Of a stretch of 64,000 nt of DNA, positions 1-64,000 are shown piece after piece. The notes beneath the pieces are model-generated. The model saw only the letters and a list, made by a program, of their open reading frames with translations, did no database searches and was not told the origin of the DNA. The DNA lies in assembly GCA_013343275.1 (NCBI GenBank), contig CP046106.1, forward strand, positions 800,001-864,000. Reading direction: 5' to 3'. How positions within the stretch are numbered: the first letter of the stretch is position 1; the number at the start of each line of letters is the position of its first letter. Origin of the DNA: Candidatus Nanohaloarchaea archaeon. GTDB taxonomy: Archaea; Nanohalarchaeota; Nanosalinia; Nanosalinales; Nanosalinaceae. The position numbers and the translations under genes are program-made.

Positions 1-1
1 A

Positions 2-256
2 GCCAAGCAGAAGAAGGTAAGAGCTGGCAAAGGAAAGAACAGAGGCCGTAAATACGTTACACGAGCAGGCCCTCTAGTAGTGGTTGCAGAAGATGAAGGA
101 ATCAAGGACGCAGGAAGCAATCTTGCAGGAGTAGAGGTCTCACTGGTCGATCAGCTTAACGCTGAGAAACTTGCTCCAGGAGCAGAGCCAGGAAGACTTA
201 CAGTCTGGAGCGAAAAAGCACTGGAAAAACTTGACGAAGAGGAACTTTTCCAATAA
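2..256 (+). CDS. rpl4: 50S ribosomal protein L4, C-terminal part (truncated by window)
   Basis: Own translation: ...KVRAGKGKNRGRKY...LNAEKLAPGAEPGRLTVWSE..., the archaeal L4 C-terminus; lies directly upstream of L23. Confidence 0.93.
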   Translation, partial: AKQKKVRAGKGKNRGRKYVTRAGPLVVVAEDEGIKDAGSNLAGVEVSLVDQLNAEKLAPGAEPGRLTVWSEKALEKLDEEELFQ

Positions 257-272
257 AAGGTGACAAAGAAAA

Positions 273-542
273 ATGGAAGATGACAAAGCTTGGGAAATAA
301 TCGAGAACCCTCACATGACAGAACAGGCAATGGACATGATTGACGAAGAGAACAAGCTTGTTCTCATGGTAGATCTCGACGCAAACAAGAACCAGGTAGA
401 AGACGCAGTACAGACACTATTTGATGTTGAAGTAACCAAAGTAAATACCAACATCACACCGCAGGCCCAGAAAAAGGCCTACGTAAAACTCTCACAGAGC
501 GACTCCGCGATGGATGTCGCAACCGAACTAGGTATGATGTAA
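273..542 (+). CDS. rpl23: 50S ribosomal protein L23
   Basis: PHMTEQAM..ENKLVLMVD..ANK..KKAYVKL; operon position. Confidence 0.96.
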   Translation: MEDDKAWEIIENPHMTEQAMDMIDEENKLVLMVDLDANKNQVEDAVQTLFDVEVTKVNTNITPQAQKKAYVKLSQSDSAMDVATELGMM

Positions 543-549
543 GAATGAA

Positions 550-595
550 GAAAATCGCAGATTTTCAGAGTAGCAGAAAACACAGAGGTGTTTTC
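550..595 (+). repeat. Double-hairpin intergenic element, copy 1 (rpl23-rpl2)
   Basis: GAAAATC-gca-GATTTTC, linker agagtagca, GAAAACAC-agag-GTGTTTTC; SD GAGGTG at 585-590 inside hairpin 2; mini-ORF 545-601. Confidence 0.85.
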
Positions 596-600
596 AACTA

Positions 601-1302
601 ATGGGAAGTCCACTAAGACAACAACGAAGAGGAAAAGGATCTCCGAACTACCAGTCTAACTCTCATAAATCCAAGGGAGATGTAGAGACAAAAAGAGCAG
701 AAACTCAGGGAACAGTAGTAGATCTAGTACACGACCCAGGAAGAACATCCCCTGTAGCAGTAGTAGAGTTCGAGGACGGAGAAGAAAGAAACATCCTAGC
801 GCCAGAAGGCCTAGCAGTAGGCGACACAATCGAGCTAGGAGTATCCGCAGAAGTCAAACCAGGAAACACACTTCCTGTAGGAGAGATCCCAGAAGGAGTA
901 CCAATCCACAATCTAGAACTCCAGCCGAACGACGGCGGCCAGATCGCCAGAAGCAGCGGAACATACGCATTCGTCGTAACACACGAAAAAGATGGGGTAA
1001 GAGTAAAGCTTCCAAGCGGAGACTTCAAAAAGTTGAATACTAGCTGCCGTGCAACAATTGGAAAAGTAGCAGGCGGCGGAAGAAAGGAGAAACCGTTCGT
1101 AAAGGCCGGAAACAAGTCCAAGGCTATGAAGGCCAGAGGCAAGGCCTATCCGAAGGTCTCCGGCGTAGCAATGAACGCAGTAGACCACCCATTCGGTGGA
1201 TCCGCAAAACCAGGAAAAGCAAAGACAGTTTCCAAGCACGCCTCACCAGGGCGTAAAGTCGGAAACATCGGCGCAAGCCGCAGCGGAAAGAAGAAAGAGT
1301 AA
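601..1302 (+). CDS. rpl2: 50S ribosomal protein L2
   Basis: QRRGKG, HDPGR, GVAMNAVDHPFGG motifs. Confidence 0.98.
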   Translation: MGSPLRQQRRGKGSPNYQSNSHKSKGDVETKRAETQGTVVDLVHDPGRTSPVAVVEFEDGEERNILAPEGLAVGDTIELGVSAEVKPGNTLPVGEIPEGVPIHNLELQPNDGGQIARSSGTYAFVVTHEKDGVRVKLPSGDFKKLNTSCRATIGKVAGGGRKEKPFVKAGNKSKAMKARGKAYPKVSGVAMNAVDHPFGGSAKPGKAKTVSKHASPGRKVGNIGASRSGKKKE

Positions 1303-1313
1303 GGTGATCAATT

Positions 1314-1694
1314 ATGGCAGACGAAGACTTTACATTCAGAGGAAAAACAATGGACGAACTCCGAGACATGGATCTCGAAGAGTTCGCCGACCTCCTCGAT
1401 GCAAGAGGCCGAAGAAAGATTCAGAGAGGCCTCAGAGAGGACGAGGAGAAGATCCTCGAAGATCTCGAGGAAAAAGACACAGTCAAAACCCACAGAAGAG
1501 GGATGATAGTAGTACCGAAGATGGTAGGAAACACCCTTCAGGTCTACAACGGACAGAGGTTCATCGAAGTAGAAGTCGAGGCACAGATGCTCGGCCACTA
1601 CCTCGGAGAATTCGCAAGAACCCGAAAAGAAGTCGAACACAGCGCACCAGGACTTGGTGCAACACGTTCGTCCAAACACATCCCGCTCAAGTGA
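1314..1694 (+). CDS. rps19: 30S ribosomal protein S19
   Basis: FTFRGK, KTHRR, YNG, MLGHYLGEF, GATRSSK. Confidence 0.97.
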   Translation: MADEDFTFRGKTMDELRDMDLEEFADLLDARGRRKIQRGLREDEEKILEDLEEKDTVKTHRRGMIVVPKMVGNTLQVYNGQRFIEVEVEAQMLGHYLGEFARTRKEVEHSAPGLGATRSSKHIPLK

Positions 1695-1702
1695 TTTAAC
1701 CT

Positions 1703-2113
1703 ATGGAACTTGACGCACACCAAGCATTTGCACAGGGCCGAAACATGCCTGTATCATGGAAGGACTGCACAGAAGTCGGACGCTTCATCAAAGGCGACTC
1801 TGTAGAGAAAGCAGAGAGAAAGCTCGAGAAAGTAATCGAGAAAGAACTCGCAGTACCCTACACAAAGTTCGACAGCGATGTCGGCCACAGAAGCGGACAT
1901 GGAGACTCCGGAAGATACCCGGAGAAAGCATCCAAGGAAATCCTGGAAGTTCTCAGATCTGCAGCATCAAATGCAGAGCACGAAGGCCTCAACCCTGGTG
2001 CACTTGAAGTACAGAACGTCATCACCAACAAAGGCCAAGAAATGAGAACTCCCGGAAGACATCCTGGAGAGACAAAAGCAGCACACGTAAAAATAATTGT
2101 AGGAGAGCGATAA
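1703..2113 (+). CDS. rpl22: 50S ribosomal protein L22
   Basis: VPY..GHR..GRYPEKA..NAE motifs; operon position. Confidence 0.96.
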   Translation: MELDAHQAFAQGRNMPVSWKDCTEVGRFIKGDSVEKAERKLEKVIEKELAVPYTKFDSDVGHRSGHGDSGRYPEKASKEILEVLRSAASNAEHEGLNPGALEVQNVITNKGQEMRTPGRHPGETKAAHVKIIVGER

Positions 2114-2120
2114 TATGACC

Positions 2121-2166
2121 GAAAATCAGAGATTTTCTGGGCATGCAAAAGACCGAGGTGGTCTTT
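2121..2166 (+). repeat. Double-hairpin intergenic element, copy 2 (rpl22-rps3)
   Basis: GAAAATC-aga-GATTTTC, linker ending gca, AAAGACC-gaggt-GGTCTTT; mini-ORF 2115-2168. Confidence 0.8.
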
Positions 2167-2168
2167 GA

Positions 2169-3233
2169 ATGCAAGAGAAAAAATTCATTCAGAAAGGAGC
2201 ACGTAAGGTAAGACTTCACGAGTTCCTTGAAGAAGAACTTGAAGGCGCAGGATACAGTCACGCAGACCTGGTAAGAACACCTACATCAGCAAAAATCGTG
2301 ATCTACGCACAGAGACCGGGCCTCGTCATCGGAAGAGGGGGTTCCAGGATCAAGGAACTCACAGCAGATCTCGAAGAAGAATTCGACTTCGATAACCCAC
2401 AGATCGAGGTTAACGAGATCGAAGAACCTGATGCAGATGCAGAAGTAGTAGCAAAGAGCATCGCAAACTGGCTTGAGAAAGGAGGCCACGCCAAACGTGT
2501 AGGATACACCTACATCAGAAGAATGAAGGAAGCAGGAGTAACAGGAGCAGAAGTAGAGATCACAGGAAAGCTCTCCGGAAACAGAGGCCGTACAGAGAAG
2601 TTCTCATTCGGATACGTAAAGAGATGCGGAAACACCTCTAAGGAAAACGTGGATAAAGGATACGAACTGGCCCGTACAAAGCCAGGAGCAATCGGAGTCA
2701 AAGTACGCATGATGAAGGAAATGCCGGACTTCATGCACAGAGACGTCGATGTCAGCGAGGAAATCCTCCACGAATCAGAAGTCTCAGAAGAATCACAGAT
2801 CAAGTCCGACAGAATCCAGCAGGTACTGGAAGAAGCAGAAAGCATGACTTCCTCCGAACTTGAGAGAGCAATCGAAGAGAAGGCAGAGACAATAGAGACA
2901 GGAGACATCTCCAAAGAAGAAGTCAGAGAGGCCTTCGAAGCAAGAGAGGAATCAGAGCCAGAAGAAGTCGAAGCCGAAGAACCAGAAGAGTCTGAATCTG
3001 AAGAAGCATCTTCTGAGGAGCAATCTTCCGAAGAGGAAGAGGACACAGAAGACTCATCTGAACAGGAAGAGACTGAAGAGACGGATGTAGAGGAAATTGT
3101 CTCAGGAACCATCAGCGACGCAAAGGACGCAATCTCAGAAATGGAGGATCCTGACTACGGCGCAATTCTACAGGCCGAGAAAGCCAACAAAAACCGAACA
3201 ACCTTTATTGACTGGCTTGAATCCCAGCAATAA
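2169..3233 (+). CDS. rps3: 30S ribosomal protein S3 with long acidic C-terminal extension
   Basis: KH motif RPGLVIGRGG, ITGKL, GAIGVKVR; about 165 extra C-terminal residues. Confidence 0.96.
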   Translation: MQEKKFIQKGARKVRLHEFLEEELEGAGYSHADLVRTPTSAKIVIYAQRPGLVIGRGGSRIKELTADLEEEFDFDNPQIEVNEIEEPDADAEVVAKSIANWLEKGGHAKRVGYTYIRRMKEAGVTGAEVEITGKLSGNRGRTEKFSFGYVKRCGNTSKENVDKGYELARTKPGAIGVKVRMMKEMPDFMHRDVDVSEEILHESEVSEESQIKSDRIQQVLEEAESMTSSELERAIEEKAETIETGDISKEEVREAFEAREESEPEEVEAEEPEESESEEASSEEQSSEEEEDTEDSSEQEETEETDVEEIVSGTISDAKDAISEMEDPDYGAILQAEKANKNRTTFIDWLESQQ

Positions 3234-3262
3234 ATAAAAGGAACTAACAGAAGTGATTAACC

Positions 3263-3460
3263 GTGTCAGAACTTTCAATCTCTGAACTCAGAGAAAAAGA
3301 CGCCTCCGAACTCAAACAGGACCTTACAGATCTACAGAAGGAACTTGTACAGGAAAGAGGCCAGATAGAAGTCGGAGGATTTGCCGACAACCCTGGCCGA
3401 CTCGGAGAAATGAAGAAAACCATCGCACGTATCAAAACAGTTCTCAACGAACGCCAATAA
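3263..3460 (+). CDS. rpl29: 50S ribosomal protein L29
   Basis: ELR..NPGR..KKTIARIKTV. Confidence 0.95.
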   Translation: MSELSISELREKDASELKQDLTDLQKELVQERGQIEVGGFADNPGRLGEMKKTIARIKTVLNERQ

Positions 3461-3469
3461 AGAATTATA

Positions 3470-3778
3470 ATGTCAGATCTCAATCCCAACAGCGGACTAC
3501 CCGACGAACTCGACGTCACCGACCAACTAGCAAGATCAGAACAGAAAATCACTGTAAAGATCGACACAAGAAGCTTCGGCAAAGAAGTCACAGTAGTCGA
3601 AGGCCTTGGAGAAGAAATCAACCTCGATGACCTATCCTCCAAACTCAAGTCCAAACTTGCATGCGGAGGAACAGTCAAAGACGGCCACATCGAACTCCAG
3701 GGCGACCACACACGTCGAATCGAAGACGTCCTCGCAGACCAGGGATTCGACAAAGAAAACATCGAAATCCAGAGATAA
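3470..3778 (+). CDS. Translation initiation factor aIF1 (SUI1 family)
   Basis: FGKEVTVVEG, LKSKLACGGTVKDGHIELQGDH. Confidence 0.95.
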   Translation: MSDLNPNSGLPDELDVTDQLARSEQKITVKIDTRSFGKEVTVVEGLGEEINLDDLSSKLKSKLACGGTVKDGHIELQGDHTRRIEDVLADQGFDKENIEIQR

Positions 3779-3872
3779 AATCATCCTCTGGGCCTGTTCA
3801 CATCTCCCTTTTTTACTTTCTACCTAGAAACCAACAGTTTCAAGTTGATACCTGCATAAAATCTAACTGGCT

Positions 3873-4616
3873 ATGAAGGCAACAATTCTGGGTTCAGGAG
3901 ACCCTCTAGGAATGCCGGTACCTATGTGTAAATGCAAGTACTGTAGAAAAGGCCCTGAAAGATTGAGAGCAGGCCTTAAGGTGGAGACAGAGGATTCAAC
4001 AGTTGTTTTCGATATAGGCCCTGATCTCCGTCAACAGCTTATCTCAACTGATACTTCGGATGTAGATGCCTTTTTCGCAACTCACGCTCATTTCGATCAC
4101 TTTGGAGGCCTTCCTGAATTAAGTAATCTTGACGTATTTGCTGATGCCGAAATCTCTATCTATGGTAGTGAAGAGGTTCAGAACTACATTGAAGATGTTT
4201 ACAGCTGGATAGATATCGATTACACAGTCTTCGAAGGCAGTACAGAGATCGGAGATCTAACTGTAGAGGCCTTCCCGGTAGAGCACTCGGAGTTCCTTCC
4301 AATGCAGGGTTACGCCGTTGAAAGCTGGGGCAAGAAGGTTGTGTACATACCTGATCTCAAATCCCTTCCGGAAACAGATGTCTACAGGGATGCAGACGTT
4401 CTATTTATTGATGGAATGTACCTGTTCGAGAAACACATGGAAGATGACGAGGATCACGCAGCGAAGGAGGAATTAAAGGCCGAGATAGAGAAATGCAACG
4501 CAGAAAAAGTAGTGCTCTTAGGGATGTCGGAACACTTCAACGAAATGACTGTGGAAGAAGAGAAAGAAAAAACCAGGTACGAGATAGGGAAAGACTTCAA
4601 AGAATACTCTCTCTAG
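3873..4616 (+). CDS. MBL-fold metallo-hydrolase, PhnP-like
   Basis: ILGSG..G.P...CxCxxC N-terminus, THAHFDH metal motif. Confidence 0.88.
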   Translation: MKATILGSGDPLGMPVPMCKCKYCRKGPERLRAGLKVETEDSTVVFDIGPDLRQQLISTDTSDVDAFFATHAHFDHFGGLPELSNLDVFADAEISIYGSEEVQNYIEDVYSWIDIDYTVFEGSTEIGDLTVEAFPVEHSEFLPMQGYAVESWGKKVVYIPDLKSLPETDVYRDADVLFIDGMYLFEKHMEDDEDHAAKEELKAEIEKCNAEKVVLLGMSEHFNEMTVEEEKEKTRYEIGKDFKEYSL

Positions 4617-4625
4617 TTAACTAAT

Positions 4626-4901
4626 ATGCCAATAACACCAGAAAACCTCCCGAAACACGAACTCATAGGCCTCCATGTAGAGGTAGTTGAGTCAACAGAT
4701 GAGACTCTCGAAGGCCTTGAGGGAGAGGTTATGGATGAAACCAAGTCCATGCTGAGAATCGACGGGAAACAGATGCAGAAAAAGAACTGCACGTTTCTCT
4801 TCGAGATACCTTCAGGAGAGGAGGTAGAGGTAGATGGGGAGCTTATTGCGAAAAGGCCTGAAGAGCGTACAGGCATGAAACTGCCGGAAAAATACCGGTA
4901 A
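4626..4901 (+). CDS. rnp1: Ribonuclease P protein component 1 (Rpp29/Pop4)
   Basis: HELIGL.VEV, G.V.DET, RPEER; usual position before S17. Confidence 0.93.
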   Translation: MPITPENLPKHELIGLHVEVVESTDETLEGLEGEVMDETKSMLRIDGKQMQKKNCTFLFEIPSGEEVEVDGELIAKRPEERTGMKLPEKYR

Positions 4902-4974
4902 AGGCCTTTCTTTGAGTTCCACTTACTACTTCAAAGTACCCTTTTAAAGTTTGTCTTTGAATGTGTTCTTACGA

Positions 4975-5123
4975 ACCTCAAAACTTGATTGAGGTCTTGA
5001 TAACCGCTGGAAGTCGAGTCTTTGGCTCGATACTTTCGGTGGTCTGCTTGGAAAACCCACGTTTGTGAGTGTTTTTGCTGCAGACTCTCCGATTTGCTAT
5101 TTCTGGCGGTTGTAGAACCTCCA
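4975..5123 (+). ncRNA. Putative structured RNA or 5' leader of the rps17 transcript
   Basis: Four predicted hairpins; the helix at 5003-5043 has G-U pairs that work only on the + strand; TATA-like TTTTAAA at 4942-4948. Confidence 0.5.
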
Positions 5124-5170
5124 ATCAGATCAATAAACAAACAATTAGACAATCGAAAGGTGAACAAGGC

Positions 5171-5461
5171 TTGACTGAAACAAATGAATCCAGCGAATAC
5201 CCAATCAGGGGCGGAGTATTTACAGGAACAGTAGAATCCACGAAAATGCAGAAATCCGCAACTGTACGATGGGAACACACACAGGAAATTCCGAAATACG
5301 AGAGAAAAGAGAGAAGAAACACAAAGATCACAGTCCACGTCCCTGAAGACATGGAGATCGAGGAAGGCGACACAGTAAAGGTCGGAGAGACCAAGCCAAT
5401 CTCAAAAACCAAGAGCCATGTAGTAATGGAAAAAATAACCGACGAAGAAAACGAGGAGTAG
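5171..5461 (+). CDS. rps17: 30S ribosomal protein S17
   Basis: RG.VF.G.V.S.KM, PKYER.ERR, GETKPISKTKS; TTG start at 5171 after SD AGGTGA (track start 5069 is too long). Confidence 0.95.
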   Translation: MTETNESSEYPIRGGVFTGTVESTKMQKSATVRWEHTQEIPKYERKERRNTKITVHVPEDMEIEEGDTVKVGETKPISKTKSHVVMEKITDEENEE

Positions 5462-5468
5462 ATTCTAA

Positions 5469-5867
5469 ATGAAGCCACTAGGAGCAAGCATTACAAGAGG
5501 CCTGGACCAGGGCGCAGAACTAACATGCGCAGACAACTCCGGAGCTAAAAAACTGAAGATCATCGGAGTTAAAAGCCAGAAAGGCCGAAGGTCAAGAAGA
5601 AACTCCGCAGGAATCGCAGACAAAGTAGTAGTAAGAGTCCTCAAAGGAGACGAGGAAACAAAACACGAAATATTCGAAGCAGTAGTTGTCAGACAGAGAC
5701 AGGAATTCGAAAGACCAGAAGGAACACGAGTAAAATTCGAAGACAACGCAGCAGTACTAGTAGAAGAAAACGGGCTTCCAAAAGGTTCAGTAACCCGAGG
5801 CCCAATTGCAAAAGAAGTAGTACAGCGATACTCCCCGATCGGGAAGATCGCATCAAAGGTGGTGTAA
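5469..5867 (+). CDS. rpl14: 50S ribosomal protein L14
   Basis: CADNSGAK, FEDNAAV, GPIAKE. Confidence 0.97.
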   Translation: MKPLGASITRGLDQGAELTCADNSGAKKLKIIGVKSQKGRRSRRNSAGIADKVVVRVLKGDEETKHEIFEAVVVRQRQEFERPEGTRVKFEDNAAVLVEENGLPKGSVTRGPIAKEVVQRYSPIGKIASKVV

Positions 5868-5871
5868 CGAT

Positions 5872-5914
5872 GAAAATCGCAGATTTTCGGAGTAGCAGAA
5901 AACAAGGTGTTTTC
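5872..5914 (+). repeat. Double-hairpin intergenic element, copy 3 (rpl14-rpl24)
   Basis: GAAAATC-gca-GATTTTC, ggagtagca, GAAAACA-agg-TGTTTTC; mini-ORF 5870-5920. Confidence 0.85.
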
Positions 5915-5919
5915 AACTA

Positions 5920-6558
5920 ATGAGCAACAACGAATGGAGCAGAAGCTGGAACTCAAGTAAGAACCCGACGAAGCAGAGAAAATACCGTAGAAACGCACCA
6001 CAGCATGTAAAAGATAAACTAGTGTCAGCAAATCTGGCCTCAGAACTTAGAGAAGAGCTAGGAACCAGAAACCTCAATCTCAAAGTAGGAGACAGAGTAG
6101 AGATCATGAGAGGCGACGACAAAGGAACTTCCGGAGTAATCAGCAGCATCGACAGAGAGAACGGAACAGTAACAGTAAACGGCGTAGAGAACGAACGTAC
6201 AGATGGCACATCCAGAGAAAAAACACTACAGCCATCCAACCTCCAGATCCAGGCACTCAACCTCGAAAACGTCTCAAGAATCGAAGCCTACGATGTAGAA
6301 GATACAGAAGCAATCGAAGTAGATGAAGAAGAACTAGAGGAACTTGAGGAAGAAGAGGAAGAAAATGCAATGATGCAGCAAATGCAGGGCGGAGGAGAAG
6401 CCGCAGACATCAGTGAAGAAGAACTCGAAGAGATTGAAGAAGAAATAGAAGAAGAGGAAACTGAAGCTGAAGAAGAGAAAGACACCGAATCCGAAGAGGA
6501 TTCAGACGAAACCACAGAAGAATCCGATGAAGAATCGGAAGAGAAAGGTGAGCAATAA
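5920..6558 (+). CDS. rpl24: 50S ribosomal protein L24 with acidic tail
   Basis: S..P.KQRK...NAP, KOW motif GDRVEIMRGD.KG, PSNL. Confidence 0.95.
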   Translation: MSNNEWSRSWNSSKNPTKQRKYRRNAPQHVKDKLVSANLASELREELGTRNLNLKVGDRVEIMRGDDKGTSGVISSIDRENGTVTVNGVENERTDGTSREKTLQPSNLQIQALNLENVSRIEAYDVEDTEAIEVDEEELEELEEEEEENAMMQQMQGGGEAADISEEELEEIEEEIEEEETEAEEEKDTESEEDSDETTEESDEESEEKGEQ

Positions 6559-7215
6559 ATGGGATTCCAAAAACGACTATCAGCACCAAAACACTATCCT
6601 ATCGACAGGAAAAACAACTCTTACGTAGTAGAACTCAAAGGTTCAAGAAGCAAAGACCAGGCTATTCCAACAGCACTATTCCTTAGAGATGTGCTTGGAT
6701 ACGCAGACACAGTAAGCGAAGCCAAGAAAATAGTAAACGATGGCAAAGTCCAGAGAAACGGCGACACAGTAAGAGATATCAAAGAAGGCCTAGGAGTACT
6801 CGACGTAGTCGAAGTAGACGGCCTCGAAGAGACATACAGAATAGTAAAAGACAGCAAAGGCCTCAAATTCATCGCAGTAGAAGATGACAAGGTCCTTGCC
6901 AAGGTAACAGGAAAGAGAGCAGAAGGAGATGAATACGTTTACAGCCTCCACAACGGCGAGAACTACAGAACCAAAGATGAGTTCGAAGTTCAGAGCTCAC
7001 TGATCTTCAACGGAGGAGTCAAGGAAGTACCTCTTGAAGAAGGCGCAGAGGTTCTAATTACAGGAGGCCAGCACGCAGGAGAAACTGCAGAGCTAGTAGA
7101 AGTTAACAGAAGTGGCCTCAAAACCTCAACAGCAACAGTTGAAGAAGCCGACAGACAGTTCGATACACGGCTTGAAAACATTGTAGCAGTTGAAGACGTC
7201 AAGGTGACAGAATAA
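6559..7215 (+). CDS. rps4e: 30S ribosomal protein S4e
   Basis: KRLSAP, LRDVLGYA, C-terminal KOW ITGGQHAG. Confidence 0.95.
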   Translation: MGFQKRLSAPKHYPIDRKNNSYVVELKGSRSKDQAIPTALFLRDVLGYADTVSEAKKIVNDGKVQRNGDTVRDIKEGLGVLDVVEVDGLEETYRIVKDSKGLKFIAVEDDKVLAKVTGKRAEGDEYVYSLHNGENYRTKDEFEVQSSLIFNGGVKEVPLEEGAEVLITGGQHAGETAELVEVNRSGLKTSTATVEEADRQFDTRLENIVAVEDVKVTE

Positions 7216-7727
7216 TGACTAACGAGATGAAGCAGATAGAGATTGCAAAAATAACAGTAAATACCTCGGCTGGAGAGGTAGGAGACGAAGTAGAGAAAGG
7301 ATTTACACTTCTCGAAAAGCTTACCGGGAAGCAGCCGGTCAGAACATCCTCGAAAGACGCATCCAAAACGTTCGGACTGAGAGAAGGCCTGAACATTGGA
7401 GCAAAAGTAACACTTCGAGGAGAAGAAGCAAGAGAGTTCCTGGAAAAAGTACTACCTGCGGCAGACAACCAGATCTCTGCAGAATCATTCGACGGAAACG
7501 GAAACTTCGCATTCGGAATTGGAGAATACATCGATGTACCAGGAATGGACTATGATGCCGATATCGGCATGAAAGGATTCGAGGTAGTGGTCAACCTGGA
7601 GAGACCAGGATACAGAGTAAAGCGGAGAGATCACAAACCGGATGAAATCGGCAAAGACCACAAAGTCGATGACGAAGAAGCCAAGGACTTCGTCGAAGAA
7701 GAACTTGGAGCAGAGGTGGTAGAATAA
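7215..7727 (+). CDS. rpl5: 50S ribosomal protein L5
   Basis: IGAKVTLRG, FDGNGNFAFGI.EYID.PG..YD..IG. Confidence 0.97.
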   Translation: MTNEMKQIEIAKITVNTSAGEVGDEVEKGFTLLEKLTGKQPVRTSSKDASKTFGLREGLNIGAKVTLRGEEAREFLEKVLPAADNQISAESFDGNGNFAFGIGEYIDVPGMDYDADIGMKGFEVVVNLERPGYRVKRRDHKPDEIGKDHKVDDEEAKDFVEEELGAEVVE

Positions 7728-7733
7728 TGATTA

Positions 7734-7780
7734 GAAATTCGGAGAATTTCATGATCACGCAGAAAACACGAGGTGTTTTC
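7734..7780 (+). repeat. Double-hairpin intergenic element, copy 4 (rpl5-rps14)
   Basis: GAAATTC-gga-GAATTTC (compensatory change), linker ending gca, GAAAACAC-gag-GTGTTTTC; mini-ORF 7727-7786. Confidence 0.85.
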
Positions 7781-7782
7781 GA

Positions 7783-8007
7783 GTGAGCTACGAAGCAGTA
7801 CTGGAACAGATCAAACACAAGAAAGGAAAAAGACAGAAATTCGAGAAACACAACGCTCCAAAGGAAAGAGACTACGGAAAATCCAAGAAAGAATGCAGAA
7901 GATGCGGAAGAACAGGTAGAGGAGTCATCAGCAAATACGATCTCAACTACTGCAGACAGTGCTTCCGTGAAATCGCAGAAGAACTCGGATTCGAACAGCT
8001 CAACTAG
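7783..8007 (+). CDS. rps14: 30S ribosomal protein S14 (Zn-binding)
   Basis: CRRCG...[17 protein letters not shown]; GTG start. Confidence 0.95.
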
Positions 8008-8019
8008 GTGACAAAGAAA

Positions 8020-8409
8020 ATGCAGCAAGATACATTCAGCGACGCAATGTCCTCCATCAACAACGCAGTAGATGCAGGCAACGAATACGCAACAATCAGT
8101 CCAACAAGCAGCCTGGTCAAGAACCTACTGCTTAAGCTACAGGAACTGGAATACATCGGCGTTTTCGAATATGTAGAAGACGGCCAGGGAGGCAAATTCC
8201 GAGTAGAAGTCAAAAACCAGGTAAACGAATGCCAGTCCGTAAAACCACGGTTCTCCGTACAGAACGAAGAATACGAGAAATGGGCCAAGAGATACCTACC
8301 GGCTCAAGGATTCGGAGAGCTACTGGTAACCACAAGCCACGGCCTCATGACACACTACGAGGCCCGTGAAGAAGGAATCGGCGGAAAACTACTAGGTTAC
8401 GTCTACTGA
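8020..8409 (+). CDS. rps8: 30S ribosomal protein S8
   Basis: KPRFSV, YLPA..FG.L.VTTS.G.MTH.EA...IGG.LL.YVY; ATG at 8020 after SD AGGTGA. Confidence 0.96.
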   Translation: MQQDTFSDAMSSINNAVDAGNEYATISPTSSLVKNLLLKLQELEYIGVFEYVEDGQGGKFRVEVKNQVNECQSVKPRFSVQNEEYEKWAKRYLPAQGFGELLVTTSHGLMTHYEAREEGIGGKLLGYVY

Positions 8410-8424
8410 AGGTGAACAAGAAAA

Positions 8425-8958
8425 ATGACAGAACTAACATACGAGCTACCAGAAGGATTCGACGTAGAATACACAGATGACGGAGTCCTAAAGGTAGAAG
8501 GAAACGGAGAAGAAACAGAGAAGCAAATCCAGCACTCGCTGGTAGAAGTAGAAGTAGACGGAGATACAGTAAAGTTCACGCCACTAAGAGAGAAGAAAGA
8601 TATAGTCAGCGTGGCAAAGACATTTAGATCCCACCTAGAAAACATGGTAGAAGGCCTGCAGAACTCGCATGTCTACCATCTAAAAGGAGTATACGCACAC
8701 TTCCCGATGACAATCAAGAAGGAAGGCGATGAAGTAGTAGTCGAGAACTTCATGGGAGAAAGACACCCAAGAAGAGCAGACATCATGGAAGGCGTAGACG
8801 TAAACGTAGACGGCGACGAAATCACAGTAAAAGGCCCTAACAAGGATAAGGTAAGTCAGACAGCAGCACGGATCGAACAGCTTTCCCGCAAAGGAAACCG
8901 CGATCCACGTACTTTCCAGGACGGAATCTACATAACAGAGGTGACTCGAAGTGAGTAA
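8425..8958 (+). CDS. rpl6: 50S ribosomal protein L6
   Basis: YAHFPM, NFMGE, DPRTFQDGIYI. Confidence 0.97.
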   Translation: MTELTYELPEGFDVEYTDDGVLKVEGNGEETEKQIQHSLVEVEVDGDTVKFTPLREKKDIVSVAKTFRSHLENMVEGLQNSHVYHLKGVYAHFPMTIKKEGDEVVVENFMGERHPRRADIMEGVDVNVDGDEITVKGPNKDKVSQTAARIEQLSRKGNRDPRTFQDGIYITEVTRSE

Positions 8959-9286
8959 AGACTTCAAAAGACAGGAAACACACAAGAGAAACAGAGTAAA
9001 GAGCTCATGGAGAAAGCCTATCGGCCACCACTCCAATGCACGGCTCAAGAAGAAAAGCGCCCAGAAAATGCCAAAGGCAGGATTCAGAACGCCTAAGGAA
9101 GATAGAGGCAAACACCCTTCAGGATACGAAGAAGTACTTGTACACAATACTGACGATCTTGAGGAAGTAGATTCAGAGACCGAAGCTGCACGGATCGGCT
9201 CCACAGTAGGAGGCCGCAAAAGAGAACAGATAATCGAGAAAGCAGACGATCTTGAAATCAAAGTACTGAACAGAGGTGAAGAATAA
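8951..9286 (+). CDS. rpl32e: 50S ribosomal protein L32e
   Basis: FKRQE, WRKP.G, HPSG.EEVLVHN, VGGRKR. Confidence 0.96.
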   Translation: MSKDFKRQETHKRNRVKSSWRKPIGHHSNARLKKKSAQKMPKAGFRTPKEDRGKHPSGYEEVLVHNTDDLEEVDSETEAARIGSTVGGRKREQIIEKADDLEIKVLNRGEE

Positions 9287-9726
9287 TGGATCTAAAAAAC
9301 CAGAGAAGAATGGCAGCAGACATCATGGATGTCGGAGAAGACCGCGTATGGATCGATCCTGACAACCAGGAGAAAGTAGATGAAGCAATTACACGTCAGG
9401 ATATCAGAAACCTGATCGAAGGAGACACCATTCAGAAGAAAGAAAAGAAAGGAACAAGCAAAGGCCGAGCACGAGAGAAAAAGAAGCAGAAGAAGAAAGG
9501 ACGCAGGAAAGGCCAGGGCAGCAGACAGGGAAAGAAAGGAGCCCGTAAATCCGACAAGAAGAAATGGATGGAAAATATTCGAGCAATCCGATCAGAGCTC
9601 AAAGAAATGAGAGATAACGAAGAAATTACACAGGAACAGTACAGAGACCTGTACGACAGAGCAAAGGGAGGATTCTTTAGAGACACAAAACACCTCAAAA
9701 ACTACGTAGAGAACAAAATGGAGTGA
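9286..9726 (+). CDS. rpl19e: 50S ribosomal protein L19e
   Basis: RVWIDP, AITRQDIR, G.GSR.GKKGAR, AKGG.F. Confidence 0.97.
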   Translation: MDLKNQRRMAADIMDVGEDRVWIDPDNQEKVDEAITRQDIRNLIEGDTIQKKEKKGTSKGRAREKKKQKKKGRRKGQGSRQGKKGARKSDKKKWMENIRAIRSELKEMRDNEEITQEQYRDLYDRAKGGFFRDTKHLKNYVENKME

Positions 9727-9731
9727 GTACA

Positions 9732-10241
9732 ATGGCAGAGACATCAAATTACAAAGTACCTTTCAGAAGGAGAAGAGAACAGAAAACAGACTATGAACAA
9801 CGGCTGAAGCTGGTTAAATCTGGAAAACCACGAGCAGTAGTAAGAACAAGCAACCAGCACACAAGATCACACCTTGCACACTACAAGCGAGAAGGTGACG
9901 TAAACGAGGCCCAGACACTCAGCAAAGAACTAGAAGAATACGGCTGGGAACATAACACAGGCAACCTGCCAGCAGCATACCTGACAGGATACCTGACAGC
10001 CAAAAAAGCAGACTCAGAAGAAGCAATCCTCGACATAGGTCTCAGGGAACAGAAAACAGGAGGCCGAATCTTCGCAGCAGTAAAAGGAATGAGAGACGCA
10101 GGCCTTGAAGTACCTGCAGGAGAAGAAGTATTCCCTGCTGAAGGAAGAATTAGAGGAGAACACATCGAAGAAATGAAAGAAGACTCAAACATTACAGAAA
10201 ACTTTGAAGAAGTCAAAGAAAACATCGAAGGTGAATTTTAA
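9732..10241 (+). CDS. rpl18: 50S ribosomal protein L18
   Basis: PFRRRRE.KTDY..R, NLPAAYLTG, ILDIG. Confidence 0.97.
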   Translation: MAETSNYKVPFRRRREQKTDYEQRLKLVKSGKPRAVVRTSNQHTRSHLAHYKREGDVNEAQTLSKELEEYGWEHNTGNLPAAYLTGYLTAKKADSEEAILDIGLREQKTGGRIFAAVKGMRDAGLEVPAGEEVFPAEGRIRGEHIEEMKEDSNITENFEEVKENIEGEF

Positions 10242-10912
10242 TGGCAGAACAGGAAATAGAAGAAGAAATCTGGACTCCAAAGACAAAACTCGGTAGAGCA
10301 GTGGCCAACGGCCAGATCACAACTATTGAACAGGCTCTAGACCATGAAAGACCGATCATGGAGCCAGAGATCGTCGACCAGCTGACAGATCTGGATGAAG
10401 AAGTAATGCTTATCGGAGGAACTCCGGGAAAGGGAGGCGGAAAAAGAAGAACAGTCTCCAAGAGAACAGCAAGAATGCACAAGTCAGGCGCAAGGTACAG
10501 TTCCAACGCAATGACAGTACTAGGAAACCGTAACGGAGTAATAGGACTAGGCGTAGGAGAATCAGACGATACACGAGCGGCAATCGACGACGCAAATAGA
10601 AACGCCAAGCTTAACCTGATCAAAGTACCTAGAGGAAACGGATCATGGGAGGACAAAGGAGATCACAAGGCCTCCATCCCATTCCAGGTAGAAGGAAAGT
10701 CAGGATCTGTAACAGTAGAGCTTAAACCTGCTCCAAGAGGAACAGGCCTAGTCGCATCCGACGACGTCAAGAAAGTAATGGAGCTCGCAGGAATCGACAA
10801 CATCTGGGTCAAATCCAGAGGAACAACAAGAACACGAGAGAACCTGATCAGAGCAACATTCAACGCTCTGGAGAAACTCTCCGAATATCAGCATGATGGT
10901 GACAACCAATGA
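10241..10912 (+). CDS. rps5: 30S ribosomal protein S5
   Basis: W.PKTKLGR, GSWE, PAPRGTGLV, N...ATFNAL. Confidence 0.97.
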   Translation: MAEQEIEEEIWTPKTKLGRAVANGQITTIEQALDHERPIMEPEIVDQLTDLDEEVMLIGGTPGKGGGKRRTVSKRTARMHKSGARYSSNAMTVLGNRNGVIGLGVGESDDTRAAIDDANRNAKLNLIKVPRGNGSWEDKGDHKASIPFQVEGKSGSVTVELKPAPRGTGLVASDDVKKVMELAGIDNIWVKSRGTTRTRENLIRATFNALEKLSEYQHDGDNQ

Positions 10913-10913
10913 T

Positions 10914-10956
10914 GAAAATCGCAGATTTTCGTGATGCAGAAAACACAGGTGTTTTC
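10914..10956 (+). repeat. Double-hairpin intergenic element, copy 5 (rps5-rpl30)
   Basis: GAAAATC-gca-GATTTTC, gtgatgca, GAAAACA-cagg-TGTTTTC; mini-ORF 10909-10962. Confidence 0.85.
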
Positions 10957-10958
10957 GA

Positions 10959-11306
10959 ATGATTGCAGCAATCAGAGTAAGAGGAGACGTCGACGCAAGC
11001 GACAAAGCAAGTGCAACACTTCAGAACATGAACCTTGAAAGGAGAAATCAGTGCGTAGTATACGAGGACACTGATTCGATTCGAGGAATGCTGAACAAGG
11101 CCAAAGACTACATCACATATGGCCAGGTATCTGATGAAGCGCTTGAACTGCTTGAAGAAAGGAAAGGATCAGAAATTGAATCTGGCGATGTAATTAATCT
11201 AACACCTCCAAGCAGAGGTTATAAGGATACGAAGAGAAATGTAAATCAGGGCGGAAGCCTTGGTGAAAGAGAAAACCTAGATAACCTGATCGAGAAAATG
11301 GTGTAA
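10959..11306 (+). CDS. rpl30: 50S ribosomal protein L30
   Basis: AAIRVRG, GML.K.KDYITYG, L.PP..G, GG.LG. Confidence 0.94.
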   Translation: MIAAIRVRGDVDASDKASATLQNMNLERRNQCVVYEDTDSIRGMLNKAKDYITYGQVSDEALELLEERKGSEIESGDVINLTPPSRGYKDTKRNVNQGGSLGERENLDNLIEKMV

Positions 11307-11339
11307 AGGCCTTTTCTCAAATTTTAAGGTGAACTATCA

Positions 11340-11765
11340 ATGACAAAGAGAAGATCCAAGAAGAATAAGTCCGGAAGCAACGGTTACGGAAGCTCCAAGA
11401 AGAACCGTGGAGCAGGAAGCCGTGGTGGAAGAGGTAAAGCAGGAACAGGAAAGAAAGCAAATCACGAAAAAATGACTGAAGATGGAGTCCATGAGCTAGG
11501 AGAAGAAGGATTTACTCCACACGGCTCCACAGAACAGAACGGAATCAACCTCAAGGACATCGATCAGCGGATCGAAGAGTTCGTCGAACAGGGAGTAGCA
11601 GAAGAAACCGATGATGGCTACATCTTCCACGCCGACGAAGCAGGATACGACAAAGTCCTTGGAAGCGGAAAGCTCTTCAAGGACATCGAAGTCCACGCGG
11701 AAGATTTCTCAGACTCCGCCAAAAGAAAGATTGAAGAATCAGGACAGGAAGCCGTAGAGGAATAA
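11340..11765 (+). CDS. rpl15: 50S ribosomal protein L15
   Basis: RGAGSRGGRGKAG, GYDKVLGSG, FS..A..KIE. Confidence 0.95.
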   Translation: MTKRRSKKNKSGSNGYGSSKKNRGAGSRGGRGKAGTGKKANHEKMTEDGVHELGEEGFTPHGSTEQNGINLKDIDQRIEEFVEQGVAEETDDGYIFHADEAGYDKVLGSGKLFKDIEVHAEDFSDSAKRKIEESGQEAVEE

Positions 11766-11769
11766 CAAA

Positions 11770-13164
11770 ATGTCTTGGATTGTCCAGGCCGCAGGCTATC
11801 TGCCAAGCGTTAAAGAACCCGAAAAAGAACAGTCGCTGAAGCAGATGCTGACCTGGACAGGTATAGTCCTCGTCCTGTACTTCATCCTAGGCTCCATCAA
11901 CCTGTACGGAGCAAACGCAGGCGCAGTAGAACAGGCCCTGCAGACACTACAGACATACCAGACCATTCTAGGAGCACAGATCGGCTCCATAATTACACTC
12001 GGAATCGGCCCAATCGTAACATCCTCCATCATACTGCAGATGCTGGTAGGATCAGAACTACTACCATGGAACACCAATAATGAAGAAGGAAAACAGAAAT
12101 TCCAGGCAGCACAGAAACTAATGGCCTACGCACTGACAATAGTACAGGCCTTCGGATACGTACTTAGCGGAACATTCGGAAACGTAGCAGGAGACCCACA
12201 GCTCATACTACTCCTCGCAGGCCAGATCACGCTCGGAGGATGGCTGATCATCATGATGGACGACCTCGTCCAGAAATGGGGATTCGGATCAGGAACAGGC
12301 CTATTCATCGCAGCAGGAGTATCCAGACAGGTATACATCACAATACTCTCCCCACTGGTAACACCTGAAAACCAGCTATTCTGGACAACAGGAGGAAACC
12401 CGGTCGGAAAACTATTCGTATTCGCACAGACACAGGACTTCACAGCACTAATCCCAATACTCTCAACAATCCTCGTATTCTCCGCAGTAGTATACATGCA
12501 GTCAATGCGTGTAGAAATACCGCTGACATTCGGAAACGTAAGAGGATTTGGACAGAAATGGCCTCTCAAATTCCTATACACATCCAACATGCCGGTAATC
12601 CTGATCGCAGCACTAGTATCAAACATACAGATCGTAGGAACAACACTGGCAGGTCCAGACGGCCAGAGCATCCTCGGAAGCTTCAGCGCACAGGGACAGG
12701 CCCAAGCAGGCCTCGTATACTGGCTTCAAGCACCTGTACAGGTATTCCAGAGCCTGATCACGTCAGGCCTACAGGGAGTAACACCGATGGATATATTCCA
12801 TATATTCTTCTACATCTCAGTGTACGCCTTCGGATCAGTACTGTTCAGCATCTTCTGGATGAAGACCAGCGGACAGGACGCCGATTCAGTTGCGGAACAG
12901 ATACAGGACACAGGTATGAAAGTACCAGGATTCCGAAAAGACAAACGAGTGATCAAGAAAGTACTCAACCGTTACATCCCAGGCCTCACAGTCCTTTCAG
13001 GATTCTCGGTAGGCCTGCTCGCAGCACTCGCAAACATGACACAGGCTGCAGGAGGAGGAACAGGAATCCTCTTGACAGTCATGATCCTCTACCAGCTATA
13101 CGAACAACTGGCACAGAAACACATGGAAGAACTTCACCCGGCAATGAAGGACTTCATCTCCTGA
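11770..13164 (+). CDS. secY: Preprotein translocase subunit SecY
   Basis: LGIGPIVTSSIILQ, KWGFGSG..LFI, PLKFLYTSNMP, PGFR, GTGILL.V. Confidence 0.98.
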   Translation: MSWIVQAAGYLPSVKEPEKEQSLKQMLTWTGIVLVLYFILGSINLYGANAGAVEQALQTLQTYQTILGAQIGSIITLGIGPIVTSSIILQMLVGSELLPWNTNNEEGKQKFQAAQKLMAYALTIVQAFGYVLSGTFGNVAGDPQLILLLAGQITLGGWLIIMMDDLVQKWGFGSGTGLFIAAGVSRQVYITILSPLVTPENQLFWTTGGNPVGKLFVFAQTQDFTALIPILSTILVFSAVVYMQSMRVEIPLTFGNVRGFGQKWPLKFLYTSNMPVILIAALVSNIQIVGTTLAGPDGQSILGSFSAQGQAQAGLVYWLQAPVQVFQSLITSGLQGVTPMDIFHIFFYISVYAFGSVLFSIFWMKTSGQDADSVAEQIQDTGMKVPGFRKDKRVIKKVLNRYIPGLTVLSGFSVGLLAALANMTQAAGGGTGILLTVMILYQLYEQLAQKHMEELHPAMKDFIS

Positions 13165-13226
13165 AAAACCCTCTTTTCCTTTACCCTTTAATCCCTCCGA
13201 ACCAAAAACAAAAGTGATAACAGAAA

Positions 13227-13940
13227 ATGGTACTAGCACAACTCAAAGCAACACTATTCCCATTCCTTACCCAGCTATTCCAGCCGGTACTGGCACAAGG
13301 CCCATACGTATCGCTGTTTTTCTTTTCGGCATGCCTGGCAGGCCTGTTCTCGATAATCTACTGGATACTGCTCGATATAGAGAAAGCAGATGAGATCAAG
13401 GACAAGATGAGCACACATCAGGAGAAAATGAAAGAGGCCCAGAAAGAAGACGACACAGAGAAGGCGCGGAAACACATGTCGAAGTCGATGAAGCTCAACC
13501 AGAAGTTCATGATGCTCAACTTCAAACCGATGATCGGCACCATGATCTTCGTGGCCTTCATGTTCCCATGGCTAGGCCACACCTATACACCTAGCGTTGC
13601 ACTGGATCCAGCGAACAACGATACAAACACCTCTCTGTACACAGGAACACTTGACTACGCTAACAGAGAGGCCGAAGTATTCTACTACAACAATACTGTA
13701 GAGATAGACAACAGAACTGCAGAGATCGGCCAGACAATCCATGCACTCGGAGTCAGATGGGATGTCAGAGGAGTGGACATGGCCAACAGCAGGCCCACCG
13801 CTCTACATTTGGATGCCAACTTTGCCAACATGCCTTTCGGCATACCGTTCGCAGGCAACACGATGAACTGGCTGCTGTTTTACATAATCATCACGATGCC
13901 TCTGACCTATATCTTCAGATCGGCATTAGGCATCCAGTAA
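13227..13940 (+). CDS. DUF106 / EMC3-TMCO1 (Oxa1 superfamily) membrane protein
   Basis: TM, coiled coil, FKPM, TM ... W..FYI, C-terminal R..LG; usual post-secY position. Confidence 0.85.
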   Translation: MVLAQLKATLFPFLTQLFQPVLAQGPYVSLFFFSACLAGLFSIIYWILLDIEKADEIKDKMSTHQEKMKEAQKEDDTEKARKHMSKSMKLNQKFMMLNFKPMIGTMIFVAFMFPWLGHTYTPSVALDPANNDTNTSLYTGTLDYANREAEVFYYNNTVEIDNRTAEIGQTIHALGVRWDVRGVDMANSRPTALHLDANFANMPFGIPFAGNTMNWLLFYIIITMPLTYIFRSALGIQ

Positions 13941-14036
13941 AATCTGCCTCTCTATATCTTCTTATTTCTACTCTAACTTTCTTTCCGCAGAAATCACTCA
14001 ATTCCCGATAAAAAACTAACCACACAACAACTAATT

Positions 14037-15005
14037 ATGGAGAACGCCTCGTGGTACACCCGGGAAAAGGCAGAGCCGTCTGAAGATTTCGGTACGCTGC
14101 CAGAGAAAAGAGATGTAGAGGAACTACTCCAGAAAGGCTTCTTCATAATCGATAAGCCGTTCGGACCGACAAGCAACCAGGTAAGCCACTGGGTAAAAGA
14201 AGAGCTCGACCTCAAAAAAACAGGGCACTTCGGCACACTGGATCCAAACGCTACAGGAATACTTCCAGTAGGCCTCAATCAGGGAACACGAGTAAACAAC
14301 GCCCTTGCACAGGCCCGTAAAGAATACATATTTCTGGCAGAGCTCGACGAAGAGAAAACAGAGGAAGAAATCAGGGAGAAACTCCACGAGTTTAAAGGAG
14401 TGAACAAACAGGTGCCTCCGGAAAAATCTGCTGTCAAAAAAGAGGAGCGCGAAAGAGAAGTATACGAAATAGAACTACTTGAAGCCTCCGATAAAGAAGT
14501 TCTCGGAAGAGTAAAATGCGAGTCAGGATTCTACGTAAGAGTGCTAATCAGAGAGCTCGGAGAAGAACTCGATACAGAAGCAGAAATGACAGAACTCCGG
14601 AGAACACAGCAAGGCCAGCTCACAGAAACAGAAGCAAATACTTTACAGGACATAGTCGATGCATACCACTTCTACCAGGAAGAAGACGACGAAGAAGCCT
14701 TCCGAGAAGTAATCTATCCTATCGAAAAAGCAGTCAACCATCTCAGAAAAGTAGTGATCAAAGACTCAGCAGTAAACGCCGTAGCCAACGGAGCAGACCT
14801 CGGTGCTCAAGGAATTAGTCAGCTACAGGACGATATCAGCGAAGGAGAACAGATCGCGGTAATGACTTTGAAAGGAGAGCTAGTCGCACTTGCAGAGGCC
14901 CAGATGACCTCAGAAGAAATGTACGACAGTGAAGACACAGCAGCAACCCTGAACTCAGTACACATGGATCCAGAAACCTACCCGAAAAGATGGAAACAGA
15001 GCTAA
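14037..15005 (+). CDS. cbf5: RNA-guided pseudouridine synthase Cbf5
   Basis: IDKPFGPTS, GHFGTLDP, C.SG.YVR, ELRRT, PUA domain, YPKRW. Confidence 0.95.
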   Translation: MENASWYTREKAEPSEDFGTLPEKRDVEELLQKGFFIIDKPFGPTSNQVSHWVKEELDLKKTGHFGTLDPNATGILPVGLNQGTRVNNALAQARKEYIFLAELDEEKTEEEIREKLHEFKGVNKQVPPEKSAVKKEEREREVYEIELLEASDKEVLGRVKCESGFYVRVLIRELGEELDTEAEMTELRRTQQGQLTETEANTLQDIVDAYHFYQEEDDEEAFREVIYPIEKAVNHLRKVVIKDSAVNAVANGADLGAQGISQLQDDISEGEQIAVMTLKGELVALAEAQMTSEEMYDSEDTAATLNSVHMDPETYPKRWKQS

Positions 15006-15062
15006 AAAAGGCCTTCTTAATTTAAAACTTCTATCTCAAAATCAACTATACAGACATCTAAA

Positions 15063-15148
15063 GCCGGAGTGACTGAGTGGCTAAAGGTGCCACCCTGGAA
15101 AGGTGGTGAGGCACACGCCTCTCCTGGGTTCAAATCCCAGCTCCGGCG
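15063..15148 (+). tRNA. tRNA-Ser(GGA)
   Basis: Acceptor GCCGGAG/CTCCGGC, anticodon arm CCACC-ctGGAaa-GGTGG, long variable arm, TTCAAAT loop; CCA not encoded. Confidence 0.96.
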
Positions 15149-15160
15149 ACTTAATCTCTT

Positions 15161-15544
15161 CTAGTTTCCGCCGTTCCTTTCTGCAGCCTTTGAAATTACT
15201 ATTTCTCTCTGTACGTGATAGTGCTCTCGGTAGAACTCCATGAAGTACTTTGAAAACCCGTATATCACGAAGAGCAGAGTTACTCCTATATATGAGGCTA
15301 TCTTCTGAAGGATGTAGGCCTGAGGTAGGCCGAAGGTCGCTGCTACCGAAGCTATCAATCCTGCGTAAAGCAGGGATTTTACAATTAGATGGATGGTCTT
15401 AGCTGACCGAAACTTGTCAAGACCGCTCTCATATGATTTAAGCTCTTCCTCATTCAATTCATCTCTAAGGAAGTCTCTTACCTCTTTATCGGCCCTGCCT
15501 AACGGCGTCAACTGGAAAACTTTTTTCTTCAAGGAGTACATCAC
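15161..15544 (-). CDS. Hypothetical membrane protein (2 TM)
   Basis: 127-aa ORF with two hydrophobic helices; overlaps the NUDIX stop codon. Confidence 0.7.
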   Translation of the reverse strand: MMYSLKKKVFQLTPLGRADKEVRDFLRDELNEEELKSYESGLDKFRSAKTIHLIVKSLLYAGLIASVAATFGLPQAYILQKIASYIGVTLLFVIYGFSKYFMEFYREHYHVQREIVISKAAERNGGN

Positions 15545-15975
15545 CTGAACTTCTCCAAGGCCTCTAAACTATGCTTTTTGATCTCGTTACTCGCATCCAA
15601 CTGCTTTACCTCTTTTTCGCTTAACCAGGCCATCTCCTCGATTCCTTCCTCGGTCTCGAAATCATCCTCGTCTGTCTCGACATAGAAAACTGAATCAATA
15701 TGCTGGTGATGGTCATTGATGTCCTGGAGCAAGACTTTGTCTGGCTTCGGAAGCTTTTCGACTCCATCTGATAACTTCTCCCGGCCTTCAATACTTATGT
15801 TCAGGTCTGATTCTTCTTTCACTTCTCTTTCAGCTGCTTTATGCGGTAGTTCGTCCCTGTCGATATGTCCGCCTACCGGCAGCCATTTATCCAGTTTCTT
15901 GTGGAAGTGCAGAAGCACTCTGTCGCTGTTTACCACGAAACAGGTTGCGGTAAAGTGGCGGGTTGTCTCGACCAT
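15541..15975 (-). CDS. NUDIX hydrolase
   Basis: Nudix box GGHIDRDELPHKAAEREVKEE. Confidence 0.92.
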   Translation of the reverse strand: MVETTRHFTATCFVVNSDRVLLHFHKKLDKWLPVGGHIDRDELPHKAAEREVKEESDLNISIEGREKLSDGVEKLPKPDKVLLQDINDHHQHIDSVFYVETDEDDFETEEGIEEMAWLSEKEVKQLDASNEIKKHSLEALEKFR

Positions 15976-16030
15976 GAACAAGTTTTGGCCTCGGGAGCTA
16001 TAAAACTCTCAAGATTGAAACAATCAAGTA

Positions 16031-17158
16031 ATGAAACTGGAGAGAAAGATCGATGTCTTCGGTGCTCTCGCAATACTGCTTTTTGGATCAGTTCTCGGAG
16101 GGTTCGTTACTTACAACCAGATGAACGACAGATTCTCTGCTCTGGAACACAAAGTATCAAATCTCCAGGAACAACAACAGGTAGTCTACATAAACGGCTC
16201 TAACGACGAACAGGCGCTTGTAAGCCTTTATCAGCAGGTAGAGGGCTCAACAGTCTCCATCAACACAATAGGAGGAAATAGATCACAGGGCTCTGGCTTC
16301 GTATACAGCAAGAACGGCTACATAGTTACAAACTATCACGTAATAAAGGGAGCAAAAAGAATAGAAGTAATATTCGATGACGGAACTAAAAGAAAGGCTA
16401 AAGTAGTAGGAAAAGATGTATACAATGATCTAGCGGTACTTAAAGTAGATAAAAAAGGCCTCAACCCGCTTCCACTGGCAAACTCCTCTAAAGTTATGAG
16501 AGGGCAGACAGCAGTTGCAATAGGAAATCCTTTCGGCCTCAGCGGGACCATGACTGCAGGAATAGTATCTGCCAAAAACAGAAATATCAGAACAGAAGGA
16601 GGGTTCTCAATACCAAACGTGATACAGACAGATGCAGCTATCAACCCAGGTAACAGCGGAGGCCCGCTGATCAACATCCACGGAGAGGTAATAGGGGTAA
16701 ACACTGCAATACAGTCCTCTACAGGGACCTTTAACGGTGTTGGATTCGCCATACCATCTAATACTGTTAGAAGAGTTGTCGATAACCTGATAGAGAAAGG
16801 AGAATATGACCACTCGTGGATCGGAGTGTCAGGGCTCACCGTCAACTCTGATATAGTCAAAGGAATGAATCTGAGCACGAACGACGGTTTCCTGGTGATG
16901 ACGGTCGTCAACGGGAGCCCAGCGGACGAAGCAAATCTTCAGGGCGCAACCAGGAACGAAACAATCAATGGGCTAAAATACGCGCTAGGTGGCGATGTAA
17001 TAACAGCCATAAACGGTACAGAGATGAAGGGGATAGGAGATATACTTAGCTACCTCTCTAAAGAGACAAGGCCTGGAGATAAGGTGGTTTTGACGGTTAT
17101 AAGAGATGGAGAGAAAAAAGAGATTCCGCTTGTGCTGGCGCCACGGCCTAAGGATTAA
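16031..17158 (+). CDS. HtrA/DegP-family serine protease with PDZ domain and N-terminal membrane anchor
   Basis: GSGF, TNYHV, DLAV, QTDAAINPGNSGGPL; PDZ GDVI.AING. Confidence 0.96.
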   Translation: MKLERKIDVFGALAILLFGSVLGGFVTYNQMNDRFSALEHKVSNLQEQQQVVYINGSNDEQALVSLYQQVEGSTVSINTIGGNRSQGSGFVYSKNGYIVTNYHVIKGAKRIEVIFDDGTKRKAKVVGKDVYNDLAVLKVDKKGLNPLPLANSSKVMRGQTAVAIGNPFGLSGTMTAGIVSAKNRNIRTEGGFSIPNVIQTDAAINPGNSGGPLINIHGEVIGVNTAIQSSTGTFNGVGFAIPSNTVRRVVDNLIEKGEYDHSWIGVSGLTVNSDIVKGMNLSTNDGFLVMTVVNGSPADEANLQGATRNETINGLKYALGGDVITAINGTEMKGIGDILSYLSKETRPGDKVVLTVIRDGEKKEIPLVLAPRPKD

Positions 17159-18144
17159 TCAACTTCGTATCGGAGGAGCGCGCCGATTCCTCCGAAGTTA
17201 TCCAGTCTTTCTCCGGCTTCGTGGTCGGTGTGCACAATATTTACTTCTCCTCCCATCTGCTCCACCTTCTTCGCCAGTTCGGGATTCCTTCGGTGATTTT
17301 CTGCGGTAATTATCAGCTCTTTGACAGCGCCCTGATCTATTAGATCTTTGACTGGATCGCCGTAACTTACCTTTTCATCGCTGTTAAGGCGGTCGAGAAA
17401 CTCCTCAATGATCTCTGACTCCTCTGAAATACGGGAGGTCTCAACCACTTTTTTCAGGGCCCCGCGCTTGATCGCCTCGTGAAGACCGGTCTTCCCTGTG
17501 ACGGAGGTATCCTGCAGCATCGTCTTCTCCAGAGTCTCGTCCGAAAGCTGGTTCTTGATCTTGTTCTTCTCATTGCCGGGCCCGCAGAGAATAATATAAT
17601 CCATGTCATCTGCGGAACGCTCGATAACCTCCTTCACCTGGTTATGGAAATCACTGGAGTCCTTGTCCGAAGAGTACATCTTGCCAGGAATATTCTCCTC
17701 CACGTTCGACAGGTCCTTGATACCGGACTCCTCAACAATATAGAAATCGGCGCTTCCCTTCTCGATGAGACAGAAGAACACTTTGTAACTTCGTTTCTCC
17801 TCGGCCTCCTCCAGTCGGGCCCACTCTTCCTGGGTGAAATCCTTCCAGATCTCGAACTCCTGCTCAGGCTCCAGGTTAAAGGTGTGAAATCCAAGTTCAA
17901 TGTCCTCGGCGCCCTCTAAGATCTCTCCGGTAACGCGCAGACGGCTCTCCTGATACTCTGTCTTTTCCACCTCCAGAGTCAAAGTACAGGTTTTCTTTTC
18001 ACGTCCATCCAGCTTCGTACGCTGAGTAGTGGCCCTGACTTCGTCACCTTTCGCAATAATATCCTTCAGGTACCAGAGATCGTCCTGGTTCTCAATCCTG
18101 ATCTTGGCGTAACCCTCTCCGCGATCGGTTTTTAACAGCTTCAT
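17155..18144 (-). CDS. pelA: Pelota (Dom34) ribosome-rescue factor
   Basis: DDLWYL, RLRVTG, HT.N, IPGK, GPG, HEAGE.L..FGGI.ALLRY; start MKLLK at 18144. Confidence 0.93.
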   Translation of the reverse strand: MKLLKTDRGEGYAKIRIENQDDLWYLKDIIAKGDEVRATTQRTKLDGREKKTCTLTLEVEKTEYQESRLRVTGEILEGAEDIELGFHTFNLEPEQEFEIWKDFTQEEWARLEEAEEKRSYKVFFCLIEKGSADFYIVEESGIKDLSNVEENIPGKMYSSDKDSSDFHNQVKEVIERSADDMDYIILCGPGNEKNKIKNQLSDETLEKTMLQDTSVTGKTGLHEAIKRGALKKVVETSRISEESEIIEEFLDRLNSDEKVSYGDPVKDLIDQGAVKELIITAENHRRNPELAKKVEQMGGEVNIVHTDHEAGERLDNFGGIGALLRYEVD

Positions 18145-18196
18145 ACAGTTCAAAGGACAACCTACAAATAAAAACATGCAAAAACCACTCATAAGC

Positions 18197-19324
18197 ATGG
18201 AGAACGAGTTCGCCGTCATACTTGTCGCAGGCCTCGCAGTCTTCGGACTATTCTGGGTAGCATCGCAGAGCTACAATTTCAACAACCAGGCTACCTCGCA
18301 ACTTACACTTTACGAAAAAGACTTCGGACAGATCGGACAGGCCAGTCAGGACATAAGAACTGTGAACTTCGGCAGCTTCTCGGTAGGCGAAGGACGAGGC
18401 GACGTACAGGCCTACAGGGAGGAAAAAGCAACCTTGCGAAACAAGCTTCTAGGAGGCCAGAAAATCACGATAAAATACGATGCTACTGCTCCCAAAACAG
18501 GCCATATAGAGTTTGAAGTTCTAGGAAAAGACGGTAACGGTGCAGTATACGTTAAAGTTAACGGGAAAACAATATTCAATGAGAAACTTGTTACAACAGG
18601 CACTCCATCAATTAACATCTCTGCGGACGTCCTCAAACCAGGAATGAACAAGATTGTTATCGGAACAAGACAGGGAGGCCTCTTCTCATCTACAGAGTAC
18701 GTTATAGAGGATATAGAGGTTACTGTTAATGACAGAAAGTTCAATGACTACCAGAAATCTTTCCGTGTCTACCAGTACGAGATAGAGGAGTTCGCAGCAG
18801 CCAACCTCACGTTCACTCTGCCTGTCGACTCATCAACACGAACAGCACCGCTCAAAGTATTTGTAAATAATGAAAAAGTCTTCTCACAGAAGATATCACG
18901 TTCAACGCAATCAATCTCACTGGACAGAAATCAGATCAATGTAGGGTACAACACTGTAAGATTCGAGACTGAAGGCAACGCCCGTTACGCACTGGAGAAC
19001 ACCGATCTCACTCTCCGTTACTTTGGAACAATTAAACCCGGGACAGCAACAGCAAGCTTCAACCTAAATAAAACATCTCTGTCCTTCGCGCAGAGGGAGA
19101 AAACCAATGAATACATCAATTTCAACTACGTAAACCTGATGCCGTCCACAAATCCGGTACAGATCACATTAAATCAGTACTCGAAGACAATAACACCTGA
19201 CAGCTTCTCGGTAATCAGGATACCGGAAGAAACACTGGAAGAGCAGAACGAAATCACAGTCTCCAGCAACGGCTCCTACATAATCAGAAACCTGAACGTC
19301 CTCTCACAGAGGCCTGAAAAATGA
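18197..19324 (+). CDS. Membrane-anchored beta-rich surface protein
   Basis: N-terminal TM followed by repeated beta-rich segments (V.VN...F, G.N.I). Confidence 0.75.
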   Translation: MENEFAVILVAGLAVFGLFWVASQSYNFNNQATSQLTLYEKDFGQIGQASQDIRTVNFGSFSVGEGRGDVQAYREEKATLRNKLLGGQKITIKYDATAPKTGHIEFEVLGKDGNGAVYVKVNGKTIFNEKLVTTGTPSINISADVLKPGMNKIVIGTRQGGLFSSTEYVIEDIEVTVNDRKFNDYQKSFRVYQYEIEEFAAANLTFTLPVDSSTRTAPLKVFVNNEKVFSQKISRSTQSISLDRNQINVGYNTVRFETEGNARYALENTDLTLRYFGTIKPGTATASFNLNKTSLSFAQREKTNEYINFNYVNLMPSTNPVQITLNQYSKTITPDSFSVIRIPEETLEEQNEITVSSNGSYIIRNLNVLSQRPEK

Positions 19325-21645
19325 GCTGGATAAAAAATAAGATACTCTGCCTCATAGCATATGCACTACCTACCCCGGTTGATTTCGACTGGTTCGGCGT
19401 TCTAGGGATAAATAGGCTGCCTGTTATAGGAAAACTTCCTGTCAGAAAGATAGATTTTGGAGCTCTTTCCTGGCCTAAAAGAATCTTTGCAGGCATTCTT
19501 CTTTTAGTGCCATATATTGACCTAGAGCTGTTCACTCTTCTGGGACTTGACCACAAACTAGGTCTTTACTCCCAAGGTACTTCAACCAGCGCTTCCAATA
19601 CTAACTCAATGAATAGAACGCCGCGTGGAGGGCAGCAGCCAAGTCAGGGGGGCCACAGTCTCAAAGGTATCTTCATAGTGCTGATGTTTGTACTCCTCAT
19701 AGGAGGAGTATTCACCACAGGATACGGTTCTCTGGCAAGTAATACTATAGGTAATCAGGTAATAGGCCTTGATTTGCAAGATGAGTTCCTGGCTGTTGAG
19801 CAGGCTGTGCAGCAGGCGCAGTGCTTTGGAAATGCGGCGTGTATGAGGAAATGGCGTTTCAATAATACTAGAAGGCCGGAATCTAATACGGTAGGTCAGG
19901 AGTACAAGCTTGATATAGAAGGTTTCTCAGTTAACGGCGGCAATCCTGTGGATGTAGGTGGTAGAGCTCCGGGCTATATCTTCCCTGTCACTTTCTCCGT
20001 TACTAACCCGAGATACGGGCTGAAAGGGATTACTGCCAGGGATGCGCAGTACAGAGTCGTTGTTCAGAAAGCCTCAGGCTTTGCAGGCCTGGAAGGAGCT
20101 AAAAATCTCTGCTCTACAGGATGGAAACCTCTAAATGGCCAGTACGCTTCTTCCTATGGGGGCAAGACAGGAACTATTTACCCTGGCGGGTTTGCCACTC
20201 CTCTGGGAACTCTTGGGGATTTGAATTTAAGCGCCTGTGGCTTGATGCAGCCCGCACTGGGTATGAACAGGCATGTTGAACTTCAGGTAAGATACAACTA
20301 CTCCTCAAAGGCCCAGGTCTCTGTTGAGGCCATGGCATTGAACAACATGGATGGAGGCTTCGAGTACAAACCTTCTAGAACAGCAGATACTCCTGTAAAA
20401 ACCAGAATAAATGTTCAGAGCCCTATAACTTATGCAACCCAAGGTCCTACTCCAAGACCAAATGTATTTTTGGTTAAAGTAGGTTTCCAGACTGCTCAGA
20501 ATAATATAAGATACAAGGTGCATCCTGATGAACTGGTGATTCATGATTCATCAGCTACTGTCGATGTAAACAATGCTCCTCAGAGGTTTCAGGACATGCT
20601 TGGAACTGCTAACTGTAGAGGCCTTACTAAGGTAGGTACAGATACTTACAAACTGTCTGAGCAGCAGAGAGATTTCATCAGAGGCAAATGGTACAAATCA
20701 AGCGGCACTCCGCCAACAATGGCTATCTGCGCCATGATTCTCGAAGAGCCTTCCTCCATAAGTCCTTCGGGAGAGACTCTCAGAATGAGTATAGACGCTA
20801 ATTACACGGTACAGCTACATGAATCAGTAACCAACTTTAGAGCACTGAATGGTCGATGTGGAGCGAATGAACAGAAAAACTGTCCATTCCTTGTGCCTGA
20901 GAATAAGATTGGAGAGTATCAGGGCGTTGAACAGGAGCATCTGATTAGTAAATGTGACAGCGATCTACGAGTTGATGCCTCTGATGGCTGCGATGTCAGA
21001 AAGGGGGGAGAGCCAGTAGGAGAATCATGGAGAACAGTGAATATATGGAACAATGGATCTGTTGATGCGGAGATCGAGGAAGGTGAAACAGCGTATACTT
21101 GGAATTATATTAAAGATAAATTCCGAAGTTCATTTATTGATTTATCTGATTTCCAGGGTGACAAGGCCTTATTACCTGAGGTTCCCGGAGTAAGAATAGG
21201 TTTAGAAAGCGAATATAGGGATACAGCTATTGGCTTGTCGGGTTCCGAGCTGAGAAGCCTTCAGGAGGTCAAAGAGGAGGACTTCCAGAGTGCTGTGTTA
21301 GTGAAGGTTGATAACTTTGGAAAGGATATTGAGGTCAGATCAGTTAGCCCTATCCTATGTAAGCAGGGCTTTGGTCTAGACTATTCGGCAAATATGAAGG
21401 ATTTTACCAAATACTGGGTACAGGATAATAGTGATGTAGAAAACTTGCTTCTGTTCAAAGGTAAAGCATATGATGACTGTTCTCGGGGCCAGGGATGGGT
21501 ACAGGATGCTCTGGATTATGTTACTGGCGGCCAAAGTCCTAAAGAGGCATTTAAAGAAGCTCTCAATAACTGTAGAAATAGAAATGGGAGGCTTATTGGG
21601 GTTATTGTAGTTGATCAAGGCAGGTTTGAATGCTACGATGGCTAG
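19321..21645 (+). CDS. Large membrane-anchored Cys-rich surface protein
   Basis: 774 aa, TM near aa 115-135, many Cys; shares motifs with the downstream lipoproteins. Confidence 0.72.
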   Translation: MSWIKNKILCLIAYALPTPVDFDWFGVLGINRLPVIGKLPVRKIDFGALSWPKRIFAGILLLVPYIDLELFTLLGLDHKLGLYSQGTSTSASNTNSMNRTPRGGQQPSQGGHSLKGIFIVLMFVLLIGGVFTTGYGSLASNTIGNQVIGLDLQDEFLAVEQAVQQAQCFGNAACMRKWRFNNTRRPESNTVGQEYKLDIEGFSVNGGNPVDVGGRAPGYIFPVTFSVTNPRYGLKGITARDAQYRVVVQKASGFAGLEGAKNLCSTGWKPLNGQYASSYGGKTGTIYPGGFATPLGTLGDLNLSACGLMQPALGMNRHVELQVRYNYSSKAQVSVEAMALNNMDGGFEYKPSRTADTPVKTRINVQSPITYATQGPTPRPNVFLVKVGFQTAQNNIRYKVHPDELVIHDSSATVDVNNAPQRFQDMLGTANCRGLTKVGTDTYKLSEQQRDFIRGKWYKSSGTPPTMAICAMILEEPSSISPSGETLRMSIDANYTVQLHESVTNFRALNGRCGANEQKNCPFLVPENKIGEYQGVEQEHLISKCDSDLRVDASDGCDVRKGGEPVGESWRTVNIWNNGSVDAEIEEGETAYTWNYIKDKFRSSFIDLSDFQGDKALLPEVPGVRIGLESEYRDTAIGLSGSELRSLQEVKEEDFQSAVLVKVDNFGKDIEVRSVSPILCKQGFGLDYSANMKDFTKYWVQDNSDVENLLLFKGKAYDDCSRGQGWVQDALDYVTGGQSPKEAFKEALNNCRNRNGRLIGVIVVDQGRFECYDG

Positions 21646-22442
21646 GTCAGTGTAAGTGTTGATAGAATGTTTCTTGTACCTATTGCGAGGCCGAGTAGAG
21701 CGATCAGGAACAGGTAGTAGTTTTTCTCCTCCCCCTCCATATTCTCTGTTATGTAGTATACTGCTGGTATTATGACGAGTCCTTTCATCAGGAACATACT
21801 GTAAGGGCCGAAGTTGTTGATGAAGAACTGGCCTAGCACGTGTTTCTCCTGACCTCCGAAGGTTACTGCGGTGACTGTTGTGGAGGCATCGAAGAAATGT
21901 GCGGCGACAGGTATGGTGAAGGAAGGTTTCCAGAGTTCAGGTTTCAGCAGGTTTATAGTTGCGTATCCTGCGATACTCCAGGTTAGTACTATAGCTGTGA
22001 AAAGTTTCAGAGCGGCCCAGTTGTTTATGCTGTAGAATGATAGAGCTGCTGCAAGAGGTATAATACCTGTTACGGCGAGTATCTTGTATGGTTTGAACTC
22101 TATACGTTCTGAGGCCTTCTGTGAGAACTTTATTGCTGCGACGGTGAAAGTGAAAAGCACTATGTATATGAAAGGCGTTTCAAGCAGCACAGTGTTTACC
22201 GCATTGATGTCCTTCAGCGATCTTGCTGCACCGCCGAGGAAGACAAAAGGCGCTATACCCTTGAAGAACTCCTTGTTGAAGTCGATACCCATCTTCTTGG
22301 AGAAAGGATAGACCAGATAGAGGGCCGCGATACCGAAAAGCAGTGCGTAAACTGTGGTGTTGTAAGGGTTGTAGTAGACCGATTCGTTGGCAACCGGCAC
22401 CCAGAACTTCTCAACTAAAAACCTTTTAATCTGGCCTAACAT
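21642..22442 (-). CDS. DUF63-family membrane protein
   Basis: YNPYNT.VY, AHFFDA..T, EKHV, LGL..G.RN; start MLGQ at 22442. Confidence 0.82.
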   Translation of the reverse strand: MLGQIKRFLVEKFWVPVANESVYYNPYNTTVYALLFGIAALYLVYPFSKKMGIDFNKEFFKGIAPFVFLGGAARSLKDINAVNTVLLETPFIYIVLFTFTVAAIKFSQKASERIEFKPYKILAVTGIIPLAAALSFYSINNWAALKLFTAIVLTWSIAGYATINLLKPELWKPSFTIPVAAHFFDASTTVTAVTFGGQEKHVLGQFFINNFGPYSMFLMKGLVIIPAVYYITENMEGEEKNYYLFLIALLGLAIGTRNILSTLTLT

Positions 22443-22452
22443 AGTATGTTGT

Positions 22453-23352
22453 ATGGACACACGGGAGCTAGGTATAAGTATCTTATTTCTAGTCGTTCTT
22501 ACCTCAGGCTGCATAGGCCCAAGCGGCCAGACCACGCAGAAGTCCTCAGGAAAGGCAATCACTATAGAAGGCCCAACGGTAAGGCCGAGCTCCCACGAGA
22601 TATACCCTGACTCAACGATAAGAGTCTCAATGGGGGTCAAAAATACAGGAGAAATGAATGGTACACTGATGGTCGGCGACCAGGGAAAGCAAATACTAAC
22701 CAATTACTGTCCTGATATATTCAGGATCCAGAGCTACAATGCTGAAAGCTCAAAAACAACGGATAATAAAAACTCTTACTTCCTGAAGCCGGGCTGGGAG
22801 GCCTCATTCAGCTGGGAGCTTAAACAGTACAGCGATGTATCTATAATGGGACAGGAATGCGGACTGGAGTTCCAGGCGCCTTTCAACTACAGTGTATCAG
22901 CTTACCGGCAGCTGCAGATAAAGAAAAGCCCTCAGGCGGGAGGAGATCCTTACCTCTCATCTAAAACATCTTCGGGCCCATTATCCATACAGTTAGAGAC
23001 CTTCGGCAGCAGCGCAGATGCCGGCGCGCCTGTATTCCTTGAAGGCGATGATATAGAGATGCTAGCTCGCTTCAGCAAGAGAAGCAGCAAGGAATCTCCA
23101 TACAGAGGCCTCATCGATATTTACGATCCACAGTTCAGCTCCGAGAATATCGATATTGTTAGAGATAGCTGCGAGATTCCTGACAGGATTATAATGTATC
23201 AGGGGGATTCACAGATCATAAGGTGTGAGCTGGATTATGGCGGATCTATAAGCTCTCCAAGTATAAGAGCACAGATATCGGCTCAGGCAGATTACCAGTA
23301 CACGAAAGATGCTGGAACAAGAACTGTAGAGGTGAAGTACAGTGGAAACTAA
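22453..23352 (+). CDS. Predicted lipoprotein
   Basis: Hydrophobic leader with lipobox-like LTSGC. Confidence 0.8.
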   Translation: MDTRELGISILFLVVLTSGCIGPSGQTTQKSSGKAITIEGPTVRPSSHEIYPDSTIRVSMGVKNTGEMNGTLMVGDQGKQILTNYCPDIFRIQSYNAESSKTTDNKNSYFLKPGWEASFSWELKQYSDVSIMGQECGLEFQAPFNYSVSAYRQLQIKKSPQAGGDPYLSSKTSSGPLSIQLETFGSSADAGAPVFLEGDDIEMLARFSKRSSKESPYRGLIDIYDPQFSSENIDIVRDSCEIPDRIIMYQGDSQIIRCELDYGGSISSPSIRAQISAQADYQYTKDAGTRTVEVKYSGN

Positions 23353-24160
23353 GCTTGTGGCATTAATAATGATCGTAGTAGCTGTATCAGGTTGCTCACA
23401 GCTACCTACAAACGGCAACAAAGATCCTTCGGTAGAGAACAAGCAGGTAGCAGGGAAAGGCCTGGAGGTAACTAGCTTCAGGGCTGTGGATAATACTTTG
23501 AGGCCTGGCCAGAGAACTAAAGTGGTGCTTAACCTCAGAAACTACCATACCTCAGATATATCTATTATCAATAAGACTCTGATTAATACAGGCCTTCTGA
23601 GAGCAAGTAATAGGGACTGCAGTCCGAACAATATCCGGAGAGCTCAGAAAGATCTTCAGCCTGAGATGAGGTGTGAGTGGGACGTTAGCGTCCCAAGCAG
23701 TGTAGAGCTGAGTACGGAGAAGAAACCTCAGTCGATGACGCTTTTCCTGAAGTACAGCTCCAGCCTTACCTTGGTTAACCCGCTTAAGCTAGATTTCAAG
23801 CAGTACTCTAATGTTAACAGCACATCAACAGTTACCAGAAGTTTCTCAAACGGCGAGGTTCGAGGTCAAATGACTGTGGAAACTCCTGCAACTCTTCAGG
23901 GCCGGAAGGTAGACTTCACTGTTAGGGAGGTAGGCAGTGGTAGAGTAACTTCGAAGTATACCTTTGATTTCTTCCCCCAGACACCTCAGGTATTCTATGG
24001 ATGCCCTGAAGATGAAGCCAAAGAACCGATCGTTGGAAAGAAGCTGGAGTTCTCCTGCACGGTCAGAACAGACTCTCCTACCACGAAAAGCCTGTATTTC
24101 TCCACATATTATAAATACGCGAAAGAACCAACACTCAACATAAACATCGTGAATAACTAA
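23342..24160 (+). CDS. Predicted lipoprotein
   Basis: Leader with VSGC; paralogous to its neighbours. Confidence 0.8.
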   Translation: METKLVALIMIVVAVSGCSQLPTNGNKDPSVENKQVAGKGLEVTSFRAVDNTLRPGQRTKVVLNLRNYHTSDISIINKTLINTGLLRASNRDCSPNNIRRAQKDLQPEMRCEWDVSVPSSVELSTEKKPQSMTLFLKYSSSLTLVNPLKLDFKQYSNVNSTSTVTRSFSNGEVRGQMTVETPATLQGRKVDFTVREVGSGRVTSKYTFDFFPQTPQVFYGCPEDEAKEPIVGKKLEFSCTVRTDSPTTKSLYFSTYYKYAKEPTLNINIVNN

Positions 24161-25101
24161 TGAATACTCCAGACCGTAAACTCGGCCTAGTACTCCTGTC
24201 TCTGATCGTCGTTGTGTCAGGATGTACCGATAGTTCTCAAAATGGTTCAGTAACAGTAAGCCAGACCTCGGGAATCGAGATAATGAGTTACCAGGCTACC
24301 CCGGATACGCTGTCAGGAGGTCAGACAGCAACACTACAGATGAATATCAAGAACAGGGGAGGAGTAGATGCGCAGAATGTACAGGCTCATCTGACCAATC
24401 CTGAGTTCGGTAGCGATAGCGGCCTCTGGTCAGTATCGAACGGCGCCTGGAAAGATGGTTTCGATACTTTGAGAGGTCCTAATCCTGAGTCAGGGCAGAG
24501 TGCTTTGACTAGGACTATTCAGTGGAGTGTGACAGCACCGAACAAGAACAACCAGATTCCTATAGATTACAGTTTCGATACCGATCTATTCTACAAGTAC
24601 CAGACGCAGGCAGTTACACAGATGAGGCTGGTCAACACTAACTCTGTTGAAGGACAGCCTACACGGACAACTCCTCAGATCGAGAACACAGGAGGACCAA
24701 TCCAGCTAGGCCTACAGGCCACTTCTCCTGTAATATTCACTGAAAGCGGTGGAGGCTCCACAAAGAGTATGCCGTTCTGTATAACAATGCAGAACGTAGG
24801 TGCGGGAACCCCATTCCTGTACAACCAGTCAAAAGTAGATGGCACAGCTTACAGAGGAGTTAACGACGATATAACCAATAAGATTAAACTTCATATCGAG
24901 ACTTCCAGCAGCTTCATCGATTTCAGCAAGAACACTGTTACAAAGGAGCTGATTGGTAGCCCGCCTTCCACCTGTGTAAACATGAACGCCAGCTACGTTT
25001 CCACCAGTGAAGGCAGCACCACCTCACCAATTACAATCACTGCTGAGTACGGATACAGGCTTCAGGACAGTACCTCGATAACTCTCAAAACAGGGCCTTA
25101 A
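24160..25101 (+). CDS. Predicted lipoprotein
   Basis: Leader with VSGC; CARDB-like I.N.G segment. Confidence 0.8.
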   Translation: MNTPDRKLGLVLLSLIVVVSGCTDSSQNGSVTVSQTSGIEIMSYQATPDTLSGGQTATLQMNIKNRGGVDAQNVQAHLTNPEFGSDSGLWSVSNGAWKDGFDTLRGPNPESGQSALTRTIQWSVTAPNKNNQIPIDYSFDTDLFYKYQTQAVTQMRLVNTNSVEGQPTRTTPQIENTGGPIQLGLQATSPVIFTESGGGSTKSMPFCITMQNVGAGTPFLYNQSKVDGTAYRGVNDDITNKIKLHIETSSSFIDFSKNTVTKELIGSPPSTCVNMNASYVSTSEGSTTSPITITAEYGYRLQDSTSITLKTGP

Positions 25102-25371
25102 ACACGGGCCTTGAATTCCATATTTCTTCATCTATTTTCATCTTCTATCTTCCTTACTGTTGATCTTTCTCCTTTTCTGGGGTGAAGACCTATCTTCTGG
25201 CTCTTCTGTGTTCTACTTAGATTGCTGATATCTGCCGGCCTTTCTCAGTATTCTGTCATGGCTCTCATCAGCTTAGTTTTCTGCAGAGATTAAGAGTTAG
25301 AGATTTATCTGCTGTATTTCCTATTTGGGTGGGAGAAAAGGAGGAGAAAAATGGATAGGGGATGTGAGGTG

Positions 25372-27102
25372 TTATCCTCGGTAGAGGATGAATCCTACGA
25401 TTCCTGCTGAGATTACTATGGAGACTAGCAGTTTGACGAGTGAGTTGGAGTTCTGGATGGAGTTGGCCAGGTTGGATGCGCTCTTCTGGAATGCTCCTGT
25501 CAGACTGTCTCCTCCTTTGTCGCTCTTGATTGCTTCCTTGATCTCCTGTCCGATAACAAGCTTGACTGTCTCGGACTTCTTGACCTGTTCGCCTACTGCT
25601 GTTGCTGTGATCTCTACCTGTCCCTTCTTCTGGAATGGGATGCTGGCATAGATGTAGGCTGTTTCTGACTGGCCTGCTGGTACTGTTACTGATTCTGGTT
25701 TGATGTCTATCCAGGCTGGCCCTTCGTAGGTAAGTCTGTAGGTGTTCTGCTGTGTGCCTGTGTTGTTGAGTTTGATCTCGTAGACTGTGCTTGTGTTCTC
25801 TCCTGCGCTCTTGACTTCAGGTACCACGTTCATGCTGAGATCCCAGCAGTTGAATACCTGGAAGCTTCCTGTAACTGACTTGGTTGGCTGGTCAAATGTT
25901 GTTGATTCCGCTGTCAGTGTGAAGGAGTGCTGTCCCAGTTCGTAATCAGAGGTATTGAATACGACCTCTACAATCTCTGACTCTCCTGGTGAAAGCTCTA
26001 CTGAATCTGTCTTCAGATCTCCTCTGTTTGTAGAGAGATCGAAGGTGTCTTTCGCTGCGCCTGTGTTAGTTACCTTGCTTTCGTAAGTTACTTTCTCGTT
26101 TTCACATACGTTCCTGCTTGCGTCGTCAAACGTGACCTTGACATCGTTGCCGTTGAAGACGTTCAGAGTTGCTGTCGTCTGCGCGGTTGATCTTCCGTTA
26201 GATGAAACAGTGATGGTCTTCTCTCCCAGTTCTTCAGGAGTTACGGACAGTGTAACTGTCTTGCTCTTCATCCCATCAACTTCAACAGTAGTCTTGGATA
26301 GAGTTCCCTGGCTGGCCTGAAGTGTAAATGTATCGGCCTTTGTTCCCTGGTTAAGCACGGTGACATCGTACTTTGCTGTATTGAATGCTGCTACTTCCTG
26401 ACTCTCAGGAGTGATCGATAGAGCGGAACTGTAGCAGGTAACCGAGTTGAATGTTAATCTTTCAATGTCCTGTGCGTAGCTAGTAGTTGAGGCAGCTACC
26501 ACGTTGAAAGACTGTGTTACTGCCTGCTTAGAAGAGGCAGTTAGTGTAACGTACTTTGTTTCTCCATCTTCAAGAGTTACCTTGTTCTGTGAGAGATCTC
26601 CGTAATCTGTAGTTATCTTAAATGTCTCAGGCTGAATACCCTGGTTCGTAACTTCTACTCTGTAGTTTGCGTTCTCTCCTCTACAGACGGACTTTGAATC
26701 ATCAACAGTCATCGCGACCTCGTGCTCTTTAACTACATTAACAATCCCTGTAATGGAGTACTTCTTGTTGGTGGCACGGGACTGAGCAGTTACCTCGAAA
26801 GAATAACGGCCTGCATCCTTGGTGACCTTAGGATCATACCAGACATAGATAGTCTTCTTCTCTCCGGCATCAAGATAGAAACTGGAAGGCTGAGCAGTAA
26901 CTTCAGAAGTCTCAGTAAGTATACTGTAGTGATCCTTCACAGGACCGGTGTTCTCGATCTCTACCTGGTAAGAGGCGTAACTATCTATCGGAGTGGTGGC
27001 CTCCTTCGGGAAAATAGTCATGTCAGCAGTGCTCGCAGCTGCTGTTGTAAGTGAGGTTAGAATTAGTAAGGTTACAAATAGAGTTTTTCCAAGACTTCGC
27101 AT
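25372..27102 (-). CDS. Ig-like (CARDB/COG1470-type) repeat surface protein with C-terminal TM
   Basis: Five ~100-aa repeats (Y.V.V.N.G...D.F.L); signal peptide; SD AGGTGA before ATG at 27102. Confidence 0.8.
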   Translation of the reverse strand: MRSLGKTLFVTLLILTSLTTAAASTADMTIFPKEATTPIDSYASYQVEIENTGPVKDHYSILTETSEVTAQPSSFYLDAGEKKTIYVWYDPKVTKDAGRYSFEVTAQSRATNKKYSITGIVNVVKEHEVAMTVDDSKSVCRGENANYRVEVTNQGIQPETFKITTDYGDLSQNKVTLEDGETKYVTLTASSKQAVTQSFNVVAASTTSYAQDIERLTFNSVTCYSSALSITPESQEVAAFNTAKYDVTVLNQGTKADTFTLQASQGTLSKTTVEVDGMKSKTVTLSVTPEELGEKTITVSSNGRSTAQTTATLNVFNGNDVKVTFDDASRNVCENEKVTYESKVTNTGAAKDTFDLSTNRGDLKTDSVELSPGESEIVEVVFNTSDYELGQHSFTLTAESTTFDQPTKSVTGSFQVFNCWDLSMNVVPEVKSAGENTSTVYEIKLNNTGTQQNTYRLTYEGPAWIDIKPESVTVPAGQSETAYIYASIPFQKKGQVEITATAVGEQVKKSETVKLVIGQEIKEAIKSDKGGDSLTGAFQKSASNLANSIQNSNSLVKLLVSIVISAGIVGFILYRG

Positions 27103-27196
27103 TGAAATTGTCACCTGTTAATAACACCTCGGTTTAAATTTTATATATTAGTCGGTAGTAACAGAATCAAGGAACGACTTCGGGATAATAAAAAAT

Positions 27197-30100
27197 CTAG
27201 AAGGAAAGGAAGGCCCGAATTTTGCTAATCAGGCCTTTATTGGCTTCCTGGGTCGTGCCTCCGGACCAGACAGTTATATTTTCTCTGTAGATCTCAGATC
27301 CATCTGATTCGATCACTATATCTCCACTGTAACTACCTTCTTCCTTCGGCATGATGTAGAAGTAGACTGTATCTCTTTCTCCCTTGCTCAGCACTACTTC
27401 CTTCTCAGAGGTCGAAACCCAGCCATCCGGAAGGCCTTCCAGCCTGATATGATATCTCCGGAGTTCATCGTGAGTGTTGTATATTTCTGCTTTCACAAGT
27501 CCGGACTCCGATTCAACTGCTGCAATGCTCTCTGGGAAGCTGGTGGTCTCGGGGCCTGTCTCCAAGACCTTGATTCTGGCGGTGGCTGCAGTTCCCTCTC
27601 CATAGGTCACTGCCCTGATCATGTACTCATGCTCTCCTGGATTGGAAGCTGTAGGAGTGAAGCATACTTTTCCGCCGGCCTGACGGGTCTGCATAACTAC
27701 GCCGTCTCTCAGCAGTACTACTTTCGGATTGATCTGGGAGTTTATCTGTGCGCAGAGTTCGAACTCCTCGCCCTCAAACACCTCTCTCGGAGGATCAATC
27801 ATGGTTGCTGAAACAGTCGGAAGCGCCTCAAGATCTCTGTTTGCACTGATAGAATCCGTCTCCACAGCTACAGAGTGCATCCCAACCTGACTTACCCTGA
27901 TATATGTCTGGAAGTATCCATCAGGCTGGGTGCTTACCTCTCCAACCTTCTCACCGTCAACCTTGACTGTAACCTCTGAACGGCCCTGCGCTCCATCAAC
28001 ATAACCTTTAACCTGTACAGGCCTTCCTGAGAGAACTCTGTCAGGATTGATGCTTAGAGAGATATCGCTGGCCTGACCGTAGTTAATGATGCCACAGCTC
28101 TTAACGTAGACAGTTCCTGTAGCAGATCCTACATCTGAATTAGAGGCCTCTACAGTGAAGCTCTCTGAACCACTGCCCTGTACAGATGTAAACATCAGGG
28201 AAACTCTCCTAGACTCTCCGGTATTCAGTATAATGGATCTTCCTGAAAAGTCTGATCCCAGGCCTTCGCCTCTGAGGTCCACTACCTGTCTTGAACTGCC
28301 GGTATTTTCTACTCTGAATGATACAGACATTGTTGCGCCGCTGCAGACTGTGTCGGGGTAGTTAAGGCCACTGACTTCTATATCGTGCTGTCTGTAGAGT
28401 TTGAAGCCTTTTGTGATTTCCTCGCCTTTATCTACCTCGATATGCCTGACTTTTGTACTGTAATCCGGCTTCCAGGCCGTAACCTTGTAGTCTCCGGGCT
28501 CCAGATCGAAACTGGCTTCACCATCCTCATCAGTCCATTTAGTTGTGCTGTCGCCGTTCTCTACCTTTACTCTGGCATCTTCAAGTCTGTCGCCATCTCC
28601 ATCAACTACACGGGCTGTAAACTCTCCCTCGCCTTCGATATCGTCTTCAGTCTCTGAGAGAGTTATATCTATCGTTCTGTCTTCTCCGCTGACGCTGAAG
28701 CTTCGCTCCACGGTCTCGTAACCGCTCTTCGAAACTTCAAGTTCGTAATCTCCATTTTCGAGGCTGAAGTAGGACCTGCCGTTGCTGTTGGTCTCGTCTT
28801 CCAGATCAACGCCATTACTGACGGTTACTTCTGCGTTCTCTATACTGTCGCCGTCTTCGTCCTCAACATCTACAGCCAGTTCGTATTCATCCTGATCGCT
28901 GTAGGTGTCGCCGACAATAATCTCGTTACTGCTCTCCCACTTCTCATAGCCACAAGGCCTGCCTACGGCCTCTGTAACTGCATGTATCTTGACATCGTTG
29001 TCAGGATTCACTGACTTGGTAATAGTCCTCTGTCCATCAACAGTAATCCTTTTGTCGTAGTATGTGCCTTCCTCACTGTTGATCTTCACACGGAAATCCT
29101 GCTCAACACCGTTAGAGTCTATAGTAAGGTGGACCTGTGTGCTGGCCTCCTCTGAAAGAGTGTGATCGTCTATCTGTATGCTGTCTACTCTCAGGTTGCA
29201 TGAAGGCCCTGGCTCAGGCTCTTCGCTATCGCCGCTTCTTACAGTGAACTCTCCGTAGTCAAGAGCACGTAGCTCTCCATCCGATGCTTCAACTCCCCAG
29301 ACGTAGGTCTGACCTCTGTCCAGAGCACTGTCGACGTTGAAGTGTGTGGAGCTTCCTACTGTTTCCTCCAGTGTGTCTCCGCCCCAGGGTTTGTCGCCGC
29401 TGTAATCTTTCTCCTCTATGAATACTGTGTGATCGAGAGAGTCTCCATCTGGATCGCTGGAACTCCAGTCAATGTAAGGGTATCTTCCAACTCTCTCATT
29501 CAGAGGGCTCTGAAGGCTGACAGAAGGCCTCTCGTTCTCTGTCTCTGAACGCGTTTTAAAGTATCTGTATGCTCTGTCGCTGCCGCCTTCTTCATCAGTA
29601 ACTTCCACGCCCCATACATACCATGTGGAAGTATCAAGACTTTCAGACGGCCTGTAATCTGTGTTGTCATTCCGATCTACGCTGTCGGCACTCCAGGGCC
29701 TGTCTCCATCGTAGCTTTTCTTCTCAAGGAAGAATCTGTACTGCAAATTGCTGCTGTCGCTATCCGTCGCACTCCATTCAAATCTAGGCCGTAGCTGGGT
29801 ATTTCTTTCGTTGCTGTCAGGTTCTTCCAGTGAGATGCTTGGATCGTCGTTGGTTTCTTCAGGCTGGCTTTCTGTAGTAAATGATCTATAGGCCATGTCT
29901 CTGAAGTTGTCTCCGCTGATATCGATACCCCAGACGTACTCTGTATTATAATTCAATCTATTTGATGAGCTAAGCTGGAATTCTCTATCGTCATCGTTAA
30001 GTATGCTGTAGCTATTGCCACCCCATGGCTTGTCGCTACTGCTGTCCTTCTCTTCAACGAAAAGTTTAGCTGAGTCAATGAGGTCGGTATCGCCGCTGTA

Positions 30101-30523
30101 ACTCCATTCAAAAACAGATCTTCTCGAGATTCCGGTAGCTCCGCTGTCAGGCCTCTCAAGACTTACCTGAGGTTCTTCGCCGTTGTTATCTCCATCATCT
30201 GCTCCGCCTTCTGTAAGCGTCACCCAGATATTGTCGGAAGAGCTGAGTGTAACTGTCTTGCTGCCTGAAAGCTGGCTGTCTCTATCATATACTGTTATCC
30301 TGTAGCTCTGGCCGGATTCGTAGTTGAAGAAATGTGCGTAGTTGGAGTTAGTTCCGGAGTTCTTGGTCTCCTGGTAGTCGTTATTGACGCCTTCAACTGT
30401 GATTCTGACGTCGTAGACAGGCCATCCATTCGAGTTTTCTGCATAGATAGCTGCCTGATTTGCTGCCGAAACTGCCGGCATTAGTGCTATTATCAGTACC
30501 AGGATTGAGACAAACTTCTTCAT
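27197..30523 (-). CDS. Large secreted multi-domain surface protein (Fn3-like, carboxypeptidase-regulatory-like and Ig-like repeats)
   Basis: Signal peptide MKKFVSIL; three P.F.WS..D...PW...YVWGVE repeats; two V.D.DGD..E.A.V...T...G...F.L..GDY repeats. Confidence 0.8.
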   Translation of the reverse strand: MKKFVSILVLIIALMPAVSAANQAAIYAENSNGWPVYDVRITVEGVNNDYQETKNSGTNSNYAHFFNYESGQSYRITVYDRDSQLSGSKTVTLSSSDNIWVTLTEGGADDGDNNGEEPQVSLERPDSGATGISRRSVFEWSYSGDTDLIDSAKLFVEEKDSSSDKPWGGNSYSILNDDDREFQLSSSNRLNYNTEYVWGIDISGDNFRDMAYRSFTTESQPEETNDDPSISLEEPDSNERNTQLRPRFEWSATDSDSSNLQYRFFLEKKSYDGDRPWSADSVDRNDNTDYRPSESLDTSTWYVWGVEVTDEEGGSDRAYRYFKTRSETENERPSVSLQSPLNERVGRYPYIDWSSSDPDGDSLDHTVFIEEKDYSGDKPWGGDTLEETVGSSTHFNVDSALDRGQTYVWGVEASDGELRALDYGEFTVRSGDSEEPEPGPSCNLRVDSIQIDDHTLSEEASTQVHLTIDSNGVEQDFRVKINSEEGTYYDKRITVDGQRTITKSVNPDNDVKIHAVTEAVGRPCGYEKWESSNEIIVGDTYSDQDEYELAVDVEDEDGDSIENAEVTVSNGVDLEDETNSNGRSYFSLENGDYELEVSKSGYETVERSFSVSGEDRTIDITLSETEDDIEGEGEFTARVVDGDGDRLEDARVKVENGDSTTKWTDEDGEASFDLEPGDYKVTAWKPDYSTKVRHIEVDKGEEITKGFKLYRQHDIEVSGLNYPDTVCSGATMSVSFRVENTGSSRQVVDLRGEGLGSDFSGRSIILNTGESRRVSLMFTSVQGSGSESFTVEASNSDVGSATGTVYVKSCGIINYGQASDISLSINPDRVLSGRPVQVKGYVDGAQGRSEVTVKVDGEKVGEVSTQPDGYFQTYIRVSQVGMHSVAVETDSISANRDLEALPTVSATMIDPPREVFEGEEFELCAQINSQINPKVVLLRDGVVMQTRQAGGKVCFTPTASNPGEHEYMIRAVTYGEGTAATARIKVLETGPETTSFPESIAAVESESGLVKAEIYNTHDELRRYHIRLEGLPDGWVSTSEKEVVLSKGERDTVYFYIMPKEEGSYSGDIVIESDGSEIYRENITVWSGGTTQEANKGLISKIRAFLSF

Positions 30524-30614
30524 GTTATCATCTTGAAGTAACAACTTTATATTTGTTTTGGGTTGGTGTATTTTGTCTAGTTTTTGAGGATAAATGAGAA
30601 GGAAAAAGAGGGTG

Positions 30615-31967
30615 TTATACGGAAGCTTCTCCGCCGTCCCAGCTACCGTCTCTGATATCGTCGTAGACAAGCTGGTCATTGCTTATGTCTGAAACCTTGT
30701 AGTCACTGTGATCGTCAGGGTTGACGAACAGGCCTTCTGTGCGGCCATCGTGCTGGACTACTGTGTAGACCATCTCTCCTGCTTCGTCTGCGCTCATGCC
30801 GTCGAGATCGTTGGCGACGCTCTGCAGGTAGTTGCCGCTTCCGATAGTTTCATCGTCGATATCAGACCAGTTATCTACCTGGCCTAGTTTGATTCCTTCA
30901 GCAACCTGGTTGCCCTGGACTGTCATATCCAGGTCTACAAACATCTCGTCGTATCCACTGGACTCCCAGATAGCCTCGGCCCTGTCATGTGCCTGATTGA
31001 CCATGCTGTCTATGACTCTATATCTTGCTATGTCTTCGGCCATGCTCTCCGAAAGATCGGAATAACCATGTATGTCTTCTGATTTGCCAAGAACTTCTCT
31101 GGTGTCTGCAAGCAGATCTTCTGCTCTACCTTTGCTCTCAATACTGTCGAACAATCCTTTTTCTTCCTTGGCTTCTCCTAATGCTGTGGCAAGCTCGTTC
31201 TCGTAGTTATCAACAGAGGTTGTGCCTTTAACAACTTGATCGTAAGTGTCTTCAAGTCTATCAAGTACTCCTGTGCCATTTTCATTTGATATTCTCTTCT
31301 TTAAGTCTTCTAGTGCCGAAGGCCTTGCAATAGGTTGCTCATCATCGAGACCTGTTGCGGCAAAAACAGAGTACTCACTTGCGCTCCTTGCTGCATTCTT
31401 AGCTGCTTTCTTTTGAGAATCTGTTGCAAACTCCATTCCTTCAAGGACATTATCGACATTAATCTCCCAGGAATTGAATTCTGTGAACATCTGTTCTGAG
31501 AGATCGTCACTCGATTCTGTGCTTACTAGCGCTGGAATCTTCGCATCATCTGATTGAGAAAGAATGTATTCGGGGTTCTCAAGAACATCTTCGCCAAGGC
31601 CTACGCCTTGGTTCTGGCCTATGGAAGTTTCTCCATCTATTCCTACTCTGATGTCTTCTCCATCTTCAAGAAGGTTGTCTAGTTCTGAATCGTTAATTGT
31701 TTCTTTATAGTCTTTTTCCAGGCTGCTGAATTCTTGATTCCAGTGGTTTATAACCTCTCTATGTGTTTCAAAATCCTGGTTTGTTTCATAACCATCGATC
31801 TCAATTTCTCTAGGCCACAGTAGTGCGCCCAGGCCTCCGGCTGCAGCTGCTCCTCCTACCGCAGCTCCACCTCCTAGCATTTGTCTCCTAGTAAGATTTA
31901 GGCCACTGTTATTGTTGTTTCCGCTGTTGTTGTTACCTGTGTTATTTCCGGCTCCCCCTGATGACAT
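30615..31967 (-). CDS. Acidic protein with twin-arginine-like signal/anchor
   Basis: LTRRQMLGGGAAVGG.. after an Asn/Gly-rich N-terminus. Confidence 0.72.
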   Translation of the reverse strand: MSSGGAGNNTGNNNSGNNNNSGLNLTRRQMLGGGAAVGGAAAAGGLGALLWPREIEIDGYETNQDFETHREVINHWNQEFSSLEKDYKETINDSELDNLLEDGEDIRVGIDGETSIGQNQGVGLGEDVLENPEYILSQSDDAKIPALVSTESSDDLSEQMFTEFNSWEINVDNVLEGMEFATDSQKKAAKNAARSASEYSVFAATGLDDEQPIARPSALEDLKKRISNENGTGVLDRLEDTYDQVVKGTTSVDNYENELATALGEAKEEKGLFDSIESKGRAEDLLADTREVLGKSEDIHGYSDLSESMAEDIARYRVIDSMVNQAHDRAEAIWESSGYDEMFVDLDMTVQGNQVAEGIKLGQVDNWSDIDDETIGSGNYLQSVANDLDGMSADEAGEMVYTVVQHDGRTEGLFVNPDDHSDYKVSDISNDQLVYDDIRDGSWDGGEASV

Positions 31968-32019
31968 TGTATTATTACCTCGCAATAGTAAAATTAGAGA
32001 GAAAGCTTTATATTTTCAC

Positions 32020-32625
32020 CTACTCTGAGGGGTCGTACATGTCAGGGTTCTCGTTGTAGAACTCTACAATCTCTCCCCAGTTGCTTTCGGCCCAGCTATC
32101 GCCTGTCGGAGCGTCTCCGTAACTAGCCTCGGAAGTTGTTAGATCTCCTTTTGCCTGACTGTTCACGTAATCTTCATCGGAAAGGTAGTCCCAGGTATCT
32201 GTCCTCTGTTCTGGAGTCAGTTCCTTTTCTATCTGCTCCTCAAATGTTAGAGAGTCGGAGCCGGACTGCCCTGATCCGTTGTTTCTGCCATTATCTCCTC
32301 CATTGCTGGCGCCATTGTTTCCCTGGTCTTGCTGGTAGTCGCCTCCTCCATCATTGCCTGAAGGCTGACTATTTTGGTCAGAAGGACGATCACTCCCGAT
32401 GTATACATTTGGAGTGTTCTCGTTCCAGAAATCCTCGACGTAACTGTCTACTAGAGCTCCCCCGGTCGCTGTAGCTCCTGCTGCAGCACCTAACTTCAAA
32501 GCATCTCTCCGCCCTTCGAATGTGACGTTTTCGTCATTGTCAAAAATAGCCATGCTACCTAGGTTGGTAGCGGTGTCTACAAAATCGTTGTAAAGTTCTT
32601 TCGCTCCGCCAACTATATCTACCAT
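32020..32625 (-). CDS. Acidic low-complexity protein with twin-arginine-like motif
   Basis: GRRDALKLGAAAGA at about aa 38. Confidence 0.68.
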   Translation of the reverse strand: MVDIVGGAKELYNDFVDTATNLGSMAIFDNDENVTFEGRRDALKLGAAAGATATGGALVDSYVEDFWNENTPNVYIGSDRPSDQNSQPSGNDGGGDYQQDQGNNGASNGGDNGRNNGSGQSGSDSLTFEEQIEKELTPEQRTDTWDYLSDEDYVNSQAKGDLTTSEASYGDAPTGDSWAESNWGEIVEFYNENPDMYDPSE

Positions 32626-32665
32626 ATTTTTAGTTCACCTATGCTCAAAAATCCTCAACCAAAAC

Positions 32666-33694
32666 TTAAGTATCTTTTGTTACCTGGAAGTCAATACATA
32701 CTCTGGTGGAGCTTGGACCTCTCTCGCCACACTCCACTACATCAATGATCTCGTAGTCAAGGCTCCTTCTAGATGTCTCCGCTTCGATCTCTTCTTCCAG
32801 TTCTTCCTGATTTCCTTCCTCACGGAAACGGTAATAGTGTATAACGCCGTTATTGGAGGTGTGGTCAACTGCGAGGCCCAGGAACTGGTCAGCTGACTCT
32901 GGCAGAGGCATGATTATCCGGTCGAACTCTCCAAGCTCGGGTACTACTTCTTTCACATCTCCCTCGATACCTTCCACTTTGTCGGCTTTATTTAACTCTA
33001 TATTCTTCTTCAGATACTCTGCACCTGCTGGGTTTTTCTCCACTGCTATGACTTTCTCTGCTTTCTCCGAGCAGAGTATGGCGAAAGGGCCTACTCCGGC
33101 GAACATGACAAGAACTTTCTCTCCTTCCTCTACCTGGTCGGCTACTCTCTTTCTCTCTGTTCCGAATCTTTCCGAGAAGTAGACTTCTGTAGGATCGACC
33201 TTGAATCTATAACCAAACTCCTTATGGATGGTCTCTGTCTCGGTGCCGTAGAGCTTCTCGTAATCGCCTACACGGAACTCTCCGGAAAGGCCTTCTTTTT
33301 TCAGTAGTATTGCCTTCACGTTCTGGTGTTGCAGAATCCCTTCTACTGCTTCCTCTCTGTCGACACTGGCCAGATCGTTGATAACTGCTATATCACCGAT
33401 CACTTCATAGGAAGGGGTTTCGTAATCTGGCTCGTCTCCGCTTTCCTCGTGCAGAATGGATACATCGTTATCAACAGAACTTTCAATCTCTTCAAGGCCT
33501 TCGTCTACAAAAACTTTTTCTCCGCTCTCTACAGAGGCCTTGACTTCTTCTGTTGAGTATTTGTCGGAGGAGAAGGCCTTCAGTACTATTTTCTGTCCGT
33601 TGGATGCTGTCAGCCTGTTGCCTTCCTTCTTGACTTTGAAGCCCTGTCTCTCGAAAAGTTCTCTGACCTTGGCTTCGAGTTTTTCCTGGTTCAT
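32666..33694 (-). CDS. Trm5/TYW2 (Met-10+) family tRNA methyltransferase
   Basis: YEVIGDIA, E.G..F.VD...VYFS.R...ER.R, MFAGVGPFAI, IMPLP. Confidence 0.9.
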   Translation of the reverse strand: MNQEKLEAKVRELFERQGFKVKKEGNRLTASNGQKIVLKAFSSDKYSTEEVKASVESGEKVFVDEGLEEIESSVDNDVSILHEESGDEPDYETPSYEVIGDIAVINDLASVDREEAVEGILQHQNVKAILLKKEGLSGEFRVGDYEKLYGTETETIHKEFGYRFKVDPTEVYFSERFGTERKRVADQVEEGEKVLVMFAGVGPFAILCSEKAEKVIAVEKNPAGAEYLKKNIELNKADKVEGIEGDVKEVVPELGEFDRIIMPLPESADQFLGLAVDHTSNNGVIHYYRFREEGNQEELEEEIEAETSRRSLDYEIIDVVECGERGPSSTRVCIDFQVTKDT

Positions 33695-33733
33695 CCTGCT
33701 GATAAAAAACTTTCAGTCCACTATTTTAACCAT

Positions 33734-34444
33734 ATGCTCTACCTGATCGGACTAGGACTTGACGACGGAGAAATAACGCAGAAAGGGATCGAGGCCCTGA
33801 AGAATGTAGATAAGGCCTACGCAGAGTTCTACACAAATACGGAGACTGTGGATCTGGAAGCACTGGAGGAACAGACAGGTACCGATATCGAGAAGCTTTC
33901 ACGTGAACAGGTAGAGCAGGAAGACATGATAACTGAATCAGCCCATGAAGAAGACACAGCCTTTCTGGTCTCAGGAAACGCTCTTACAGCAACGACACAT
34001 TACGAGATAAAGCATAGAGCGGAGAAAGAAGGCCTTGACGTAGAAGTTATACATGCGCCTTCAATCTTCACATCTATCTCGGAGACAGGACTTAACGTCT
34101 ACAATTTCGGCCGTACAGTAACGCTACCGCAGGATTTTGCACCGGAATCGATAGTTGAGCATATCGAAAAAAATGATTCAATCGGCCTACACACGCTTGT
34201 ACTTCTGGATATAAACTACGATGCTGCGGACGCCGCAGAAAAACTGATCGATCTTGATGAGGATCTAGAGGATAGAGAGGCCATGGTTCTCGAACGAGCC
34301 AATAACGAAGACCAGAATATTTCTCTTGCATCCCTCGGAGAACTATCCGAACATGATTTCGGAAGGCCTCCTCACTGTATAATTCTGGTAGGGGAGACCT
34401 CGCATATGGAAGAAGAATTTATAGAGGAATACAGTTTAGAATGA
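33734..34444 (+). CDS. dph5: Diphthine synthase
   Basis: MLYLIGLGL, EFYT, ATTH, GL..Y.FGRTVTLP, GLHTLVLLDI, FG.PPH. Confidence 0.94.
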   Translation: MLYLIGLGLDDGEITQKGIEALKNVDKAYAEFYTNTETVDLEALEEQTGTDIEKLSREQVEQEDMITESAHEEDTAFLVSGNALTATTHYEIKHRAEKEGLDVEVIHAPSIFTSISETGLNVYNFGRTVTLPQDFAPESIVEHIEKNDSIGLHTLVLLDINYDAADAAEKLIDLDEDLEDREAMVLERANNEDQNISLASLGELSEHDFGRPPHCIILVGETSHMEEEFIEEYSLE

Positions 34445-35269
34445 GGCCTCGAAGTACTGTGTTTCCCCGCCAGCAGACTGCTCCATAGTTATACTGCCTG
34501 ACGGTTCAAAACCTGATCCTGAGAAACTGAAGCTCTGAGTAACTGTTTCAGTACCCTGTTCGGCCTCGTAATCGAAGCTTGCGTCAGGATTCCAGCTATC
34601 GCTCATATCTACGCTTCCATCAGGCCCTGAATTATCTGGTTCATCGTATCCTGAATCTTCAGGCTCTGTGTAGTCCTCCTCTTCGGTTTCATCTGTATTT
34701 TCTTCTGTTCCATCTTCATTGAGTAGGTTTTCGTCTTCTGAGGTTCCGAAGAACTCGCTCTGCCAGCCCTGAGATTGATCCTGTTGCTGGCTCTGTCCAT
34801 AGTTATTATTGGTATTCTGGCCCTGGTTCTGATAGGAGGTATTCCAGAAACTGTTGTTCCAGCCTGTACCCCATCCAAAACCTTGTTGCTGCCCCGTAGG
34901 GCCTTGCTGCTGGTACATCCCCCAGCCTGACTGAGTCTGCCACGCTCCAGTATTCCAGGCTGGCTGGCCCCAGGAATTATTCTGTTCGTAGTTATTTTCG
35001 AGTATGTCTTCCAGGCGGCCGTTCTGTCTTTCCTGTCTTGACTGCATATCTTCTGCGAAAGCACCTACTCTTCTGTAATCTGTCTCCATCTGTTCAAGAA
35101 CTTCGTATAGCAGCTCTCTAGGCGCCTCTATTTCACTTTCTAGGTCGTCTATCAGTCCTTCCTCTCTGTCTATAGAGTCTCCTAACTCTCCCAGACTGTC
35201 AAACATATCATTGTTCGCTCTGCTAGCGCGTCGTGCCTGGTCCGAAAGATCGGAAGGATCTACACTCAT
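34436..35269 (-). CDS. Hypothetical protein: helical N-terminus, Q/N/G/W-rich middle, acidic tail
   Basis: 277-aa ORF; paralogous to the C-terminal half of 35315-36064. Confidence 0.7.
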   Translation of the reverse strand: MSVDPSDLSDQARRASRANNDMFDSLGELGDSIDREEGLIDDLESEIEAPRELLYEVLEQMETDYRRVGAFAEDMQSRQERQNGRLEDILENNYEQNNSWGQPAWNTGAWQTQSGWGMYQQQGPTGQQQGFGWGTGWNNSFWNTSYQNQGQNTNNNYGQSQQQDQSQGWQSEFFGTSEDENLLNEDGTEENTDETEEEDYTEPEDSGYDEPDNSGPDGSVDMSDSWNPDASFDYEAEQGTETVTQSFSFSGSGFEPSGSITMEQSAGGETQYFEASF

Positions 35270-35314
35270 GTTGTTACCTTATAGTAAAAAGAAATAAATA
35301 TGTGGAGGGTTATG

Positions 35315-36064
35315 TTATAGGTCGAGGTCGTATTCGTCTTCGAAGTCCTGACCTCTGCGCTCCATTGTTCCTAGTTCTCTTCTGACCTGGTCGTAATCTC
35401 CTTCATCTCTGAATTCTCTTGCGTCTTCAACTAGGTCTGTGAGACTGTCGTAATGTTCGTCGACAGTTGGCTGAAGCACCTGGTCTACGAATGCTGAAAC
35501 ACGATCGTAGTTGTCTTCTTGGACTTCTAGGGATTCGCTGATTACTTCGTTCTCAAGGTAACGGATTACGTCCTTTGTATCCTCAACGGTTACCTCAACT
35601 TCGTCTTCTCCATCTCCTAGTCGGTCTTCAAGATAGTTCTGGAAATCCTCTAGGTTGTCGAACATGTCGAACTCACTACCTCTTGCATCTCTGGTCTGTC
35701 GTCCAAGATCGTCAGGGTCGTTTGGTTCTCTTGCCATAATATTGTCACCTCCGTTATCTGGGTTTGGTTCAGGTTTTGAATCTGAAAGATCAGAGTTCTG
35801 GCCTTCGCTCGAAGGCTCAGAGTATGTTTCTGGATCGAGAAGCTCTCTTGCTTCATCTGAATGAGGTACTACTCTGTACTTCTCTCCACCATCTTCTCTC
35901 GTTACTCTCTCTACATCTACGTCGTCTCTCTGCCGATACTCGTTGAAATCGAACTCGTCACCGAGATCGGAGAGATTCACTGTTTCTATATCTTCTTCCA
36001 GGAGCTTGTCGACAGTCAACTTTACGCCGTCAAGCGGACCTGGAAATGGGTCAAATGCAGCCAT
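35315..36064 (-). CDS. Hypothetical acidic protein (possible second start at 35737)
   Basis: 249-aa ORF; internal GGAGGTGA SD before MAREPND. Confidence 0.7.
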   Translation of the reverse strand: MAAFDPFPGPLDGVKLTVDKLLEEDIETVNLSDLGDEFDFNEYRQRDDVDVERVTREDGGEKYRVVPHSDEARELLDPETYSEPSSEGQNSDLSDSKPEPNPDNGGDNIMAREPNDPDDLGRQTRDARGSEFDMFDNLEDFQNYLEDRLGDGEDEVEVTVEDTKDVIRYLENEVISESLEVQEDNYDRVSAFVDQVLQPTVDEHYDSLTDLVEDAREFRDEGDYDQVRRELGTMERRGQDFEDEYDLDL

Positions 36065-36136
36065 GAAAATAACCTCTTGTTACCAGATAATAGTAAAAGG
36101 AGGTATTCTTTTATATCTAACATTCTCCAGAGAAGT

Positions 36137-36376
36137 ATGGCCGAAATGGACGAAACCCAGGAGAAGCTCAGACAGGAAACCGAGAAATGGCTGGAGAAGC
36201 TGGAAGACAGAGTCGAGGAAAGAGATTCTTCAGTCGAGCAGATGGAAAATGTGGAGGCCTACAGGGATGATACACGACACTTCCTGGAGGAAGATGACTA
36301 CATCAGGGCCTGGGAATCTGTTATCTATGCCTGGGGTATTCTGGAAACACTGGAACGTCTCGGAAAATTTGATTAA
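36137..36376 (+). CDS. DUF357-like protein
   Basis: AY.DD..HFLE..D...A.....YAWG.L pattern. Confidence 0.8.
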   Translation: MAEMDETQEKLRQETEKWLEKLEDRVEERDSSVEQMENVEAYRDDTRHFLEEDDYIRAWESVIYAWGILETLERLGKFD

Positions 36377-36408
36377 CTGATTTAAACAAGTAGACAGCAA
36401 CTTGCTGT

Positions 36409-36723
36409 ATGAACATCAAAGACCCGTGGAAATACATCGCCTTCCCGGCCTCAGCAATATCATCTTTCTTCGCAGTAGATATACTGCTCGACGACTTCAC
36501 AAAGATCACGGGTCTAAGCCAGCTCAACGGCCAGATGGCGCTTCTTGCAGCTACAGGCCTCCTGATAGGTTTCCTTGTTGACGAAATGGTGCCGGCATAC
36601 ATCGAGAAAGTGAGAGAAGGATCCAGTTCCTCCGGTGGTGGAGGCGGCGACTTTGGCGGCGGTGATGGCGGTGACACTGACTTCGGCGGAGACGGCGGCG
36701 GTGGTGACGATTTCGACTTCTAG
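36409..36723 (+). CDS. Small membrane protein with Gly/Asp tail
   Basis: Two hydrophobic segments; GGDFGGG..DFDF tail. Confidence 0.72.
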   Translation: MNIKDPWKYIAFPASAISSFFAVDILLDDFTKITGLSQLNGQMALLAATGLLIGFLVDEMVPAYIEKVREGSSSSGGGGGDFGGGDGGDTDFGGDGGGGDDFDF

Positions 36724-37123
36724 AAAAATTCTATCACTGGTTTTTCTACTCGCTTTCTGCACCGGTGCTGTAGCCGGACAGGCCTACAATCTTCAGGACT
36801 ACCAGGGCGCCGACTACTTTTCAGCCCCGGAATATGATTCTCAGAGAGAGCTTGTTCTCAAGCTTATCTTTCCGTTCGTTCTCCTCTACGCAATGATGCA
36901 GTTCACACTGTACAACCTGATGAAGTTCACCATAAACTCGAACGACGACATGAAGGACTCGGAGATAGGGAGGTACTCGACACTACTGGCCGCTGCCATC
37001 CCTGCAATGCTGATAGTCACACCTATGTGGGAGAAGATAAACCTGGCCGTAGAAGCAATGGGGCCTGTACTGCTGGTAGCATTCGCATGCCTATTCATCT
37101 ACGTCATCTACAGAATGACGTAA
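36704..37123 (+). CDS. Membrane protein (signal peptide + 3 TM), LPF-like motif
   Basis: LIFPFVLLY; start codon approximate (GTG). Confidence 0.65.
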   Translation: MTISTSRKILSLVFLLAFCTGAVAGQAYNLQDYQGADYFSAPEYDSQRELVLKLIFPFVLLYAMMQFTLYNLMKFTINSNDDMKDSEIGRYSTLLAAAIPAMLIVTPMWEKINLAVEAMGPVLLVAFACLFIYVIYRMT

Positions 37124-37166
37124 AACAGGCCTTAATGTATTAAAGAAGCTCAACTCAAATAACCCT

Positions 37167-39566
37167 ATGCGAAAAACCTATGCGGCAGCATTTCTGCTTG
37201 TCCTGATCGCAGCAATATCCGCGCCCGTCGCCGCACAGGGAATAACAGGGCCAACACAGTCATTCTACAACGCAGACCCGATAGGGTTCGTAGACTCGCT
37301 TACAGTCACCGATATCAACAACGGCCAGGACTTCCTTGTATTCGTAATACTACCGCTTATAGGAGTATACGGCCTGATGTGGTTCCTGTTCTCCAAAGTA
37401 CTGCAGGTAGCAGAAAACAACTTTGCCGACAACTCCAGCCCTACGGACGATGATCTATCAGAAATGGGGCAGAAAGCAGCAGTACTGATGGCCGCAGCAG
37501 TCGCCGTAGTAACAGTCATGCGGTTCGGCAACTTCTCACCTATAATGACACTCATACTATTCCTCCTCGCACTATACATGCTATACAAAAACGGCCTCGG
37601 CTTCATCGGAGCAGGAGGCGGCGGAGGACAAGGCCCACCGGGACCACAAGGTCCACAAGGAGATCAAGGACCGCAAGGCCCTCCTGGAGATTCACCTGAC
37701 CTGCCTGATGATCTAGTAACGGAAGATGATATACCGGACGATATTGGCGGTGGTGATGGCGGTGACGGAGGTGATGGTGGTTCTCCGGGCGGAGGCGGCA
37801 GCCCATATCAGAACATGGATCTGGATCTCTCTAACCTCGTGGATATCGATAATGATTCTGCGCAGGAGATGGCTGCTATGATGCGTCAGGCTCAGCAGCA
37901 GATGCAGCAACAGCAGCAGATGCAGATGACCCCGGGTGTGATGCAGATGATGGCTTTGTTCCAGGGCCGTATGGCTCCAGGTAATGGCGGTGTAGTTATT
38001 CAGCCTCCTAACGGGCCTAATGTAACTGTTCAGCAGCAGCAGATTAATCAGCTGATGCAGATGATGATGCAGGTTATGTCGGAGGGTGATGAGGACTTTG
38101 ATATGAATGTAGCGATGCAGATGATGCAGGTTGTCGTCAAGAATGGTGGTGACTTGGATGGAGATCTTATTCAGGTTCTGGAGCAGTACTTCCAGAAGGT
38201 TGAGAATAATCCAAAGATTGTACAGATCAACAACATGGAGATAGAGAAGGTTGTTAACCAGCAGTACTACGATATCAGTCAGGTGATGGTTCAGCAGTTC
38301 CAGCAGTTCTTCAGCCAGAAAAACGTTGACATCGATGTTCTAGCCTACCACCAGTTCATCAACTTGCTGGAGTTAAACGTTACCGCAAACAGCGGAGATA
38401 CAGTAATTATACATGCTGATGAAGGCGACGTGGAGATCGATGCCTCGGTCATAGTCCAGTTCATTTCAGTCGTAGAAAACTATCCCTCATCCCAGATAGG
38501 AGTCCTTATAGAGAAACTTGTCAATGTGTTTGCCGACATTGACGGCCCGCTAACACAGGAGATCCTGGTCAACATCACGAATATAATGATAAATATAGAG
38601 GAGGGCGGAGATCCGAGTGAGGTAGGGCCTGACGGTGCAGAAATAAAGATTGAGGAGCTTGAGCTAGTGACTGTTGACGGCCATCAACCGTTCCCAAGAG
38701 TAAAGAAGAATGGAGGCTATGTCCATGTGGTTCCTGCTGGAGCATCTACCGATCAGATAGGTATACATGCAATGGTCAGCTGCAACCGGAACGATGGCCT
38801 ACAGCAGATAACGTTCAACTTTGATGATAACCAGAGAGATCTAGGCCTTAACTCCAGCAGTTTCGGCCACGACGAAAGCGATGTAGTTCCTCTAAGTGAT
38901 ATAGCCGGAAGCCACCAGTTCCAGGAAGGCCAGATGCATAACTTCGGCATCAACGTAGTAGGCCAGATGGGCAACAACGAGAACACTGTCGCACAGCTAG
39001 AGGTATGGGCACCAGTAGATACACCGGAAGAAACTCCTGAAATCCCGGCTCTTGAGCCAGGCCCTGATGCGCCGCCTCTGCCTGAAGGAGAGGGTGTTTC
39101 TAAGCTGCCTGAGGATATAGAAAAAATAATAGATGATCTTGAAGGAGAGATAGATATTGAGAAGGATGTTGTGCAGGAGAAAAAGGACGCAGAGAACAAG
39201 CTAGCTGATGCATTGAGAGAGCTACTTGATAATCAGGATATTCTACATGCCCTAGTTTACTTCAGACAGGTTGATTTCGATGCTCCTCACGCCGACGTCC
39301 ATCAGCAGGTTGAGAAAATAATCTCTAATCTGGATGGTATAGATGAGGCCTCTCAGCTTCATTCCGAAATGAGGAATATTCAGCAGGTTTTCGGGAAAGT
39401 TGAGAATGCTTTAGATGAGCTACAAGATGCTTACGATAAGATGTCGGGCAGTGCAGGAGTACAGGCGCAGGATCAGGCAGATCTGGAAGAGATTTCAAAG
39501 TTAGTAGATAAACTGTCGGAAGGAAGAGAAGTACGTGAATATCTAAGTAAGCATTACAACGTGTAG
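37167..39566 (+). CDS. Membrane protein with collagen-like, Gln/Met-rich and coiled-coil regions
   Basis: Signal peptide, 3 TM, seven Gly-X-Y triplets, QQM runs, helical C-terminus. Confidence 0.8.
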   Translation: MRKTYAAAFLLVLIAAISAPVAAQGITGPTQSFYNADPIGFVDSLTVTDINNGQDFLVFVILPLIGVYGLMWFLFSKVLQVAENNFADNSSPTDDDLSEMGQKAAVLMAAAVAVVTVMRFGNFSPIMTLILFLLALYMLYKNGLGFIGAGGGGGQGPPGPQGPQGDQGPQGPPGDSPDLPDDLVTEDDIPDDIGGGDGGDGGDGGSPGGGGSPYQNMDLDLSNLVDIDNDSAQEMAAMMRQAQQQMQQQQQMQMTPGVMQMMALFQGRMAPGNGGVVIQPPNGPNVTVQQQQINQLMQMMMQVMSEGDEDFDMNVAMQMMQVVVKNGGDLDGDLIQVLEQYFQKVENNPKIVQINNMEIEKVVNQQYYDISQVMVQQFQQFFSQKNVDIDVLAYHQFINLLELNVTANSGDTVIIHADEGDVEIDASVIVQFISVVENYPSSQIGVLIEKLVNVFADIDGPLTQEILVNITNIMINIEEGGDPSEVGPDGAEIKIEELELVTVDGHQPFPRVKKNGGYVHVVPAGASTDQIGIHAMVSCNRNDGLQQITFNFDDNQRDLGLNSSSFGHDESDVVPLSDIAGSHQFQEGQMHNFGINVVGQMGNNENTVAQLEVWAPVDTPEETPEIPALEPGPDAPPLPEGEGVSKLPEDIEKIIDDLEGEIDIEKDVVQEKKDAENKLADALRELLDNQDILHALVYFRQVDFDAPHADVHQQVEKIISNLDGIDEASQLHSEMRNIQQVFGKVENALDELQDAYDKMSGSAGVQAQDQADLEEISKLVDKLSEGREVREYLSKHYNV

Positions 39567-39620
39567 AAGCAGCCGGTTCAGGAATAACTAATAAAAACCT
39601 CTTTCTGTAGTAATTTACAC

Positions 39621-40142
39621 ATGGCAACAAACGTTGATGTCAATATCGACAACTTCATGAGCGATCTAAAGGATATTCTAAATGATCTAGAAAAAGAGGA
39701 GCAAATTGAGCAGCAGATAATTGAAGAGCAGAAAGATGCAGAAGAGAAGCTTGCTGAAGCTCTAAGAGATCTAACTGGGAGAGATGAGAAAGGTCAGTGG
39801 TCAGAAGGAGCCCAAGGTGCACTTCAGGCATTAATCCAGTTTAGAGATGTGAACTTTGATGCGCCTCATGCAGAAGTCCACCAGCAGGTAGAGCAGATCA
39901 TCAAGAACTCTAAAGGCATTAATGATGCTGCAAAGCTCCAGAGCCACTTGCAGGACTTCCATCATGGAATTGGAAATATTGAGAGAGCTCTAGAAGAGCT
40001 GCAGGATGTCTATCAGAGGACTTCTGAAGATGCTGAACATCAGAAAGCTGATGTTAAGGAGCTCAGAGAAATCCAGCAGGTTGTTGGCAAGCTTCAGCAG
40101 GGGGCACAGAGATACTCCAAGTGGGCACAGGGAGAACGATAG
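39621..40142 (+). CDS. Coiled-coil protein, paralog of the C-terminus of 37167-39566
   Basis: FDAPHA(E/D)VHQQVE shared between the two. Confidence 0.8.
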   Translation: MATNVDVNIDNFMSDLKDILNDLEKEEQIEQQIIEEQKDAEEKLAEALRDLTGRDEKGQWSEGAQGALQALIQFRDVNFDAPHAEVHQQVEQIIKNSKGINDAAKLQSHLQDFHHGIGNIERALEELQDVYQRTSEDAEHQKADVKELREIQQVVGKLQQGAQRYSKWAQGER

Positions 40143-40193
40143 TTTCTCTCCTACCCCCTTAACTTCTTAATATTCTAAACTTAGTTGCTTATT

Positions 40194-41651
40194 ATGCCAA
40201 GCAAGAAAAGTATCTTGTTTTCGACAGTATTTCTTTCCCTAATACCTTTATCAGCTGCTCAATCGGGCAACCAGTTCTTCACACTTTTCAGTGGTTATGT
40301 CGGTATGCCTGTAACTAATGGCCAGCAGTTCATAATGTATGTTCTTGCGCCCTTCCTGTTTGTATTTGCTATCTCCCGATTTATAGCAAAAGGCGCCTTA
40401 ATGAATGCAATGGAAAGCTCCGGGCTTGGCGGAGAAGTAGGTAAGCGAGCACCTACATTGATCGGCGTTGCGACAGCAGGCATAATGATGATACTGTTTG
40501 GCGGCGTACTGCTATGGCTGATTGTAATATTTGCAATTCTCGGAGCAGGATGGTTCCTACTCGGAAGTACAAAATATGCTGCAGATAGCACAGGTGTGAC
40601 TGGAGGCCTCAAGAAAGGAGCATCCGCGGTCAGCGATAGAATGGGCTCAGGGTCTTCTAGCAGCGGAGATTCTAGTGGTGTAACAGCTGAGAAGGTAAGT
40701 GATATGCTAGATGATAGAATAGATCAGCTGAAGAGTGAGTTATCGTCTATTGATGATGAGGAGCAGGATGAGAAACAGAAGGAAGATCAGACAGAGCAGG
40801 AGGAAGAAGAAGGTCAGAATCCTGATCAGGTAGAGGACGAAATAGAATCTGAAGAGGCCGAGTTGATGGATATAGTTAAGAAACTGGAGACGGTTGAAGA
40901 ACAGTTGAACGGTCTCGAGAGCGATATAGACTCCATAGAAGAACTGGAGCTTGATGAAGTCCAGAGGGATATGAGTAAGCTAAATGATGTGGAGAGTGTT
41001 GAGCAACAGGTAAATGAAGATCTACAGGACATGATTCAGAGAGCAAAGGCTGGTAGAGTAGATGAAGAAGTTCTGGAAGAGTTCGCATCTAATATGGCTG
41101 AGTGGGAGGATTATCTGCGAGAGCTGAGGCATGATATGGCGCATGAACATAATATCCATCAATCTGTCGATAAAATTCTAGAGGACCTGCGCGAGATGAG
41201 AGATGTTCTTGACTTTGCTGAAAGCGATATCCACAAGGCGGAAACGCTCGTCAATGAACTTGAAGATGAGGAGCAGAAGGCTGAAGCTCTGTCTCAGAAA
41301 TATGGCGCTCGTGAAATCTTTGAAGAAATTGAGCAGGATGAGTCTGAGACTTCAGACATAGAGTCGGAAATAAGAAATAAAGTAGTAGAAAGATACCAGG
41401 AACTTCAGCAAGGGATTGAAGATGAGATAGAAAGAGCTGAGGAATTGAAGGAGTATGATGAGCAGGAGTTCGATGAGATTCTGGATATAGTTCAGGGATT
41501 GGATCAAGAAGAAGGTGCTCTAAGCAATTTAAGGAATAGGTTTAGTAATGGCCCTCACGAAGAGTATGAACAGGAGCTGGAAGATATTATTGAGCATATA
41601 GAGGAGATAGAAAGTATGGCCCGGCAGTTAAGCTCGGAGCATCAGGCCTAG
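40194..41651 (+). CDS. Membrane-anchored long coiled-coil protein
   Basis: Signal peptide + 3 TM (VLAPFLFVF), then about 320 aa of acidic heptads. Confidence 0.8.
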   Translation: MPSKKSILFSTVFLSLIPLSAAQSGNQFFTLFSGYVGMPVTNGQQFIMYVLAPFLFVFAISRFIAKGALMNAMESSGLGGEVGKRAPTLIGVATAGIMMILFGGVLLWLIVIFAILGAGWFLLGSTKYAADSTGVTGGLKKGASAVSDRMGSGSSSSGDSSGVTAEKVSDMLDDRIDQLKSELSSIDDEEQDEKQKEDQTEQEEEEGQNPDQVEDEIESEEAELMDIVKKLETVEEQLNGLESDIDSIEELELDEVQRDMSKLNDVESVEQQVNEDLQDMIQRAKAGRVDEEVLEEFASNMAEWEDYLRELRHDMAHEHNIHQSVDKILEDLREMRDVLDFAESDIHKAETLVNELEDEEQKAEALSQKYGAREIFEEIEQDESETSDIESEIRNKVVERYQELQQGIEDEIERAEELKEYDEQEFDEILDIVQGLDQEEGALSNLRNRFSNGPHEEYEQELEDIIEHIEEIESMARQLSSEHQA

Positions 41652-41710
41652 AGTAGGTTTAGATATTTAAGTAAGGCTTAATAACACAATGCTAAGAGGT
41701 TTCAAAATAC

Positions 41711-41851
41711 ATGGCTCTGACAGTGGAAGCAATAATGAATAACCTGATGGCCTATCCAGAGGTAGCAGCGGTAGGCTTTGTAGCAGGTTTCCTTGCAAGA
41801 TGGTACATGGGTAAAAGAAATAACGGCGGCGCTGGAGGCGGCTGGGGTTAA
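41711..41851 (+). CDS. 46-aa single-TM microprotein (not in the ORF track)
   Basis: MALTVEAIMNNLMAYPEVAAVGFVAGFLARWYMGKRNNGGAGGGWG; GAGGT upstream; fills the operon gap. Confidence 0.65.
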   Translation: MALTVEAIMNNLMAYPEVAAVGFVAGFLARWYMGKRNNGGAGGGWG

Positions 41852-41855
41852 CACC

Positions 41856-42116
41856 ATGAAACGAGATACTAAATTCCACGAGTTTGTATACGAGATAGAA
41901 AACATTCTAGATGAACTCCTGATTGCGTTCCTATCGTTTGGAGCCATAGTAGTGTCGGTATGGACTCTTCAGAGAACTCAGGGTCTTACCATGAGTTCTT
42001 TCGGCGATATTATACAGCCGTGGATCGTAATGCTAGGCCTTATGATCATCGGGAGAGAGCTATGGATGATGAACCGCAACCTTGAAGAGTACTTGAGAAG
42101 AGAAGAAGGTGAATGA
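41856..42116 (+). CDS. Small 2-TM membrane protein
   Basis: MKRDTKFHEF.. start; ATGA overlap with the next gene. Confidence 0.7.
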   Translation: MKRDTKFHEFVYEIENILDELLIAFLSFGAIVVSVWTLQRTQGLTMSSFGDIIQPWIVMLGLMIIGRELWMMNRNLEEYLRREEGE

Positions 42117-42685
42117 GCAAAGTGGCTACAGGATTCGCCGCTCTAATCACTACTCTTGAAGGAGTAGATTTCTTCACACTCCTACTTCCTTTCCTAGTAA
42201 CCTATGTAGTACTTCTGTTCGGAGTACGTCAGATAGGCCATCTGGAAGATTCAAATGTTCCTCCGGTGGTAGCACTGGCAGGAGCATTCTTCCTGGCCTT
42301 CTTCCTCGCCAACAATCCAGGTTATCAGTCATTCTTCACACAGTACTGGGCCCGGATAGCAATAGGAATGATGGGAGTACTAGGCCTAGGAGCAATCCTC
42401 GGCCTTGCAGGATGGGGCAATGTATTGAGCGATTCCAAGCCGCTGGGAATGCTTGTGCTGATAGCAGGCTTCGCAGTATTCGCAAGAACCGGCGGTTTAG
42501 AGGCTATTATCCCTCTACCAGATACTACGGTCCAGCAGATGGTAAACACTGTGCTTAGCTCTCCACTTATCTGGCTTGTCCCGCTCGGATTTGTGATGTA
42601 CTGGACCTCACCATCATCAGGAGACGATGATGACGGAAGTTCACTGGAGGATAAACTGGACTTCGTCCTAGGCAGCGGTGATTGA
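42113..42685 (+). CDS. Polytopic membrane protein, LPF motif
   Basis: FFTLLLPFLVTYVVL; about 5 TM. Confidence 0.78.
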   Translation: MSKVATGFAALITTLEGVDFFTLLLPFLVTYVVLLFGVRQIGHLEDSNVPPVVALAGAFFLAFFLANNPGYQSFFTQYWARIAIGMMGVLGLGAILGLAGWGNVLSDSKPLGMLVLIAGFAVFARTGGLEAIIPLPDTTVQQMVNTVLSSPLIWLVPLGFVMYWTSPSSGDDDDGSSLEDKLDFVLGSGD

Positions 42686-42687
42686 TC

Positions 42688-43185
42688 ATGGGAGCAATTG
42701 AGCAGGTAATATTGACCATGGAAGAAATGGGCTTCAACGTATTCCTTCCATGGCTCCTAATATTCTCAGTCACATACGGCCTGCTTAACAAGTACGAACC
42801 TATCAGCGAAGAAACCCAGGTTAACGGCGTCATATCCCTGGCCTTCGCTTTCCTGTCCGTTATCGGTGTCACTAGTTTCGCCCCCGCAGGGATGTGGACA
42901 CATTTTGCCTCGGCTATAGCCTTCGGTATCTTCGGAATGCTTTCACTAATGATTCTTTTCGCAGTAGCAGGATATGATCTGGATGATATGGGAGAGGCCT
43001 GGTCGCTTCCATGGATATTTGCCGGAGTAATAGGAGTAGTTGCATTTGTGAGCGTGATAGTTGGATATGGAGGAGGAACTGCCCGTCTCATCGGCCAGGG
43101 CAACCTGTTTGATCAGGTAGTGATGCCTATACTCTCGCTGGTATTCGTGATAATAATAGTTCTGTTCACAACTCAAGACTTCTGA
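42688..43185 (+). CDS. Polytopic membrane protein, LPF-like motif
   Basis: GFNVFLPWLLIFSVTYGLL; about 5 TM. Confidence 0.78.
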   Translation: MGAIEQVILTMEEMGFNVFLPWLLIFSVTYGLLNKYEPISEETQVNGVISLAFAFLSVIGVTSFAPAGMWTHFASAIAFGIFGMLSLMILFAVAGYDLDDMGEAWSLPWIFAGVIGVVAFVSVIVGYGGGTARLIGQGNLFDQVVMPILSLVFVIIIVLFTTQDF

Positions 43186-43246
43186 TAAGCTAAAGTGAGA
43201 ACAGTTAACTCGAGAAAAATTTAGATAGAAAAAATTTGTGTATAGC

Positions 43247-44173
43247 CTACCAGTCCTCGATATCCATGTCGTCCATTTCCTGCTGTGAGACGTTTGTATC
43301 TGTCTCTATTCCTTTCTCCTGCTTGATTTCTTGAACTAGACTGGTCAGATCCCTTACATTGTCAACTAGGGAAGGTAGTACCTGCTGGAAAGCCTTCTCC
43401 AAGCCTCCTATCCTTGATTCATAGGAGTCAATATGGTCCTCCATCTCGTCTACTTTCTGCACGAACTGCTGCTGATCTTCATCGTCGCGGACTTCGAGCT
43501 CTTCAACTCTGTCCTCAAGTTCGTCTACTTTATCGGCAAGAATATCTATCTCATCAAAGACATCGTCGAAACGCTGCTCAACCCTCTGGAAGTTCTCGGA
43601 TACAATAGTTTCAATAAGCTCTTCAACCTCAGGGTCAACCGTGCCCTGTGAAGGATTAGCCATTTGCTGGCCTCCTCCCTGCTGAGGCTGTTGAACCTGC
43701 TGATTTTGATTATTGTTATTCTGGTTCTGATTGAATCCCTGATTTTGTTGAAAGTCTTGCTGCTGTTGCTGTCCATTGTTCTGATTCATCTGTTGATCTC
43801 CCTCTGAGTTACCATCGAAACCTTCATCCATAGGACTCACTGCCTCCTCCCCGTTATTATCTTGGTATGGGGTCATGGGCTCAGGACCTCCTTGATTACC
43901 GTTATTGCCAGTAGCTGAGCTCTTCACTGCGCTGTTGATCGCTCTCTCAATTTCCGTCTGTGAAAACTGGCCCTGTAACTCTTCTTTAATTTCCTCCTCG
44001 GAGTAACCCTGGTTGAACATATCTTCAACACGCCGCTCAACACCGTTACCTCCGAAGGAAGAGCCTTGTTGATTATTGCTGGAGCCGCCAAAATCTCCGA
44101 ATCCGCCGCTGCCTGAGTTAGAATCTCCTTGATCGCCATCGTCCTTTAATCTATCAAACAACTTGAATTCCAT
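43247..44173 (-). CDS. Q/N-rich coiled-coil protein
   Basis: QGYSEEEI motif, Q/N linker, EELIETIV then heptads. Confidence 0.78.
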   Translation of the reverse strand: MEFKLFDRLKDDGDQGDSNSGSGGFGDFGGSSNNQQGSSFGGNGVERRVEDMFNQGYSEEEIKEELQGQFSQTEIERAINSAVKSSATGNNGNQGGPEPMTPYQDNNGEEAVSPMDEGFDGNSEGDQQMNQNNGQQQQQDFQQNQGFNQNQNNNNQNQQVQQPQQGGGQQMANPSQGTVDPEVEELIETIVSENFQRVEQRFDDVFDEIDILADKVDELEDRVEELEVRDDEDQQQFVQKVDEMEDHIDSYESRIGGLEKAFQQVLPSLVDNVRDLTSLVQEIKQEKGIETDTNVSQQEMDDMDIEDW

Positions 44174-44217
44174 ACGGCTCGCCTACAAGTATAATACGGT
44201 TTCTGGTTTATAAACAA

Positions 44218-44649
44218 TTAATCCTTTTGTCTAAGCTTTTTCTCGACTATCCGCTCTACCTCTTCCTTACTCAGACCTCCATTACTGTTATTCTCATCTA
44301 TCAGCTTCTTTACCTCTTTCTTAGTCATGAAAGAAGAGTTGATGGGGTTCATCAAGTCCATGTAGTTCTCGATCTCCTCTATCTCCTGAGAAGTAACAAA
44401 CTTCCTCTTCTCCCGGTTAATCTCCTTAATGTCAACCTCCAGATTCGCGATTCTATCTCTTATCTCGCTCATATCGTCATTAATATCCTGTATATCATCG
44501 CTGAGAGACTTAGTCTTCTTCAAGAGGCTGTCATCGAGAGTGTTGACTCTCGCATTGATGTTCCTTACCTTTTCCTCCAGATCCCGGATCCTCCGGTTGA
44601 AGTCGTTTACCCTATCTACTAACTGATTTACAAGGTCTTGCTGAGGCAT
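44218..44649 (-). CDS. Coiled-coil protein
   Basis: Continuous heptads; YMDLMNP..F.TK.EV; divergent from the ATPase. Confidence 0.78.
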   Translation of the reverse strand: MPQQDLVNQLVDRVNDFNRRIRDLEEKVRNINARVNTLDDSLLKKTKSLSDDIQDINDDMSEIRDRIANLEVDIKEINREKRKFVTSQEIEEIENYMDLMNPINSSFMTKKEVKKLIDENNSNGGLSKEEVERIVEKKLRQKD

Positions 44650-44689
44650 TCACTTTTATTTTAGAAACGCGCCAATAATAATGCTGGGT

Positions 44690-46942
44690 ATGAGTGTAAC
44701 AGATAAAGACGTTTTCGAGTACGACTACGATGAAGAATCAGGAACGGTAGAGGTAAACACTCTAGGATCAGTCTATGGGGCAAGCCTCGAGGACTACCCG
44801 CAGGTTATGTCTCGAGTCATAAATATCCTGCAGGAAGTTCCTGATGCATCATCCGTAGTTCTATCCGAATCAAGAGACTATGAATACGATGAACAGCAGG
44901 TACAGTACCTCAAAGAGATAGCACAGGTAATACAGGACCTATCATCACAGGGCTACCTGTCTCAGGATGTCAAAACAGATAAATGCGACAATATTTACAG
45001 TCAGCATCTTCCCGACGTTCAGGAAAGCGTCTTCGACAAGATGCGTAAAGATCCGATAGGTGCATATGTACAGCTCACCAGAAAAAAGCGCCACCTTAAC
45101 CAGGATAGAGAGAACGCATATCCTGAAGAACAGCGCTGTCTCAAATACTTTATACAGGATGTACTCAACCCTGTAATCGACAGGATCGAGGAATGCCAGT
45201 TAATCCAGCAGGCCCAGCAATACCTTACAGGCCACCACGTAGGAGACAGAGAGATATACAGGGAGTTCTTCCATCCACTGGTCAGGCCTAACTTCATGCT
45301 TACAAAGTACATGAGCCTTCCTCCTGAGAGAGGAGAGGAGGTAGACCGCTATGAGGTAAGAGACGGCATCGAAGTATCGATTTACAGGGTACCAGACCAG
45401 ACAAGGCCTGTATATCACGTTAACCCGCCGGAGTTCAATCTTTCTGAGCAGAAATACACTCTGCTTGACGCAGCAAGGAGATACATGGCTTCCCACCAGC
45501 CGGAGGAGGGAGAGTTTGCAAGGCCTGAAAGAATGAATGAAGTGTTTGAAAACATCGGTAAAGATATGCTCAGGGATATTTCCAACCAGATGGGTATGGA
45601 CCTCTCACTGGAGGAGATAGAAGAGCTCGGATCCATACTCAACAGATACACCTCAGGCCTCGGCGTACTCGAGCTGCTTCTCGCAGACCCAAAGATCCAG
45701 GACGTCTACATTAACTCTCCTATCGGCGATTCTCCGATGTACATCTCTCATCAGGACTACGAGGAGTGCGAAACCAATCTCATTCCGACGAAGGACGAGG
45801 CTGAGTCGTGGGCCACCCGCTTCAGGATCCGTTCAGGAAGACCTCTTGACGAGGCAAACCCGGTACTGGATACAGAGGCCGAGGTTCCTGGAGGCCGGGC
45901 TCGTGTAGCTGTTATACAGGAAAATCTCTCACCGGAAGGCCTGGCGTTCGCATTCCGTAGACACCGTTCACAGGCCTGGACTCTCCCACTTTTCGTTGAC
46001 AACAACATGATAAACTCGCTGGGAGCGGCCCTGATATCCTTCCTTGTCGATGGTAATCGTTCAGTTCTATTTGCAGGCACCCGTGGTGCAGGTAAATCCT
46101 CCCTGCTAGGAGCCTCTATGCTTGAAATTATGAAAAGCCACAGGATAGTAACGGTAGAGGACACGCTTGAGTTGCCGATTCCGCAGATGAAGGACTTAGG
46201 GTACAATGTGGAGCGTATGAAATCCAGATCTGCGATTACTCAGGTCGAGAACGAAATGGCAGCTGATGAGGCCATCCGTACATCGCTCAGGCTTGGTGAC
46301 TCCGCTCTAGTTGTAGGAGAGGTTCGTTCCGACGAGGCAAAGGCCCTGTATGAGGCTATGCGTGTCGGAGCTGTTGCTAACTTCGTTGGAGGTACTATCC
46401 ACGGTGAGAGCGCTTACTCTGTTTTCGACCGTGTTGTAAACGATCTTGGTGTCCCTCGAACGTCTTTCAAGGCTACAGATATTATTGTCAGCGTGAATAA
46501 GATCCGTAGTCCTGATGGTATGGAGACTTACCGCCGTGTAACTGGTATTACGGAGGTTAGGAAGGACTGGCAGGATGATCCTCGGGAGGAGAATGCTTTC
46601 GTTGACCTTATGCGTTACGACAGCAATAAGGATGAGCTTGTGCCTACAGATGAGCTTATGAACGGCGAATCCCTTATCCTGAACCGTATTGCAGAGAACA
46701 TCAAGGAATGGAAGAACGACTGGGAGGCCGTCTGGGATAATATCAAGCTCAGGCAGAAGATAAAGGAGAGGCTGATCGAGGCCGATAAAGAGTCCGATAA
46801 AGATCTTCTCGAGGCCGATTTCGTGGTCAAGGCCAATCAGAGATACCATATTCTGTCGCAGAGAGTGAGGGAGGAGTACGGTTCTCTGGATAACGACAGG
46901 ATCTACGCAAGATGGAATGAATGGCTGGAACAGCAGGTGTAA
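44690..46942 (+). CDS. Type II/IV secretion ATPase (VirB11/CpaF/FlaI-like) with long N-terminal extension
   Basis: Walker A GTRGAGKS, Asp box TVEDTLEL, Walker B LVVGEVR, His box GTIHG. Confidence 0.94.
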   Translation: MSVTDKDVFEYDYDEESGTVEVNTLGSVYGASLEDYPQVMSRVINILQEVPDASSVVLSESRDYEYDEQQVQYLKEIAQVIQDLSSQGYLSQDVKTDKCDNIYSQHLPDVQESVFDKMRKDPIGAYVQLTRKKRHLNQDRENAYPEEQRCLKYFIQDVLNPVIDRIEECQLIQQAQQYLTGHHVGDREIYREFFHPLVRPNFMLTKYMSLPPERGEEVDRYEVRDGIEVSIYRVPDQTRPVYHVNPPEFNLSEQKYTLLDAARRYMASHQPEEGEFARPERMNEVFENIGKDMLRDISNQMGMDLSLEEIEELGSILNRYTSGLGVLELLLADPKIQDVYINSPIGDSPMYISHQDYEECETNLIPTKDEAESWATRFRIRSGRPLDEANPVLDTEAEVPGGRARVAVIQENLSPEGLAFAFRRHRSQAWTLPLFVDNNMINSLGAALISFLVDGNRSVLFAGTRGAGKSSLLGASMLEIMKSHRIVTVEDTLELPIPQMKDLGYNVERMKSRSAITQVENEMAADEAIRTSLRLGDSALVVGEVRSDEAKALYEAMRVGAVANFVGGTIHGESAYSVFDRVVNDLGVPRTSFKATDIIVSVNKIRSPDGMETYRRVTGITEVRKDWQDDPREENAFVDLMRYDSNKDELVPTDELMNGESLILNRIAENIKEWKNDWEAVWDNIKLRQKIKERLIEADKESDKDLLEADFVVKANQRYHILSQRVREEYGSLDNDRIYARWNEWLEQQV

Positions 46943-46945
46943 AGA

Positions 46946-49120
46946 TTGGATAAACAGGAGAAACAGGACAAGATAAACGATATACTGGAAGACCTGGACA
47001 GAGATGTCAGTATGCCTCCCTACGATAACCAGGATGGAGGCCAGGGTTACTCCCGTTCCTACAAGGAGTACAAGGAGGAAGAGGAGAGCTCAAGGGAGCG
47101 CAACAGCTACGAGAAGCTCTGCTACGAGATGGCCAACGTCTTCAATATGAAGGCTGGGGAGAAGACTCATGAGAAGCTTACACCTCCGATCAATCTTCTT
47201 GGATGGGATATAACTCCCGGAATGGTTATGTCGGCCACTGTCGGCGTCTTTGTTCTCTCATTTATGTCCTGGATGAGCCTGTTCCTGGTGAATACACTGC
47301 TCCTCGGCAATCTTATTCCTGTCTCGATCATGATGATAATTCTCTCAGCGCCGATAATGGCCTCGGTATACACCTACTACAAGCCGAAATATGCTGCGCA
47401 GTCAAAATTAATCGAGAGCAGCGGAGAAATGATACTGGCCATACTCTACATGGTAGTATACATGAGAAGCTCTCCAAACCTGGAGGGAGCAGTCAGGTTC
47501 GCAGCTCTCAACCTAGAAGGCCCTATTTCCGACGACCTGAAAGGAGTACTCTGGGACCTGGAGATCGGAAAGTACAACAAGATAGATGAGGCCCTCGAAA
47601 ACTATACTCGCAGATGGAAGGATTACAATGATGACTTCCTGGAGTCGCTGAATCTTCTTCGTTCTGCTATGAATCAGCCGGATCCTGATCGGCGGGAGTC
47701 TATGCTTCAGGACTCAATCGACAATATCCTGGATGGAACACAGGAGAAGATGAAACACTATGCACAGAATCTGGAGACTCCTGTCATGATCCTGAACGCA
47801 ATGGGCGCTATGCTACCGGTGCTCGGCATGATAATGCTCCCGCTTATCTCTGTATTCATGGGAGATGCCATCACACCTATGCACCTTTTCCTACTGTTCA
47901 ATGTTTTACTACCTACGTTTCTCTACTGGTTCATGAAAAGAGTGCTCAGCTCCAGACCGCCAACAGTCGCTACAAATCCTGTAGACGACTCTATACTCCC
48001 TGACAGAGGCAAATATACGTTAAATCTTCTGGGTAGAGACTTCAGAATACCTGTCTGGCCTGTAGGAGTAATACTTTTCTTCTTTTTCGGCCTATACGGC
48101 ATAGTCGGATACCTTTCCACAGCAAGCGCTGGCCAGGGCTTCTTCCTGCTCTACCCTGCCGCTACCAATATAGATCCTTCACTAGTGCCTTCTATATATC
48201 TACAACCTGATGGCTCTCTTGCACCTCTACCAATGCTTATGAGAAGCGTGTCGATAGTGTTCGGCCTTGGAGTAGGTATAGGCTCTGTAAAAGTACTTGG
48301 CAATATCGAACGGAAAAAAGCAGAGGAGAGACTATCAAAAATAGAGGAACAGTTCCCTAACGCACTCTTCGAACTAGGAAACAAGATATCAGGAGGAACG
48401 CCTGTAGAGATCGCACTGGAAGACGCCGCAGAAGCAACATCTGAACTCGAAATATCCAATCTATTCGGAAAGGCCTCGGAAAACGTCAAAGACATGGGAA
48501 TGACATTCGAACAGGCCGTAATGGATGATCAGTATGGCGCGCTGAGGCAGTTCCCTAGCCAGATGATCAGAACAGTAATGCAGGCCATCATACAGTCCTC
48601 AAAGAAAGGGACCAATATGGCCTCTACAGCAATGCTTACAATATCAAAATACCTTAAGAACATACACAAGACACAGGAGCAACTTAACGATCTGATGGAG
48701 GATACTACAACAACTATTCAGATGCTGGCCTACCTGCTCGCGCCGGTAGTATCGGGAGTGGCGGTGGGAATGTCACAGACCATCATAACGGCCATGTCCA
48801 CTCTTTCAAAATCGGTGAAACAGTCGCAGGTTGGCAATCAGCCAGGAACAGCTTCGGGCCTTGGAGGAGTTATATCCGGTTTTGAATCTGCGATACCGCC
48901 AGAACTTCTTCAGTTCGTGGTAGGACTCTACCTGATTCAGTTGCTTTTCATACTGGGAAGCTTCTTCACCAAGATCAAGAAGGGAGAGGACCCGACCTAC
49001 AAGAACCTGTTTATAGGCAAAATAATGATCTCAGGCATGTTCTTCTACGCCATGACCTTGATAATAGTAGGAATGCTATTCGGAGGCATGGTAGGATCAG
49101 TAACACAGGTGGCAGCATAG
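46946..49120 (+). CDS. Type IV pilus membrane platform protein (TadB/C, FlaJ-like)
   Basis: Polytopic with two T2SSF-like cytoplasmic domains (NLEGAV.FAA; FP.ALF.LGN....G.P.E.A); follows the ATPase. Confidence 0.85.
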   Translation: MDKQEKQDKINDILEDLDRDVSMPPYDNQDGGQGYSRSYKEYKEEEESSRERNSYEKLCYEMANVFNMKAGEKTHEKLTPPINLLGWDITPGMVMSATVGVFVLSFMSWMSLFLVNTLLLGNLIPVSIMMIILSAPIMASVYTYYKPKYAAQSKLIESSGEMILAILYMVVYMRSSPNLEGAVRFAALNLEGPISDDLKGVLWDLEIGKYNKIDEALENYTRRWKDYNDDFLESLNLLRSAMNQPDPDRRESMLQDSIDNILDGTQEKMKHYAQNLETPVMILNAMGAMLPVLGMIMLPLISVFMGDAITPMHLFLLFNVLLPTFLYWFMKRVLSSRPPTVATNPVDDSILPDRGKYTLNLLGRDFRIPVWPVGVILFFFFGLYGIVGYLSTASAGQGFFLLYPAATNIDPSLVPSIYLQPDGSLAPLPMLMRSVSIVFGLGVGIGSVKVLGNIERKKAEERLSKIEEQFPNALFELGNKISGGTPVEIALEDAAEATSELEISNLFGKASENVKDMGMTFEQAVMDDQYGALRQFPSQMIRTVMQAIIQSSKKGTNMASTAMLTISKYLKNIHKTQEQLNDLMEDTTTTIQMLAYLLAPVVSGVAVGMSQTIITAMSTLSKSVKQSQVGNQPGTASGLGGVISGFESAIPPELLQFVVGLYLIQLLFILGSFFTKIKKGEDPTYKNLFIGKIMISGMFFYAMTLIIVGMLFGGMVGSVTQVAA

Positions 49121-49122
49121 AG

Positions 49123-49260
49123 ATGAAGAGGAAAGGGAATATGCCAACCAAAGAAATAGCGCTCCTAGGCCTTACAGTTATTGCAGCGGCGGCAATAATT
49201 GCGGTACTGCAGCAGGGTACAGATCACATCGTCTCATCGATAGTCGAAAAATTACTATAA
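49123..49260 (+). CDS. 45-aa pilin-like protein (not in the ORF track)
   Basis: MKRKG|NMPTKEIALLGLTVIAAAAII, a class III signal-like N-terminus. Confidence 0.7.
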   Translation: MKRKGNMPTKEIALLGLTVIAAAAIIAVLQQGTDHIVSSIVEKLL

Positions 49261-49283
49261 ACAAGCGTAACCCACAGTAAACC

Positions 49284-49502
49284 ATGAAGCTAACATCCAA
49301 AATCCTCACAAACAGAAAAGCAATGGGCTGGAGCATGAGAGTAATAATGGCTCTATTCCTGGCAATAGCATTTGGAGCACTGATAATGCCATACCTTCTA
49401 CCGGCAATATTCGGCGCAGAATCAACAACCAGCTGTCAGGCGCCATACATGCAGGCGATAGCCAGCGTAGTCTCCGACGCAACAGGTAGCTCGCCATGCT
49501 GA
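49284..49502 (+). CDS. Pilin-like protein
   Basis: RKA|MGW followed by a hydrophobic helix; Cys pair. Confidence 0.75.
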   Translation: MKLTSKILTNRKAMGWSMRVIMALFLAIAFGALIMPYLLPAIFGAESTTSCQAPYMQAIASVVSDATGSSPC

Positions 49503-50995
49503 GAAAAGGAGCACTGGAATCAGGTCTGGGAGAAATACTTCTAACAGTACTCGTAGCAGCAGTAATATCCGGAGCAATGTTCGGCCCACTAGGAGCAAAG
49601 GTGGGTCAAGGATTCAAAGAAGCAGAGAAATTCACCGATGTCACAACAACAGTAACTGTAGATGATAAGGAAACACTTGGAGATCTCTCACAGTACGTCT
49701 TCTGGAGGGCCTGGGGATGTGAACATGTAAACTCTGAGACATTTTCAGGCCTTTCTGAAACGCCTTTGGGAGCCAATCCTCCCTGTGCTGGTGCAGGAGG
49801 AACTCTGGCTTCTGATGTTAACAATCTTTACGCTAATACGGGGAATGATATGGAAGGCAAGTTCAGCAGAGTTAACTTTGTAATAAATGATACTATCTAT
49901 CTGAAGACTGGCCTAGGTTTTGGACCGGATGGTAAATCAGCTACACTTCTTGGGGTTTCTACAGGGGATAGATTTGGAAAATCAGGTTACTCTGACTGGA
50001 TATGGTCGGGCTGCGCCAAATATCAACCTGGAGTAAATGATGACTGGGGAAACAGTTGGGAGTCAAAGGGCCCTCCTTATAGCTTCTACACCCTTTTCTT
50101 CAAGAATGGAGGAGGATCTGAGAGAATACAGAAGATAGGTTCGGGTAAGACAATAGAAGATCGCTATGATGACAATGGAAATAATGACCCTATTTACTGT
50201 GATGAATGGAATGACGGGCCATGGCTAACAAAGCCTTCCAGTAATACAGGTAATCCTAAAGATCATGAAGATACCGGAGGTAACTACGTCAAGGTAAAGC
50301 TCTGTCCGGGAGATAAAGGTTATATTGAGACCCGGAAGGGTTATCCTAACATAGCTGGGGAATATGGTCATAGAACCGCCACTGTAAACAACGGCAATCT
50401 CTATGGGATGATACAGATTACAAGTATGAACAGCAGTTGTGCTATGACTTCAGAGGACGTCGAGGAGGCCACTACTCCTCTTAATCCTATGCCTGATCAA
50501 TGGCCTGCCGAATCTGCCTATACACAGAATCCTGCCAATGTGGACTACCATCCGGAAGGCAGTTACCAGCCTATAATTTGGAATTTCGGCGAAGGAGCGA
50601 AGAGTGTAAACATCTCTATGACGTTTGATGAACTGGCAAGGACAAGAATACAGATTACAGGCAATAAATATATAGAGTTCAGTCCGGATGGAGACGGAAA
50701 GCTAGGGCTAAGTTGTTTCCCACACTGTAATAACTTTGCAGATGATATCTGGGTTGATACAGGAGAGTCAGAAATGGATGACTACGGCTTTACAGGCGTC
50801 ACTGTAGAAGAAAACAAACAATACAGCGTTGTGTTGACCGAAAGTGATCTCGGGGATACAATATGGGAAGTTTATGAGGAAGGAGAAAAAGTGTACGAAT
50901 TAAGCGGATATAATAACTGGGGATATGAGGAGATACGCTTGATGAACTACGAAAGCAGCCCTGAAATGACTTTTGATGTAAACAAGGAGGACTAG
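49496..50995 (+). CDS. Large pilin-like protein, putative adhesin
   Basis: RKG|ALES followed by a hydrophobic helix; Cys/Trp/Gly-rich ectodomain. Confidence 0.75.
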   Translation: MLRKGALESGLGEILLTVLVAAVISGAMFGPLGAKVGQGFKEAEKFTDVTTTVTVDDKETLGDLSQYVFWRAWGCEHVNSETFSGLSETPLGANPPCAGAGGTLASDVNNLYANTGNDMEGKFSRVNFVINDTIYLKTGLGFGPDGKSATLLGVSTGDRFGKSGYSDWIWSGCAKYQPGVNDDWGNSWESKGPPYSFYTLFFKNGGGSERIQKIGSGKTIEDRYDDNGNNDPIYCDEWNDGPWLTKPSSNTGNPKDHEDTGGNYVKVKLCPGDKGYIETRKGYPNIAGEYGHRTATVNNGNLYGMIQITSMNSSCAMTSEDVEEATTPLNPMPDQWPAESAYTQNPANVDYHPEGSYQPIIWNFGEGAKSVNISMTFDELARTRIQITGNKYIEFSPDGDGKLGLSCFPHCNNFADDIWVDTGESEMDDYGFTGVTVEENKQYSVVLTESDLGDTIWEVYEEGEKVYELSGYNNWGYEEIRLMNYESSPEMTFDVNKED

Positions 50996-50998
50996 AAA

Positions 50999-51139
50999 AT
51001 GGAAGTATCTATCAAAACCGTGGCCATGCTTGTACTGGCTATAATGATTGTTTCGCTGATATTCATGGGTTTCTCAGGGTGGTTCAATAATATGGCAGGT
51101 AACTTCGCTGGAAACGTAACTTACCCGACCACTCCTTAG
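50999..51139 (+). CDS. 46-aa pilin-like protein with no basic leader (not in the ORF track)
   Basis: MEVSIKTVAMLVLAIMIVSLIFMGFSGWF.. Confidence 0.6.
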   Translation: MEVSIKTVAMLVLAIMIVSLIFMGFSGWFNNMAGNFAGNVTYPTTP

Positions 51140-51172
51140 CTTATTTTAACAGGGCCTGCAAAATACTCTACT

Positions 51173-51373
51173 GTGAACTCTCGGAAAGGTTTCGATATAT
51201 CGCTGACCATTATCATTGCTTTCCTGATAGTAATAGTTCTAGTCGCTACTCTGGGAGCTATCACAAACAGTTACACGGGTAAATTTCTGAATTTCGGTAA
51301 TAATGCTACTAATACCTCCCTGGTTAAATCTGTAGGACTTATAGGGGGTGCCCTGCTTGAACGTAGCAACTAA
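51173..51373 (+). CDS. Pilin-like protein
   Basis: RKG|FDIS followed by a hydrophobic helix. Confidence 0.75.
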   Translation: MNSRKGFDISLTIIIAFLIVIVLVATLGAITNSYTGKFLNFGNNATNTSLVKSVGLIGGALLERSN

Positions 51374-51596
51374 AGTAGTAGGAGCTTTAGTTCTTGTTGT
51401 AATACTTATTTCTGCTCTCTTTGGCATAGCTAATCACATAATAAAGGATAGCGGGCAGAAAGGAGTTGAAGCGGGGAACAAAAAGACGGGGCTTTTAGGC
51501 TGTGTTTCTAGGAATGCGCATAGGGAGAACCCTCGCCAGTGGTGTAAACAGAATACGAATTTCGCAGGGCAAGGTGATGAAACTGTCTCGGCGTAG
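51357..51596 (+). CDS. Pilin-like protein with no basic leader
   Basis: N-terminal hydrophobic helix, Cys pair; TTG start after GGGGTG. Confidence 0.6.
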   Translation: MNVATKVVGALVLVVILISALFGIANHIIKDSGQKGVEAGNKKTGLLGCVSRNAHRENPRQWCKQNTNFAGQGDETVSA

Positions 51597-52068
51597 AGGT
51601 TTTACGGAGTTTGCTACTGTTATGGTTCTGATTTCTCTAGTAGGTACTACGGCCTTGCTAAGCGTCGGTGTAGGAGGATTCAAGGATGTCCTGGGTGTAG
51701 CTTCTGATGGTAACGACGCAGGTAAAATCCAGAACAAGTTCTATGTCCCGGTAAGAAATGTCTGCGTACAGGGCACCAATGCTGATGACCGTGTGAGGAC
51801 ATTTACACTGTCCAACAAGATCAATGTAACTCTTATATCAGAAGAGAGGGATCCTGTGAAGGATCAAAGCGTCAGGGCCACTCTAGTGGAGGAAAGCGTA
51901 CAGCTTCTTCAGACAGATAAGATAACTGATTGCGTTATAAAGTTCAAAAATGGGCCTGAAACCTACCAGGTTTTCAAAAAGGAACAGCCTTACGAAGTAA
52001 CTGTCAAGAACATGGGAGAAGCTGGAGGAGGAAAACCTGCTACCCGTATAATAGTAGAGGAGAGATAG
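51577..52068 (+). CDS. Pilin-like protein
   Basis: MKLSRRRG|FTEF followed by a hydrophobic helix. Confidence 0.75.
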   Translation: MKLSRRRGFTEFATVMVLISLVGTTALLSVGVGGFKDVLGVASDGNDAGKIQNKFYVPVRNVCVQGTNADDRVRTFTLSNKINVTLISEERDPVKDQSVRATLVEESVQLLQTDKITDCVIKFKNGPETYQVFKKEQPYEVTVKNMGEAGGGKPATRIIVEER

Positions 52069-52070
52069 TA

Positions 52071-52496
52071 ATGCGTAGAAAAGGGATATCGGGCGTTGTT
52101 ATAATGGCTGTAGTGTCCTTGTTTGGCCTAGGGATTATAATTGGGGTAACTCAAGGTTCTGCAGGAGGGACGCTTGATTTCGTAAAGGCTCAATCAGTGA
52201 ATCTACAGGCTGAGAGGGTTACAAATGCCATGCTGATAATGGAGACAGTTCCTGAAGGCTATGTCCAACTGAAGCTGGATGAATATCAGATAAGGTACGA
52301 TGAGAACGACAGGAATCTCAGCCTTAACTATTCGGGCAAGGTAGGATCGAATGTTGTTAAGCCCTACATGACCAGCTACGATCAGGTAATAGCACCTTCG
52401 ACATTCCAACCTATTAACGGTAGCTTGTGTATTAGAAAAGAGCACAGGAGCGGTCAATCAGTGCTTATACTCAATAGAACAGGGTGTAGCAGCTAA
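52071..52496 (+). CDS. Pilin-like protein
   Basis: MRRKG|ISG followed by a hydrophobic helix. Confidence 0.75.
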   Translation: MRRKGISGVVIMAVVSLFGLGIIIGVTQGSAGGTLDFVKAQSVNLQAERVTNAMLIMETVPEGYVQLKLDEYQIRYDENDRNLSLNYSGKVGSNVVKPYMTSYDQVIAPSTFQPINGSLCIRKEHRSGQSVLILNRTGCSS

Positions 52497-53101
52497 TGCC
52501 GGAAGAATCCCAGTCGATACTCTATATAGGATATGTCATCTTGCTTTTCCTGGGCCTTATGCTGCTACTAAGCTTCTTTCTCTCTGGCCTAACTAGTATA
52601 GAGGCAAATATTGAACAGACACATCAAAAAGAGTACAGAAAGGCTATAGTGTTGGAGAATCTACTATCTCTGGATGCAGACACTGAATCGCTGTATGGTT
52701 ACAGCTATACGCATCGAAGAAGCGTTATACCGGTGGAGTTCTTCACCAACTATAACCCTGACTCAGGGGAAATAGGTTACAGGGTACAGGGCCGTGCTAC
52801 AAGAGGCCACTGCTATATTCCTCGTGTGGAAGGCCTGGACGGCCAGCATTTTGCCTTCGGGATAGATCCTCTGGTTAATGAGGCACTGAACGCAACAGGA
52901 GATCCGATGGGCCAGCCAAATGTAGACTTCAAGTCAGTTGTCCAGAACTCGACTTCGGGAGCCTACAGAGCCTGTACAATGATGCATCCTGTGATCAGGC
53001 AGAGGGCCGTAGTTTCAACAGCTATGCTTGTAAGAGAGGATAAAAACCATTCAATGCTTCCAGTGAGGTTGTATGTCTATGATCCATACCCGACACGATA
53101 A
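52496..53101 (+). CDS. Minor-pilin-like membrane-anchored protein
   Basis: Single N-terminal TM; TAATG coupling inside the pilin run. Confidence 0.65.
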   Translation: MPEESQSILYIGYVILLFLGLMLLLSFFLSGLTSIEANIEQTHQKEYRKAIVLENLLSLDADTESLYGYSYTHRRSVIPVEFFTNYNPDSGEIGYRVQGRATRGHCYIPRVEGLDGQHFAFGIDPLVNEALNATGDPMGQPNVDFKSVVQNSTSGAYRACTMMHPVIRQRAVVSTAMLVREDKNHSMLPVRLYVYDPYPTR

Positions 53102-53633
53102 AGGCCTGGCAGAAATGATAGGTTTTGTGGTAATCTTCATGATAGTTGTAATGATGGCTATCTACTTCTTCTCGCTCAATGCTATAGCTGGAAATAGTCA
53201 GAGCGTTAGTCAGGATGTGGATGTAGCTTACAGTGCGGATAATATCAGGTTGAGGTCTTCTGTCACTAGACTGATGATTGGAAAACTCTGGAGGTCAGAG
53301 GATGTAAACTATGGAGAGTATGGGGATCAGAAGGCCTACAATGTGATCTCCAAGTTCCTGTCGTCGGAGCCGGGCGAAAAAATATGGCTTAACGGAACCT
53401 CGGTCGACTACTCTGATGCAAAAACTGATATCCGGAGCTACCTGAAAACAACTATGGACAGCAGTTATGGAAACAAGCCTTACAGAGTCACTCTGCGAGA
53501 TACGAATGGGCTAGTCGTCTCAGTAGGAGATGTATCAAGTACTAATCGTGTAAGCTATCCGATAGCTCTGCAGAGCGGCCAGGGAAGAATAACAATCTAT
53601 GTCGAGGGAGGTGATACGCTCTATGTTCGATAG
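53073..53633 (+). CDS. Pilin-like protein
   Basis: DKG|LAEM followed by a hydrophobic helix. Confidence 0.7.
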   Translation: MSMIHTRHDKGLAEMIGFVVIFMIVVMMAIYFFSLNAIAGNSQSVSQDVDVAYSADNIRLRSSVTRLMIGKLWRSEDVNYGEYGDQKAYNVISKFLSSEPGEKIWLNGTSVDYSDAKTDIRSYLKTTMDSSYGNKPYRVTLRDTNGLVVSVGDVSSTNRVSYPIALQSGQGRITIYVEGGDTLYVR

Positions 53634-54738
53634 ATACAGCAAGGGAGAGCCATCTCCGCTTATGCTGGCCTTAGGCCTCTTCATAATGGCTGTAATCTTT
53701 GGGACAATGTCCTTCCCAATACAGAACTTCTTCTCAACACAGCTAGATACCTCTGTAGAGGACCTAGATAGAGTTGCGGATGCTAAATCCTACGCACAGC
53801 TCTACTTCTACAACTACGTTCCAACCGCGGCAACATACTCAACTTACCAGAACTCCTACCAAATGGCCAAGGAAGGCGGAGGGAAGACTATAGAGTGGAG
53901 TTCCAGCATATATACAGACTCGGGCCTGCCAGACTACGCCTATATTCCGGGCGGAGGCTGTGGTAGCTACGAAATAATAGGAGAGATCAGGTGTGAACTT
54001 GGAGAGAATGTAACGGATGACCTGCAGGAAAACTATCTGTCTCAGGTAAGCGAAGGCCGGTGTGGTCGACCCCGATACAATCTCGACATCTACTTCAGCC
54101 AGAAAAACTACTCCCTATCCGGAGGTGCGTTCGCACTTTCACCGATTAAAGCTAACTGTAGCTTCCCTGATGGTAAAGTAATGTACAAGGCCAACAACTC
54201 TTACCTCAGCCTGGACTTTGAGGTCTCTGGCGACAGGTATCTCAGAATGGCTCGTGAATCTAAGAGGATAACCAAGGGTCTCTACCAGGAGTGGAGTAGC
54301 ATATCTGATTCATACTCCGGTACAGAGACGGCCTGTGGATACAAAGATTACTCTACGGCTGAGCAGGAGGCAGTAAACGACGCTGAACAGGCCGTAAGGC
54401 AGGCCTTCAATAATGCGCCTCAGAGCTCAGATATATCTCATGTAACGGTTGAAACCTTTGAGATTCTAGGCCCTTCCGACAGTTTCACTGAAGGAGAGAC
54501 TACGGAGATTTTCAAAGGTTCGGACTCTCAGTCCTATGATGCCTTGGGAGATTGTGGCTGTGATGAGGATGGCGATAACTGTGAGACAGAGTATGAGGCC
54601 AAAGTAAATGTAACTCTGGAGAAGACCAATGTTAAACTTGTTTTGAAGGACAGGTTCTCGAAGATTCCGGTTGATTCCGGTAAGAGGTACATGGAGTTTG
54701 TGGTGGATAACTACACTCACTACTACCAGCGGGACTAG
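53623..54738 (+). CDS. Large pilin-like Cys-rich protein
   Basis: SKG|EPSP followed by a hydrophobic helix; SD GGAGGTGA before ATG at 53623. Confidence 0.7.
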   Translation: MFDRYSKGEPSPLMLALGLFIMAVIFGTMSFPIQNFFSTQLDTSVEDLDRVADAKSYAQLYFYNYVPTAATYSTYQNSYQMAKEGGGKTIEWSSSIYTDSGLPDYAYIPGGGCGSYEIIGEIRCELGENVTDDLQENYLSQVSEGRCGRPRYNLDIYFSQKNYSLSGGAFALSPIKANCSFPDGKVMYKANNSYLSLDFEVSGDRYLRMARESKRITKGLYQEWSSISDSYSGTETACGYKDYSTAEQEAVNDAEQAVRQAFNNAPQSSDISHVTVETFEILGPSDSFTEGETTEIFKGSDSQSYDALGDCGCDEDGDNCETEYEAKVNVTLEKTNVKLVLKDRFSKIPVDSGKRYMEFVVDNYTHYYQRD

Positions 54739-54792
54739 GACGGGTTCAATTTATATTTTTCATCACGTAAAACAGTGATAGGTGATTTACTA

Positions 54793-55089
54793 GTGCCAGA
54801 AGAACAAGAAGATCAAGGAGACGACAACACAGTATACGTGGGATCTAAGCCTGCAATGAGTTACGTACTAGCAGTTGTAACTCAGTTCAGTGAAGGACAC
54901 GAAACAGTACATGTCAAAGCACGAGGTAAGGCAATCAGCCGAGCAGTAGACGTTGCAGAAATCGTAAGAGACAGATTTGTAGAAGATGCAGAGATTGAAG
55001 ATATCTCAATCGGTACAGACGAGATAGAAACAGATGAAGGAGACGAGCTTAACGTCTCAAGCATCCAGATCGACCTACTGCAGCCTTAA
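54793..55089 (+). CDS. albA: DNA/RNA-binding protein Alba
   Basis: [37 protein letters not shown]. Confidence 0.95.
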
Positions 55090-55173
55090 AACAATGTACT
55101 GTACCTCTTTTCTTTCTATTACTTCCCTGTTTCTTCAAAGTATTTTTATACAGGCCTAACCAAAAACTCATGT

Positions 55174-55527
55174 ATGAAACGTAAAGGCCTTTCACAGGTT
55201 CTATGGCTAATAATTGCAGCAGCAGTACTAATGATGGTCTCAATGGCCCTCACATTCACAACACAGGGAACACTAGGAAACTTCGCTCAGAGCACGGATG
55301 CGAACGCATGCCGAAATACCCTCAGCAACAAGGTAGCAGCACAGACACAAGGAGATATCTTCATGGCTCCAAGAAGCTGCTACTCTGATGACGGCAACCC
55401 TGTAGCCTATCAAGGTAAACTCGCTAACGACGACGGCACTAACAACAGAGAATGTCTTCAGAAGACATCTACTGGTTGGGAGAGTATAGGAGAGGCCTCC
55501 ACTGAAAGCGGTTGCCCAGCACCATAG
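55174..55527 (+). CDS. Pilin (candidate major pilin)
   Basis: MKRKG|LSQVLWLIIAAAVL; 4 Cys; TTTTTATA about 25-30 nt upstream. Confidence 0.78.
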   Translation: MKRKGLSQVLWLIIAAAVLMMVSMALTFTTQGTLGNFAQSTDANACRNTLSNKVAAQTQGDIFMAPRSCYSDDGNPVAYQGKLANDDGTNNRECLQKTSTGWESIGEASTESGCPAP

Positions 55528-55539
55528 GAGTGATTAATA

Positions 55540-55839
55540 ATGGATAAACTGCTGGAGATAGTGATGGCCGCAGTAGTTATATCAGTGACAGGCCTAGCAG
55601 TGCTTTTCGCTCTTAATAGCCAGAGCGGTAGCTTTATGAATTTTCTAGACAGTCAATCCCAAGATGCAAGGTGTGATATGCTCAAAGATAAGTACGATAG
55701 AGCAGCTGAGAACGAAAATGTGGATAGGTATACTGAAATTAATCAGAAAGCTAGTAATATGGGATGTGAATGGGCAACTGGAGGCGGAGGTAGCCCATCT
55801 CTGCCTACAGGTGGCGGGCCGGCGCCGGCAACACCGTAG
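55540..55839 (+). CDS. Pilin-like protein with no basic leader
   Basis: MDKLLEIVMAAVVI.. helix, Cys pair. Confidence 0.62.
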   Translation: MDKLLEIVMAAVVISVTGLAVLFALNSQSGSFMNFLDSQSQDARCDMLKDKYDRAAENENVDRYTEINQKASNMGCEWATGGGGSPSLPTGGGPAPATP

Positions 55840-55847
55840 TTGTTTGA

Positions 55848-57311
55848 CTATTCGAGCAGCATCTTCTCGATAAGTTTCTCTATCTCCCATATTTCATTTT
55901 CTTCAATATTTTTCTCTACATCAAGATCTGCGTCAACGCTGATTAGAGGTACAGGATTTAAGGTGTGCGATGTGTTTGGGCTCTCTTCCGTACCCATGTC
56001 CTCGCAGTTACCGTGGTCTGCCGTGATCAGCATGGAGTAATCTGTATCCTCTACTTTTTCTACTAGACGCCCTATATTCCTATCCACGGTTTCGACAGCG
56101 GTAATAGCTGCATCTAACTCTCCTGTATGACCTACGAGATCGCAGTTAGCAAAGTTCAGGAGGATAAAATCTTTCTCTCCTTCTTCAAGGGCCTCAAGTA
56201 CTACGTCACAGATATCATCGGCATGCATCTCAGGCTTCTGATCGTAGGCCTTGATCTTGTCGCTCTCGACGAAATGCCGTTCCTCGTGCTCGAACTCGAG
56301 CTCTCTCTGGCCGTTGAAGAAGAATGTAACGTGAGGTCTTTTCTGGCTTTCCGCTACACGAAGCTGTGAGAGACCTGCATCTTCTATCTTTTCCCCCAGC
56401 GTGTTTTCCACTATTTTTTTCTCGAATATTGCTGGATTATCGATTTCGTGCTCGTACTGGAACATAGAGGTGAAGTTAGGATGGATAGGTTCGTCATATT
56501 CATCTGGATCGACCTCAGAGACAAGCTCTTCCTCTATCTGGCGCTCCCTGTCGGCCCTGAAGTTGTAGAATATCACCTCATCATCGTTGCTCATGCCATC
56601 ATAGTCCTCACTTACTGAAGGGATTACAAAGTAGTCGTAGTCTCCATTATTGTAGGTCTCTTCGAGGGCCTCCTGGGGATCCGAGAACTCGAATCCTTCA
56701 GCTTCCGCCATCGCATGGTAGGCCTTGTGTGTCCGTTCCCAGTTGTGGTCACGGTCCATAGAGTAGTAGCGGCCTGTCACTGTAGCGATCTCTCCGCTGA
56801 ATTCTTCCGTCCATCCCTCGATCTGGTCCAGAAACTTCTCTGCAGATTTAGGCGAGACGTCTCTACCATCTGTAAAGCAATGAATCTTAACCTCTACATC
56901 GTACTCTGAGGCAATCTCCAGTAAGGCCTTAAGGTGATCGATGTGGCCGTGGATTCCTCCGTCTGAGATGATGCCTGCGAAATGTACTGTAGTATTGTTT
57001 TCCTCTGCTCTCTCAAGGGCCTGTTTCAGTGCCTTTTTCTCTTTTAGTTCGTTGTTTTCGATTGCCTGGTTTATTCTGGTTAGTCTCTGCGGTATTTTTC
57101 GTCCTGCTCCTAGGTGTAGGTGGCCGACCTCTGAGTTGCCTGTGTATCCTTTGGGTAGGCCTACGGCTGGTCCGGATGCGTCTAGCTTGGCGAACCCGTT
57201 TCTTGCCATGAGTTTGCCGAGGTTAGGTGTGTCTGCTTGTTTGAATGCGTTGCCTTCTGTCTTTTCCCGGAGGCCTACGCCGTCCATCACTACTAGGAGT
57301 ACTGGTTTCAT
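55848..57311 (-). CDS. gpmI: 2,3-bisphosphoglycerate-independent phosphoglycerate mutase
   Basis: DG.G, GNSEVGH, GRYYSMDRD, NFRADR, D.VGHTG, TADHGN, HT.NPVP. Confidence 0.96.
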   Translation of the reverse strand: MKPVLLVVMDGVGLREKTEGNAFKQADTPNLGKLMARNGFAKLDASGPAVGLPKGYTGNSEVGHLHLGAGRKIPQRLTRINQAIENNELKEKKALKQALERAEENNTTVHFAGIISDGGIHGHIDHLKALLEIASEYDVEVKIHCFTDGRDVSPKSAEKFLDQIEGWTEEFSGEIATVTGRYYSMDRDHNWERTHKAYHAMAEAEGFEFSDPQEALEETYNNGDYDYFVIPSVSEDYDGMSNDDEVIFYNFRADRERQIEEELVSEVDPDEYDEPIHPNFTSMFQYEHEIDNPAIFEKKIVENTLGEKIEDAGLSQLRVAESQKRPHVTFFFNGQRELEFEHEERHFVESDKIKAYDQKPEMHADDICDVVLEALEEGEKDFILLNFANCDLVGHTGELDAAITAVETVDRNIGRLVEKVEDTDYSMLITADHGNCEDMGTEESPNTSHTLNPVPLISVDADLDVEKNIEENEIWEIEKLIEKMLLE

Positions 57312-57365
57312 ACCGGGTTTTTGTCGTTGGTTGAATTTATTAACAACGCCGAGGAAGAATTTGTT

Positions 57366-57833
57366 ATGCAGGAGATCGAGCAGAATCTTGAGAGTGCTCG
57401 CAGAAACCTTGAGGAGGCCGAGTCTGTTTCCCGGAGCAGTATTGATGGGAAGCTGGCAGAACTTAACAGCAGGCTGGAGGAGCTTGAGGTAGAAGTCTTC
57501 AGTGATGAGGAAAGAGGCCGGTCGCTCTCCGAGAAGGTTGAGACTCTGAGTTCTCAGGTCGAGCAGATCTCTGAATCTAATCCTGATGAGCGGTTGAATG
57601 AGTTTGAGGAAGAGCTTCTGGACCTGAAACAGGAAGTTAACGAGATTTCCTCTCAGTCAGATGAAGGCGCGCAGAATGAGGATATTGAAGAGCTCTGGAA
57701 TGAGCTAGATAAAGAGTTCGCTGAGATAGAGAGAAGGATGCATGAGAATGAAAGCGAGCTAGAGGAGCTTAGATCGGATGTTGCACATATTTCAGAGGTT
57801 CTCAGAACAGTTATCTCCGAGAACTTTCGATGA
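57366..57833 (+). CDS. Acidic coiled-coil protein
   Basis: Continuous heptad pattern; start uncertain. Confidence 0.68.
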   Translation: MQEIEQNLESARRNLEEAESVSRSSIDGKLAELNSRLEELEVEVFSDEERGRSLSEKVETLSSQVEQISESNPDERLNEFEEELLDLKQEVNEISSQSDEGAQNEDIEELWNELDKEFAEIERRMHENESELEELRSDVAHISEVLRTVISENFR

Positions 57834-57903
57834 TGTTGTTCTCCAACAGTCAAAAAAGGCTTTTAACTTTTTGATCACTTGTAGGTATTAAGTGGTTGTA
57901 AAA

Positions 57904-59496
57904 ATGGCTGAAGATGTTATTTTCGGAGGAGACGATGAGCAGGAAAACACCGAGGAAGAGCAGGAAACTGTCCTAGAGTCAGAGGATCAGCAGGAAGAAC
58001 AGGACGAAGAATCACAGGAAACACTTTTCGGCGGCTCAGAAGATGAAGACTCCGAAGAAAAAGAAAGCGCCGAAACAGAAGATTCAACTGAAGAATCGAC
58101 AGAAGAAAGAGAATCAACCACAGAAAGCCTTTCCAGCGATAGTTCTAACACGGAAGACTCCGATATCGAGGAAAATGATATTGATGAAGAAAAATTCAGT
58201 GAAGTAGAGCAGAGAATGGAGGAGATGGAGGCCCGGCTTGAAGATATGGCCTCTGAAGACAGCGACGAGGCCCAGGATCTAGAGGAGAGGCTTGAAGAGC
58301 TTGAATCCGAACTCGAGAAAATAGAGGAACTGGAAGAACAGATAGACGACAATACAGATGAAGGAGCCTTGGAAGAGGTTGAAGAGATCGAGGAGAACTT
58401 TGAGGAAAGATATGAGGCACTTCAGTCAAGGATATCTGACCTGGAAGACGAGAAAGAAATTGAAGAGCTTGAATCCGAACTAAACGAACTTAAAGACAGA
58501 GTTGCGGAGAAAACGGATCTTATCAATGATTTGAAGGAGAGAAACAACAGCAAGATCGAAGAGCTGGAACAGAAAGTCGAGGAAGTGGAATCGGCAGATG
58601 CTGAAGAGTTCGAGGAAAGACTGGATCAACTGGAGGAAGAGATAGAGAACTCCGAAATTGAGGAAGAAATTCAGGAATTAAGAGGTGAAATAGAGCAGGT
58701 AGAGGCCGAAGAACTCGATGAACTGGAGGAAAGGCTTGATGAACTGGAATCCGACATTGATAATAGCTCTCTTGAAGATAGGATTGATTCAATCGAGAGC
58801 AGGATCGACGAGATAGATCAGAATGAACAGGTAGAAGAACTGCAGGACGATATCTCCGATATAAACAGCCAGGTAGAGAAATTACGGGAAAAGATAGATG
58901 AAATAGAGGATAACAGTCCGGAAGCCGACATTGAAGATAATTCTGATGCGATAGATGAACTGAAAGTTGATGTGGAAAATGTAAAAACACAGCTCAGCAG
59001 CCTGGAAGAAGATATAGAGGAACAGGATGTGACCCAGCTACAAAAGGAAGTTGAGCAGCTGAAAGGAATGGTTTCAGACTTCAAATGGATATTCAACGAC
59101 TTTGACGATCTGGCCAACCTCAAGCTTCTATCAGAGGAAGAGTACGAAGAAATAAGCAAAAAATCCGATCAGGACAGAGAGGAACAGGACAGGTTTACCG
59201 AACTAGTAGAGGCGCTGAACAGGAACGTAGAGAAACTAGCCGAGAGCAGTGGTGGCAGCTCTCAGCTAGAGGAAAGGGTAGAGAAACTGGAGAAACGCCA
59301 GAAATCAAGGACTTCGGCCCTCAAACAGAGATTATCTCAGCTGGAAGAACAACAGGTAGACCAGTCGGATGTAGAGGCAGTAGTCGACGAAATGGAGAGA
59401 CAGGAAGAAGCCATAGAAGATATCAGGGAAGGCTACCAAGAACTCGGCGAAATGATGGAACTGATCTTGAAGGACTACAAAAACCAGAACCAGTAA
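57904..59496 (+). CDS. Long acidic coiled-coil protein
   Basis: About 430 aa of heptads after a disordered acidic N-terminus. Confidence 0.78.
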   Translation: MAEDVIFGGDDEQENTEEEQETVLESEDQQEEQDEESQETLFGGSEDEDSEEKESAETEDSTEESTEERESTTESLSSDSSNTEDSDIEENDIDEEKFSEVEQRMEEMEARLEDMASEDSDEAQDLEERLEELESELEKIEELEEQIDDNTDEGALEEVEEIEENFEERYEALQSRISDLEDEKEIEELESELNELKDRVAEKTDLINDLKERNNSKIEELEQKVEEVESADAEEFEERLDQLEEEIENSEIEEEIQELRGEIEQVEAEELDELEERLDELESDIDNSSLEDRIDSIESRIDEIDQNEQVEELQDDISDINSQVEKLREKIDEIEDNSPEADIEDNSDAIDELKVDVENVKTQLSSLEEDIEEQDVTQLQKEVEQLKGMVSDFKWIFNDFDDLANLKLLSEEEYEEISKKSDQDREEQDRFTELVEALNRNVEKLAESSGGSSQLEERVEKLEKRQKSRTSALKQRLSQLEEQQVDQSDVEAVVDEMERQEEAIEDIREGYQELGEMMELILKDYKNQNQ

Positions 59497-59502
59497 CTGC
59501 AA

Positions 59503-60534
59503 CTAAGTGAAGCTGTCAAGGCCTGACTGCCGTGAACTTAACGCTGCCTCGAGATCTGAAAGACCTGACTCCACTCGATCCTCTGAGAAGTCGTGGTCAT
59601 CTACAAGTATTTCTTTAATCTTCTCTTCATCTACTTCCCCGAAGCTGTACTCGATTTCCTCTACAGGCGGGCTTTTGAAAAAATCTATAATCTGTTCCGG
59701 ACCGGCCTCTGACTCCCACTCTACTTTCTCATCCTCAAACAGCTTATCCCAGGAATCGTACTCTCTAACCAGTTTCAAAGCAGTCTTCGGTCCTATTCCG
59801 TGAACGCCGTCAGGATTGAAGTCGGTACCCATCAGCACGCCCATCCAGATAAGCTTCTCCTGAGAGATATCAAGCTGATCAAGAACCTCTTCAAGCTCGA
59901 TAAGCTCCGTGGAAATCTCTTTCCTACCGCCGCTGGAGGTCTTCCGAGTCTTTCTCGTAGTAAGATTCTTCACCATTCTCTCGGCGCCGAAAAGCAGTGA
60001 ATCCCAGTCCTGGCTTCCGACTGCGTAGATATCGCCGGGATAGTCTTCATGAGTCATATATGCAGCTTGTGCCTCTCCCTCGCTAGGAGCCTGAATGTAG
60101 GGGATTCCCATTGCATCCAGGAGCCTCTTCGACTCCTTAATCATATCTCCTGTTAGTTTAGATGACTGAGTAGCCTTGCTGTAGGCCTCGGAAACCTTGC
60201 CCTCTTCCTTCAACTTCTTCCACTCTTCCCGAGCTTCCTCTCTCTTCTTCCTTCTCTGTGTAGTCTCTTTCTCCTTGAGATCAGGAGCTTCTCCGTCAAA
60301 TACGTATACAGGCCTGATATTTTCTTCAAGCATGTTGATATTCCGGTAGAAAAGGCCTGACAGGTGGGAGGTAATGTTGCCGGACGAATCTTTTAGTGGG
60401 GTACCGTCTCTCTGTCTAATGATCGACAGGAACTGGTACAGGGTATTCATTGCGTCGACAGCTATCTCTTTATCGTTTAGATCCGCGAAATCTATTTCTT
60501 CTCTCTCAATGAGATCTCCAAGATTTACTCCCAT
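59503..60534 (-). CDS. fen: Flap endonuclease 1
   Basis: YQFLSIIRQRDG, TSHLSGLFYR, APSEGEAQAA, GTDFNP, PIP box QSGLDSF. Confidence 0.97.
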   Translation of the reverse strand: MGVNLGDLIEREEIDFADLNDKEIAVDAMNTLYQFLSIIRQRDGTPLKDSSGNITSHLSGLFYRNINMLEENIRPVYVFDGEAPDLKEKETTQRRKKREEAREEWKKLKEEGKVSEAYSKATQSSKLTGDMIKESKRLLDAMGIPYIQAPSEGEAQAAYMTHEDYPGDIYAVGSQDWDSLLFGAERMVKNLTTRKTRKTSSGGRKEISTELIELEEVLDQLDISQEKLIWMGVLMGTDFNPDGVHGIGPKTALKLVREYDSWDKLFEDEKVEWESEAGPEQIIDFFKSPPVEEIEYSFGEVDEEKIKEILVDDHDFSEDRVESGLSDLEAALSSRQSGLDSFT

Positions 60535-60576
60535 TACAGAAACTAACTTAGGCCTTGACTGTTTAAATGGTAATCT

Positions 60577-60714
60577 ATGGAAGGCCTCTGCGACTACTGC
60601 CAGGAGAAGAAGGCTGTAACAAGCTGCGAAGTCTGCGGATCAAAAGTCTGTCAGGACCACAAAAAAGAGCATGGCTGTGCAGTATGCAACGGTGGAGAAA
60701 GAACTTTTGAATAA
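60577..60714 (+). CDS. 45-aa zinc-finger microprotein (not in the ORF track)
   Basis: MEGLCDYC..SCEVCG..VC.DH...GCAVC. Confidence 0.75.
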   Translation: MEGLCDYCQEKKAVTSCEVCGSKVCQDHKKEHGCAVCNGGERTFE

Positions 60715-60733
60715 AAAATTAGAGAGGAGGTGT

Positions 60734-60988
60734 CTAGAGCTTGTCAAAGTGCTCTAGCTCGTAGCTCTGAATGTTCTCAAGCTGCTCCAGTTTCTCTTCA
60801 ACAGCGTCTGTACCGCCTTCCTCATCTGTAGTAATGCAGGAAACTTTAACTCCCTTCAATCCGAAAGCAACTTCTTCCTCACCGATATCCTGTACATCAA
60901 GGAGATCTCTAAGCTGATCCTTAATTCCCTCTAGATCGGTTTCTGCATCTTCCGGCATGATCTTGTAAACACACGAAATCTTTCCCAT
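60734..60988 (-). CDS. ef1b: Elongation factor 1-beta
   Basis: KIMPE, EEEVAFGLK, EEGGTD.VEE. Confidence 0.93.
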   Translation of the reverse strand: MGKISCVYKIMPEDAETDLEGIKDQLRDLLDVQDIGEEEVAFGLKGVKVSCITTDEEGGTDAVEEKLEQLENIQSYELEHFDKL

Positions 60989-61241
60989 AAAGTTTGATTC
61001 ACCTAAGAATACAGTGGAGAAGAAAAAGTTAAAACAAGAATGGAGAAAAAGAGGAGAAATGCTAAAAACAGGCCTGAGATCACTTAATCAGACTAAAGGC
61101 CTAGTTTGTCCTTGATCTTCTGAATGTATTTTTTCAGCATAGCGAACCACTTACAAAAACCAATAAAACAGAGGGCTGTTAAAAAGGTTTGCACTACCAT
61201 CTCGAACCGGTTTTAAAAATAGCCTACAGAGTAATGAATAG

Positions 61242-61313
61242 GCCCTCATGGTCTAGTGGAAAGACGGCACCTTGCGGAGGTGCAGATCCAGGGTTCAAAT
61301 CCCTGTGAGGGCG
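61242..61313 (+). tRNA. tRNA-Arg(GCG)
   Basis: Acceptor GCCCTCA/TGAGGGC, anticodon arm GCACC-ttGCGga-GGTGC, TTCAAAT loop; TTTTAAA about 30 nt upstream. Confidence 0.95.
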
Positions 61314-61400
61314 TCTTGTTACGCTCTTGACGAAACTTCAAGAGAAGTTTCTGTGAACGCACAAAATCTCTGATTTTGGAGTGCCATGCAATCAGCCATT

Positions 61401-61784
61401 CTATGGATCGCTGTTATCTTCTTCAAAATTCAGGGCCTTTGAATTGATACAGTATCTTTTGCCGGTAGGCTGCGGGCCGTCGTCGAATACATGGCCTAGG
61501 TGAGATCCACATTGTGAGCATAGTACTTCCACTCTGTTCATACCATGGCTCTGGTCTTCCTGAAGCTCAATGTTCTCCATCACAGCATCTTTGAAACTAG
61601 GCCACTTGTTGGAGCTAAACTTGTCCTCTGACTGGAAAAGTTTCTGTCCACAGGCCTTGCATCGGTAGATTCCTTCTTCGTCGTAATCGATATACTCTCC
61701 GGTTCCAGGAGCTTCTGTACCTGACTCTCTAAGTATACGGTATTCCTCCTCAGATAGTTTCTCTTTCAGTTCTTCCTCATCCAT
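61401..61784 (-). CDS. msrB: Peptide-methionine (R)-S-oxide reductase
   Basis: GTE.P..G, WPSF, HLGHVFDDGP.PTGKRYCINS. Confidence 0.97.
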   Translation of the reverse strand: MDEEELKEKLSEEEYRILRESGTEAPGTGEYIDYDEEGIYRCKACGQKLFQSEDKFSSNKWPSFKDAVMENIELQEDQSHGMNRVEVLCSQCGSHLGHVFDDGPQPTGKRYCINSKALNFEEDNSDP

Positions 61785-61823
61785 GAAACATGATTTATGG
61801 CTTGTCCGGCAAATATCTTTTCC

Positions 61824-62162
61824 ATGGAGATCGATACAGGGGAGAAAGTTATCGAGGCAGAAGTAGCCAACACAGTTTTGAAAAGGGCGAAAGGCCTCGC
61901 TCTCAAAGATTCAGGCAAGATGCTTTTCCAGTTTAACAGAGACACTAATGCCAGTATAGATATGATGCTCCTCTCGGAACCTCTATACCTGTACTTCATG
62001 AACTCAGATAAAGAAGTGATCGATGTCCAGAAAGCTGAGCCATGGACCACAAACCCGAAGACCTGGAAGCTCTACTCTCCGGACAGACTTTACAGATATC
62101 TCCTGGAAAGCTTCGAGAAGCTGGAGATCGAGGAAGGCCAGCAGCTGGAATTTGACTTATAA
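61824..62162 (+). CDS. DUF192-family protein
   Basis: A.T...RAKGL, MLF.F, PW, Y.LE pattern. Confidence 0.75.
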   Translation: MEIDTGEKVIEAEVANTVLKRAKGLALKDSGKMLFQFNRDTNASIDMMLLSEPLYLYFMNSDKEVIDVQKAEPWTTNPKTWKLYSPDRLYRYLLESFEKLEIEEGQQLEFDL

Positions 62163-62185
62163 GATTTCCAGATGAAATAAAGGTT

Positions 62186-62866
62186 ATGGAACTTTCAAAA
62201 TTCTGCCCAAGATGCGGCGAAGAAACAGACGCCCTTTATGGCGAAGGAAAGAAGCTGTGCGCTGACTGCTACACAGACAAGAATGATCTGCTGGATATAC
62301 CTGATAAGGTAGAGATAGATGTCTGTACGGTCTGCGGACGAATGAAACATCACGGCGAATGGATCGAGGCCTACTCTGTGCAGGATCAGCTTGCAGAGAA
62401 GTTCTCGGATTTCGCTGAGGAGGATGTCGAGATGCAGCTGCAGTTCTGGGAGGAGGAAGACCAGATGTACGTCAGAGTACATGCCAGTAAAGGCCCGATG
62501 GAGGACTCCTACGATACGCAGGTAGTTTTCAAGAACCAGCAGTGCAGAGACTGCTCCAAGTTCCAGGGAGGTTTCTACAAGGCCAAGATCCAGCTTCGTG
62601 GAGATACCGACCTCGAACCTGTATCAAACGATATCGTCGATAAAGCTGCTGAACTGACGAACGAAACACGTAAGGATTTCCTGGCTAACGTAGAGGAGAA
62701 CGATCACGGTTTCGACTTCTTCCTTTCTACAGAGCCTATGAACAAGAAAATTCTCGGCATGCTGAGAGATGAGTACGATCCCGAGATCAAGAGAAGCTAC
62801 GAGCTCGTTGGCGAAGAGAACGGCGAGAAGGTTTACCGGAATGTCGTATCAGTAAGACTAGATTAG
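62186..62866 (+). CDS. NMD3-family protein
   Basis: FCPRCG, LC.DC, C.VCG, C..CS...GG.Y.A.IQLRG. Confidence 0.92.
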   Translation: MELSKFCPRCGEETDALYGEGKKLCADCYTDKNDLLDIPDKVEIDVCTVCGRMKHHGEWIEAYSVQDQLAEKFSDFAEEDVEMQLQFWEEEDQMYVRVHASKGPMEDSYDTQVVFKNQQCRDCSKFQGGFYKAKIQLRGDTDLEPVSNDIVDKAAELTNETRKDFLANVEENDHGFDFFLSTEPMNKKILGMLRDEYDPEIKRSYELVGEENGEKVYRNVVSVRLD

Positions 62867-62902
62867 AAAGACTATTAAAGCGAAATTGTACAGTTTGTTA
62901 AC

Positions 62903-63808
62903 ATGAGATCGAGACCTGTATTAGGTCTGTTAGTTCTAACAGTGATTGTTTCTGGCTGTGTAGGCCAGAGTCAAAATGTAGATAAACCGGCTTCGGACAG
63001 TGTTGATCTTTCGGAGTATAAGTCTAAGCTGACAGGTTCTTCTTTTCAGGTGACTTATGAGAATTCTCGAATGATAAGGAAGACGATAAGTGTTAGTCAA
63101 GGAAGGATAATGTTGATTAATTCTACGAGCATGACTTCTACTGTAAATAGTTATAATACTATCTATAGACCTCCCAAAGATAAGGATTCTGGAGCAGAAT
63201 ACCTTTGGTGCCTAGAGAAGGGCATGAATTGCCGTTATTACAGCGAAGGATTTGAGACGACGACACCGATATTCATAGAAGATATTACAGATATTGAAGT
63301 AAGCAAAATCGGTTCTAAAAGCGTCAATGGTAGAGGATGTACTCGTTACAGATTTACATCAGTGAAGCCTGGAATCTTCGGCAAAGGGTTGAAAAACAAA
63401 CTCGGGAGATACGGAAAAATTAACGCCACAGCATGTCTGGATGAACAGGAAGGATTTATTGTGTCGCTAACAGGAACGGCAGAGACGAAGTATGGTAAAA
63501 CAGAGTACAGTTACAAGGCCGTAGGGTTCCAGAACGAGGTAATTGAAGCTCAACCTCCAGCAGCTGCAGTCAACCTAAACTGTGAGCAAAAAACCGGAGA
63601 AGTAGCCGTCTTCACAGACCCCACAGAAGTCAAAATAAAGCTGAAAGCATCCAATGGGGGCACTGCCAGCACCACTACTGTAGAACTAAGTCAGAACTGG
63701 GAAAACAGGCAAATTTCAGGGCTGAACTTCCCTGAATCAAGTTTTATGGTGTTTCCCTACATCAGCGGTGAAAAAATCAAGGAAGGTGCCTCAGCATGCC
63801 TTTCATAG
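62903..63808 (+). CDS. Predicted lipoprotein
   Basis: Leader with IVSGC; Cys pairs. Confidence 0.75.
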   Translation: MRSRPVLGLLVLTVIVSGCVGQSQNVDKPASDSVDLSEYKSKLTGSSFQVTYENSRMIRKTISVSQGRIMLINSTSMTSTVNSYNTIYRPPKDKDSGAEYLWCLEKGMNCRYYSEGFETTTPIFIEDITDIEVSKIGSKSVNGRGCTRYRFTSVKPGIFGKGLKNKLGRYGKINATACLDEQEGFIVSLTGTAETKYGKTEYSYKAVGFQNEVIEAQPPAAAVNLNCEQKTGEVAVFTDPTEVKIKLKASNGGTASTTTVELSQNWENRQISGLNFPESSFMVFPYISGEKIKEGASACLS

Positions 63809-63948
63809 ACGAAAGGTCTTCAAAACCAGAGATATGAATAGCAGAACTGTCAAGAGAGTATTACTGTCCCATAACTGTACATCGATAAAAATATTCAGAA
63901 AAACTGCAGTTACATAATCTTTAATTATGAGTGGACCATAGTAAACCT

Positions 63949-64000
63949 ATGTACTCTCATAAAGAAAGACTGTTAATGGCCAGTCTGGGAGCAGTCCTAA
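63949..64000 (+). CDS. Possible start of a gene cut by the window edge
   Basis: MYSHKERLLMASLGAVL.. open to the edge; TTTAATTAT about 25 nt upstream. Confidence 0.4.
   Translation, partial: MYSHKERLLMASLGAVL

Follow-up and report, generated by a model that had tools for sequence, protein, structure and literature searches.

In translational attenuation by leader peptides, as in ermC and cat, the parts follow the order first Shine-Dalgarno sequence (SD1), short leader ORF, hairpins, sequestered second Shine-Dalgarno sequence (SD2), gene. The repeated element described here has the same order of parts, but its leader reads through the SD2 hairpin to a stop on the start codon, it shows no evident stalling signal or inducer, and a candidate alternative 2:3 pairing would comprise only about five A-U pairs. 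Termination-reinitiation between genes that overlap (Huber et al. 2019, PMC6728339; Huber et al. 2023, PMC10666635) is comparable in its -4 and -1 overlaps, in its co-directional genes, which often encode subunits of a complex, and in the position of the Shine-Dalgarno sequence (SD) inside the upstream frame; -4 and -1 were the commonest overlaps and were enriched among subunits of complexes (PMC10666635). Distances of about 20 nt are described in the literature as almost abolishing the process. The 3' end of the bridging ORF reported below has the geometry of these pairs, and so does the 5' end in about half of the copies; however, the pairs described are direct gene-to-gene overlaps, whereas here two junctions follow one another, separated by an ORF that is not a gene and that lies on a repeated, structured insert. 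In the RNA-unfolding model of translational coupling, for example at phage f1 genes VII and IX (review PMC12548453), the downstream ribosome binding site likewise lies in a hairpin within the preceding translated frame, but here the unfolding frame is a dedicated mini-ORF rather than the upstream gene, and copies of the module occur at many loci in many genomes. Known dispersed short repeats resemble the element in being short, non-coding hairpin formers that are patchy among relatives, tolerated in operons and flanked by duplications in some copies; REP-type repeats differ, since the element has no REP head motif, RAYT or clear TIR/TSD pair and numbers about 25 copies per genome. The literature search turned up no published description of the element and no repeat family in which junction copies as a rule retain both a locked SD and a bridging ORF that stops on the start; the sequence-only reading had not recognised the element as described.

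The stretch of 64,000 nucleotides analysed here is referred to as the window. Five mini-ORFs that had been proposed to link adjacent ribosomal protein (r-protein) genes were read and translated, and all five were recovered at their positions (Table 1). Judged from the sequence, these sites are probably places where a tandem-hairpin repeat has entered the stop/start junctions of operons whose genes are translationally coupled, and where a translated bridge ORF would relay ribosomes to the downstream gene.

Table 1. Positions of the parts of the element in the window; the flanking genes L23/L2, L22/S3, L14/L24, L5/S14 and S5/L30 were named by Pfam.
Feature	Position	Strand	Details
Copy 1 (L23>L2) bridge mini-ORF	545..601	+	18 codons; peptide MKKIADFQSSRKHRGVFN; ATG 2 nt past L23 stop (540-542); TAA 599-601 overlaps L2 ATG 601-603 (TAATG)
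Copy 1 hairpin 1	550..566	+	GAAAATC-GCA-GATTTTC
Copy 1 hairpin 2	576..595	+	GAAAACAC-AGAG-GTGTTTTC
Copy 1 SD GGTG	587-590		within loop and 3' arm of hairpin 2
Copy 2 (L22>S3) bridge mini-ORF	2115..2168	+	17 codons; peptide MTENQRFSGHAKDRGGL; ATG 1 nt past L22 stop (2111-2113); TGA 2166-2168 abuts S3 ATG 2169
Copy 2 hairpin 1	2121..2137	+	GAAAATC-AGA-GATTTTC
Copy 2 spacer CAU	2142-2144		predicted able to pair with S3 AUG
Copy 2 hairpin 2	2148..2166	+	AAAGACC-GAGGT-GGTCTTT; compensated variant
Copy 2 SD GGTG	2157-2160		
Copy 3 (L14>L24) bridge mini-ORF	5870..5920	+	16 codons; peptide MKIADFRSSRKQGVFN; L14 upstream; TAA 5918-5920 overlaps L24 ATG 5920 (TAATG)
Copy 3 hairpin 1	5872..5888	+	GAAAATC-GCA-GATTTTC
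Copy 3 hairpin 2	5898..5914	+	GAAAACA-AGG-TGTTTTC; SD in loop and 3' arm
Copy 4 (L5>S14) bridge mini-ORF	7727..7786	+	19 codons; ATG overlaps L5 TAA 7725-7727 (TAATG); TGA 7784-7786 overlaps S14 GTG 7783-7785 (GTGA)
Copy 4 hairpin 1	7734..7750	+	GAAATTC-GGA-GAATTTC; compensated pair change
Copy 4 spacer CAC	7756-7758		predicted able to pair with GTG start
Copy 4 hairpin 2	7762..7780	+	GAAAACAC-GAG-GTGTTTTC
Copy 5 (S5>L30) bridge mini-ORF	10909..10962	+	17 codons; peptide MMKIADFRDAENTGVFE; ATGA at both ends; S5 stop 10910-10912; L30 ATG 10959-10961; mini-ORF stop 10960-10962
Copy 5 hairpin 1	10914..10930	+	GAAAATC-GCA-GATTTTC
Copy 5 hairpin 2	10939..10956	+	GAAAACA-CAGG-TGTTTTC; SD in loop and 3' arm
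Non-coding copy, tandem-hairpin unit	61322..61385	+	8 nt past tRNA-Arg (61242-61313); 16 nt from 3' end of minus-strand gene; no ATG, SD or bridge ORF

The repeat unit is approximately 45-50 nt long and consists of two hairpins of one type (GAAAAYC...GRTTTTC). The hairpin-1 pattern, GAAAATC-N3-GATTTTC, has 6 occurrences in the window (0.35 expected), a count that 0/100 shuffles reached, and predicted folding gave two hairpins for 5/5 window copies (-11.8 to -20.5 kcal/mol), with hairpin 1 of copies 4 and 5 extending to pair the start region of the bridge ORF itself. In the stem alignment 97.2% of cells pair and compensatory changes were found in 15/16 pairs, which 0/500 shuffles matched. Hairpin 2 is predicted to pair the SD of the downstream gene (AGGTG) and often its start codon too; AGGTG was identified as an SD because the 3' end of the 16S rRNA is GGATCACCTCCA, and its spacing of 10 nt equals that of ordinary genes of the cluster. 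Predicted folds, covariation and the 16S match thus bear out the earlier proposal of an SD-occluding hairpin. The spacer triplet varies with the start codon: CAT accompanies ATG in 9 copies and GTG in 0, CAC accompanies GTG in 7 and ATG in 2, and the remaining listed copies have other triplets.

Junction copies were collected from this genome and its relatives, the latter not being independent samples, using a covariance model whose inclusion of the ATG and start flanks may bias the count: an ATG ORF whose end lies between -4 and +3 nt relative to the downstream start was present in 70/80, against 2/80 for each of two control frames. This flank bias does not affect a flank-free scan or a junction-length census of r-protein clusters in 11 genomes, where a bridge ORF was present in 27/27 readable junctions of 45-162 nt, four-hairpin composites among them. 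The strict criterion was missed by 10 copies, comprising 3 with GTG or TTG starts (all ending at -4), 4 ending at +6, +7, -8 or -10, and 3 without a nearby start. Stops fell at -4 in 27 bridge ORFs, at -1 in 20 and at 0 in 20; crude gene calls place the peaks for co-directional gene pairs of this genome at the same values (-4, 66 pairs; -1, 20; 0, 15). The claim that the stop lands at the next start despite changes in length was upheld: ATG-to-start distances in the 70 good copies took 16 distinct values between 41 and 108 nt, with phases 0, 1 and 2 (modulo 3) represented 22, 2 and 46 times, each having a matching stop/start arrangement, so that 68/70 lie in the two phases permitting an overlapping or abutting stop. 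Composites with four hairpins retain bridge ORFs of 33-35 codons, and at one locus ORFs of 12, 16 and 28 codons are chained stop-to-start into AtpA. An SD-like motif precedes the bridge ATG in 62/70. The description of the bridge start as lying on the upstream stop or no more than 3 nt away holds for the five window copies but for only 34/70 good copies; in 29/70 the bridge starts 4-35 nt past that stop behind an ordinary SD, and in 7/70 an upstream ORF is absent within 45 nt. In decayed copies, such as that at L22>S3 in the related genome G021, the hairpins erode and the bridge ORF stays.

This genome holds about 16 junction copies and about 9 elsewhere, and matches were present in 40/70 genomes of the phylum. 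The sequence-only reading had presented the element as an r-protein junction device, which proved too narrow: r-proteins lie downstream of 8 among the approximately 16 junction copies (including L44e>S27e and S12>S7), and other copies occupy exosome (Rrp4>Rrp41), RNA polymerase/Spt4 (Rpb7>Spt4>S24e), 2-oxoacid dehydrogenase (E1alpha>E1beta) and topoisomerase VI (B>A) junctions, with a weak copy at ATPase A>B. Non-junction copies occur after genes, after tRNAs and inside RNase P RNA, units that closely follow a gene end, separate convergent genes or follow a tRNA being located at genome positions 425218, 508105, 120876 and 434610-434715. The L22>S3 copy was present in 7/11 r-protein clusters, and a genome from another family has it as well. 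Among downstream genes, r-proteins, translation factors and aminoacyl-tRNA synthetases are over-represented (translation-related in 17/20 sampled from relatives), a bias that neutral insertion does not predict.

Comparison of orthologous junctions, which had been suggested as a check, showed the ATG and open frame to be kept where the element is present, and the outcome named beforehand as telling against the proposal, frequent loss of the ATG or internal stops, was not observed; the whole element is usually missing, even from the sister species. A relative of the same genus (G001) has no element at 4/5 junctions, the gaps there being 1, 4, 0 and -4 nt; of the 5 genomes with a readable S5>L30 junction, this one alone has it filled; and in RNase P RNA the unit takes the place of a 5-nt loop of G001. 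The same overlap type is found at both ends of 17/26 copies (permutation p = 0.009), in-register flanking repeats of at least 8 nt in 5/58 copies against 1.28 expected (P = 0.0075), and flanking duplications of the stop/start junction of 8-15 nt in some copies; pooled over all copies, duplication beyond the ATG is absent, and a search of 6 genomes found no Y1 transposase. The patchy presence together with the flanking duplications in some copies indicates that the element behaves as an insertion, and it appears to be, or to have been, mobile.

The SD and start codon that the downstream gene originally had remain upstream of the insert, where they now open the bridge ORF, and the insert supplies a second SD, paired in hairpin 2, often with a new start codon; under the proposed mechanism, hairpin 2 would thereby lock the downstream start. 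Ribosomes would reach the old start by reinitiation after the upstream gene, at a stop/start overlap, or through the old SD, would melt both hairpins while translating the bridge ORF, and would terminate near the new start, at -4, -1 or 0 nt, where the same ribosome would reinitiate or a new ribosome would take the exposed SD. A coupling that a gap of about 50 nt would otherwise abolish would so be relayed. We infer that ribosomes translate the bridge ORF and that reinitiation serves as the hand-over step. So understood, the relay looks like a natural device to pass ribosomes across an insert at tightly coupled operon junctions. The stoichiometry checkpoint put forward earlier is unlikely as the reason for the presence of the element, because orthologous junctions usually lack it entirely, even in the sister species; a better fit is that the relay neutralises the harm which the insertion would do.

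The open frames could in principle be due to chance, or be passive by-products of conserved sequence without selection on the frame, for the copies share founders and common features may have been inherited rather than independently selected; given the excess over control frames, the codon phase held over 16 lengths and composites that remain open despite two extra hairpins, the probability of this is practically negligible. It is also very improbable that the mini-ORFs encode functional micropeptides. Short ORFs that have both an SD and an ATG and are kept across genomes would suit such a role, but the distance from the ATG to hairpin 1 is 2, 5, 6 or 7 nt depending on the copy, so the same nucleotides are read in different frames (KIADF... 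or ENQRFS...); the ORFs vary in length between 14 and 46 codons, copies lacking a downstream gene extend to 26-33 codons, and the conserved feature is nucleotide pairing.

A regulatory checkpoint, the stronger form of the earlier proposal, in which hairpin 1 would bind a trans-acting protein or RNA gating the bridge ORF and many operons of the translation apparatus would form a post-transcriptional regulon that is throttled as one, would account for the kept hairpin-1 stem sequence (51-59 of 61 rows per pair, not pairing alone), the strong enrichment of downstream genes, the widespread L22>S3 copy and the extended hairpin 1 of copies 4 and 5. It is nevertheless considered unlikely, as occupancy of a given junction varies even within the genus, copies within RNase P RNA or following tRNAs and gene ends have no translation to control, eroded hairpins accompany a surviving bridge ORF in G021, and no candidate binding factor was identified. 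Equally doubtful is a role at the transcript level, as terminators or attenuators or as 3'-end, processing or stability hairpins, with the bridge ORF keeping ribosomes on the RNA against termination or polarity and reinitiation being secondary. Single and tandem units are found between convergent genes, behind tRNAs and shortly 3' of where genes end (including the non-coding copy of Table 1), each unit yields a U4-U5 run on either strand, and ribosomes can suppress terminator hairpins, archaeal polarity being ascribed to FttA (review PMC12548453). However, this role leaves unexplained the exact stop at -4, -1 or 0, when anywhere past the hairpins would do, and the pairing of SD and start in hairpin 2; a consensus terminator scan flagged no element, which is weak evidence since the scan was of the bacterial type.

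The sequence of the hairpin-1 stem is itself kept among the 61 aligned rows (G-C 54, A-U 51, A-U 59, A-U 53, U-A 54, C-G 53). Such conservation, beyond pairing, is more than a purely tolerated insert requires, and a bound factor or a transposition signal may lie behind it.

Window positions 1-12000 were read and then translated, and the five mini-ORFs of the sequence-only reading, each crossing a repeat at an r-protein junction, were correct in coordinates and peptides; Pfam likewise upheld the flanking genes as L23/L2, L22/S3, L14/L24, L5/S14, and S5/L30. The unit begins with an ATG and 0-2 codons, followed by hairpin 1 (GAAAATC-N3-GATTTTC), a 9-11-nt spacer with a GCA end, hairpin 2 (GAAAACAC...GTGTTTTC, with compensated variants such as AAAGACC/GGTCTTT), 2-5 nt, and the downstream start codon, on or beside which lies the stop codon of the mini-ORF, here called the bridge ORF. 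The hairpin-1 motif was seen six times in the window, where 0.35 occurrences would be expected; a count of six was reached in 0 of 100 shuffles. All five window copies were folded by RNAfold into two hairpins (-11.8 to -20.5 kcal/mol, z -1.65 to -4.44), and the bridge ORF spans hairpin 2 in every one. The two hairpins have a common consensus, and the unit (consensus GAAAAYC...GRTTTTC) was therefore taken to be a tandem of one hairpin type. Coordinates and genomic contexts are collected in the table.

Positions and contexts of the repeat copies and associated features (X>Y, junction from gene X to gene Y)
Feature	Coordinates	Gene basis	Remarks
Bridge ORF, L23>L2	window 545-601	Pfam	
Bridge ORF, L22>S3	window 2115-2168	Pfam	
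Bridge ORF, L14>L24	window 5870-5920	Pfam	
Bridge ORF, L5>S14	window 7727-7786	Pfam	
Bridge ORF, S5>L30	window 10909-10962	Pfam	
Junction copies, own genome: L44e>S27e; Rpb7-like>Spt4>S24e; S12>S7		Pfam	
Junction copies, own genome: Rrp4>Rrp41; 2-oxoacid dehydrogenase E1alpha>E1beta; Topoisomerase VI B>A		Pfam	
Junction copy, own genome: ATPase A>B		Pfam	weak
Two more junction copies, own genome			TTG or GTG starts
Non-junction copies			straight after gene ends; between convergent genes; after RNA polymerase A'' gene
Non-junction copy after tRNA-Arg(GCG)	window 61322-61385		8 nt past tRNA, 16 nt from 3' end of convergent gene
Copy after tRNA-Gly(UCC)	L015:37-201, own genome about 542336-542500		further hairpins downstream
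Unit inside RNase P RNA gene	L027:1501-1551, own genome 875499-875549, minus strand		outside window
Hairpin array L011	own genome 434610-434715		
S3 gene	window 2169-3233		354 aa
L24 gene	window 5920-6558		212 aa
Gap, Rpp29-like gene to S17	window 4902-5170		

Given a 16S rRNA 3' end of GGATCACCTCCA, the Shine-Dalgarno (SD) sequence was read as AGGTG(A); it lies ~10 nt ahead of the start in nearly all genes of the cluster, and the AGGTG of hairpin 2 has equal spacing. Several copies had an extended fold in which a spacer triplet is paired with the start codon (CAT with ATG in nine copies, CAC with GTG in seven, CAC with ATG in two, and CAT with GTG in none, the remaining listed copies having other triplets). 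When the first 14 copies were aligned with MAFFT, independently of any model, hairpin 2 fell out of register and compensated hairpin-1 pairs were already visible; a covariance model was then built from four in-register copies. Among 61 distinct copies, in an alignment fitted to this model and hence favouring the structure, 97.2% of cells were paired and compensatory change occurred in 15 of 16 pairs, a level reached in 0 of 500 shuffles, with the paired share falling to 26-62% in slid controls; hairpin-2 pairs covaried in nine of nine cases. The stem sequence is conserved more than pairing requires. A DNA-level palindrome for a dimeric regulator was rejected as the main reading because the stem changes are compensatory pairs, and K-turn, C/D-box, and H/ACA motifs, considered for the ATGA...GA ends, were dropped on inspection by eye since the 3' ends (CTAA, CGAA, TGAA) keep no GA pair.

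Model searching gave 104 unique hits, 80 of them with a long downstream ORF starting at the 3' end. An ATG ORF ending -4 to +3 nt from the downstream start was present in 70 of these 80 copies (27 ending at -4, 20 at -1, 20 at 0, and two each at +1, +2, and +3). The other ten comprised three GTG or TTG ORFs ending at -4, four ORFs ending at +6, +7, -8, and -10, and three copies without a start near hairpin 1. The ATG-to-start distance ranged from 41 to 108 nt, with 16 different values: it was a multiple of three in 22 copies, all with TGA or TAA abutting the start, 2 mod 3 in 46 copies, with TAATG, ATGA, or GTGA, and 1 mod 3 in two copies, each with a 1-nt gap. ATG, open frame, and stop position were kept in these 70 copies over all 16 lengths, versus 2/80 and 2/80 in control frames with the start shifted one or two bases later. 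Judged on sequence comparison, the indels follow the pattern seen in translated frames, and the bridge ORF is under selection.

Since the covariance model included the ATG and start flanks, two other ascertainments were used. In a junction-length census of eleven clusters, 27 of 27 readable junctions of 45-162 nt were bridged by an ATG ORF, which is 14-46 codons long and ends -4 to +4 nt relative to the start; the L23>L2 junction of relative G024 (L084), 106 nt of N, was left out, and a stretch of the S3 gene of that genome is also N. Junctions of 24-37 nt (S3>L29, L30>L15) had a free SD and no visible bridging ATG. A flank-free scan returned 66 tandem hairpins, 32 without a downstream start (many being the antisense of counted copies) and 34 with one, of which 26 had a good bridge ORF, one had an ORF ending 6 nt early, and seven had no ATG; on inspection these seven were four antisense matches of counted copies, one TTG start, one longer bridging ORF, and one other (L059, minus strand). 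The scan gives the same picture as the census, and the observation of bridge mini-ORFs on the junction repeat is confirmed and extended beyond the five copies.

Longer arrangements were also bridged. In relative G008, Rpb7>Spt4 and Spt4>S24e carry four hairpins each, the ORFs having 34 and 35 codons and terminating in TAATG and TGA-ATG, and S19>L22 carries a 34-codon ORF ending ATGA; in G024, L14>L24 has a 33-codon ORF, and ORFs of 12, 16, and 28 codons form a stop-to-start chain into the ATPase A gene. Decayed copies (L22>S3 in G021 and G012, L6>L32e in G008) have lost the hairpin pairing and kept the ORF, and in copies without a downstream gene the ORF continues for 26-33 codons. A 319-nt L2>S19 junction in G012 (L081) holds a 102-codon ORF joined stop-on-start (TAATG) to S19.

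On the 5' side, an SD-like motif precedes the bridge ATG in 62 of the 70 copies. Relative to the upstream stop, the ATG lies at -4 to +3 in 34 copies (-4 in 13, -1 in 13, and 0 to 3 in eight) and 4-35 nt past it in 29, and for the remaining seven no upstream ORF lies within 45 nt. The ATG stands 2, 5, 6, or 7 nt ahead of hairpin 1, so that identical bases are read in different frames, which is evidence against a conserved peptide. The proposal that selection acts on geometry and not on peptide sequence was thereby supported, as the ATG-to-hairpin distance varies and the stop stays at the next start.

The search for further copies combined a motif scan with the four-copy model. The own genome (915,886 bp) gave 36 matches at E up to 10, some being both strands of one place, with about 16 copies at operon-internal junctions and about 9 outside them. 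The suggestion that the element is an r-protein junction device did not hold, as it is dispersed and occurs also at non-r-protein junctions and non-coding sites. The spacer TGTGAACGCA of the tRNA-Arg(GCG) copy is shared by similar copies in other families (L064, L068), at which loci no tRNA was found. The array L011 consists of four to five hairpins of this type and directly follows the stop codon of a 360-aa gene, with 268 nt to the following gene. Among the 70 genomes searched, all within the phylum, 40 had a match at E up to 1e-4, distributed as 36/49 other genomes of the own family and 2/10, 1/8, 0/1, and 0/1 of other families; a separate run at E up to 0.01 gave 28/41 genomes. Genes downstream of sampled copies in relatives were translation-related in 17 of 20 cases, and 8 r-proteins stand downstream among the about 16 junction copies of the own genome, the base rate for such enrichment being a rough estimate of about 280 closely spaced pairs. 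Rfam at gathering score returned only two tRNAs from the window and no family for the elements, no match at E up to 5 overlapped them, and a consensus terminator/promoter scan, with a terminator model of bacterial type, left them unflagged.

Every junction of the r-protein cluster was tabulated for the own genome and ten relatives. L23>L2 was filled in 4 of 11 genomes, L22>S3 in 7 of 11, L14>L24 in 3 of 7, and L5>S14 in 2 of 6, and S5>L30 was filled in the own genome only, of five with a readable junction; G008 has eight enlarged junctions, mostly at other places. In the same-genus relative G001, whose L2 protein is 94% identical, four of the five window sites measure 1, 4, 0, and -4 nt. Alignment of filled with empty sites showed the old SD and ATG unmoved, then the unit, then a second SD and start, with the gene unchanged. 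The RNase P RNA gene of the own genome (416 nt; RF00373, 98.8 bits) contains a tandem unit in place of a 5-nt loop of the G001 gene (380 nt); the genes of G003 and G021 have other lengths (350 and 322 nt). Copies at unrelated loci of one genome can be closest relatives (Rrp4>Rrp41 and E1alpha>E1beta, 0.89 identical), and near-identical variants precede non-orthologous genes in different genera (S14 in the own genome, ProRS in G003 at 0.92, L1 in G024, and S7 in G007). To judge from these comparisons, the junction repeat behaves as an insertion. Signs of flanking duplication were mixed. Of 26 copies, 17 had matching overlap types on the two sides (permutation p = 0.009), and in-register flanking repeats of 8-15 nt occurred in 5 of 58 copies versus 1.28 expected (P = 0.0075); identity past the ATG was not in excess among 63 copies. 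At the tRNA-Gly(UCC) copy, the last 9-10 nt of the tRNA (GGACGCCGCA) are repeated beyond the unit, which looks like a target duplication. A different, 149-nt insert with GC-richer hairpins was seen at L15>SecY of G008 (L079), flanked by a 21-nt direct junction repeat (gaggaaTAAacacATGgcctc) and containing a 46-codon ORF that opens at the ATG of the first repeat copy and closes at the TAA of the second.

Under the mechanism proposed here, the downstream ribosome-binding site would be locked inside hairpin 2, and the sole frame reaching it would be the bridge ORF, served by the former initiation signals of the gene; a ribosome on this ORF would melt both hairpins and terminate on the start codon. 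A unit landing in and duplicating a stop/start overlap would form both relay ends together, and survival would then be limited to inserts of the correct length phase, a combination that would explain ATGA...ATGA at S5>L30 and TAATG...TAATG at Rrp4>Rrp41. From the sequences compared, we infer bridge-ORF translation, the hand-over step, and mobility of the repeat. Of the earlier coupling-relay reading, the SD-locking hairpin crossed by a frame and the stop-on-start arrangement stand, and the r-protein-specific device does not. According to PMC10666635, a distance of ~20 nt nearly abolishes termination-reinitiation coupling, -4 and -1 are the commonest gene-pair distances, and overlapping pairs are enriched for complex subunits; the bridge-ORF geometry matches that reported there as needed for termination-reinitiation. 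A bridge ORF with a locked SD also fits the RNA-unfolding model as set out in PMC12548453. Co-directional pairs of the own genome, by crude gene calls, peak at -4 (66), -1 (20), and 0 (15).

Several known systems resemble parts of this arrangement. The bridge ORF and its downstream gene have the 4- or 1-nt overlap or few-nt distance of a termination-reinitiation coupled pair, and hairpin 2 holds the SD, and often the start, paired within the putatively translated frame upstream, as in RNA-unfolding coupling; the repeat would probably work like these two. In ermC-type attenuators, stalling of the ribosome on the leader switches alternative pairings. The layout here is alike, with a short leader ORF that has its own SD before an SD-sequestering hairpin, and a possible 2:3 pairing of UUUUC with GAAAA was noted by eye; no ermC-type stalling motif was recognised in the bridge ORFs. 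In its dispersal the repeat resembles REP/BIME elements with their RAYT transposases. According to PMC3733652, REP palindromes have a conserved tetranucleotide, GTAG or CGTC, at one of their ends; this head is not in the alignments of the repeat (A2, A4, A5), and no RAYT was found. The Y1 transposase domain PF01797 (IS200/IS605 or RAYT) gave no match in the own genome, G024, G019, G021, G008, or G007, control genomes being positive, and a search with PF07282 gave two matches, both sub-threshold. MITEs are alike in dispersal and in presence/absence polymorphism at orthologous sites, which is present here in the 11-genome junction table, the filled/empty alignments, and the loop of the RNase P RNA; in the unit, the two outermost arms (5' GAAAAYC, 3' GRTTTTC) are mutually inverted, yet are also arms of two separate hairpins. 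In the main texts of the literature searched, no repeat family was found with a stop-on-start bridging ORF in its operon copies, and no such element was described for this lineage.

The gene bias and stem conservation could reflect a bound factor, and thus regulation; other possible readings are that insertion favours highly expressed genes or that the hairpins act at transcript level. Rather unlikely, in our estimate, is that the repeat is a self-spreading 'coupling cassette' that brings its own locked SD and start and, through duplication of the stop/start overlap at its landing site, gains a relay ORF, and that the host has domesticated it as a lineage-specific post-transcriptional regulon gating r-protein, translation-factor, RNA polymerase, and exosome operons jointly via the conserved hairpin 1. 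With its dozens of length variants, the repeat offers a natural experiment in archaeal translational coupling: a ~50-nt gap between coupled genes would be tolerated only if bridged by a frame ending at -4, -1, or 0, which is the distance rule known from Haloferax and E. coli reporters. It bears on archaeal translation and on the persistence of small repeats in compact genomes, suggesting a new way in which such a repeat can reside in essential operons and cause no polar damage. Should a factor bind to hairpin 1, the translation apparatus of this group of tiny symbiotic archaea would seem to be under a global control not yet described. In annotation, such junctions will pass as plain intergenic spacers and their mini-ORFs will be overlooked.

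Within the r-protein cluster of the window, the gap of ~270 nt between the Rpp29-like gene and S17 has no long ORF and no Rfam match and may contain a promoter or an unknown RNA; G001 and G021 have comparable gaps of 277 and 203 nt. The S3 and L24 proteins of the window each have a long, very acidic C-terminal tail past the Pfam domain.

Follow-up and report, generated by a model that had tools for sequence, protein, structure and literature searches.

A REP/MITE-like double-hairpin repeat at ribosomal-protein gene junctions of a nanohaloarchaeon, and its candidate role as a relay for translational coupling

The window analysed here is a 64,000-nt stretch of the genome of Candidatus Nanohaloarchaea archaeon (GCA_013343275.1 CP046106.1:800001-864000), in which a double-hairpin element of ~50 nt occupies five junctions between ribosomal-protein (r-protein) genes. 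The pattern of its first hairpin, GAAAWTC-N3-GAWTTTC, is matched at positions 550, 2121, 5872, 7734 and 10914, always on the + strand, which bears out the five copies located by an initial annotation of the same DNA: 0.10 matches are expected, and five are reached in 0 of 100 shuffles. The copies, with the mini-ORFs that they carry and a sixth member of the family that lacks a Shine-Dalgarno sequence (SD), are as follows.

545..601, + strand: copy 1, rpl23/rpl2 junction; mini-ORF of 18 codons and TAA, MKKIADFQSSRKHRGVFN; hairpin 1 at 550-566, hairpin 2 at 576-595 containing GAGGTG.
2115..2168, + strand: copy 2, rpl22/rps3 junction; mini-ORF of 17 codons and TGA, MTENQRFSGHAKDRGGL; hairpin 1 at 2121-2137, hairpin 2 at 2148-2166 (AAAGACC/GGTCTTT).
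5870..5920, + strand: copy 3, rpl14/rpl24 junction; mini-ORF of 16 codons and TAA, MKIADFRSSRKQGVFN; hairpin 1 at 5872-5888, hairpin 2 at 5898-5914.
7727..7786, + strand: copy 4, rpl5/rps14 junction; mini-ORF of 19 codons and TGA; hairpin 1 at 7734-7750 (GAAATTC/GAATTTC), hairpin 2 at 7762-7780.
10909..10962, + strand: copy 5, rps5/rpl30 junction; mini-ORF of 16-17 codons and TGA, (M)MKIADFRDAENTGVFE; hairpin 1 at 10914-10930, hairpin 2 at 10939-10956.
61329..61381, - strand: sixth family member, not at a junction, just beyond the 3' end of a tRNA gene at 61242-61313; covariance model R2, E=5.9e-5 and 2.8e-5.

Each of the five junction copies has GGTG in the loop and 3' arm of hairpin 2, which ends 2-5 nt upstream of the start codon of the next gene; GGTG is a fitting SD because the 16S 3' end reads GGATCACCTCC. 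The initial annotation had placed the SD there, correctly as a fact of sequence; its further statement that the linker between the hairpins always ends in GCA holds for these five copies and fails for the wider family. What it overlooked is that the junction copies are open reading frames, each beginning with an ATG at the stop of the upstream gene and ending on the downstream start. The ATG overlaps that stop codon or is a few bases away from it, and the SD for this ATG is one that the terminal part of the upstream gene already contains. Spanning hairpin 1, linker and hairpin 2, the frame is 14-19 codons long, and its stop codon either shares bases with the downstream start or directly adjoins it (TAATG, ATGA, GTGA). 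The TAA codons of copies 1 and 3 overlap the ATGs of rpl2 (at 601) and rpl24 (at 5920), and the rps3 ATG at 2169 directly follows the mini-ORF of copy 2. Copies 4 and 5 overlap their neighbours at both ends: their ATGs with the rpl5 TAA and the rps5 TGA, and their TGAs with the rps14 GTG at 7783 (GTGA) and the rpl30 ATG at 10959 (ATGA), respectively. A copy closely resembling copy 4, likewise with a GTG start, occupies the rpl5/rps14 junction of genome G008 (L025).

This genome has 18 copies between co-directional genes. In 17 of them a frame starts 2-12 nt ahead of hairpin 1, and its length is 14-19 codons in 15 of the 17. The r-protein operons of the window and of 20 relatives contain 28 element-bearing junctions, at 23 of which a script flagged bridging ORFs with stops -4 to +1 nt from the downstream start (the counts refer to non-independent events, because the copies descend from common masters). 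Reading by eye adds one stop that abuts a downstream GTG (24/28 at -4 to +1 nt) and two mini-ORFs that end 7 nt before the start (26/28 within 7 nt); one exceptional mini-ORF overlaps the start by 8 nt, and two exceptional copies are without a usable ATG. At the upstream end of these r-protein junctions the distance from stop to mini-ORF ATG ranges from -4 to +13 nt. Of eight spacers of 37-59 nt that lack the element, none has a bridging ORF; where the element stands in tandem (100 and 119 nt), a single 34-codon frame is kept. Hairpin 1 is read in three frames among the copies (KIADF, ENQRF, RNSENF); what is conserved is therefore the nucleotides and not the peptide.

The double hairpin is the RNAfold minimum-energy fold of 10/10 copies, five of them from the window, with z-scores of -1.3 to -4.0, and its stems often extend to take in the mini-ORF AUG or the downstream start. 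Deleting the 5' arm and loop of hairpin 1 leaves hairpin 2 in the minimum-energy fold of all ten. In a 65-row alignment drawn from this and related genomes, which is model-fitted and hence biased toward structure, 98.4% of cells pair as against 83.3% in shuffles (0/500 shuffles reach 98.4%), with changes on both sides in 12 of 15 pairs (122 cells); controls with the pairing slid give 28-76% pairing and 1-10 both-side-change cells. Both hairpins strongly covary, as the initial annotation had proposed, and the compensatory changes that it singled out, GAAATTC/GAATTTC in copy 4 and AAAGACC/GGTCTTT in copy 2, are real. Selection on RNA, as opposed to DNA, would be expected to show as an asymmetry of G-U versus A-C, and the counts give no preference for the sense strand. 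The four arms are variants of a single 7-mer, GAAAAYC/GRTTTTC. The two outermost, GAAAAYC ... GRTTTTC, belong to separate hairpins and also make up a terminal inverted repeat of 5-7 bp.

The stems are conserved in place. Four orthologous pairs of copies have no change across about 120 stem bases, with flanks that differ by 9-15% (three pairs) and by as much as 27% (the remaining one); in a fifth pair one stem base pair is altered compensatorily, from A-U to G-C. A purely selfish element does not explain this conservation, nor does a translational relay of the kind proposed below require it; it could signify some other role at the RNA level or gene conversion between copies.

Ribosomal-protein genes are not the only hosts of the element. 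Covariance model R2 yields 41 matches at E<=1 in the 0.92-Mb genome, both strands counted, and these resolve into 23 distinct places at E<=0.01 and 27 at E<=1; all of the 23 lie between genes or behind the ends of genes or tRNA genes. At 17 of the 27 the element abuts a downstream start between co-directional genes. The initial annotation had named many copies in random orientation and context as the mark of a plain repeat: many copies there are, but all 17 junction copies are in the sense orientation and sit exactly on stop/start junctions. The genes on either side of an occupied junction mostly encode subunits of complexes. The non-ribosomal junctions, in RNA polymerase, exosome, ATPase, topoisomerase VI, E1 dehydrogenase and other genes, include rpoE/spt4, rrp4/rrp41, E1alpha/E1beta, atpA/atpB, oapB/oapC, aminotransferase/prephenate dehydrogenase and ferredoxin/FAD-oxidoreductase, with a hairpin-1-only copy at topoVI-B/A. 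The other 10 of the 27 places are away from any start codon and have no SD: behind ftsZ, rps8e and two tRNA genes, after rpoA'', between convergent genes, and between MGMT and SerRS. The hairpin unit therefore also exists independently of translation. These non-junction copies score nearly equally on both strands.

Related genomes extend the family and reveal its turnover. At E<=0.001, matches occur in 40 of 61 genomes (this one included), at 0-34 per genome. The carriers comprise 29 of 36 genomes of family f1, which holds most of the copies and in which the other 7 have no match at all, 4 of 10 in f3 and 6 of 8 in f4, and 0/4 for the four out-group families; the reversed hairpin-1 pattern, as a control, has a single match in one genome and none in the rest. 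Within one r-protein operon the occupied junctions vary from genome to genome. A same-genus genome (G001), whose rpl5 is 94% identical, is empty at four of the five window junctions, among them those of copy 1 (TAAgATGGGA, the insert being 57 nt), copy 3 and copy 4 (TAAATG). Copy 2, the only window copy in common, differs there at 3 positions, none in the stems. The copy 5 site is empty in G001 (GTGA overlap) and also in G002 (ATGA overlap); its insert is 50 nt with, as read by eye, AATGAT at both borders. G001 has 5 distinct copies in all, 2 shared with this genome, 2 at sites empty here and 1 unplaced. G002 has 16, of which 4 are common to this genome, 8 are at sites empty here, 1 stands where this genome has another spacer, 1 is an extra nested unit and 2 are unplaced. 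Such patchy presence within a genus is a record of recent gain or loss. Eight clean empty/filled pairs, five poor alignments having been excluded, give inserts of 50-57 nt with border repeats of 0, 1, 1, 1, 1, 2, 5 and 6 nt, and no target-site duplication of fixed length was found among them. Nested and tandem insertions also occur in the family. Related hairpin units, GAAAAYC-N3-GRTTTTC, form arrays of 2-7 hairpins, mostly without SD or ATG, in records of other DPANN archaea (Woesearchaeota, Nanoarchaeota, Pacearchaeota) and of methanogens.

Searches for a parent insertion sequence in this genome, covering three families (PF01797, PF01609 and PF07282), found none. Y1_Tnp (PF01797) has 0 matches here, 0 in the 36 genomes of family f1 and matches in 3 of 61 genomes overall, the control being positive in 6 of 14 reference genomes; DDE_Tnp_1 (PF01609) likewise has 0 matches here, and two sub-threshold PF07282 matches are TFIIB and a zinc-ribbon protein, so that TnpB is absent from this genome. 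Rfam at the gathering threshold recognises only two tRNAs in the whole window, and a scan of 400-11200 at E<=1 returns a single unrelated chance match (E=0.84). No r-protein leader or other Rfam family thus matches the element in the window.

Anatomy, covariation, distribution in genome and lineage, recent gain or loss, and stem conservation at orthologous sites are directly supported, and they are best accommodated by taking the five copies as members of a lineage-wide, ~50-nt double-hairpin REP/MITE-like mobile repeat that would act as a translational-coupling relay; we put the probability of this reading at roughly 0.6. That the element may be a domesticated repeat of this sort had been suggested initially, and the genome- and lineage-wide family, together with presence/absence differences between congeners, supports it. 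Translation can probably continue from gene to gene through each copy by way of its own start, SD and stop. We infer translation of the mini-ORFs, the coupling relay, a hairpin block of free initiation, and the route of copying, in the following way. Repeats of ~50 nt would be copied into the stop/start junctions of operons, where each would constitute a self-contained relay. A ribosome ending the upstream gene would reinitiate on the mini-ORF, melt hairpin 2 while translating it, terminate atop the next start codon and reinitiate there. The extended hairpin 1 would hide the mini-ORF AUG from free ribosomes, and hairpin 2 with an outer helix would hide the downstream SD and start, so that the downstream gene would stay coupled to the upstream gene despite a 50-nt insertion. 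According to an excerpt of PMC10666635, hardly any termination-reinitiation coupling survives a spacer of ~20 nt in Haloferax volcanii and E. coli, and subunits of heteromeric complexes are enriched in short overlaps; an excerpt of PMC6728339 reports strict coupling for 13 of 14 pairs that overlap. Copying by microhomology at the stop/start motif is a guess.

That guess can be carried further, tentatively: the elements may be self-propagating coupling cassettes that spread without a transposase, the (T)AATG(A) at both ends serving as microhomology with ordinary operon junctions. A cassette with its own start, SD and stop could therefore colonise even essential ribosomal operons, and the host would keep the hairpins, as the in-place stem conservation and compensatory change might reflect. 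If so, the hairpins are possibly kept to enforce strict upstream-dependent translation of complex subunits, and the GAAAAYC-N3-GRTTTTC hairpin unit may be a much wider archaeal REP-like currency.

Other explanations give the hairpins different work. They might be processing, stability or termination signals at the RNA level, like bacterial REP/BIME elements, shielding upstream mRNA from 3' exonucleases, marking cleavage sites, or causing pausing or termination at the T4 run in each arm, with mini-ORF and SD no more than conditions for the host to tolerate an insertion. The ten SD-less places at gene and tRNA 3' ends or between convergent genes speak for such a signal, as do stems kept in place between species (once with compensatory change) and the mostly SD- and ATG-less hairpin arrays of DPANN and methanogen records. 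Archaeal termination is usually ascribed to oligo-T runs longer than T4, which tells against a terminator, and the exact ATG-to-stop frames in three registers and the single long frame of tandem copies are left unexplained. E. coli REPs do occupy the same two niches, 3'-terminal and intercistronic (PMC12306157, in excerpt). We regard such an RNA signal as unlikely; it is compatible with, and not exclusive of, the coupling relay. At the DNA level, the palindromes might be paired sites for a dimeric DNA-binding protein, or hairpins in single-stranded DNA that form the ends for a Y1 transposase of the IS200/IS605/RAYT type (REPIN/PATE), their effects in RNA being incidental. Four arms derived from one 7-mer, the short terminal inverted repeat, border repeats of 0-6 nt without fixed target duplication (as expected of Y1 transposition), the near-equal scores of non-junction copies on both strands, and G-U/A-C counts without sense-strand preference all fit. 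A DNA-level function is nonetheless improbable, since strict sense orientation, exact frames and the SD would not follow from it, and the transposases (Y1_Tnp throughout family f1, TnpB and DDE_Tnp_1 in this genome) are missing.

The initial annotation leaned in part toward an r-protein feedback site, and a dedicated host regulatory site, such as an autoregulatory operator for an r-protein or another RNA-binding protein acting on translation of the downstream cistron, would account for a motif common to five r-protein junctions, with the SD inside hairpin 2 of a covarying structure. It would not account for the same element at non-ribosomal junctions and behind tRNA genes and gene 3' ends, for occupied junctions that change between genomes within one operon, for the four of five window copies missing from so close a congener as G001, for the f1 genomes without any match, or for the lack of an Rfam counterpart. 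The feedback reading is rejected on the non-ribosomal junctions and the patchy occupancy among congeners, and a regulatory site of any dedicated kind is very improbable. That the mini-ORFs encode a functional family of small peptides is scarcely credible. Their frames are open, start at an ATG with an SD upstream of it and end at a definite stop, and two types of peptide recur, MKIADFR..GVF(N/E) and M(T/Y)ENQRFSG..RG(G/D)(L/F), but the two are the same nucleotides in different frames, and peptides at other junctions are unrelated. Shifts in linker length restore the frame at hairpin 2, and conservation therefore follows base pairing, not residues.

Among known systems, the REP/BIME elements are transcribed with operons, often as paired hairpins, and vary in copy number between relatives, as the element does. 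Enterobacterial REP, BIME and REPIN sequences are, in an excerpt of PMC12306157, short multicopy palindromic repeats between cistrons or at 3' ends; with its 23 places at E<=0.01, the element too is a set of many short palindromic intergenic repeats. One end of REP/REPIN sequences bears a conserved tetranucleotide, GTAG or CGTC (PMC3733652, in excerpt). This tag is absent from the alignments of the element, whose copies start (ATG)..GAAAAYC and end GRTTTTC(N2-5)ATG. Further differences are the A/U-rich stems of 7-8 bp, junction copies that are exact bridging mini-ORFs carrying the SD of the downstream gene, and, as against REPIN-RAYT systems, a carrier family f1 devoid of the RAYT/Y1 transposase (PF01797, 0/36). 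No description of a bridging mini-ORF repeat that carries the downstream SD was found in the literature searched.

Neisseria REP2 and similar Borrelia inverted repeats resemble the element in lying immediately upstream of genes; they are bacterial, longer, and place a promoter at the head of the gene, whereas the element is archaeal, lies inside operons on stop/start overlaps, and would itself be an ORF coupled on both sides. With MITEs it has in common that it is small, non-autonomous and structured, present or absent between close relatives, and found in nested and tandem insertions. Unlike MITEs, it has no target duplication of fixed length (0-6 nt borders), and its insertions are on start codons, not within genes. 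Rickettsia palindromic elements are a special case, tolerated inside translated sequence, as copies of the element would also be. The leader-peptide attenuators of ermC and cat join a short ORF to two hairpins, the second hiding a downstream SD, and the element is alike in this. It departs from the ermC type in lacking mutually exclusive 1:2/3:4 versus 2:3 pairing, by which an occupied leader frees the SD: the 2:3 alternative is not available to the element, hairpin 2 persisting in 10/10 copies once the hairpin 1 5' arm is removed. The mini-ORF, moreover, spans both hairpins and ends at the downstream start. A further parallel is termination-reinitiation coupling (Huber et al., PMC6728339, PMC10666635, in excerpt), with the same -4/-1 overlaps that are found at both ends of the mini-ORF; its stop and the downstream start, like those of coupled pairs, overlap by 4 or 1 nt or are a very short distance apart. 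Known coupling joins two real genes directly; here a filler ORF of 14-19 codons, brought by a mobile repeat, would relay it across ~50 nt.

Direct reading of the window bears out the positions that the initial annotation had given for five copies of a double hairpin, and identification of the flanking genes with Pfam places each at a ribosomal-protein gene junction (A/B denotes the junction between two genes):

550-595, + strand: copy 1, rpl23/rpl2, stop/start junction TAATG
2121-2166, + strand: copy 2, rpl22/rps3, TGA followed immediately by ATG
5872-5914, + strand: copy 3, rpl14/rpl24, TAATG
7734-7780, + strand: copy 4, rpl5/rps14, GTGA
10914-10956, + strand: copy 5, rps5/rpl30, ATGA

The hairpin-1 palindrome, GAAAWTC-N3-GAWTTTC, matches the 64-kb window five times, always on the + strand and always in the ribosomal-protein operon, against an expectation of 0.10; none of 100 shuffles reaches five. 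The RNAfold minimum-energy structure is two adjacent hairpins in all 10 copies tested, with z-scores from -1.3 to -4.0, the energy of some single copies being unremarkable. The proposed location of the Shine-Dalgarno sequence (SD) also stands: GGTG lies within hairpin 2, in its loop and 3' arm, and it is a fitting SD because the 3' end of this genome's 16S rRNA reads GGATCACCTCC. In all five copies an ATG lies 2-7 nt 5' of hairpin 1, overlapping or abutting the upstream gene's stop codon; from there an open frame of 16-19 codons crosses both hairpins, and its stop overlaps or abuts the next start. Three reading frames are used across hairpin 1 (KIADF, ENQRF and RNSENF) and the linker varies in length between copies, hairpin 2 and its SD always lying in the same frame. 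The use of three frames together with the compensating linker implies that base pairing and start/stop geometry are conserved, and no peptide.

The genome is a single 915,886-bp contig containing the window, with 13 exact matches to the hairpin-1 palindrome and none to the reversed control pattern. Consensus folding of a MAFFT alignment yields hairpin 1 only, since hairpin 2 falls out of register behind the variable linker; the covariance model was accordingly built in two rounds fitted to element copies, starting from two in-register copies (model R1) and then realigning. The genome-wide scan that the initial annotation had proposed, run with this model on both strands, gives 41 matches at E≤1; by our own count these are 27 distinct places (23 at E≤0.01), extending beyond ribosomal-protein genes. 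Seventeen of the 27 lie between co-directional genes, directly against the start of the downstream one, in sense orientation without exception:

ribosomal-protein junctions: the five in the window; rps12/rps7, L44e/S27e, spt4/S24e
transcription and exosome genes: rpoE/spt4; rrp4/rrp41
E1alpha/E1beta
ATPase genes: atpA/atpB; atpI/atpK
topoVI-B/A (hairpin 1 only)
oapB/oapC
aminotransferase/prephenate dehydrogenase
ferredoxin/FAD-oxidoreductase

When the copy at rpoA''/nusA is tabulated with these 17 (n=18), the frame opens 2-12 nt 5' of hairpin 1 in 17 of 18 copies and is 14-19 codons long in 15 of 17. The remaining 10 places have no SD:

two copies in tandem, directly 3' of ftsZ
one copy 3' of rps8e
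window 61329-61381, - strand: just past a tRNA gene 3' end
genome 542403-542455 (locus L013, 2403-2455): directly past a tRNA gene 3' end
two copies between convergent ORFs
one copy between MGMT and SerRS, one after rpoA'', and one further site

Copies in such positions, past tRNA genes, ftsZ or rps8e or flanked by convergent ORFs, might mark transcript ends.

The structure of the element is under selection. In a first model-fitted alignment of 20 rows, pairing holds in 97.6% of cells (87.0% in shuffles), with two-sided changes in 10 of 15 pairs. A wider alignment of 65 rows, drawn from this genome, the operons of 20 relatives, two congeners and named public records, pairs in 98.4% of cells against 83.3% when shuffled, a value that 0 of 500 shuffles reach. 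The covariation originally claimed for the five copies is upheld there, 12 of the 15 pairs having changed on both sides (122 cells); slid controls pair at 28-76% and contain 1-10 two-sided-change cells. Both alignments, being model-fitted, are biased toward the structure of the model, and the copies are kin by descent, so that their cells are not independent. In a strand test, internal G-U pairs number 32 on the sense strand and 25 on the antisense strand, and A-C mismatches 3 and 7, counts to be read with the reservation that minimum-energy folding yields wobble pairs on either strand. In the folds, an extended hairpin 1 often takes in the AUG of the mini-ORF, and the SD is covered by hairpin 2 together with an outer helix (linker to start region), which in some copies extend over the start codon too.

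Four orthologous copy pairs can be compared within the genus (rpl22/rps3, L44e/S27e, rrp4/rrp41 and spt4/S24e). In approximately 120 stem bases there is not one difference, all changes falling in loops, linkers or tails; the flanking coding DNA has diverged by ~9-15% for the first three pairs, and by 27% upstream and 16% downstream for spt4/S24e. At 11% divergence the chance of no change in 120 bases is <1e-5 by rough arithmetic on small numbers. At the MGMT/SerRS copy one stem pair has gone from A-U to G-C, both sides having changed. The lack of changes in the stems could alternatively be due to gene conversion among the copies.

The copies themselves come and go. In one congener (G001, rpl5 94% identical to that of this genome), only the rpl22/rps3 copy of the five in the window is present; the spacings at the other junctions are 1 nt (rpl23/rpl2), 7 nt (rpl14/rpl24), 0 nt (rpl5/rps14) and -4 nt (rps5/rpl30). 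In a second (G002, rps5 98.6% identical), rps5/rpl30 is an ATGA overlap, which makes copy 5 unique to this genome. Two of the five distinct copies of G001 are common to this genome and two lie at sites empty here; for the 16 of G002 these counts are four and eight, the latter including rpl18/rps5 and rpl6/rpl32e of the same operon, and one G002 copy stands opposite an unrelated spacer. The spt4/S24e copy of G002 (loci L057/L055) harbors a second, 48-nt double hairpin, itself one of the 16, nested within its own hairpin-1 5' arm; the counterpart in this genome is the spt4/S24e copy at genome 52910-52964. Copies 1, 3 and the rpoA'' copy share ~90% mutual identity, which fits recent copying. The inserts of clean empty/filled pairs measure 50-57 nt and lie on or just after the start codon (5 of 13 alignments, namely c3, c4, c5, L041 and L054, were misaligned and are excluded). 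Their border repeats of 0-6 nt (e.g., TAATGC and AATGA; AATGAT for copy 5, read by hand) constitute no fixed target duplication. Of the three transposase families searched for, Y1_Tnp, TnpB and DDE_Tnp_1, none was found in this genome, and a search of the family for Y1_Tnp gave 0 of 36 genomes. Precise deletion between flanking repeats must be allowed for, beside insertion, in accounting for these differences in presence and absence.

Among related genomes the covariance model finds matches at E≤0.001 in 40 of 61, this one included, with 0-34 matches per genome; by family the matching genomes are 29 of 36 (f1), 4 of 10 (f3), 6 of 8 (f4) and none of the single genomes of f2 and f5, and none of four genomes from four out-group families matches. 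Comparison of the ribosomal-protein operon in 20 relatives and the window shows that the junctions holding a spacer of ~50 nt vary between genomes. The same type of element occupies rpl29/sui1, rps17/rpl14, rps4e/rpl5, rps14/rps8, rps8/rpl6, rpl6/rpl32e, rpl32e/rpl19e, rpl30/rpl15 and others. Of 28 element-bearing junctions, those of the window included, 23 are flagged by script as having a bridging ORF whose end lies between -4 and +1 nt relative to the downstream start, to which our own reading adds rps8/rpl6 of a further relative (L022 in G006), whose stop abuts the downstream GTG. The exceptions are two frames ending 7 nt before the start and one overlapping it by 8 nt; two junctions have no usable ATG. 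A bridging ORF is absent from all eight element-free spacers of 37-59 nt. Even tandem insertions keep a single 34-codon frame (rps5/rpl30 of G006, L022, 100 nt; rps19/rpl22 of another relative, G008, L025, 119 nt).

Several other features of the operon deserve mention. The 33-nt rpl30/rpl15 spacer (window 11307-11339) carries AAGGTGAACT ahead of the ATG; at the same junction G002 holds a complete element (L052), and the spacer here and in G001 (L017) might be a decayed copy. The 847-nt spacing from sui1 to rnp1, the RNase P protein gene (window 3779-4625), holds a 247-aa ORF (3873-4616), and the gap measures anywhere between -1 and 3246 nt in relatives, so that the genes present at this position differ among genomes. 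The 269 nt of non-coding DNA 5' of rps17 (4902-5170) contain several inverted repeats and a TTTTAAAG box; a gap is kept there in most same-family relatives (mostly 162-539 nt, >1 kb in two), a scan of 400-11200 gives no Rfam match to the stretch, and an internal promoter or an uncharacterized RNA might lie there. Rps3 (354 aa) and Rpl24 (212 aa) have long Glu/Asp-rich C-terminal tails past their Pfam domains (encoded at 2760-3230 and 6290-6555), which fit a salt-adapted proteome.

Hairpin 1 also occurs more widely. An exact-pattern scan for hairpin 1 plus the 5' arm of hairpin 2 in the genomes of 185,579 species returns 61 loci. About 20, by our own count, are of junction type with SD and ATG, in genomes labeled by their depositors Nanohaloarchaea, Nanohalobium, Nanosalina or similar; about 16 are in Woesearchaeota, Nanoarchaeota or Pacearchaeota MAGs, five in methanogens and one in Haloferax, and the others are either separate bacterial repeats or, probably, chance hits. 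At the DPANN and methanogen loci the match lies within arrays of 2-7 similar adjacent hairpins (A/U-rich stems of 7-9 bp closed by G-C, 3-nt loops), mostly without SD or ATG; arrays with GAAAATC-N3-GATTTTC include L066, L095, L108, L111, L074, L081, L117 and others, from Woesearchaeota, Nanoarchaeota and Pacearchaeota MAGs and Methanobacterium. The hairpin may be a much wider archaeal REP-like unit, with the qualification that the search pattern itself imposes the similarity among these loci and that the context seen is 100-nt flanks.

What such an insertion would do to translation can be framed by what is reported about coupling. One study (PMC10666635) reports that in Haloferax volcanii and E. 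coli a spacer of ~20 nt leaves hardly any coupling by termination-reinitiation, and that overlaps of -4 or -1 nt occur more often than any other spacing and are enriched where the genes encode subunits of heteromeric complexes; another (PMC6728339) reports strict coupling at 13 of 14 overlapping gene pairs. At such a junction, 50 nt of plain insert should therefore break the coupling between the genes on either side. If the insert is an ORF in its own right, overlapping its neighbors by -4/-1 nt at each end and supplying an SD for a second restart, they would stay coupled; with its AUG often inside hairpin 1, and the next SD and sometimes the next start under hairpin 2 and the outer helix, free ribosomes would initiate poorly, and the downstream gene would come to depend on ribosomes arriving from upstream. 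We infer this entire mechanism from sequence. If it is true, a mobile repeat has a route into stop/start overlaps, the most constrained non-coding positions of a streamlined genome, that leaves operon expression unbroken, and its copies provide natural cases on which to test the distance rule for archaeal termination-reinitiation coupling. Annotators should be warned that 'intergenic' gaps of 45-60 nt in such genomes are probably translated. The presence and absence of copies also provide fine-scale markers of strain and species history in this lineage.

An r-protein feedback operator, one of the functions initially suggested, is rejected on grounds of distribution: copies occupy non-ribosomal junctions, G001 has empty sites, and the element occurs in 40 of 61 genomes. 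A repeat made as a bridging frame accounts for what appears to be a dedicated ribosomal-protein regulon signal. An ermC-like switch, in which the 3' arm of hairpin 1 would pair with the 5' arm of hairpin 2, is rejected, hairpin 2 persisting in 10 of 10 truncated folds. A C/D-box sRNA, prompted by ATGATGA in copy 5, is likewise rejected: by eye, copies 1-3 offer no workable C and D boxes, and the stretches that would have to act as guides coincide with the arms of the hairpins.

No Rfam family matches the element, at gathering thresholds across the window or at E≤1 in 400-11200, and no description of it was found in the literature searched, mostly at title level. It differs from REP-RAYT systems in being without a Y1 transposase in this genome or family, and from MITEs in being without a fixed target duplication. 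Judging from excerpts of the respective papers, it resembles enterobacterial REP/BIME in the niches that it occupies (PMC12306157) and Neisseria REP2 in bringing a ribosome-binding site and ATG (PMC3184786). Its unusual feature is that a structured repeat is made as a bridging mini-ORF.

Follow-up and report, generated by a model that had tools for sequence, protein, structure and literature searches.

Other type IV filament motors have accessory rings (ArlX, ArlC/D/E, PilMNOP), in which membrane-bound components and cytoplasmic coiled coils support the ATPase and its platform. In cluster-2 DPANN archaea, the passages of Hamm 2024 considered here describe two loci resembling type IV pilus loci, named Locus 1 and Locus 2, that include genes for coiled-coil proteins (CCP; NAR1_03220 and NAR1_01690 are named), are conserved across Nanohaloarchaeota, Nanoarchaeota and their kin and were proposed as host-interaction candidates (PMC11291902). 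For a cultivated nanohaloarchaeon, excerpts of Reva 2023 report an operon with ATPase and TadC genes among up to 22 hypothetical genes; it was likened to archaella operons, its hypothetical genes were left unanalysed in that text, and it was transcribed in co-culture, the nine tags that follow the ATPase tag having RPKM values of 265-2266, a result connected with the present locus by gene order only (PMC10266531). Furthermore, a coiled-coil subunit was named for subclade-4F pili in the part of Makarova 2016 considered (PMC4858521).

Organization of the locus and comparison with described systems

The locus studied here lies in a window of 64,000 nucleotides, the whole stretch of DNA that was analysed, from a Candidatus Nanohaloarchaea archaeon, a minute halophilic symbiont (CP046106.1), and comprises the following features:

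36409..36723, + strand: g1, membrane protein with two transmembrane helices and a Gly/Asp tail that terminates in D-F-D-F, conserved within the family
36704..37123, + strand: g2, stand-alone anchor domain made up of a signal peptide and three membrane helices (inferred GTG start)
37167..39566, + strand: g3, variable mosaic with signal peptide, three-helix anchor and g4-type C-terminal helical bundle
39621..40142, + strand: g4, soluble four-helix bundle duplicating the domain at the C-terminus of g3 (phmmer E 2e-33)
40194..41651, + strand: g5, signal peptide, three-helix anchor and long acidic helical C-terminal region (D+E 24%)
41711..41851, + strand: gS, 46-aa single-helix membrane peptide with a basic, Gly/Met-rich tail, no Pfam match
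41856..42116, + strand: g6, membrane protein of 86 aa with two helices, in which EN..DE and RELW are conserved
42113..42685, + strand: g7, five-helix membrane protein, core paralog
42688..43185, + strand: g8, five-helix membrane protein, core paralog adjoining g9, predicted N-out/C-in
43247..44173, - strand: g9, soluble protein with an N-terminal MKFxLFGRL motif, a small three-helix domain, a low-complexity linker and a conserved C-terminal coiled coil
44218..44649, - strand: g10, soluble coiled-coil protein whose gene lies 31 bp from that of the ATPase, head-to-head
44681..46942, + strand: long secretion ATPase of CpaF/TadA/FlaI type (PF00437), extended at the N-terminus by about 220 aa
46946..49120, + strand: TadC/FlaJ-type membrane platform with two T2SSF stretches (PF00482 above cut-off)
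49284..55839, + strand: prepilin-like gene run, interrupted by Alba; five genes match the class III signal-peptide pattern

Like the loci of Hamm 2024, as outlined in the passages considered, this one combines a CpaF-type ATPase, TadC and adjacent coiled-coil genes (PMC11291902), and the arrangement by which Locus 2 is recognised, CpaF and TadC with adjacent coiled-coil genes conserved across cluster-2 DPANN, was found here. Two further ATPase/TadC loci exist in the genome, at 476-488 kb and 615-619 kb, which argues against assigning the genes described below to the pilus. Since the counterpart of Locus 1 (GroEL, GatE, pilins) sits elsewhere, at 476-488 kb, the window probably corresponds to Locus 2; the rival candidate is the third locus, at 615-619 kb, which likewise has an acidic gene upstream. 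With the Reva 2023 operon, the locus shares not only the ATPase and TadC but also its flanks, namely phosphoglycerate mutase, Alba, Trm5 and Dph5, a correspondence of gene order and not of sequence (PMC10266531, excerpts).

Differences were also apparent. The five-helix family, the small membrane genes and the variable anchored proteins are not mentioned in the Hamm 2024 text considered (PMC11291902). For subclade 4F, the part of Makarova 2016 considered (PMC4858521) describes no membrane paralog array and leaves the cognate pilins of nanoarchaea unassigned, whereas prepilin-like genes lie downstream in the window; 4F ATPases often carry an N-terminal cysteine-rich domain, and the first 220 residues of the window ATPase contain three Cys, with more in the L062 orthologue. 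The resemblance to ArlX, ArlC/D/E and PilMNOP rings is one of analogy only, g1-g10 giving no sequence or fold match to them above cut-off. No description of the five-helix family was found among the titles and abstract openings of the openly available papers searched. As far as the sources considered go, the pilus and coiled-coil locus type is already in print as a host-interaction candidate, and the membrane family was not found described.

Composition of the gene block

In agreement with a first-pass annotation of this DNA, which had counted nine co-oriented genes, eight of them for membrane proteins, g1-g8 and gS all lie on the + strand at 36409-43185; hydropathy placed membrane segments in g1, g2, g3, g5, g6, g7 and g8 and none in g4, and the count reaches 8/9 with the single hydrophobic helix of gS. 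The five similar first helices quoted there (LIFPFVLLY, VILPLIGVY, VLAPFLFVF, LLLPFLVTY and FLPWLLIF) are all in the sequence, and the two coiled-coil genes said to face the ATPase, g9 and g10, are indeed both on the - strand. Neither Pfam nor NCBIfam yielded a model at cut-off for g1-g10 (gS was searched in Pfam only), PDB sequence searches returned only coiled-coil or hydrophobic noise, and no RNA holder was listed for the window.

The block consists of three layers. The first is the core, formed by the five-helix paralogs g7 and g8 followed by g9, g10, the ATPase and TadC; the second comprises the family-level small membrane genes g1, g2, gS and g6; and the third contains the variable mosaics g3, g4 and g5, built on a signal peptide and a three-helix anchor that is distant kin of g7/g8. 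The idea of eleven genes acting as one fixed machine was not upheld, as even closely related genomes differ in how many of g3, g4 and g5 they have and in the domains these contain: the larger upstream genes are fast-changing, lineage-specific additions on a related membrane anchor.

In the second layer, g1 was found in 31/45 loci of family f1 (most misses being cut contigs) and in 0/15 loci of other families, g2 in 31/45 f1 loci, and g6 in 41/45 f1 loci and 0/15 others, with gS preceding g6 in 41/42 loci. The longest g2 open reading frame starts at 36635; the GTG start at 36704 is probable. In the third layer, g3 is a mosaic of a collagen-like stretch (150-176), a Q/M-rich region, a beta-rich region and a C-terminal helical domain of ~160 aa; the last three occur in 6, 4 and 10 loci, respectively, window included, and g3 regions sit on a different anchor in some loci. 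The g4-type domain is present in 8/45 f1 loci. An AF2 model of g4 gave a four-helix bundle (pLDDT 74, pTM 0.58) that matched generic four-helix bundles only (best Z 9.9), with no pore-forming or ESCRT match standing out. The C-domain of g5, whose anchor is akin to those of g2 and g3, occurs in 10 loci, window included. Where two long acidic coiled coils had been proposed, probably cytoplasmic, the acidic helical region of g5 stands and g3, as a mosaic, does not form one long coiled coil; the C-terminal parts of both proteins are probably cytoplasmic.

The five-helix family

The proposed paralogy of the membrane subunits was borne out as kinship beyond look-alike helices. The N-domain profiles of g2, g3 and g5 matched one another at P>99.9%, although with some rows common to the alignments, and g7 matched g8 at P=99.7%. 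Against the non-halophile five-helix profile (hhalign), g2 reached P=90% (E=1.4e-6), g5 P=70% and g3 P=47%, and these cross-group matches exceeded the controls, which were reversed profiles, 25/25 local shuffles each and nine TadC slices. On this profile evidence, g2 is a distant relative of helices 1-3 of g7/g8; g1 and g6 are unrelated to the family (P about 1%).

The g8 family is large, with 1936 clusters (50% identity) matched at E<=0.001, and g8 was found in 59/70 Nanohaloarchaeota genomes. Its loops 1 and 3 and C-tail are basic, and the outer loops of g7/g8 are short (about 8 and 19 residues). The AF2 model of g8 (pLDDT 83, pTM 0.62) had no significant fold match in PDB or BFVD, which does not by itself imply a new fold; the best Foldseek E was 2.2, the best VIA Z was 7.3 over a 61-residue hairpin only, and rows for FliP, EmrE and MscS were non-significant. 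A NuoJ/ND6 assignment for g8 was rejected, the profile match (E 1.7e-6) being in disagreement with the fold (8qby_J, TM 0.23, rmsd 12); it is best read as a match of hydrophobic pattern. Among transporter and channel families, no Pfam family matched more than 6/96 members of the g7/g8 family at E<=0.01, and nothing exceeded the cut-off in NCBIfam. A plasmid match, sought for one family member, was not obtained. No result pointed to the ring or pore suggested in the first-pass annotation: because the five helices hold no conserved charged residue, their polar positions lying at the helix ends, a pore is not indicated.

Conservation of the core

In Nanohaloarchaeota, the ATPase lies <=2.5 kb after the membrane genes in 47/53 loci with enough sequence. 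In a second DPANN phylum, in which 119/121 genomes contain a long ATPase orthologue, two or more five-helix genes precede the ATPase in 38/55 ATPase-anchored loci, g9 is <=4 kb upstream of it in 43/55, and g10 is head-to-head with it at <=2.5 kb in 44/55, an orientation preserved across phyla. The expected linkage of the membrane genes to the ATPase, TadC and pilin module holds in other genomes, and no known transporter family was matched. Similarly, membrane genes, g9, g10, ATPase and TadC occur together in 8/14 further loci of other small-genome archaea. As the core occurs in two phyla or more and in additional groups of archaea with small genomes, the lineage specificity claimed initially applies to the upstream genes only. 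Word-index protein searches gave mostly Nanohaloarchaea entries, and an Atlas label of 'Methanobacteriota' may simply mirror where NCBI places Nanohaloarchaea; restriction to DPANN archaea is therefore judged from genome size.

The three five-helix positions of the second phylum represent three distinct subfamilies; g7 is closest to the middle/first member of this trio, 48/52 scoring best against class b. Outside that phylum, two to four copies occur and positions are not one-to-one, and therefore a fixed stoichiometry is not general.

The motor, platform and prepilin module

The ATPase exceeded the PF00437 cut-off (56.8 bits versus 24.9), its Walker A, Asp box, Walker B and His box motifs are intact, and the solved structures closest to it are chains of archaeal GspE, CpaF and FlaI. 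The downstream prepilin-like genes, judged from their signal-peptide pattern, probably encode filament subunits of the same machine, although they lie beyond the block at 36409..44649; this FlaFind-like pattern, known from the literature, has 23 matches genome-wide, some of them false. No match to the prepilin peptidase models PF01478 or PF06847 was found anywhere in the genome, and a candidate peptidase, recognised by motif only, is a five-helix ORF with GGAD at genome positions 205786-206757.

Proposed function and alternatives

We propose, with a probability of roughly 0.55, that the core genes specify accessory components, some membrane-bound and others cytoplasmic, of a type IV (Tad-like) contact pilus of DPANN archaea. 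This reading draws on which genes are present and how they are arranged, on their paralogy, on topology derived from the sequences, on the intact motifs of the ATPase and on co-occurrence. The linkage counts given above speak for it, as do the coiled-coil subunit of subclade-4F pili and the transcription of the nanohaloarchaeal locus matched by gene order; in addition, 17/17 second-phylum genomes without ATPase-adjacent membrane genes retain the family elsewhere, among them a 0.49-Mb genome (G130) with three dispersed copies. Because they lie beside a pilus-type motor in most of the related host-dependent archaea examined, the two small membrane proteins and the two coiled-coil proteins probably belong to that machine as components not yet described. 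The g7 and g8 proteins (two to four paralogs elsewhere) would form a hetero-oligomeric membrane collar next to the TadC platform, and g10 and g9 a cytoplasmic coiled-coil scaffold tying the motor to this collar, with g9 contacting the membrane through its N-terminal amphipathic motif. Collar and scaffold together would anchor and localise the filament that grips the host. In the window's family, the collar would have gained the small subunits g1, g2, gS and g6, and g3 and g5 (with g4 as partner of g3) would use the three-helix anchor to hang differing helical domains into the cytoplasm, as optional adaptors outside the core.

Several observations weigh against such a pilus-accessory role. The locus genes are split into three transcription units, with no single operon including the ATPase; the membrane genes sit away from the ATPase in 17/55 loci of the second phylum, and together with g9/g10 they have moved as a unit without it in several cases (G113, G129, L053-L055, L127, L142); and among the 131 archaea outside the phylum, 23 of the 48 genomes with a long ATPase lack a five-helix match, with neither g9 nor g10 at 15/20 such loci. 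The varying copy number and the motif-only peptidase candidate described above count on the same side. A second explanation, which we consider unlikely, is that the five-helix paralogs and g9/g10 constitute a separate membrane complex that is only co-regulated with the pilus motor; membrane shaping, host lipid uptake and polar organisation would be options for it. In line with this, the membrane genes and the ATPase belong to different transcription units, and the unit can move without the ATPase, as noted. In Nanohaloarchaeota, the unit is also linked to the housekeeping genes Trm5, Dph5 and DUF357, a lasting linkage from which it follows that long adjacency need not imply a common function. 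However, the long ATPase is present in all 25 outside genomes that possess the five-helix family, and 0/83 without it carry the family (kin are not independent in these counts). Furthermore, g10 stays by the ATPase even where the latter is inverted (L080, L102) or the membrane genes are gone, and divergent homologues of g10 (5/5) and g9 (4/5) flank the ATPase at five loci belonging to a group further removed. Membrane genes of 90-105 aa lie beside these divergent homologues; with P values of 53-67% against the five-helix family and 4/30 shuffles reaching the score, they may be a three-helix form of it.

Less probable again is that the five-helix paralogs and coiled coils build the portal or gate of a host-attachment organelle, a conduit by which the filament of the adjacent motor would enter the host and metabolites or lipids would pass; this is the strong form of the first-pass proposal. 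In two phyla that depend on hosts, almost every genome sampled has the family, the smallest included. Among the 131 outside archaea, it was found only in genomes of 0.5-1.6 Mb. No known fold was matched, and according to the passages considered from cryo-ET papers each cell has a single cone, to which belong a portal of 20-22 nm, a barrier or gate and a tube of 7 nm; for a nanohaloarchaeon, a contact zone of 15-20 nm is described. Against this stand the absence of conserved charge within the helices, the existence of small-genome archaea with the ATPase and without the family, and the position of the cone outside the membrane, at odds with the short outer loops of g7/g8; moreover, no passage in the published text considered ties these genes to the organelle. 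A more elaborate version is more doubtful still: the paralogs would form a new-fold hetero-oligomeric gate braced by g9/g10, through which the adjacent Tad-like motor would push the thin filament that cryo-ET shows reaching the host cytoplasm, and nanohaloarchaea would have recruited the same anchor to plug the polymorphic adaptor or cargo domains g3, g4 and g5 into it. If true, this recruitment would help set host range.

Finally, it is very improbable that the locus is a motility system in which g9 and g10 represent diverged components (ArlC/D/E-like) of the archaellum switch complex: FlaC (PF05377) is the commonest Pfam match of g9 homologues (9/19 at E<=0.001, best 1.5e-6) and Reva 2023, in the excerpts considered, compares such operons to archaella operons (PMC10266531), but the window g9 scored 22.4 bits against the FlaC/ArlC cut-off of 27.8, amid matches to many other coiled-coil families, so its PF05377 signal is probably that of a generic coiled coil, the ATPase scored 141 against a cut-off of 550 with the NCBIfam FlaI model, and no archaellin or ArlH match was found among the locus proteins scanned.

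Significance

The locus may act in host attachment. The proteins that build DPANN-host junctions are unknown according to the parts of PMC11291902 and PMC11104419 considered, and the locus offers a short list of candidates, kept in most examined genomes of two phyla: a large membrane family without a Pfam model or fold match and two families of coiled-coil proteins linked to a single motor. A cautious reading would still add undescribed accessory subunits to archaeal type IV pili, and the variable anchored proteins provide a handle on lineage-specific adaptation.

Genome setting and layout of the cluster

The genome is a single contig of 915,886 bases with an acidic proteome and three ATPase/TadC loci. 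Sources of its close protein relatives label them Nanohaloarchaea. The cluster analyzed here precedes the longest ATPase (753 aa); it and neighbouring genes are arranged in the window as follows:

30615-32625, - strand: two acidic genes with twin-arginine-like N-termini, the first below the PF10518 cut-off (22.7)
32666-34444: Trm5-like and Dph5-like genes, named by resemblance and by the table of Reva et al. (2023)
34436-36064, - strand: two very acidic soluble paralogs (277 and 249 aa) inserted between Dph5 and DUF357
36137-36376: DUF357 gene (PF04010)
36409-43185, + strand: nine genes from ORF calls, g1-g8 and gS (46 aa)
Minus strand: coiled-coil genes g9 and g10, g10 head-to-head with the ATPase gene (31 bp between)
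57321-59496, + strand: a pair of hyperacidic coiled-coil genes, of 170 and 534 aa, beyond the gene for phosphoglycerate mutase at the distal end of the pilin run

Hydropathy placed membrane segments in seven of the plus-strand genes and none in g4, and gS is a single hydrophobic helix, which upholds the first-pass annotation of nine co-oriented genes with eight membrane proteins; its two coiled-coil genes facing the ATPase were likewise recovered. The ATPase and TadC passed the PF00437 and PF00482 cut-offs, respectively, and a Pfam/NCBIfam scan of g1-g10 returned no model over cut-off. Five downstream ORFs fitted the class III signal-peptide pattern, and a prepilin peptidase is a candidate by motif only. 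Most nanohaloarchaea are not expected to use Tat export, the twin-arginine-like N-termini of the two genes at 30615-32625 notwithstanding.

In most loci of the family the cluster is flanked by the Trm5-like, Dph5-like and DUF357 genes; loci L130 and L132 likewise have Dph5 close to their membrane genes. The acidic pair between Dph5 and DUF357 shares a short coiled coil (E 3.5e-7) and was seen only in the window, in L001 and, weakly, in L035. A further ATPase/TadC locus (C1 615772-619361) has an acidic 401-aa gene upstream, and the third (476-488 kb), whose genes include pilins, a coiled-coil protein, GroEL and GatE, matches Locus 1 of Hamm et al. (2024).

Paralogy and predicted structure

Profile comparison matched the five-helix membrane proteins g7 and g8 (P=99.7%). 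Profiles of the N-terminal domains of g2, g3 and g5 likewise matched one another (P>99.9%, with overlapping row sets). Against a non-halophile five-helix profile, g2 reached P=90% (E 1.4e-6), g5 70% and g3 47%, with g1 and g6 at about 1%. The scores of g2, g5 and g3 were higher than those of reversed profiles, of nine TadC slices and of every one of 25 local shuffles per gene, although g5 cleared its shuffles by a narrow margin. Because they exceed these controls, the L-P-F/W first helix earlier proposed as common to five genes reflects distant homology: g2, g3 and g5 have a signal peptide followed by the first three helices of the five-helix family.

The g8 model (pLDDT 83, pTM 0.62) comprised an N-terminal helix and five membrane helices, and a fold search with it gave no significant match. 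Since basic residues concentrate in loops 1 and 3 and in the C-tail, an N-out/C-in topology is predicted. The conserved positions were one Pro, several glycines and hydrophobic residues; polar ones occurred at helix ends only. The soluble g4 is a copy of the g3 C-terminal domain, and its predicted structure is a four-helix bundle with generic fold matches only.

A conserved core in two phyla

In Nanohaloarchaeota, g8 was present in 59/70 genomes, including 27/28 of high quality. One of the 11 genomes without a match was positive by family profile; eight of the other ten also lacked the ATPase, the pattern expected of a missing contig. Among 60 loci from 58 genomes, neighbours were counted in the 53 with at least 2.5 kb downstream: g9 followed in 49, g10 in 50 and the ATPase came next in 47, so that the linkage to the ATPase holds in other genomes. 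Of the remaining six, two were solo extra copies, three had g9/g10 but lacked the ATPase, and one had TadC directly behind.

The long ATPase was present in 119/121 sampled genomes of a second phylum, in which a locus named Nanoarchaeota showed identical gene order, with three membrane paralogs. Sixty of these loci were sampled, mostly in handle order, and several whose ATPase gene lay close to the start of a contig were passed over; in the 55 with at least 5 kb upstream, the ATPase was adjoined by g10 in 44, g9 in 43 and at least two membrane paralogs in 38 (trios in 34). All 17 loci without adjacent membrane genes came from genomes retaining the five-helix family, two further along the same locus and 15 elsewhere, 13 of these as tandem trios. 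Genome G130 (0.49 Mb) has g9, a weak match to g10 and three copies of the family at dispersed sites. Trio positions formed distinct subfamilies, third-position members being closest to the g8 class (36/36). Two second-phylum genomes (L080, L102) show an inversion confined to the ATPase gene, between g10 and TadC.

The window's ATPase has no insert. An orthologue (L002:4722-8474) carries about 500 aa in its Asp box, as do L010, L014, L034, L037, L040, L045 and several second-phylum loci; the insert begins with Ser and finishes with His-Asn before Thr, ends that suggest an intein. Among 46 Nanohaloarchaeota ATPase ORFs, nine are longer than 1100 aa, in two cases probably through upstream ORF extension.

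Range across other archaea

The family profile (E ≤ 1e-8) was positive in 59 of 69 sampled members of this genome's phylum and in 25 of 131 other archaea, these 25 being genomes of 0.5-1.6 Mb. The long ATPase occurred in 48/131 outside archaea, including 25/25 family-positive ones; the other 23 were negative again with a second profile. Small genome size, Atlas labels (Nanobdellota, Aenigmatarchaeota) and Hamm et al. (2024) together suggest that the five-helix family is DPANN-restricted.

Twenty loci were fetched from the 25 family-positive outside genomes, of which six were contigs counted before. The remaining 14 held two to four five-helix copies: in eight the membrane genes stood together with g9, g10, the ATPase and TadC, three had membrane genes and g9 (two also g10) without the ATPase, and three had membrane genes alone. 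Among 20 loci from ATPase-positive, family-negative genomes, 15 had neither g9 nor g10, and five had divergent g10 (5/5) and g9 (4/5) in head-to-head orientation to the ATPase, accompanied by short membrane genes. In this distant group (L143, L145, L149, L154, L157), several 60-120 aa two-/three-helix membrane genes, possibly an ancestral three-helix unit, replace the five-helix paralogs. In eight loci (L144, L148, L151, L153, L155, L158, L160, L161) the long ATPases are more distant; ahead of them there is often a divergent 170-200 aa gene with 2-5 membrane helices, exosortase-like by eye, along with very large surface proteins.

Family-level and variable genes

Within family f1, that of this genome, g1, g2 and g6 occurred in 31/45, 31/45 and 41/45 loci, and each in 0/15 loci of other families; most misses were cut contigs, and L043 and L044 are full-length loci without them. 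Directly before g6 lay gS in 41/42 loci. Between DUF357 and gS the number of large proteins varies among relatives: a total of 61 proteins from 37 loci bore the three-helix anchor of g2, g3 and g5 (between one and four in each locus), their C-terminal parts fell into many clusters, and the g3/g4-type domain occurred on another hydrophobic N-terminus too. The g3-g5 zone behaves as a shuffling array rather than as fixed subunits, and is a lineage-specific variable array. Helix count and basic residues suggest that the C-terminal parts are probably cytoplasmic, a placement to be read with caution in view of segments of Ig-like look in the L016 protein.

In 13 loci a soluble protein was inserted, and all three scanned gave ATP-grasp-type matches, two over cut-off. 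This RimK-like/ATP-grasp gene, which is not in the window, lies between the variable anchored proteins and gS:

L003:11459-12556: RimK-like/ATP-grasp gene
L024:11412-12458: RimK-like/ATP-grasp gene
L012:7687-8778: RimK-like/ATP-grasp gene
10 more loci: RimK-like/ATP-grasp gene

It is followed by an asparagine-synthase-like gene in two loci, and its product could modify the acidic proteins.

Discussion

Hamm et al. (2024, PMC11291902) describe two pilus-like loci that contain coiled-coil proteins and are conserved throughout cluster-2 DPANN; their proteomics showed expression of both. The present locus is probably their Locus 2, because Locus 1 lies elsewhere in the genome. Reva et al. (2023, PMC10266531) describe comparable operons with up to 22 hypothetical genes and list RPKM values of 847 for TadC, 1230 for the ATPase and 265-2266 for the next nine tags, figures that lack a genome-wide baseline and come from a locus equated with the window by flanking genes only. 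Subclade 4F of Makarova et al. (2016, PMC4858521) includes a nanoarchaeal ATPase; related literature comprises Xie 2022 (PMC9563170), Makarova 2019 (PMC6393860) and Giannone 2011 (PMC3149612). Our literature search found no description of the five-helix family; the large supplements of Hamm et al., outside its coverage, may mention the membrane genes.

From the observed gene content, order and co-occurrence we infer every contact and attachment role that follows. The simplest account, at a probability of about 0.55, is that the genes supply a Tad-like contact pilus with an accessory collar and scaffold, in which the five-helix paralogs would sit beside TadC as a collar, g10 and g9 would tie the motor to them, and the anchored adaptors would be optional extras in family f1. 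Against it stand the separate transcription units of membrane genes and ATPase, the relocation of the module without the ATPase and the existence of motors without the module. A separate membrane complex, co-regulated with the motor, is an unlikely alternative. Somewhat more doubtful is a gate of the attachment organelle described by Gaisin 2024 (PMC11104419) and Johnson 2024 (PMC11420986), the text of which names none of its component proteins. An archaellum switch is very improbable. Alongside the preferred collar and scaffold reading, the accessory gene set itself is real, well conserved and undescribed, within a locus type that is already published.
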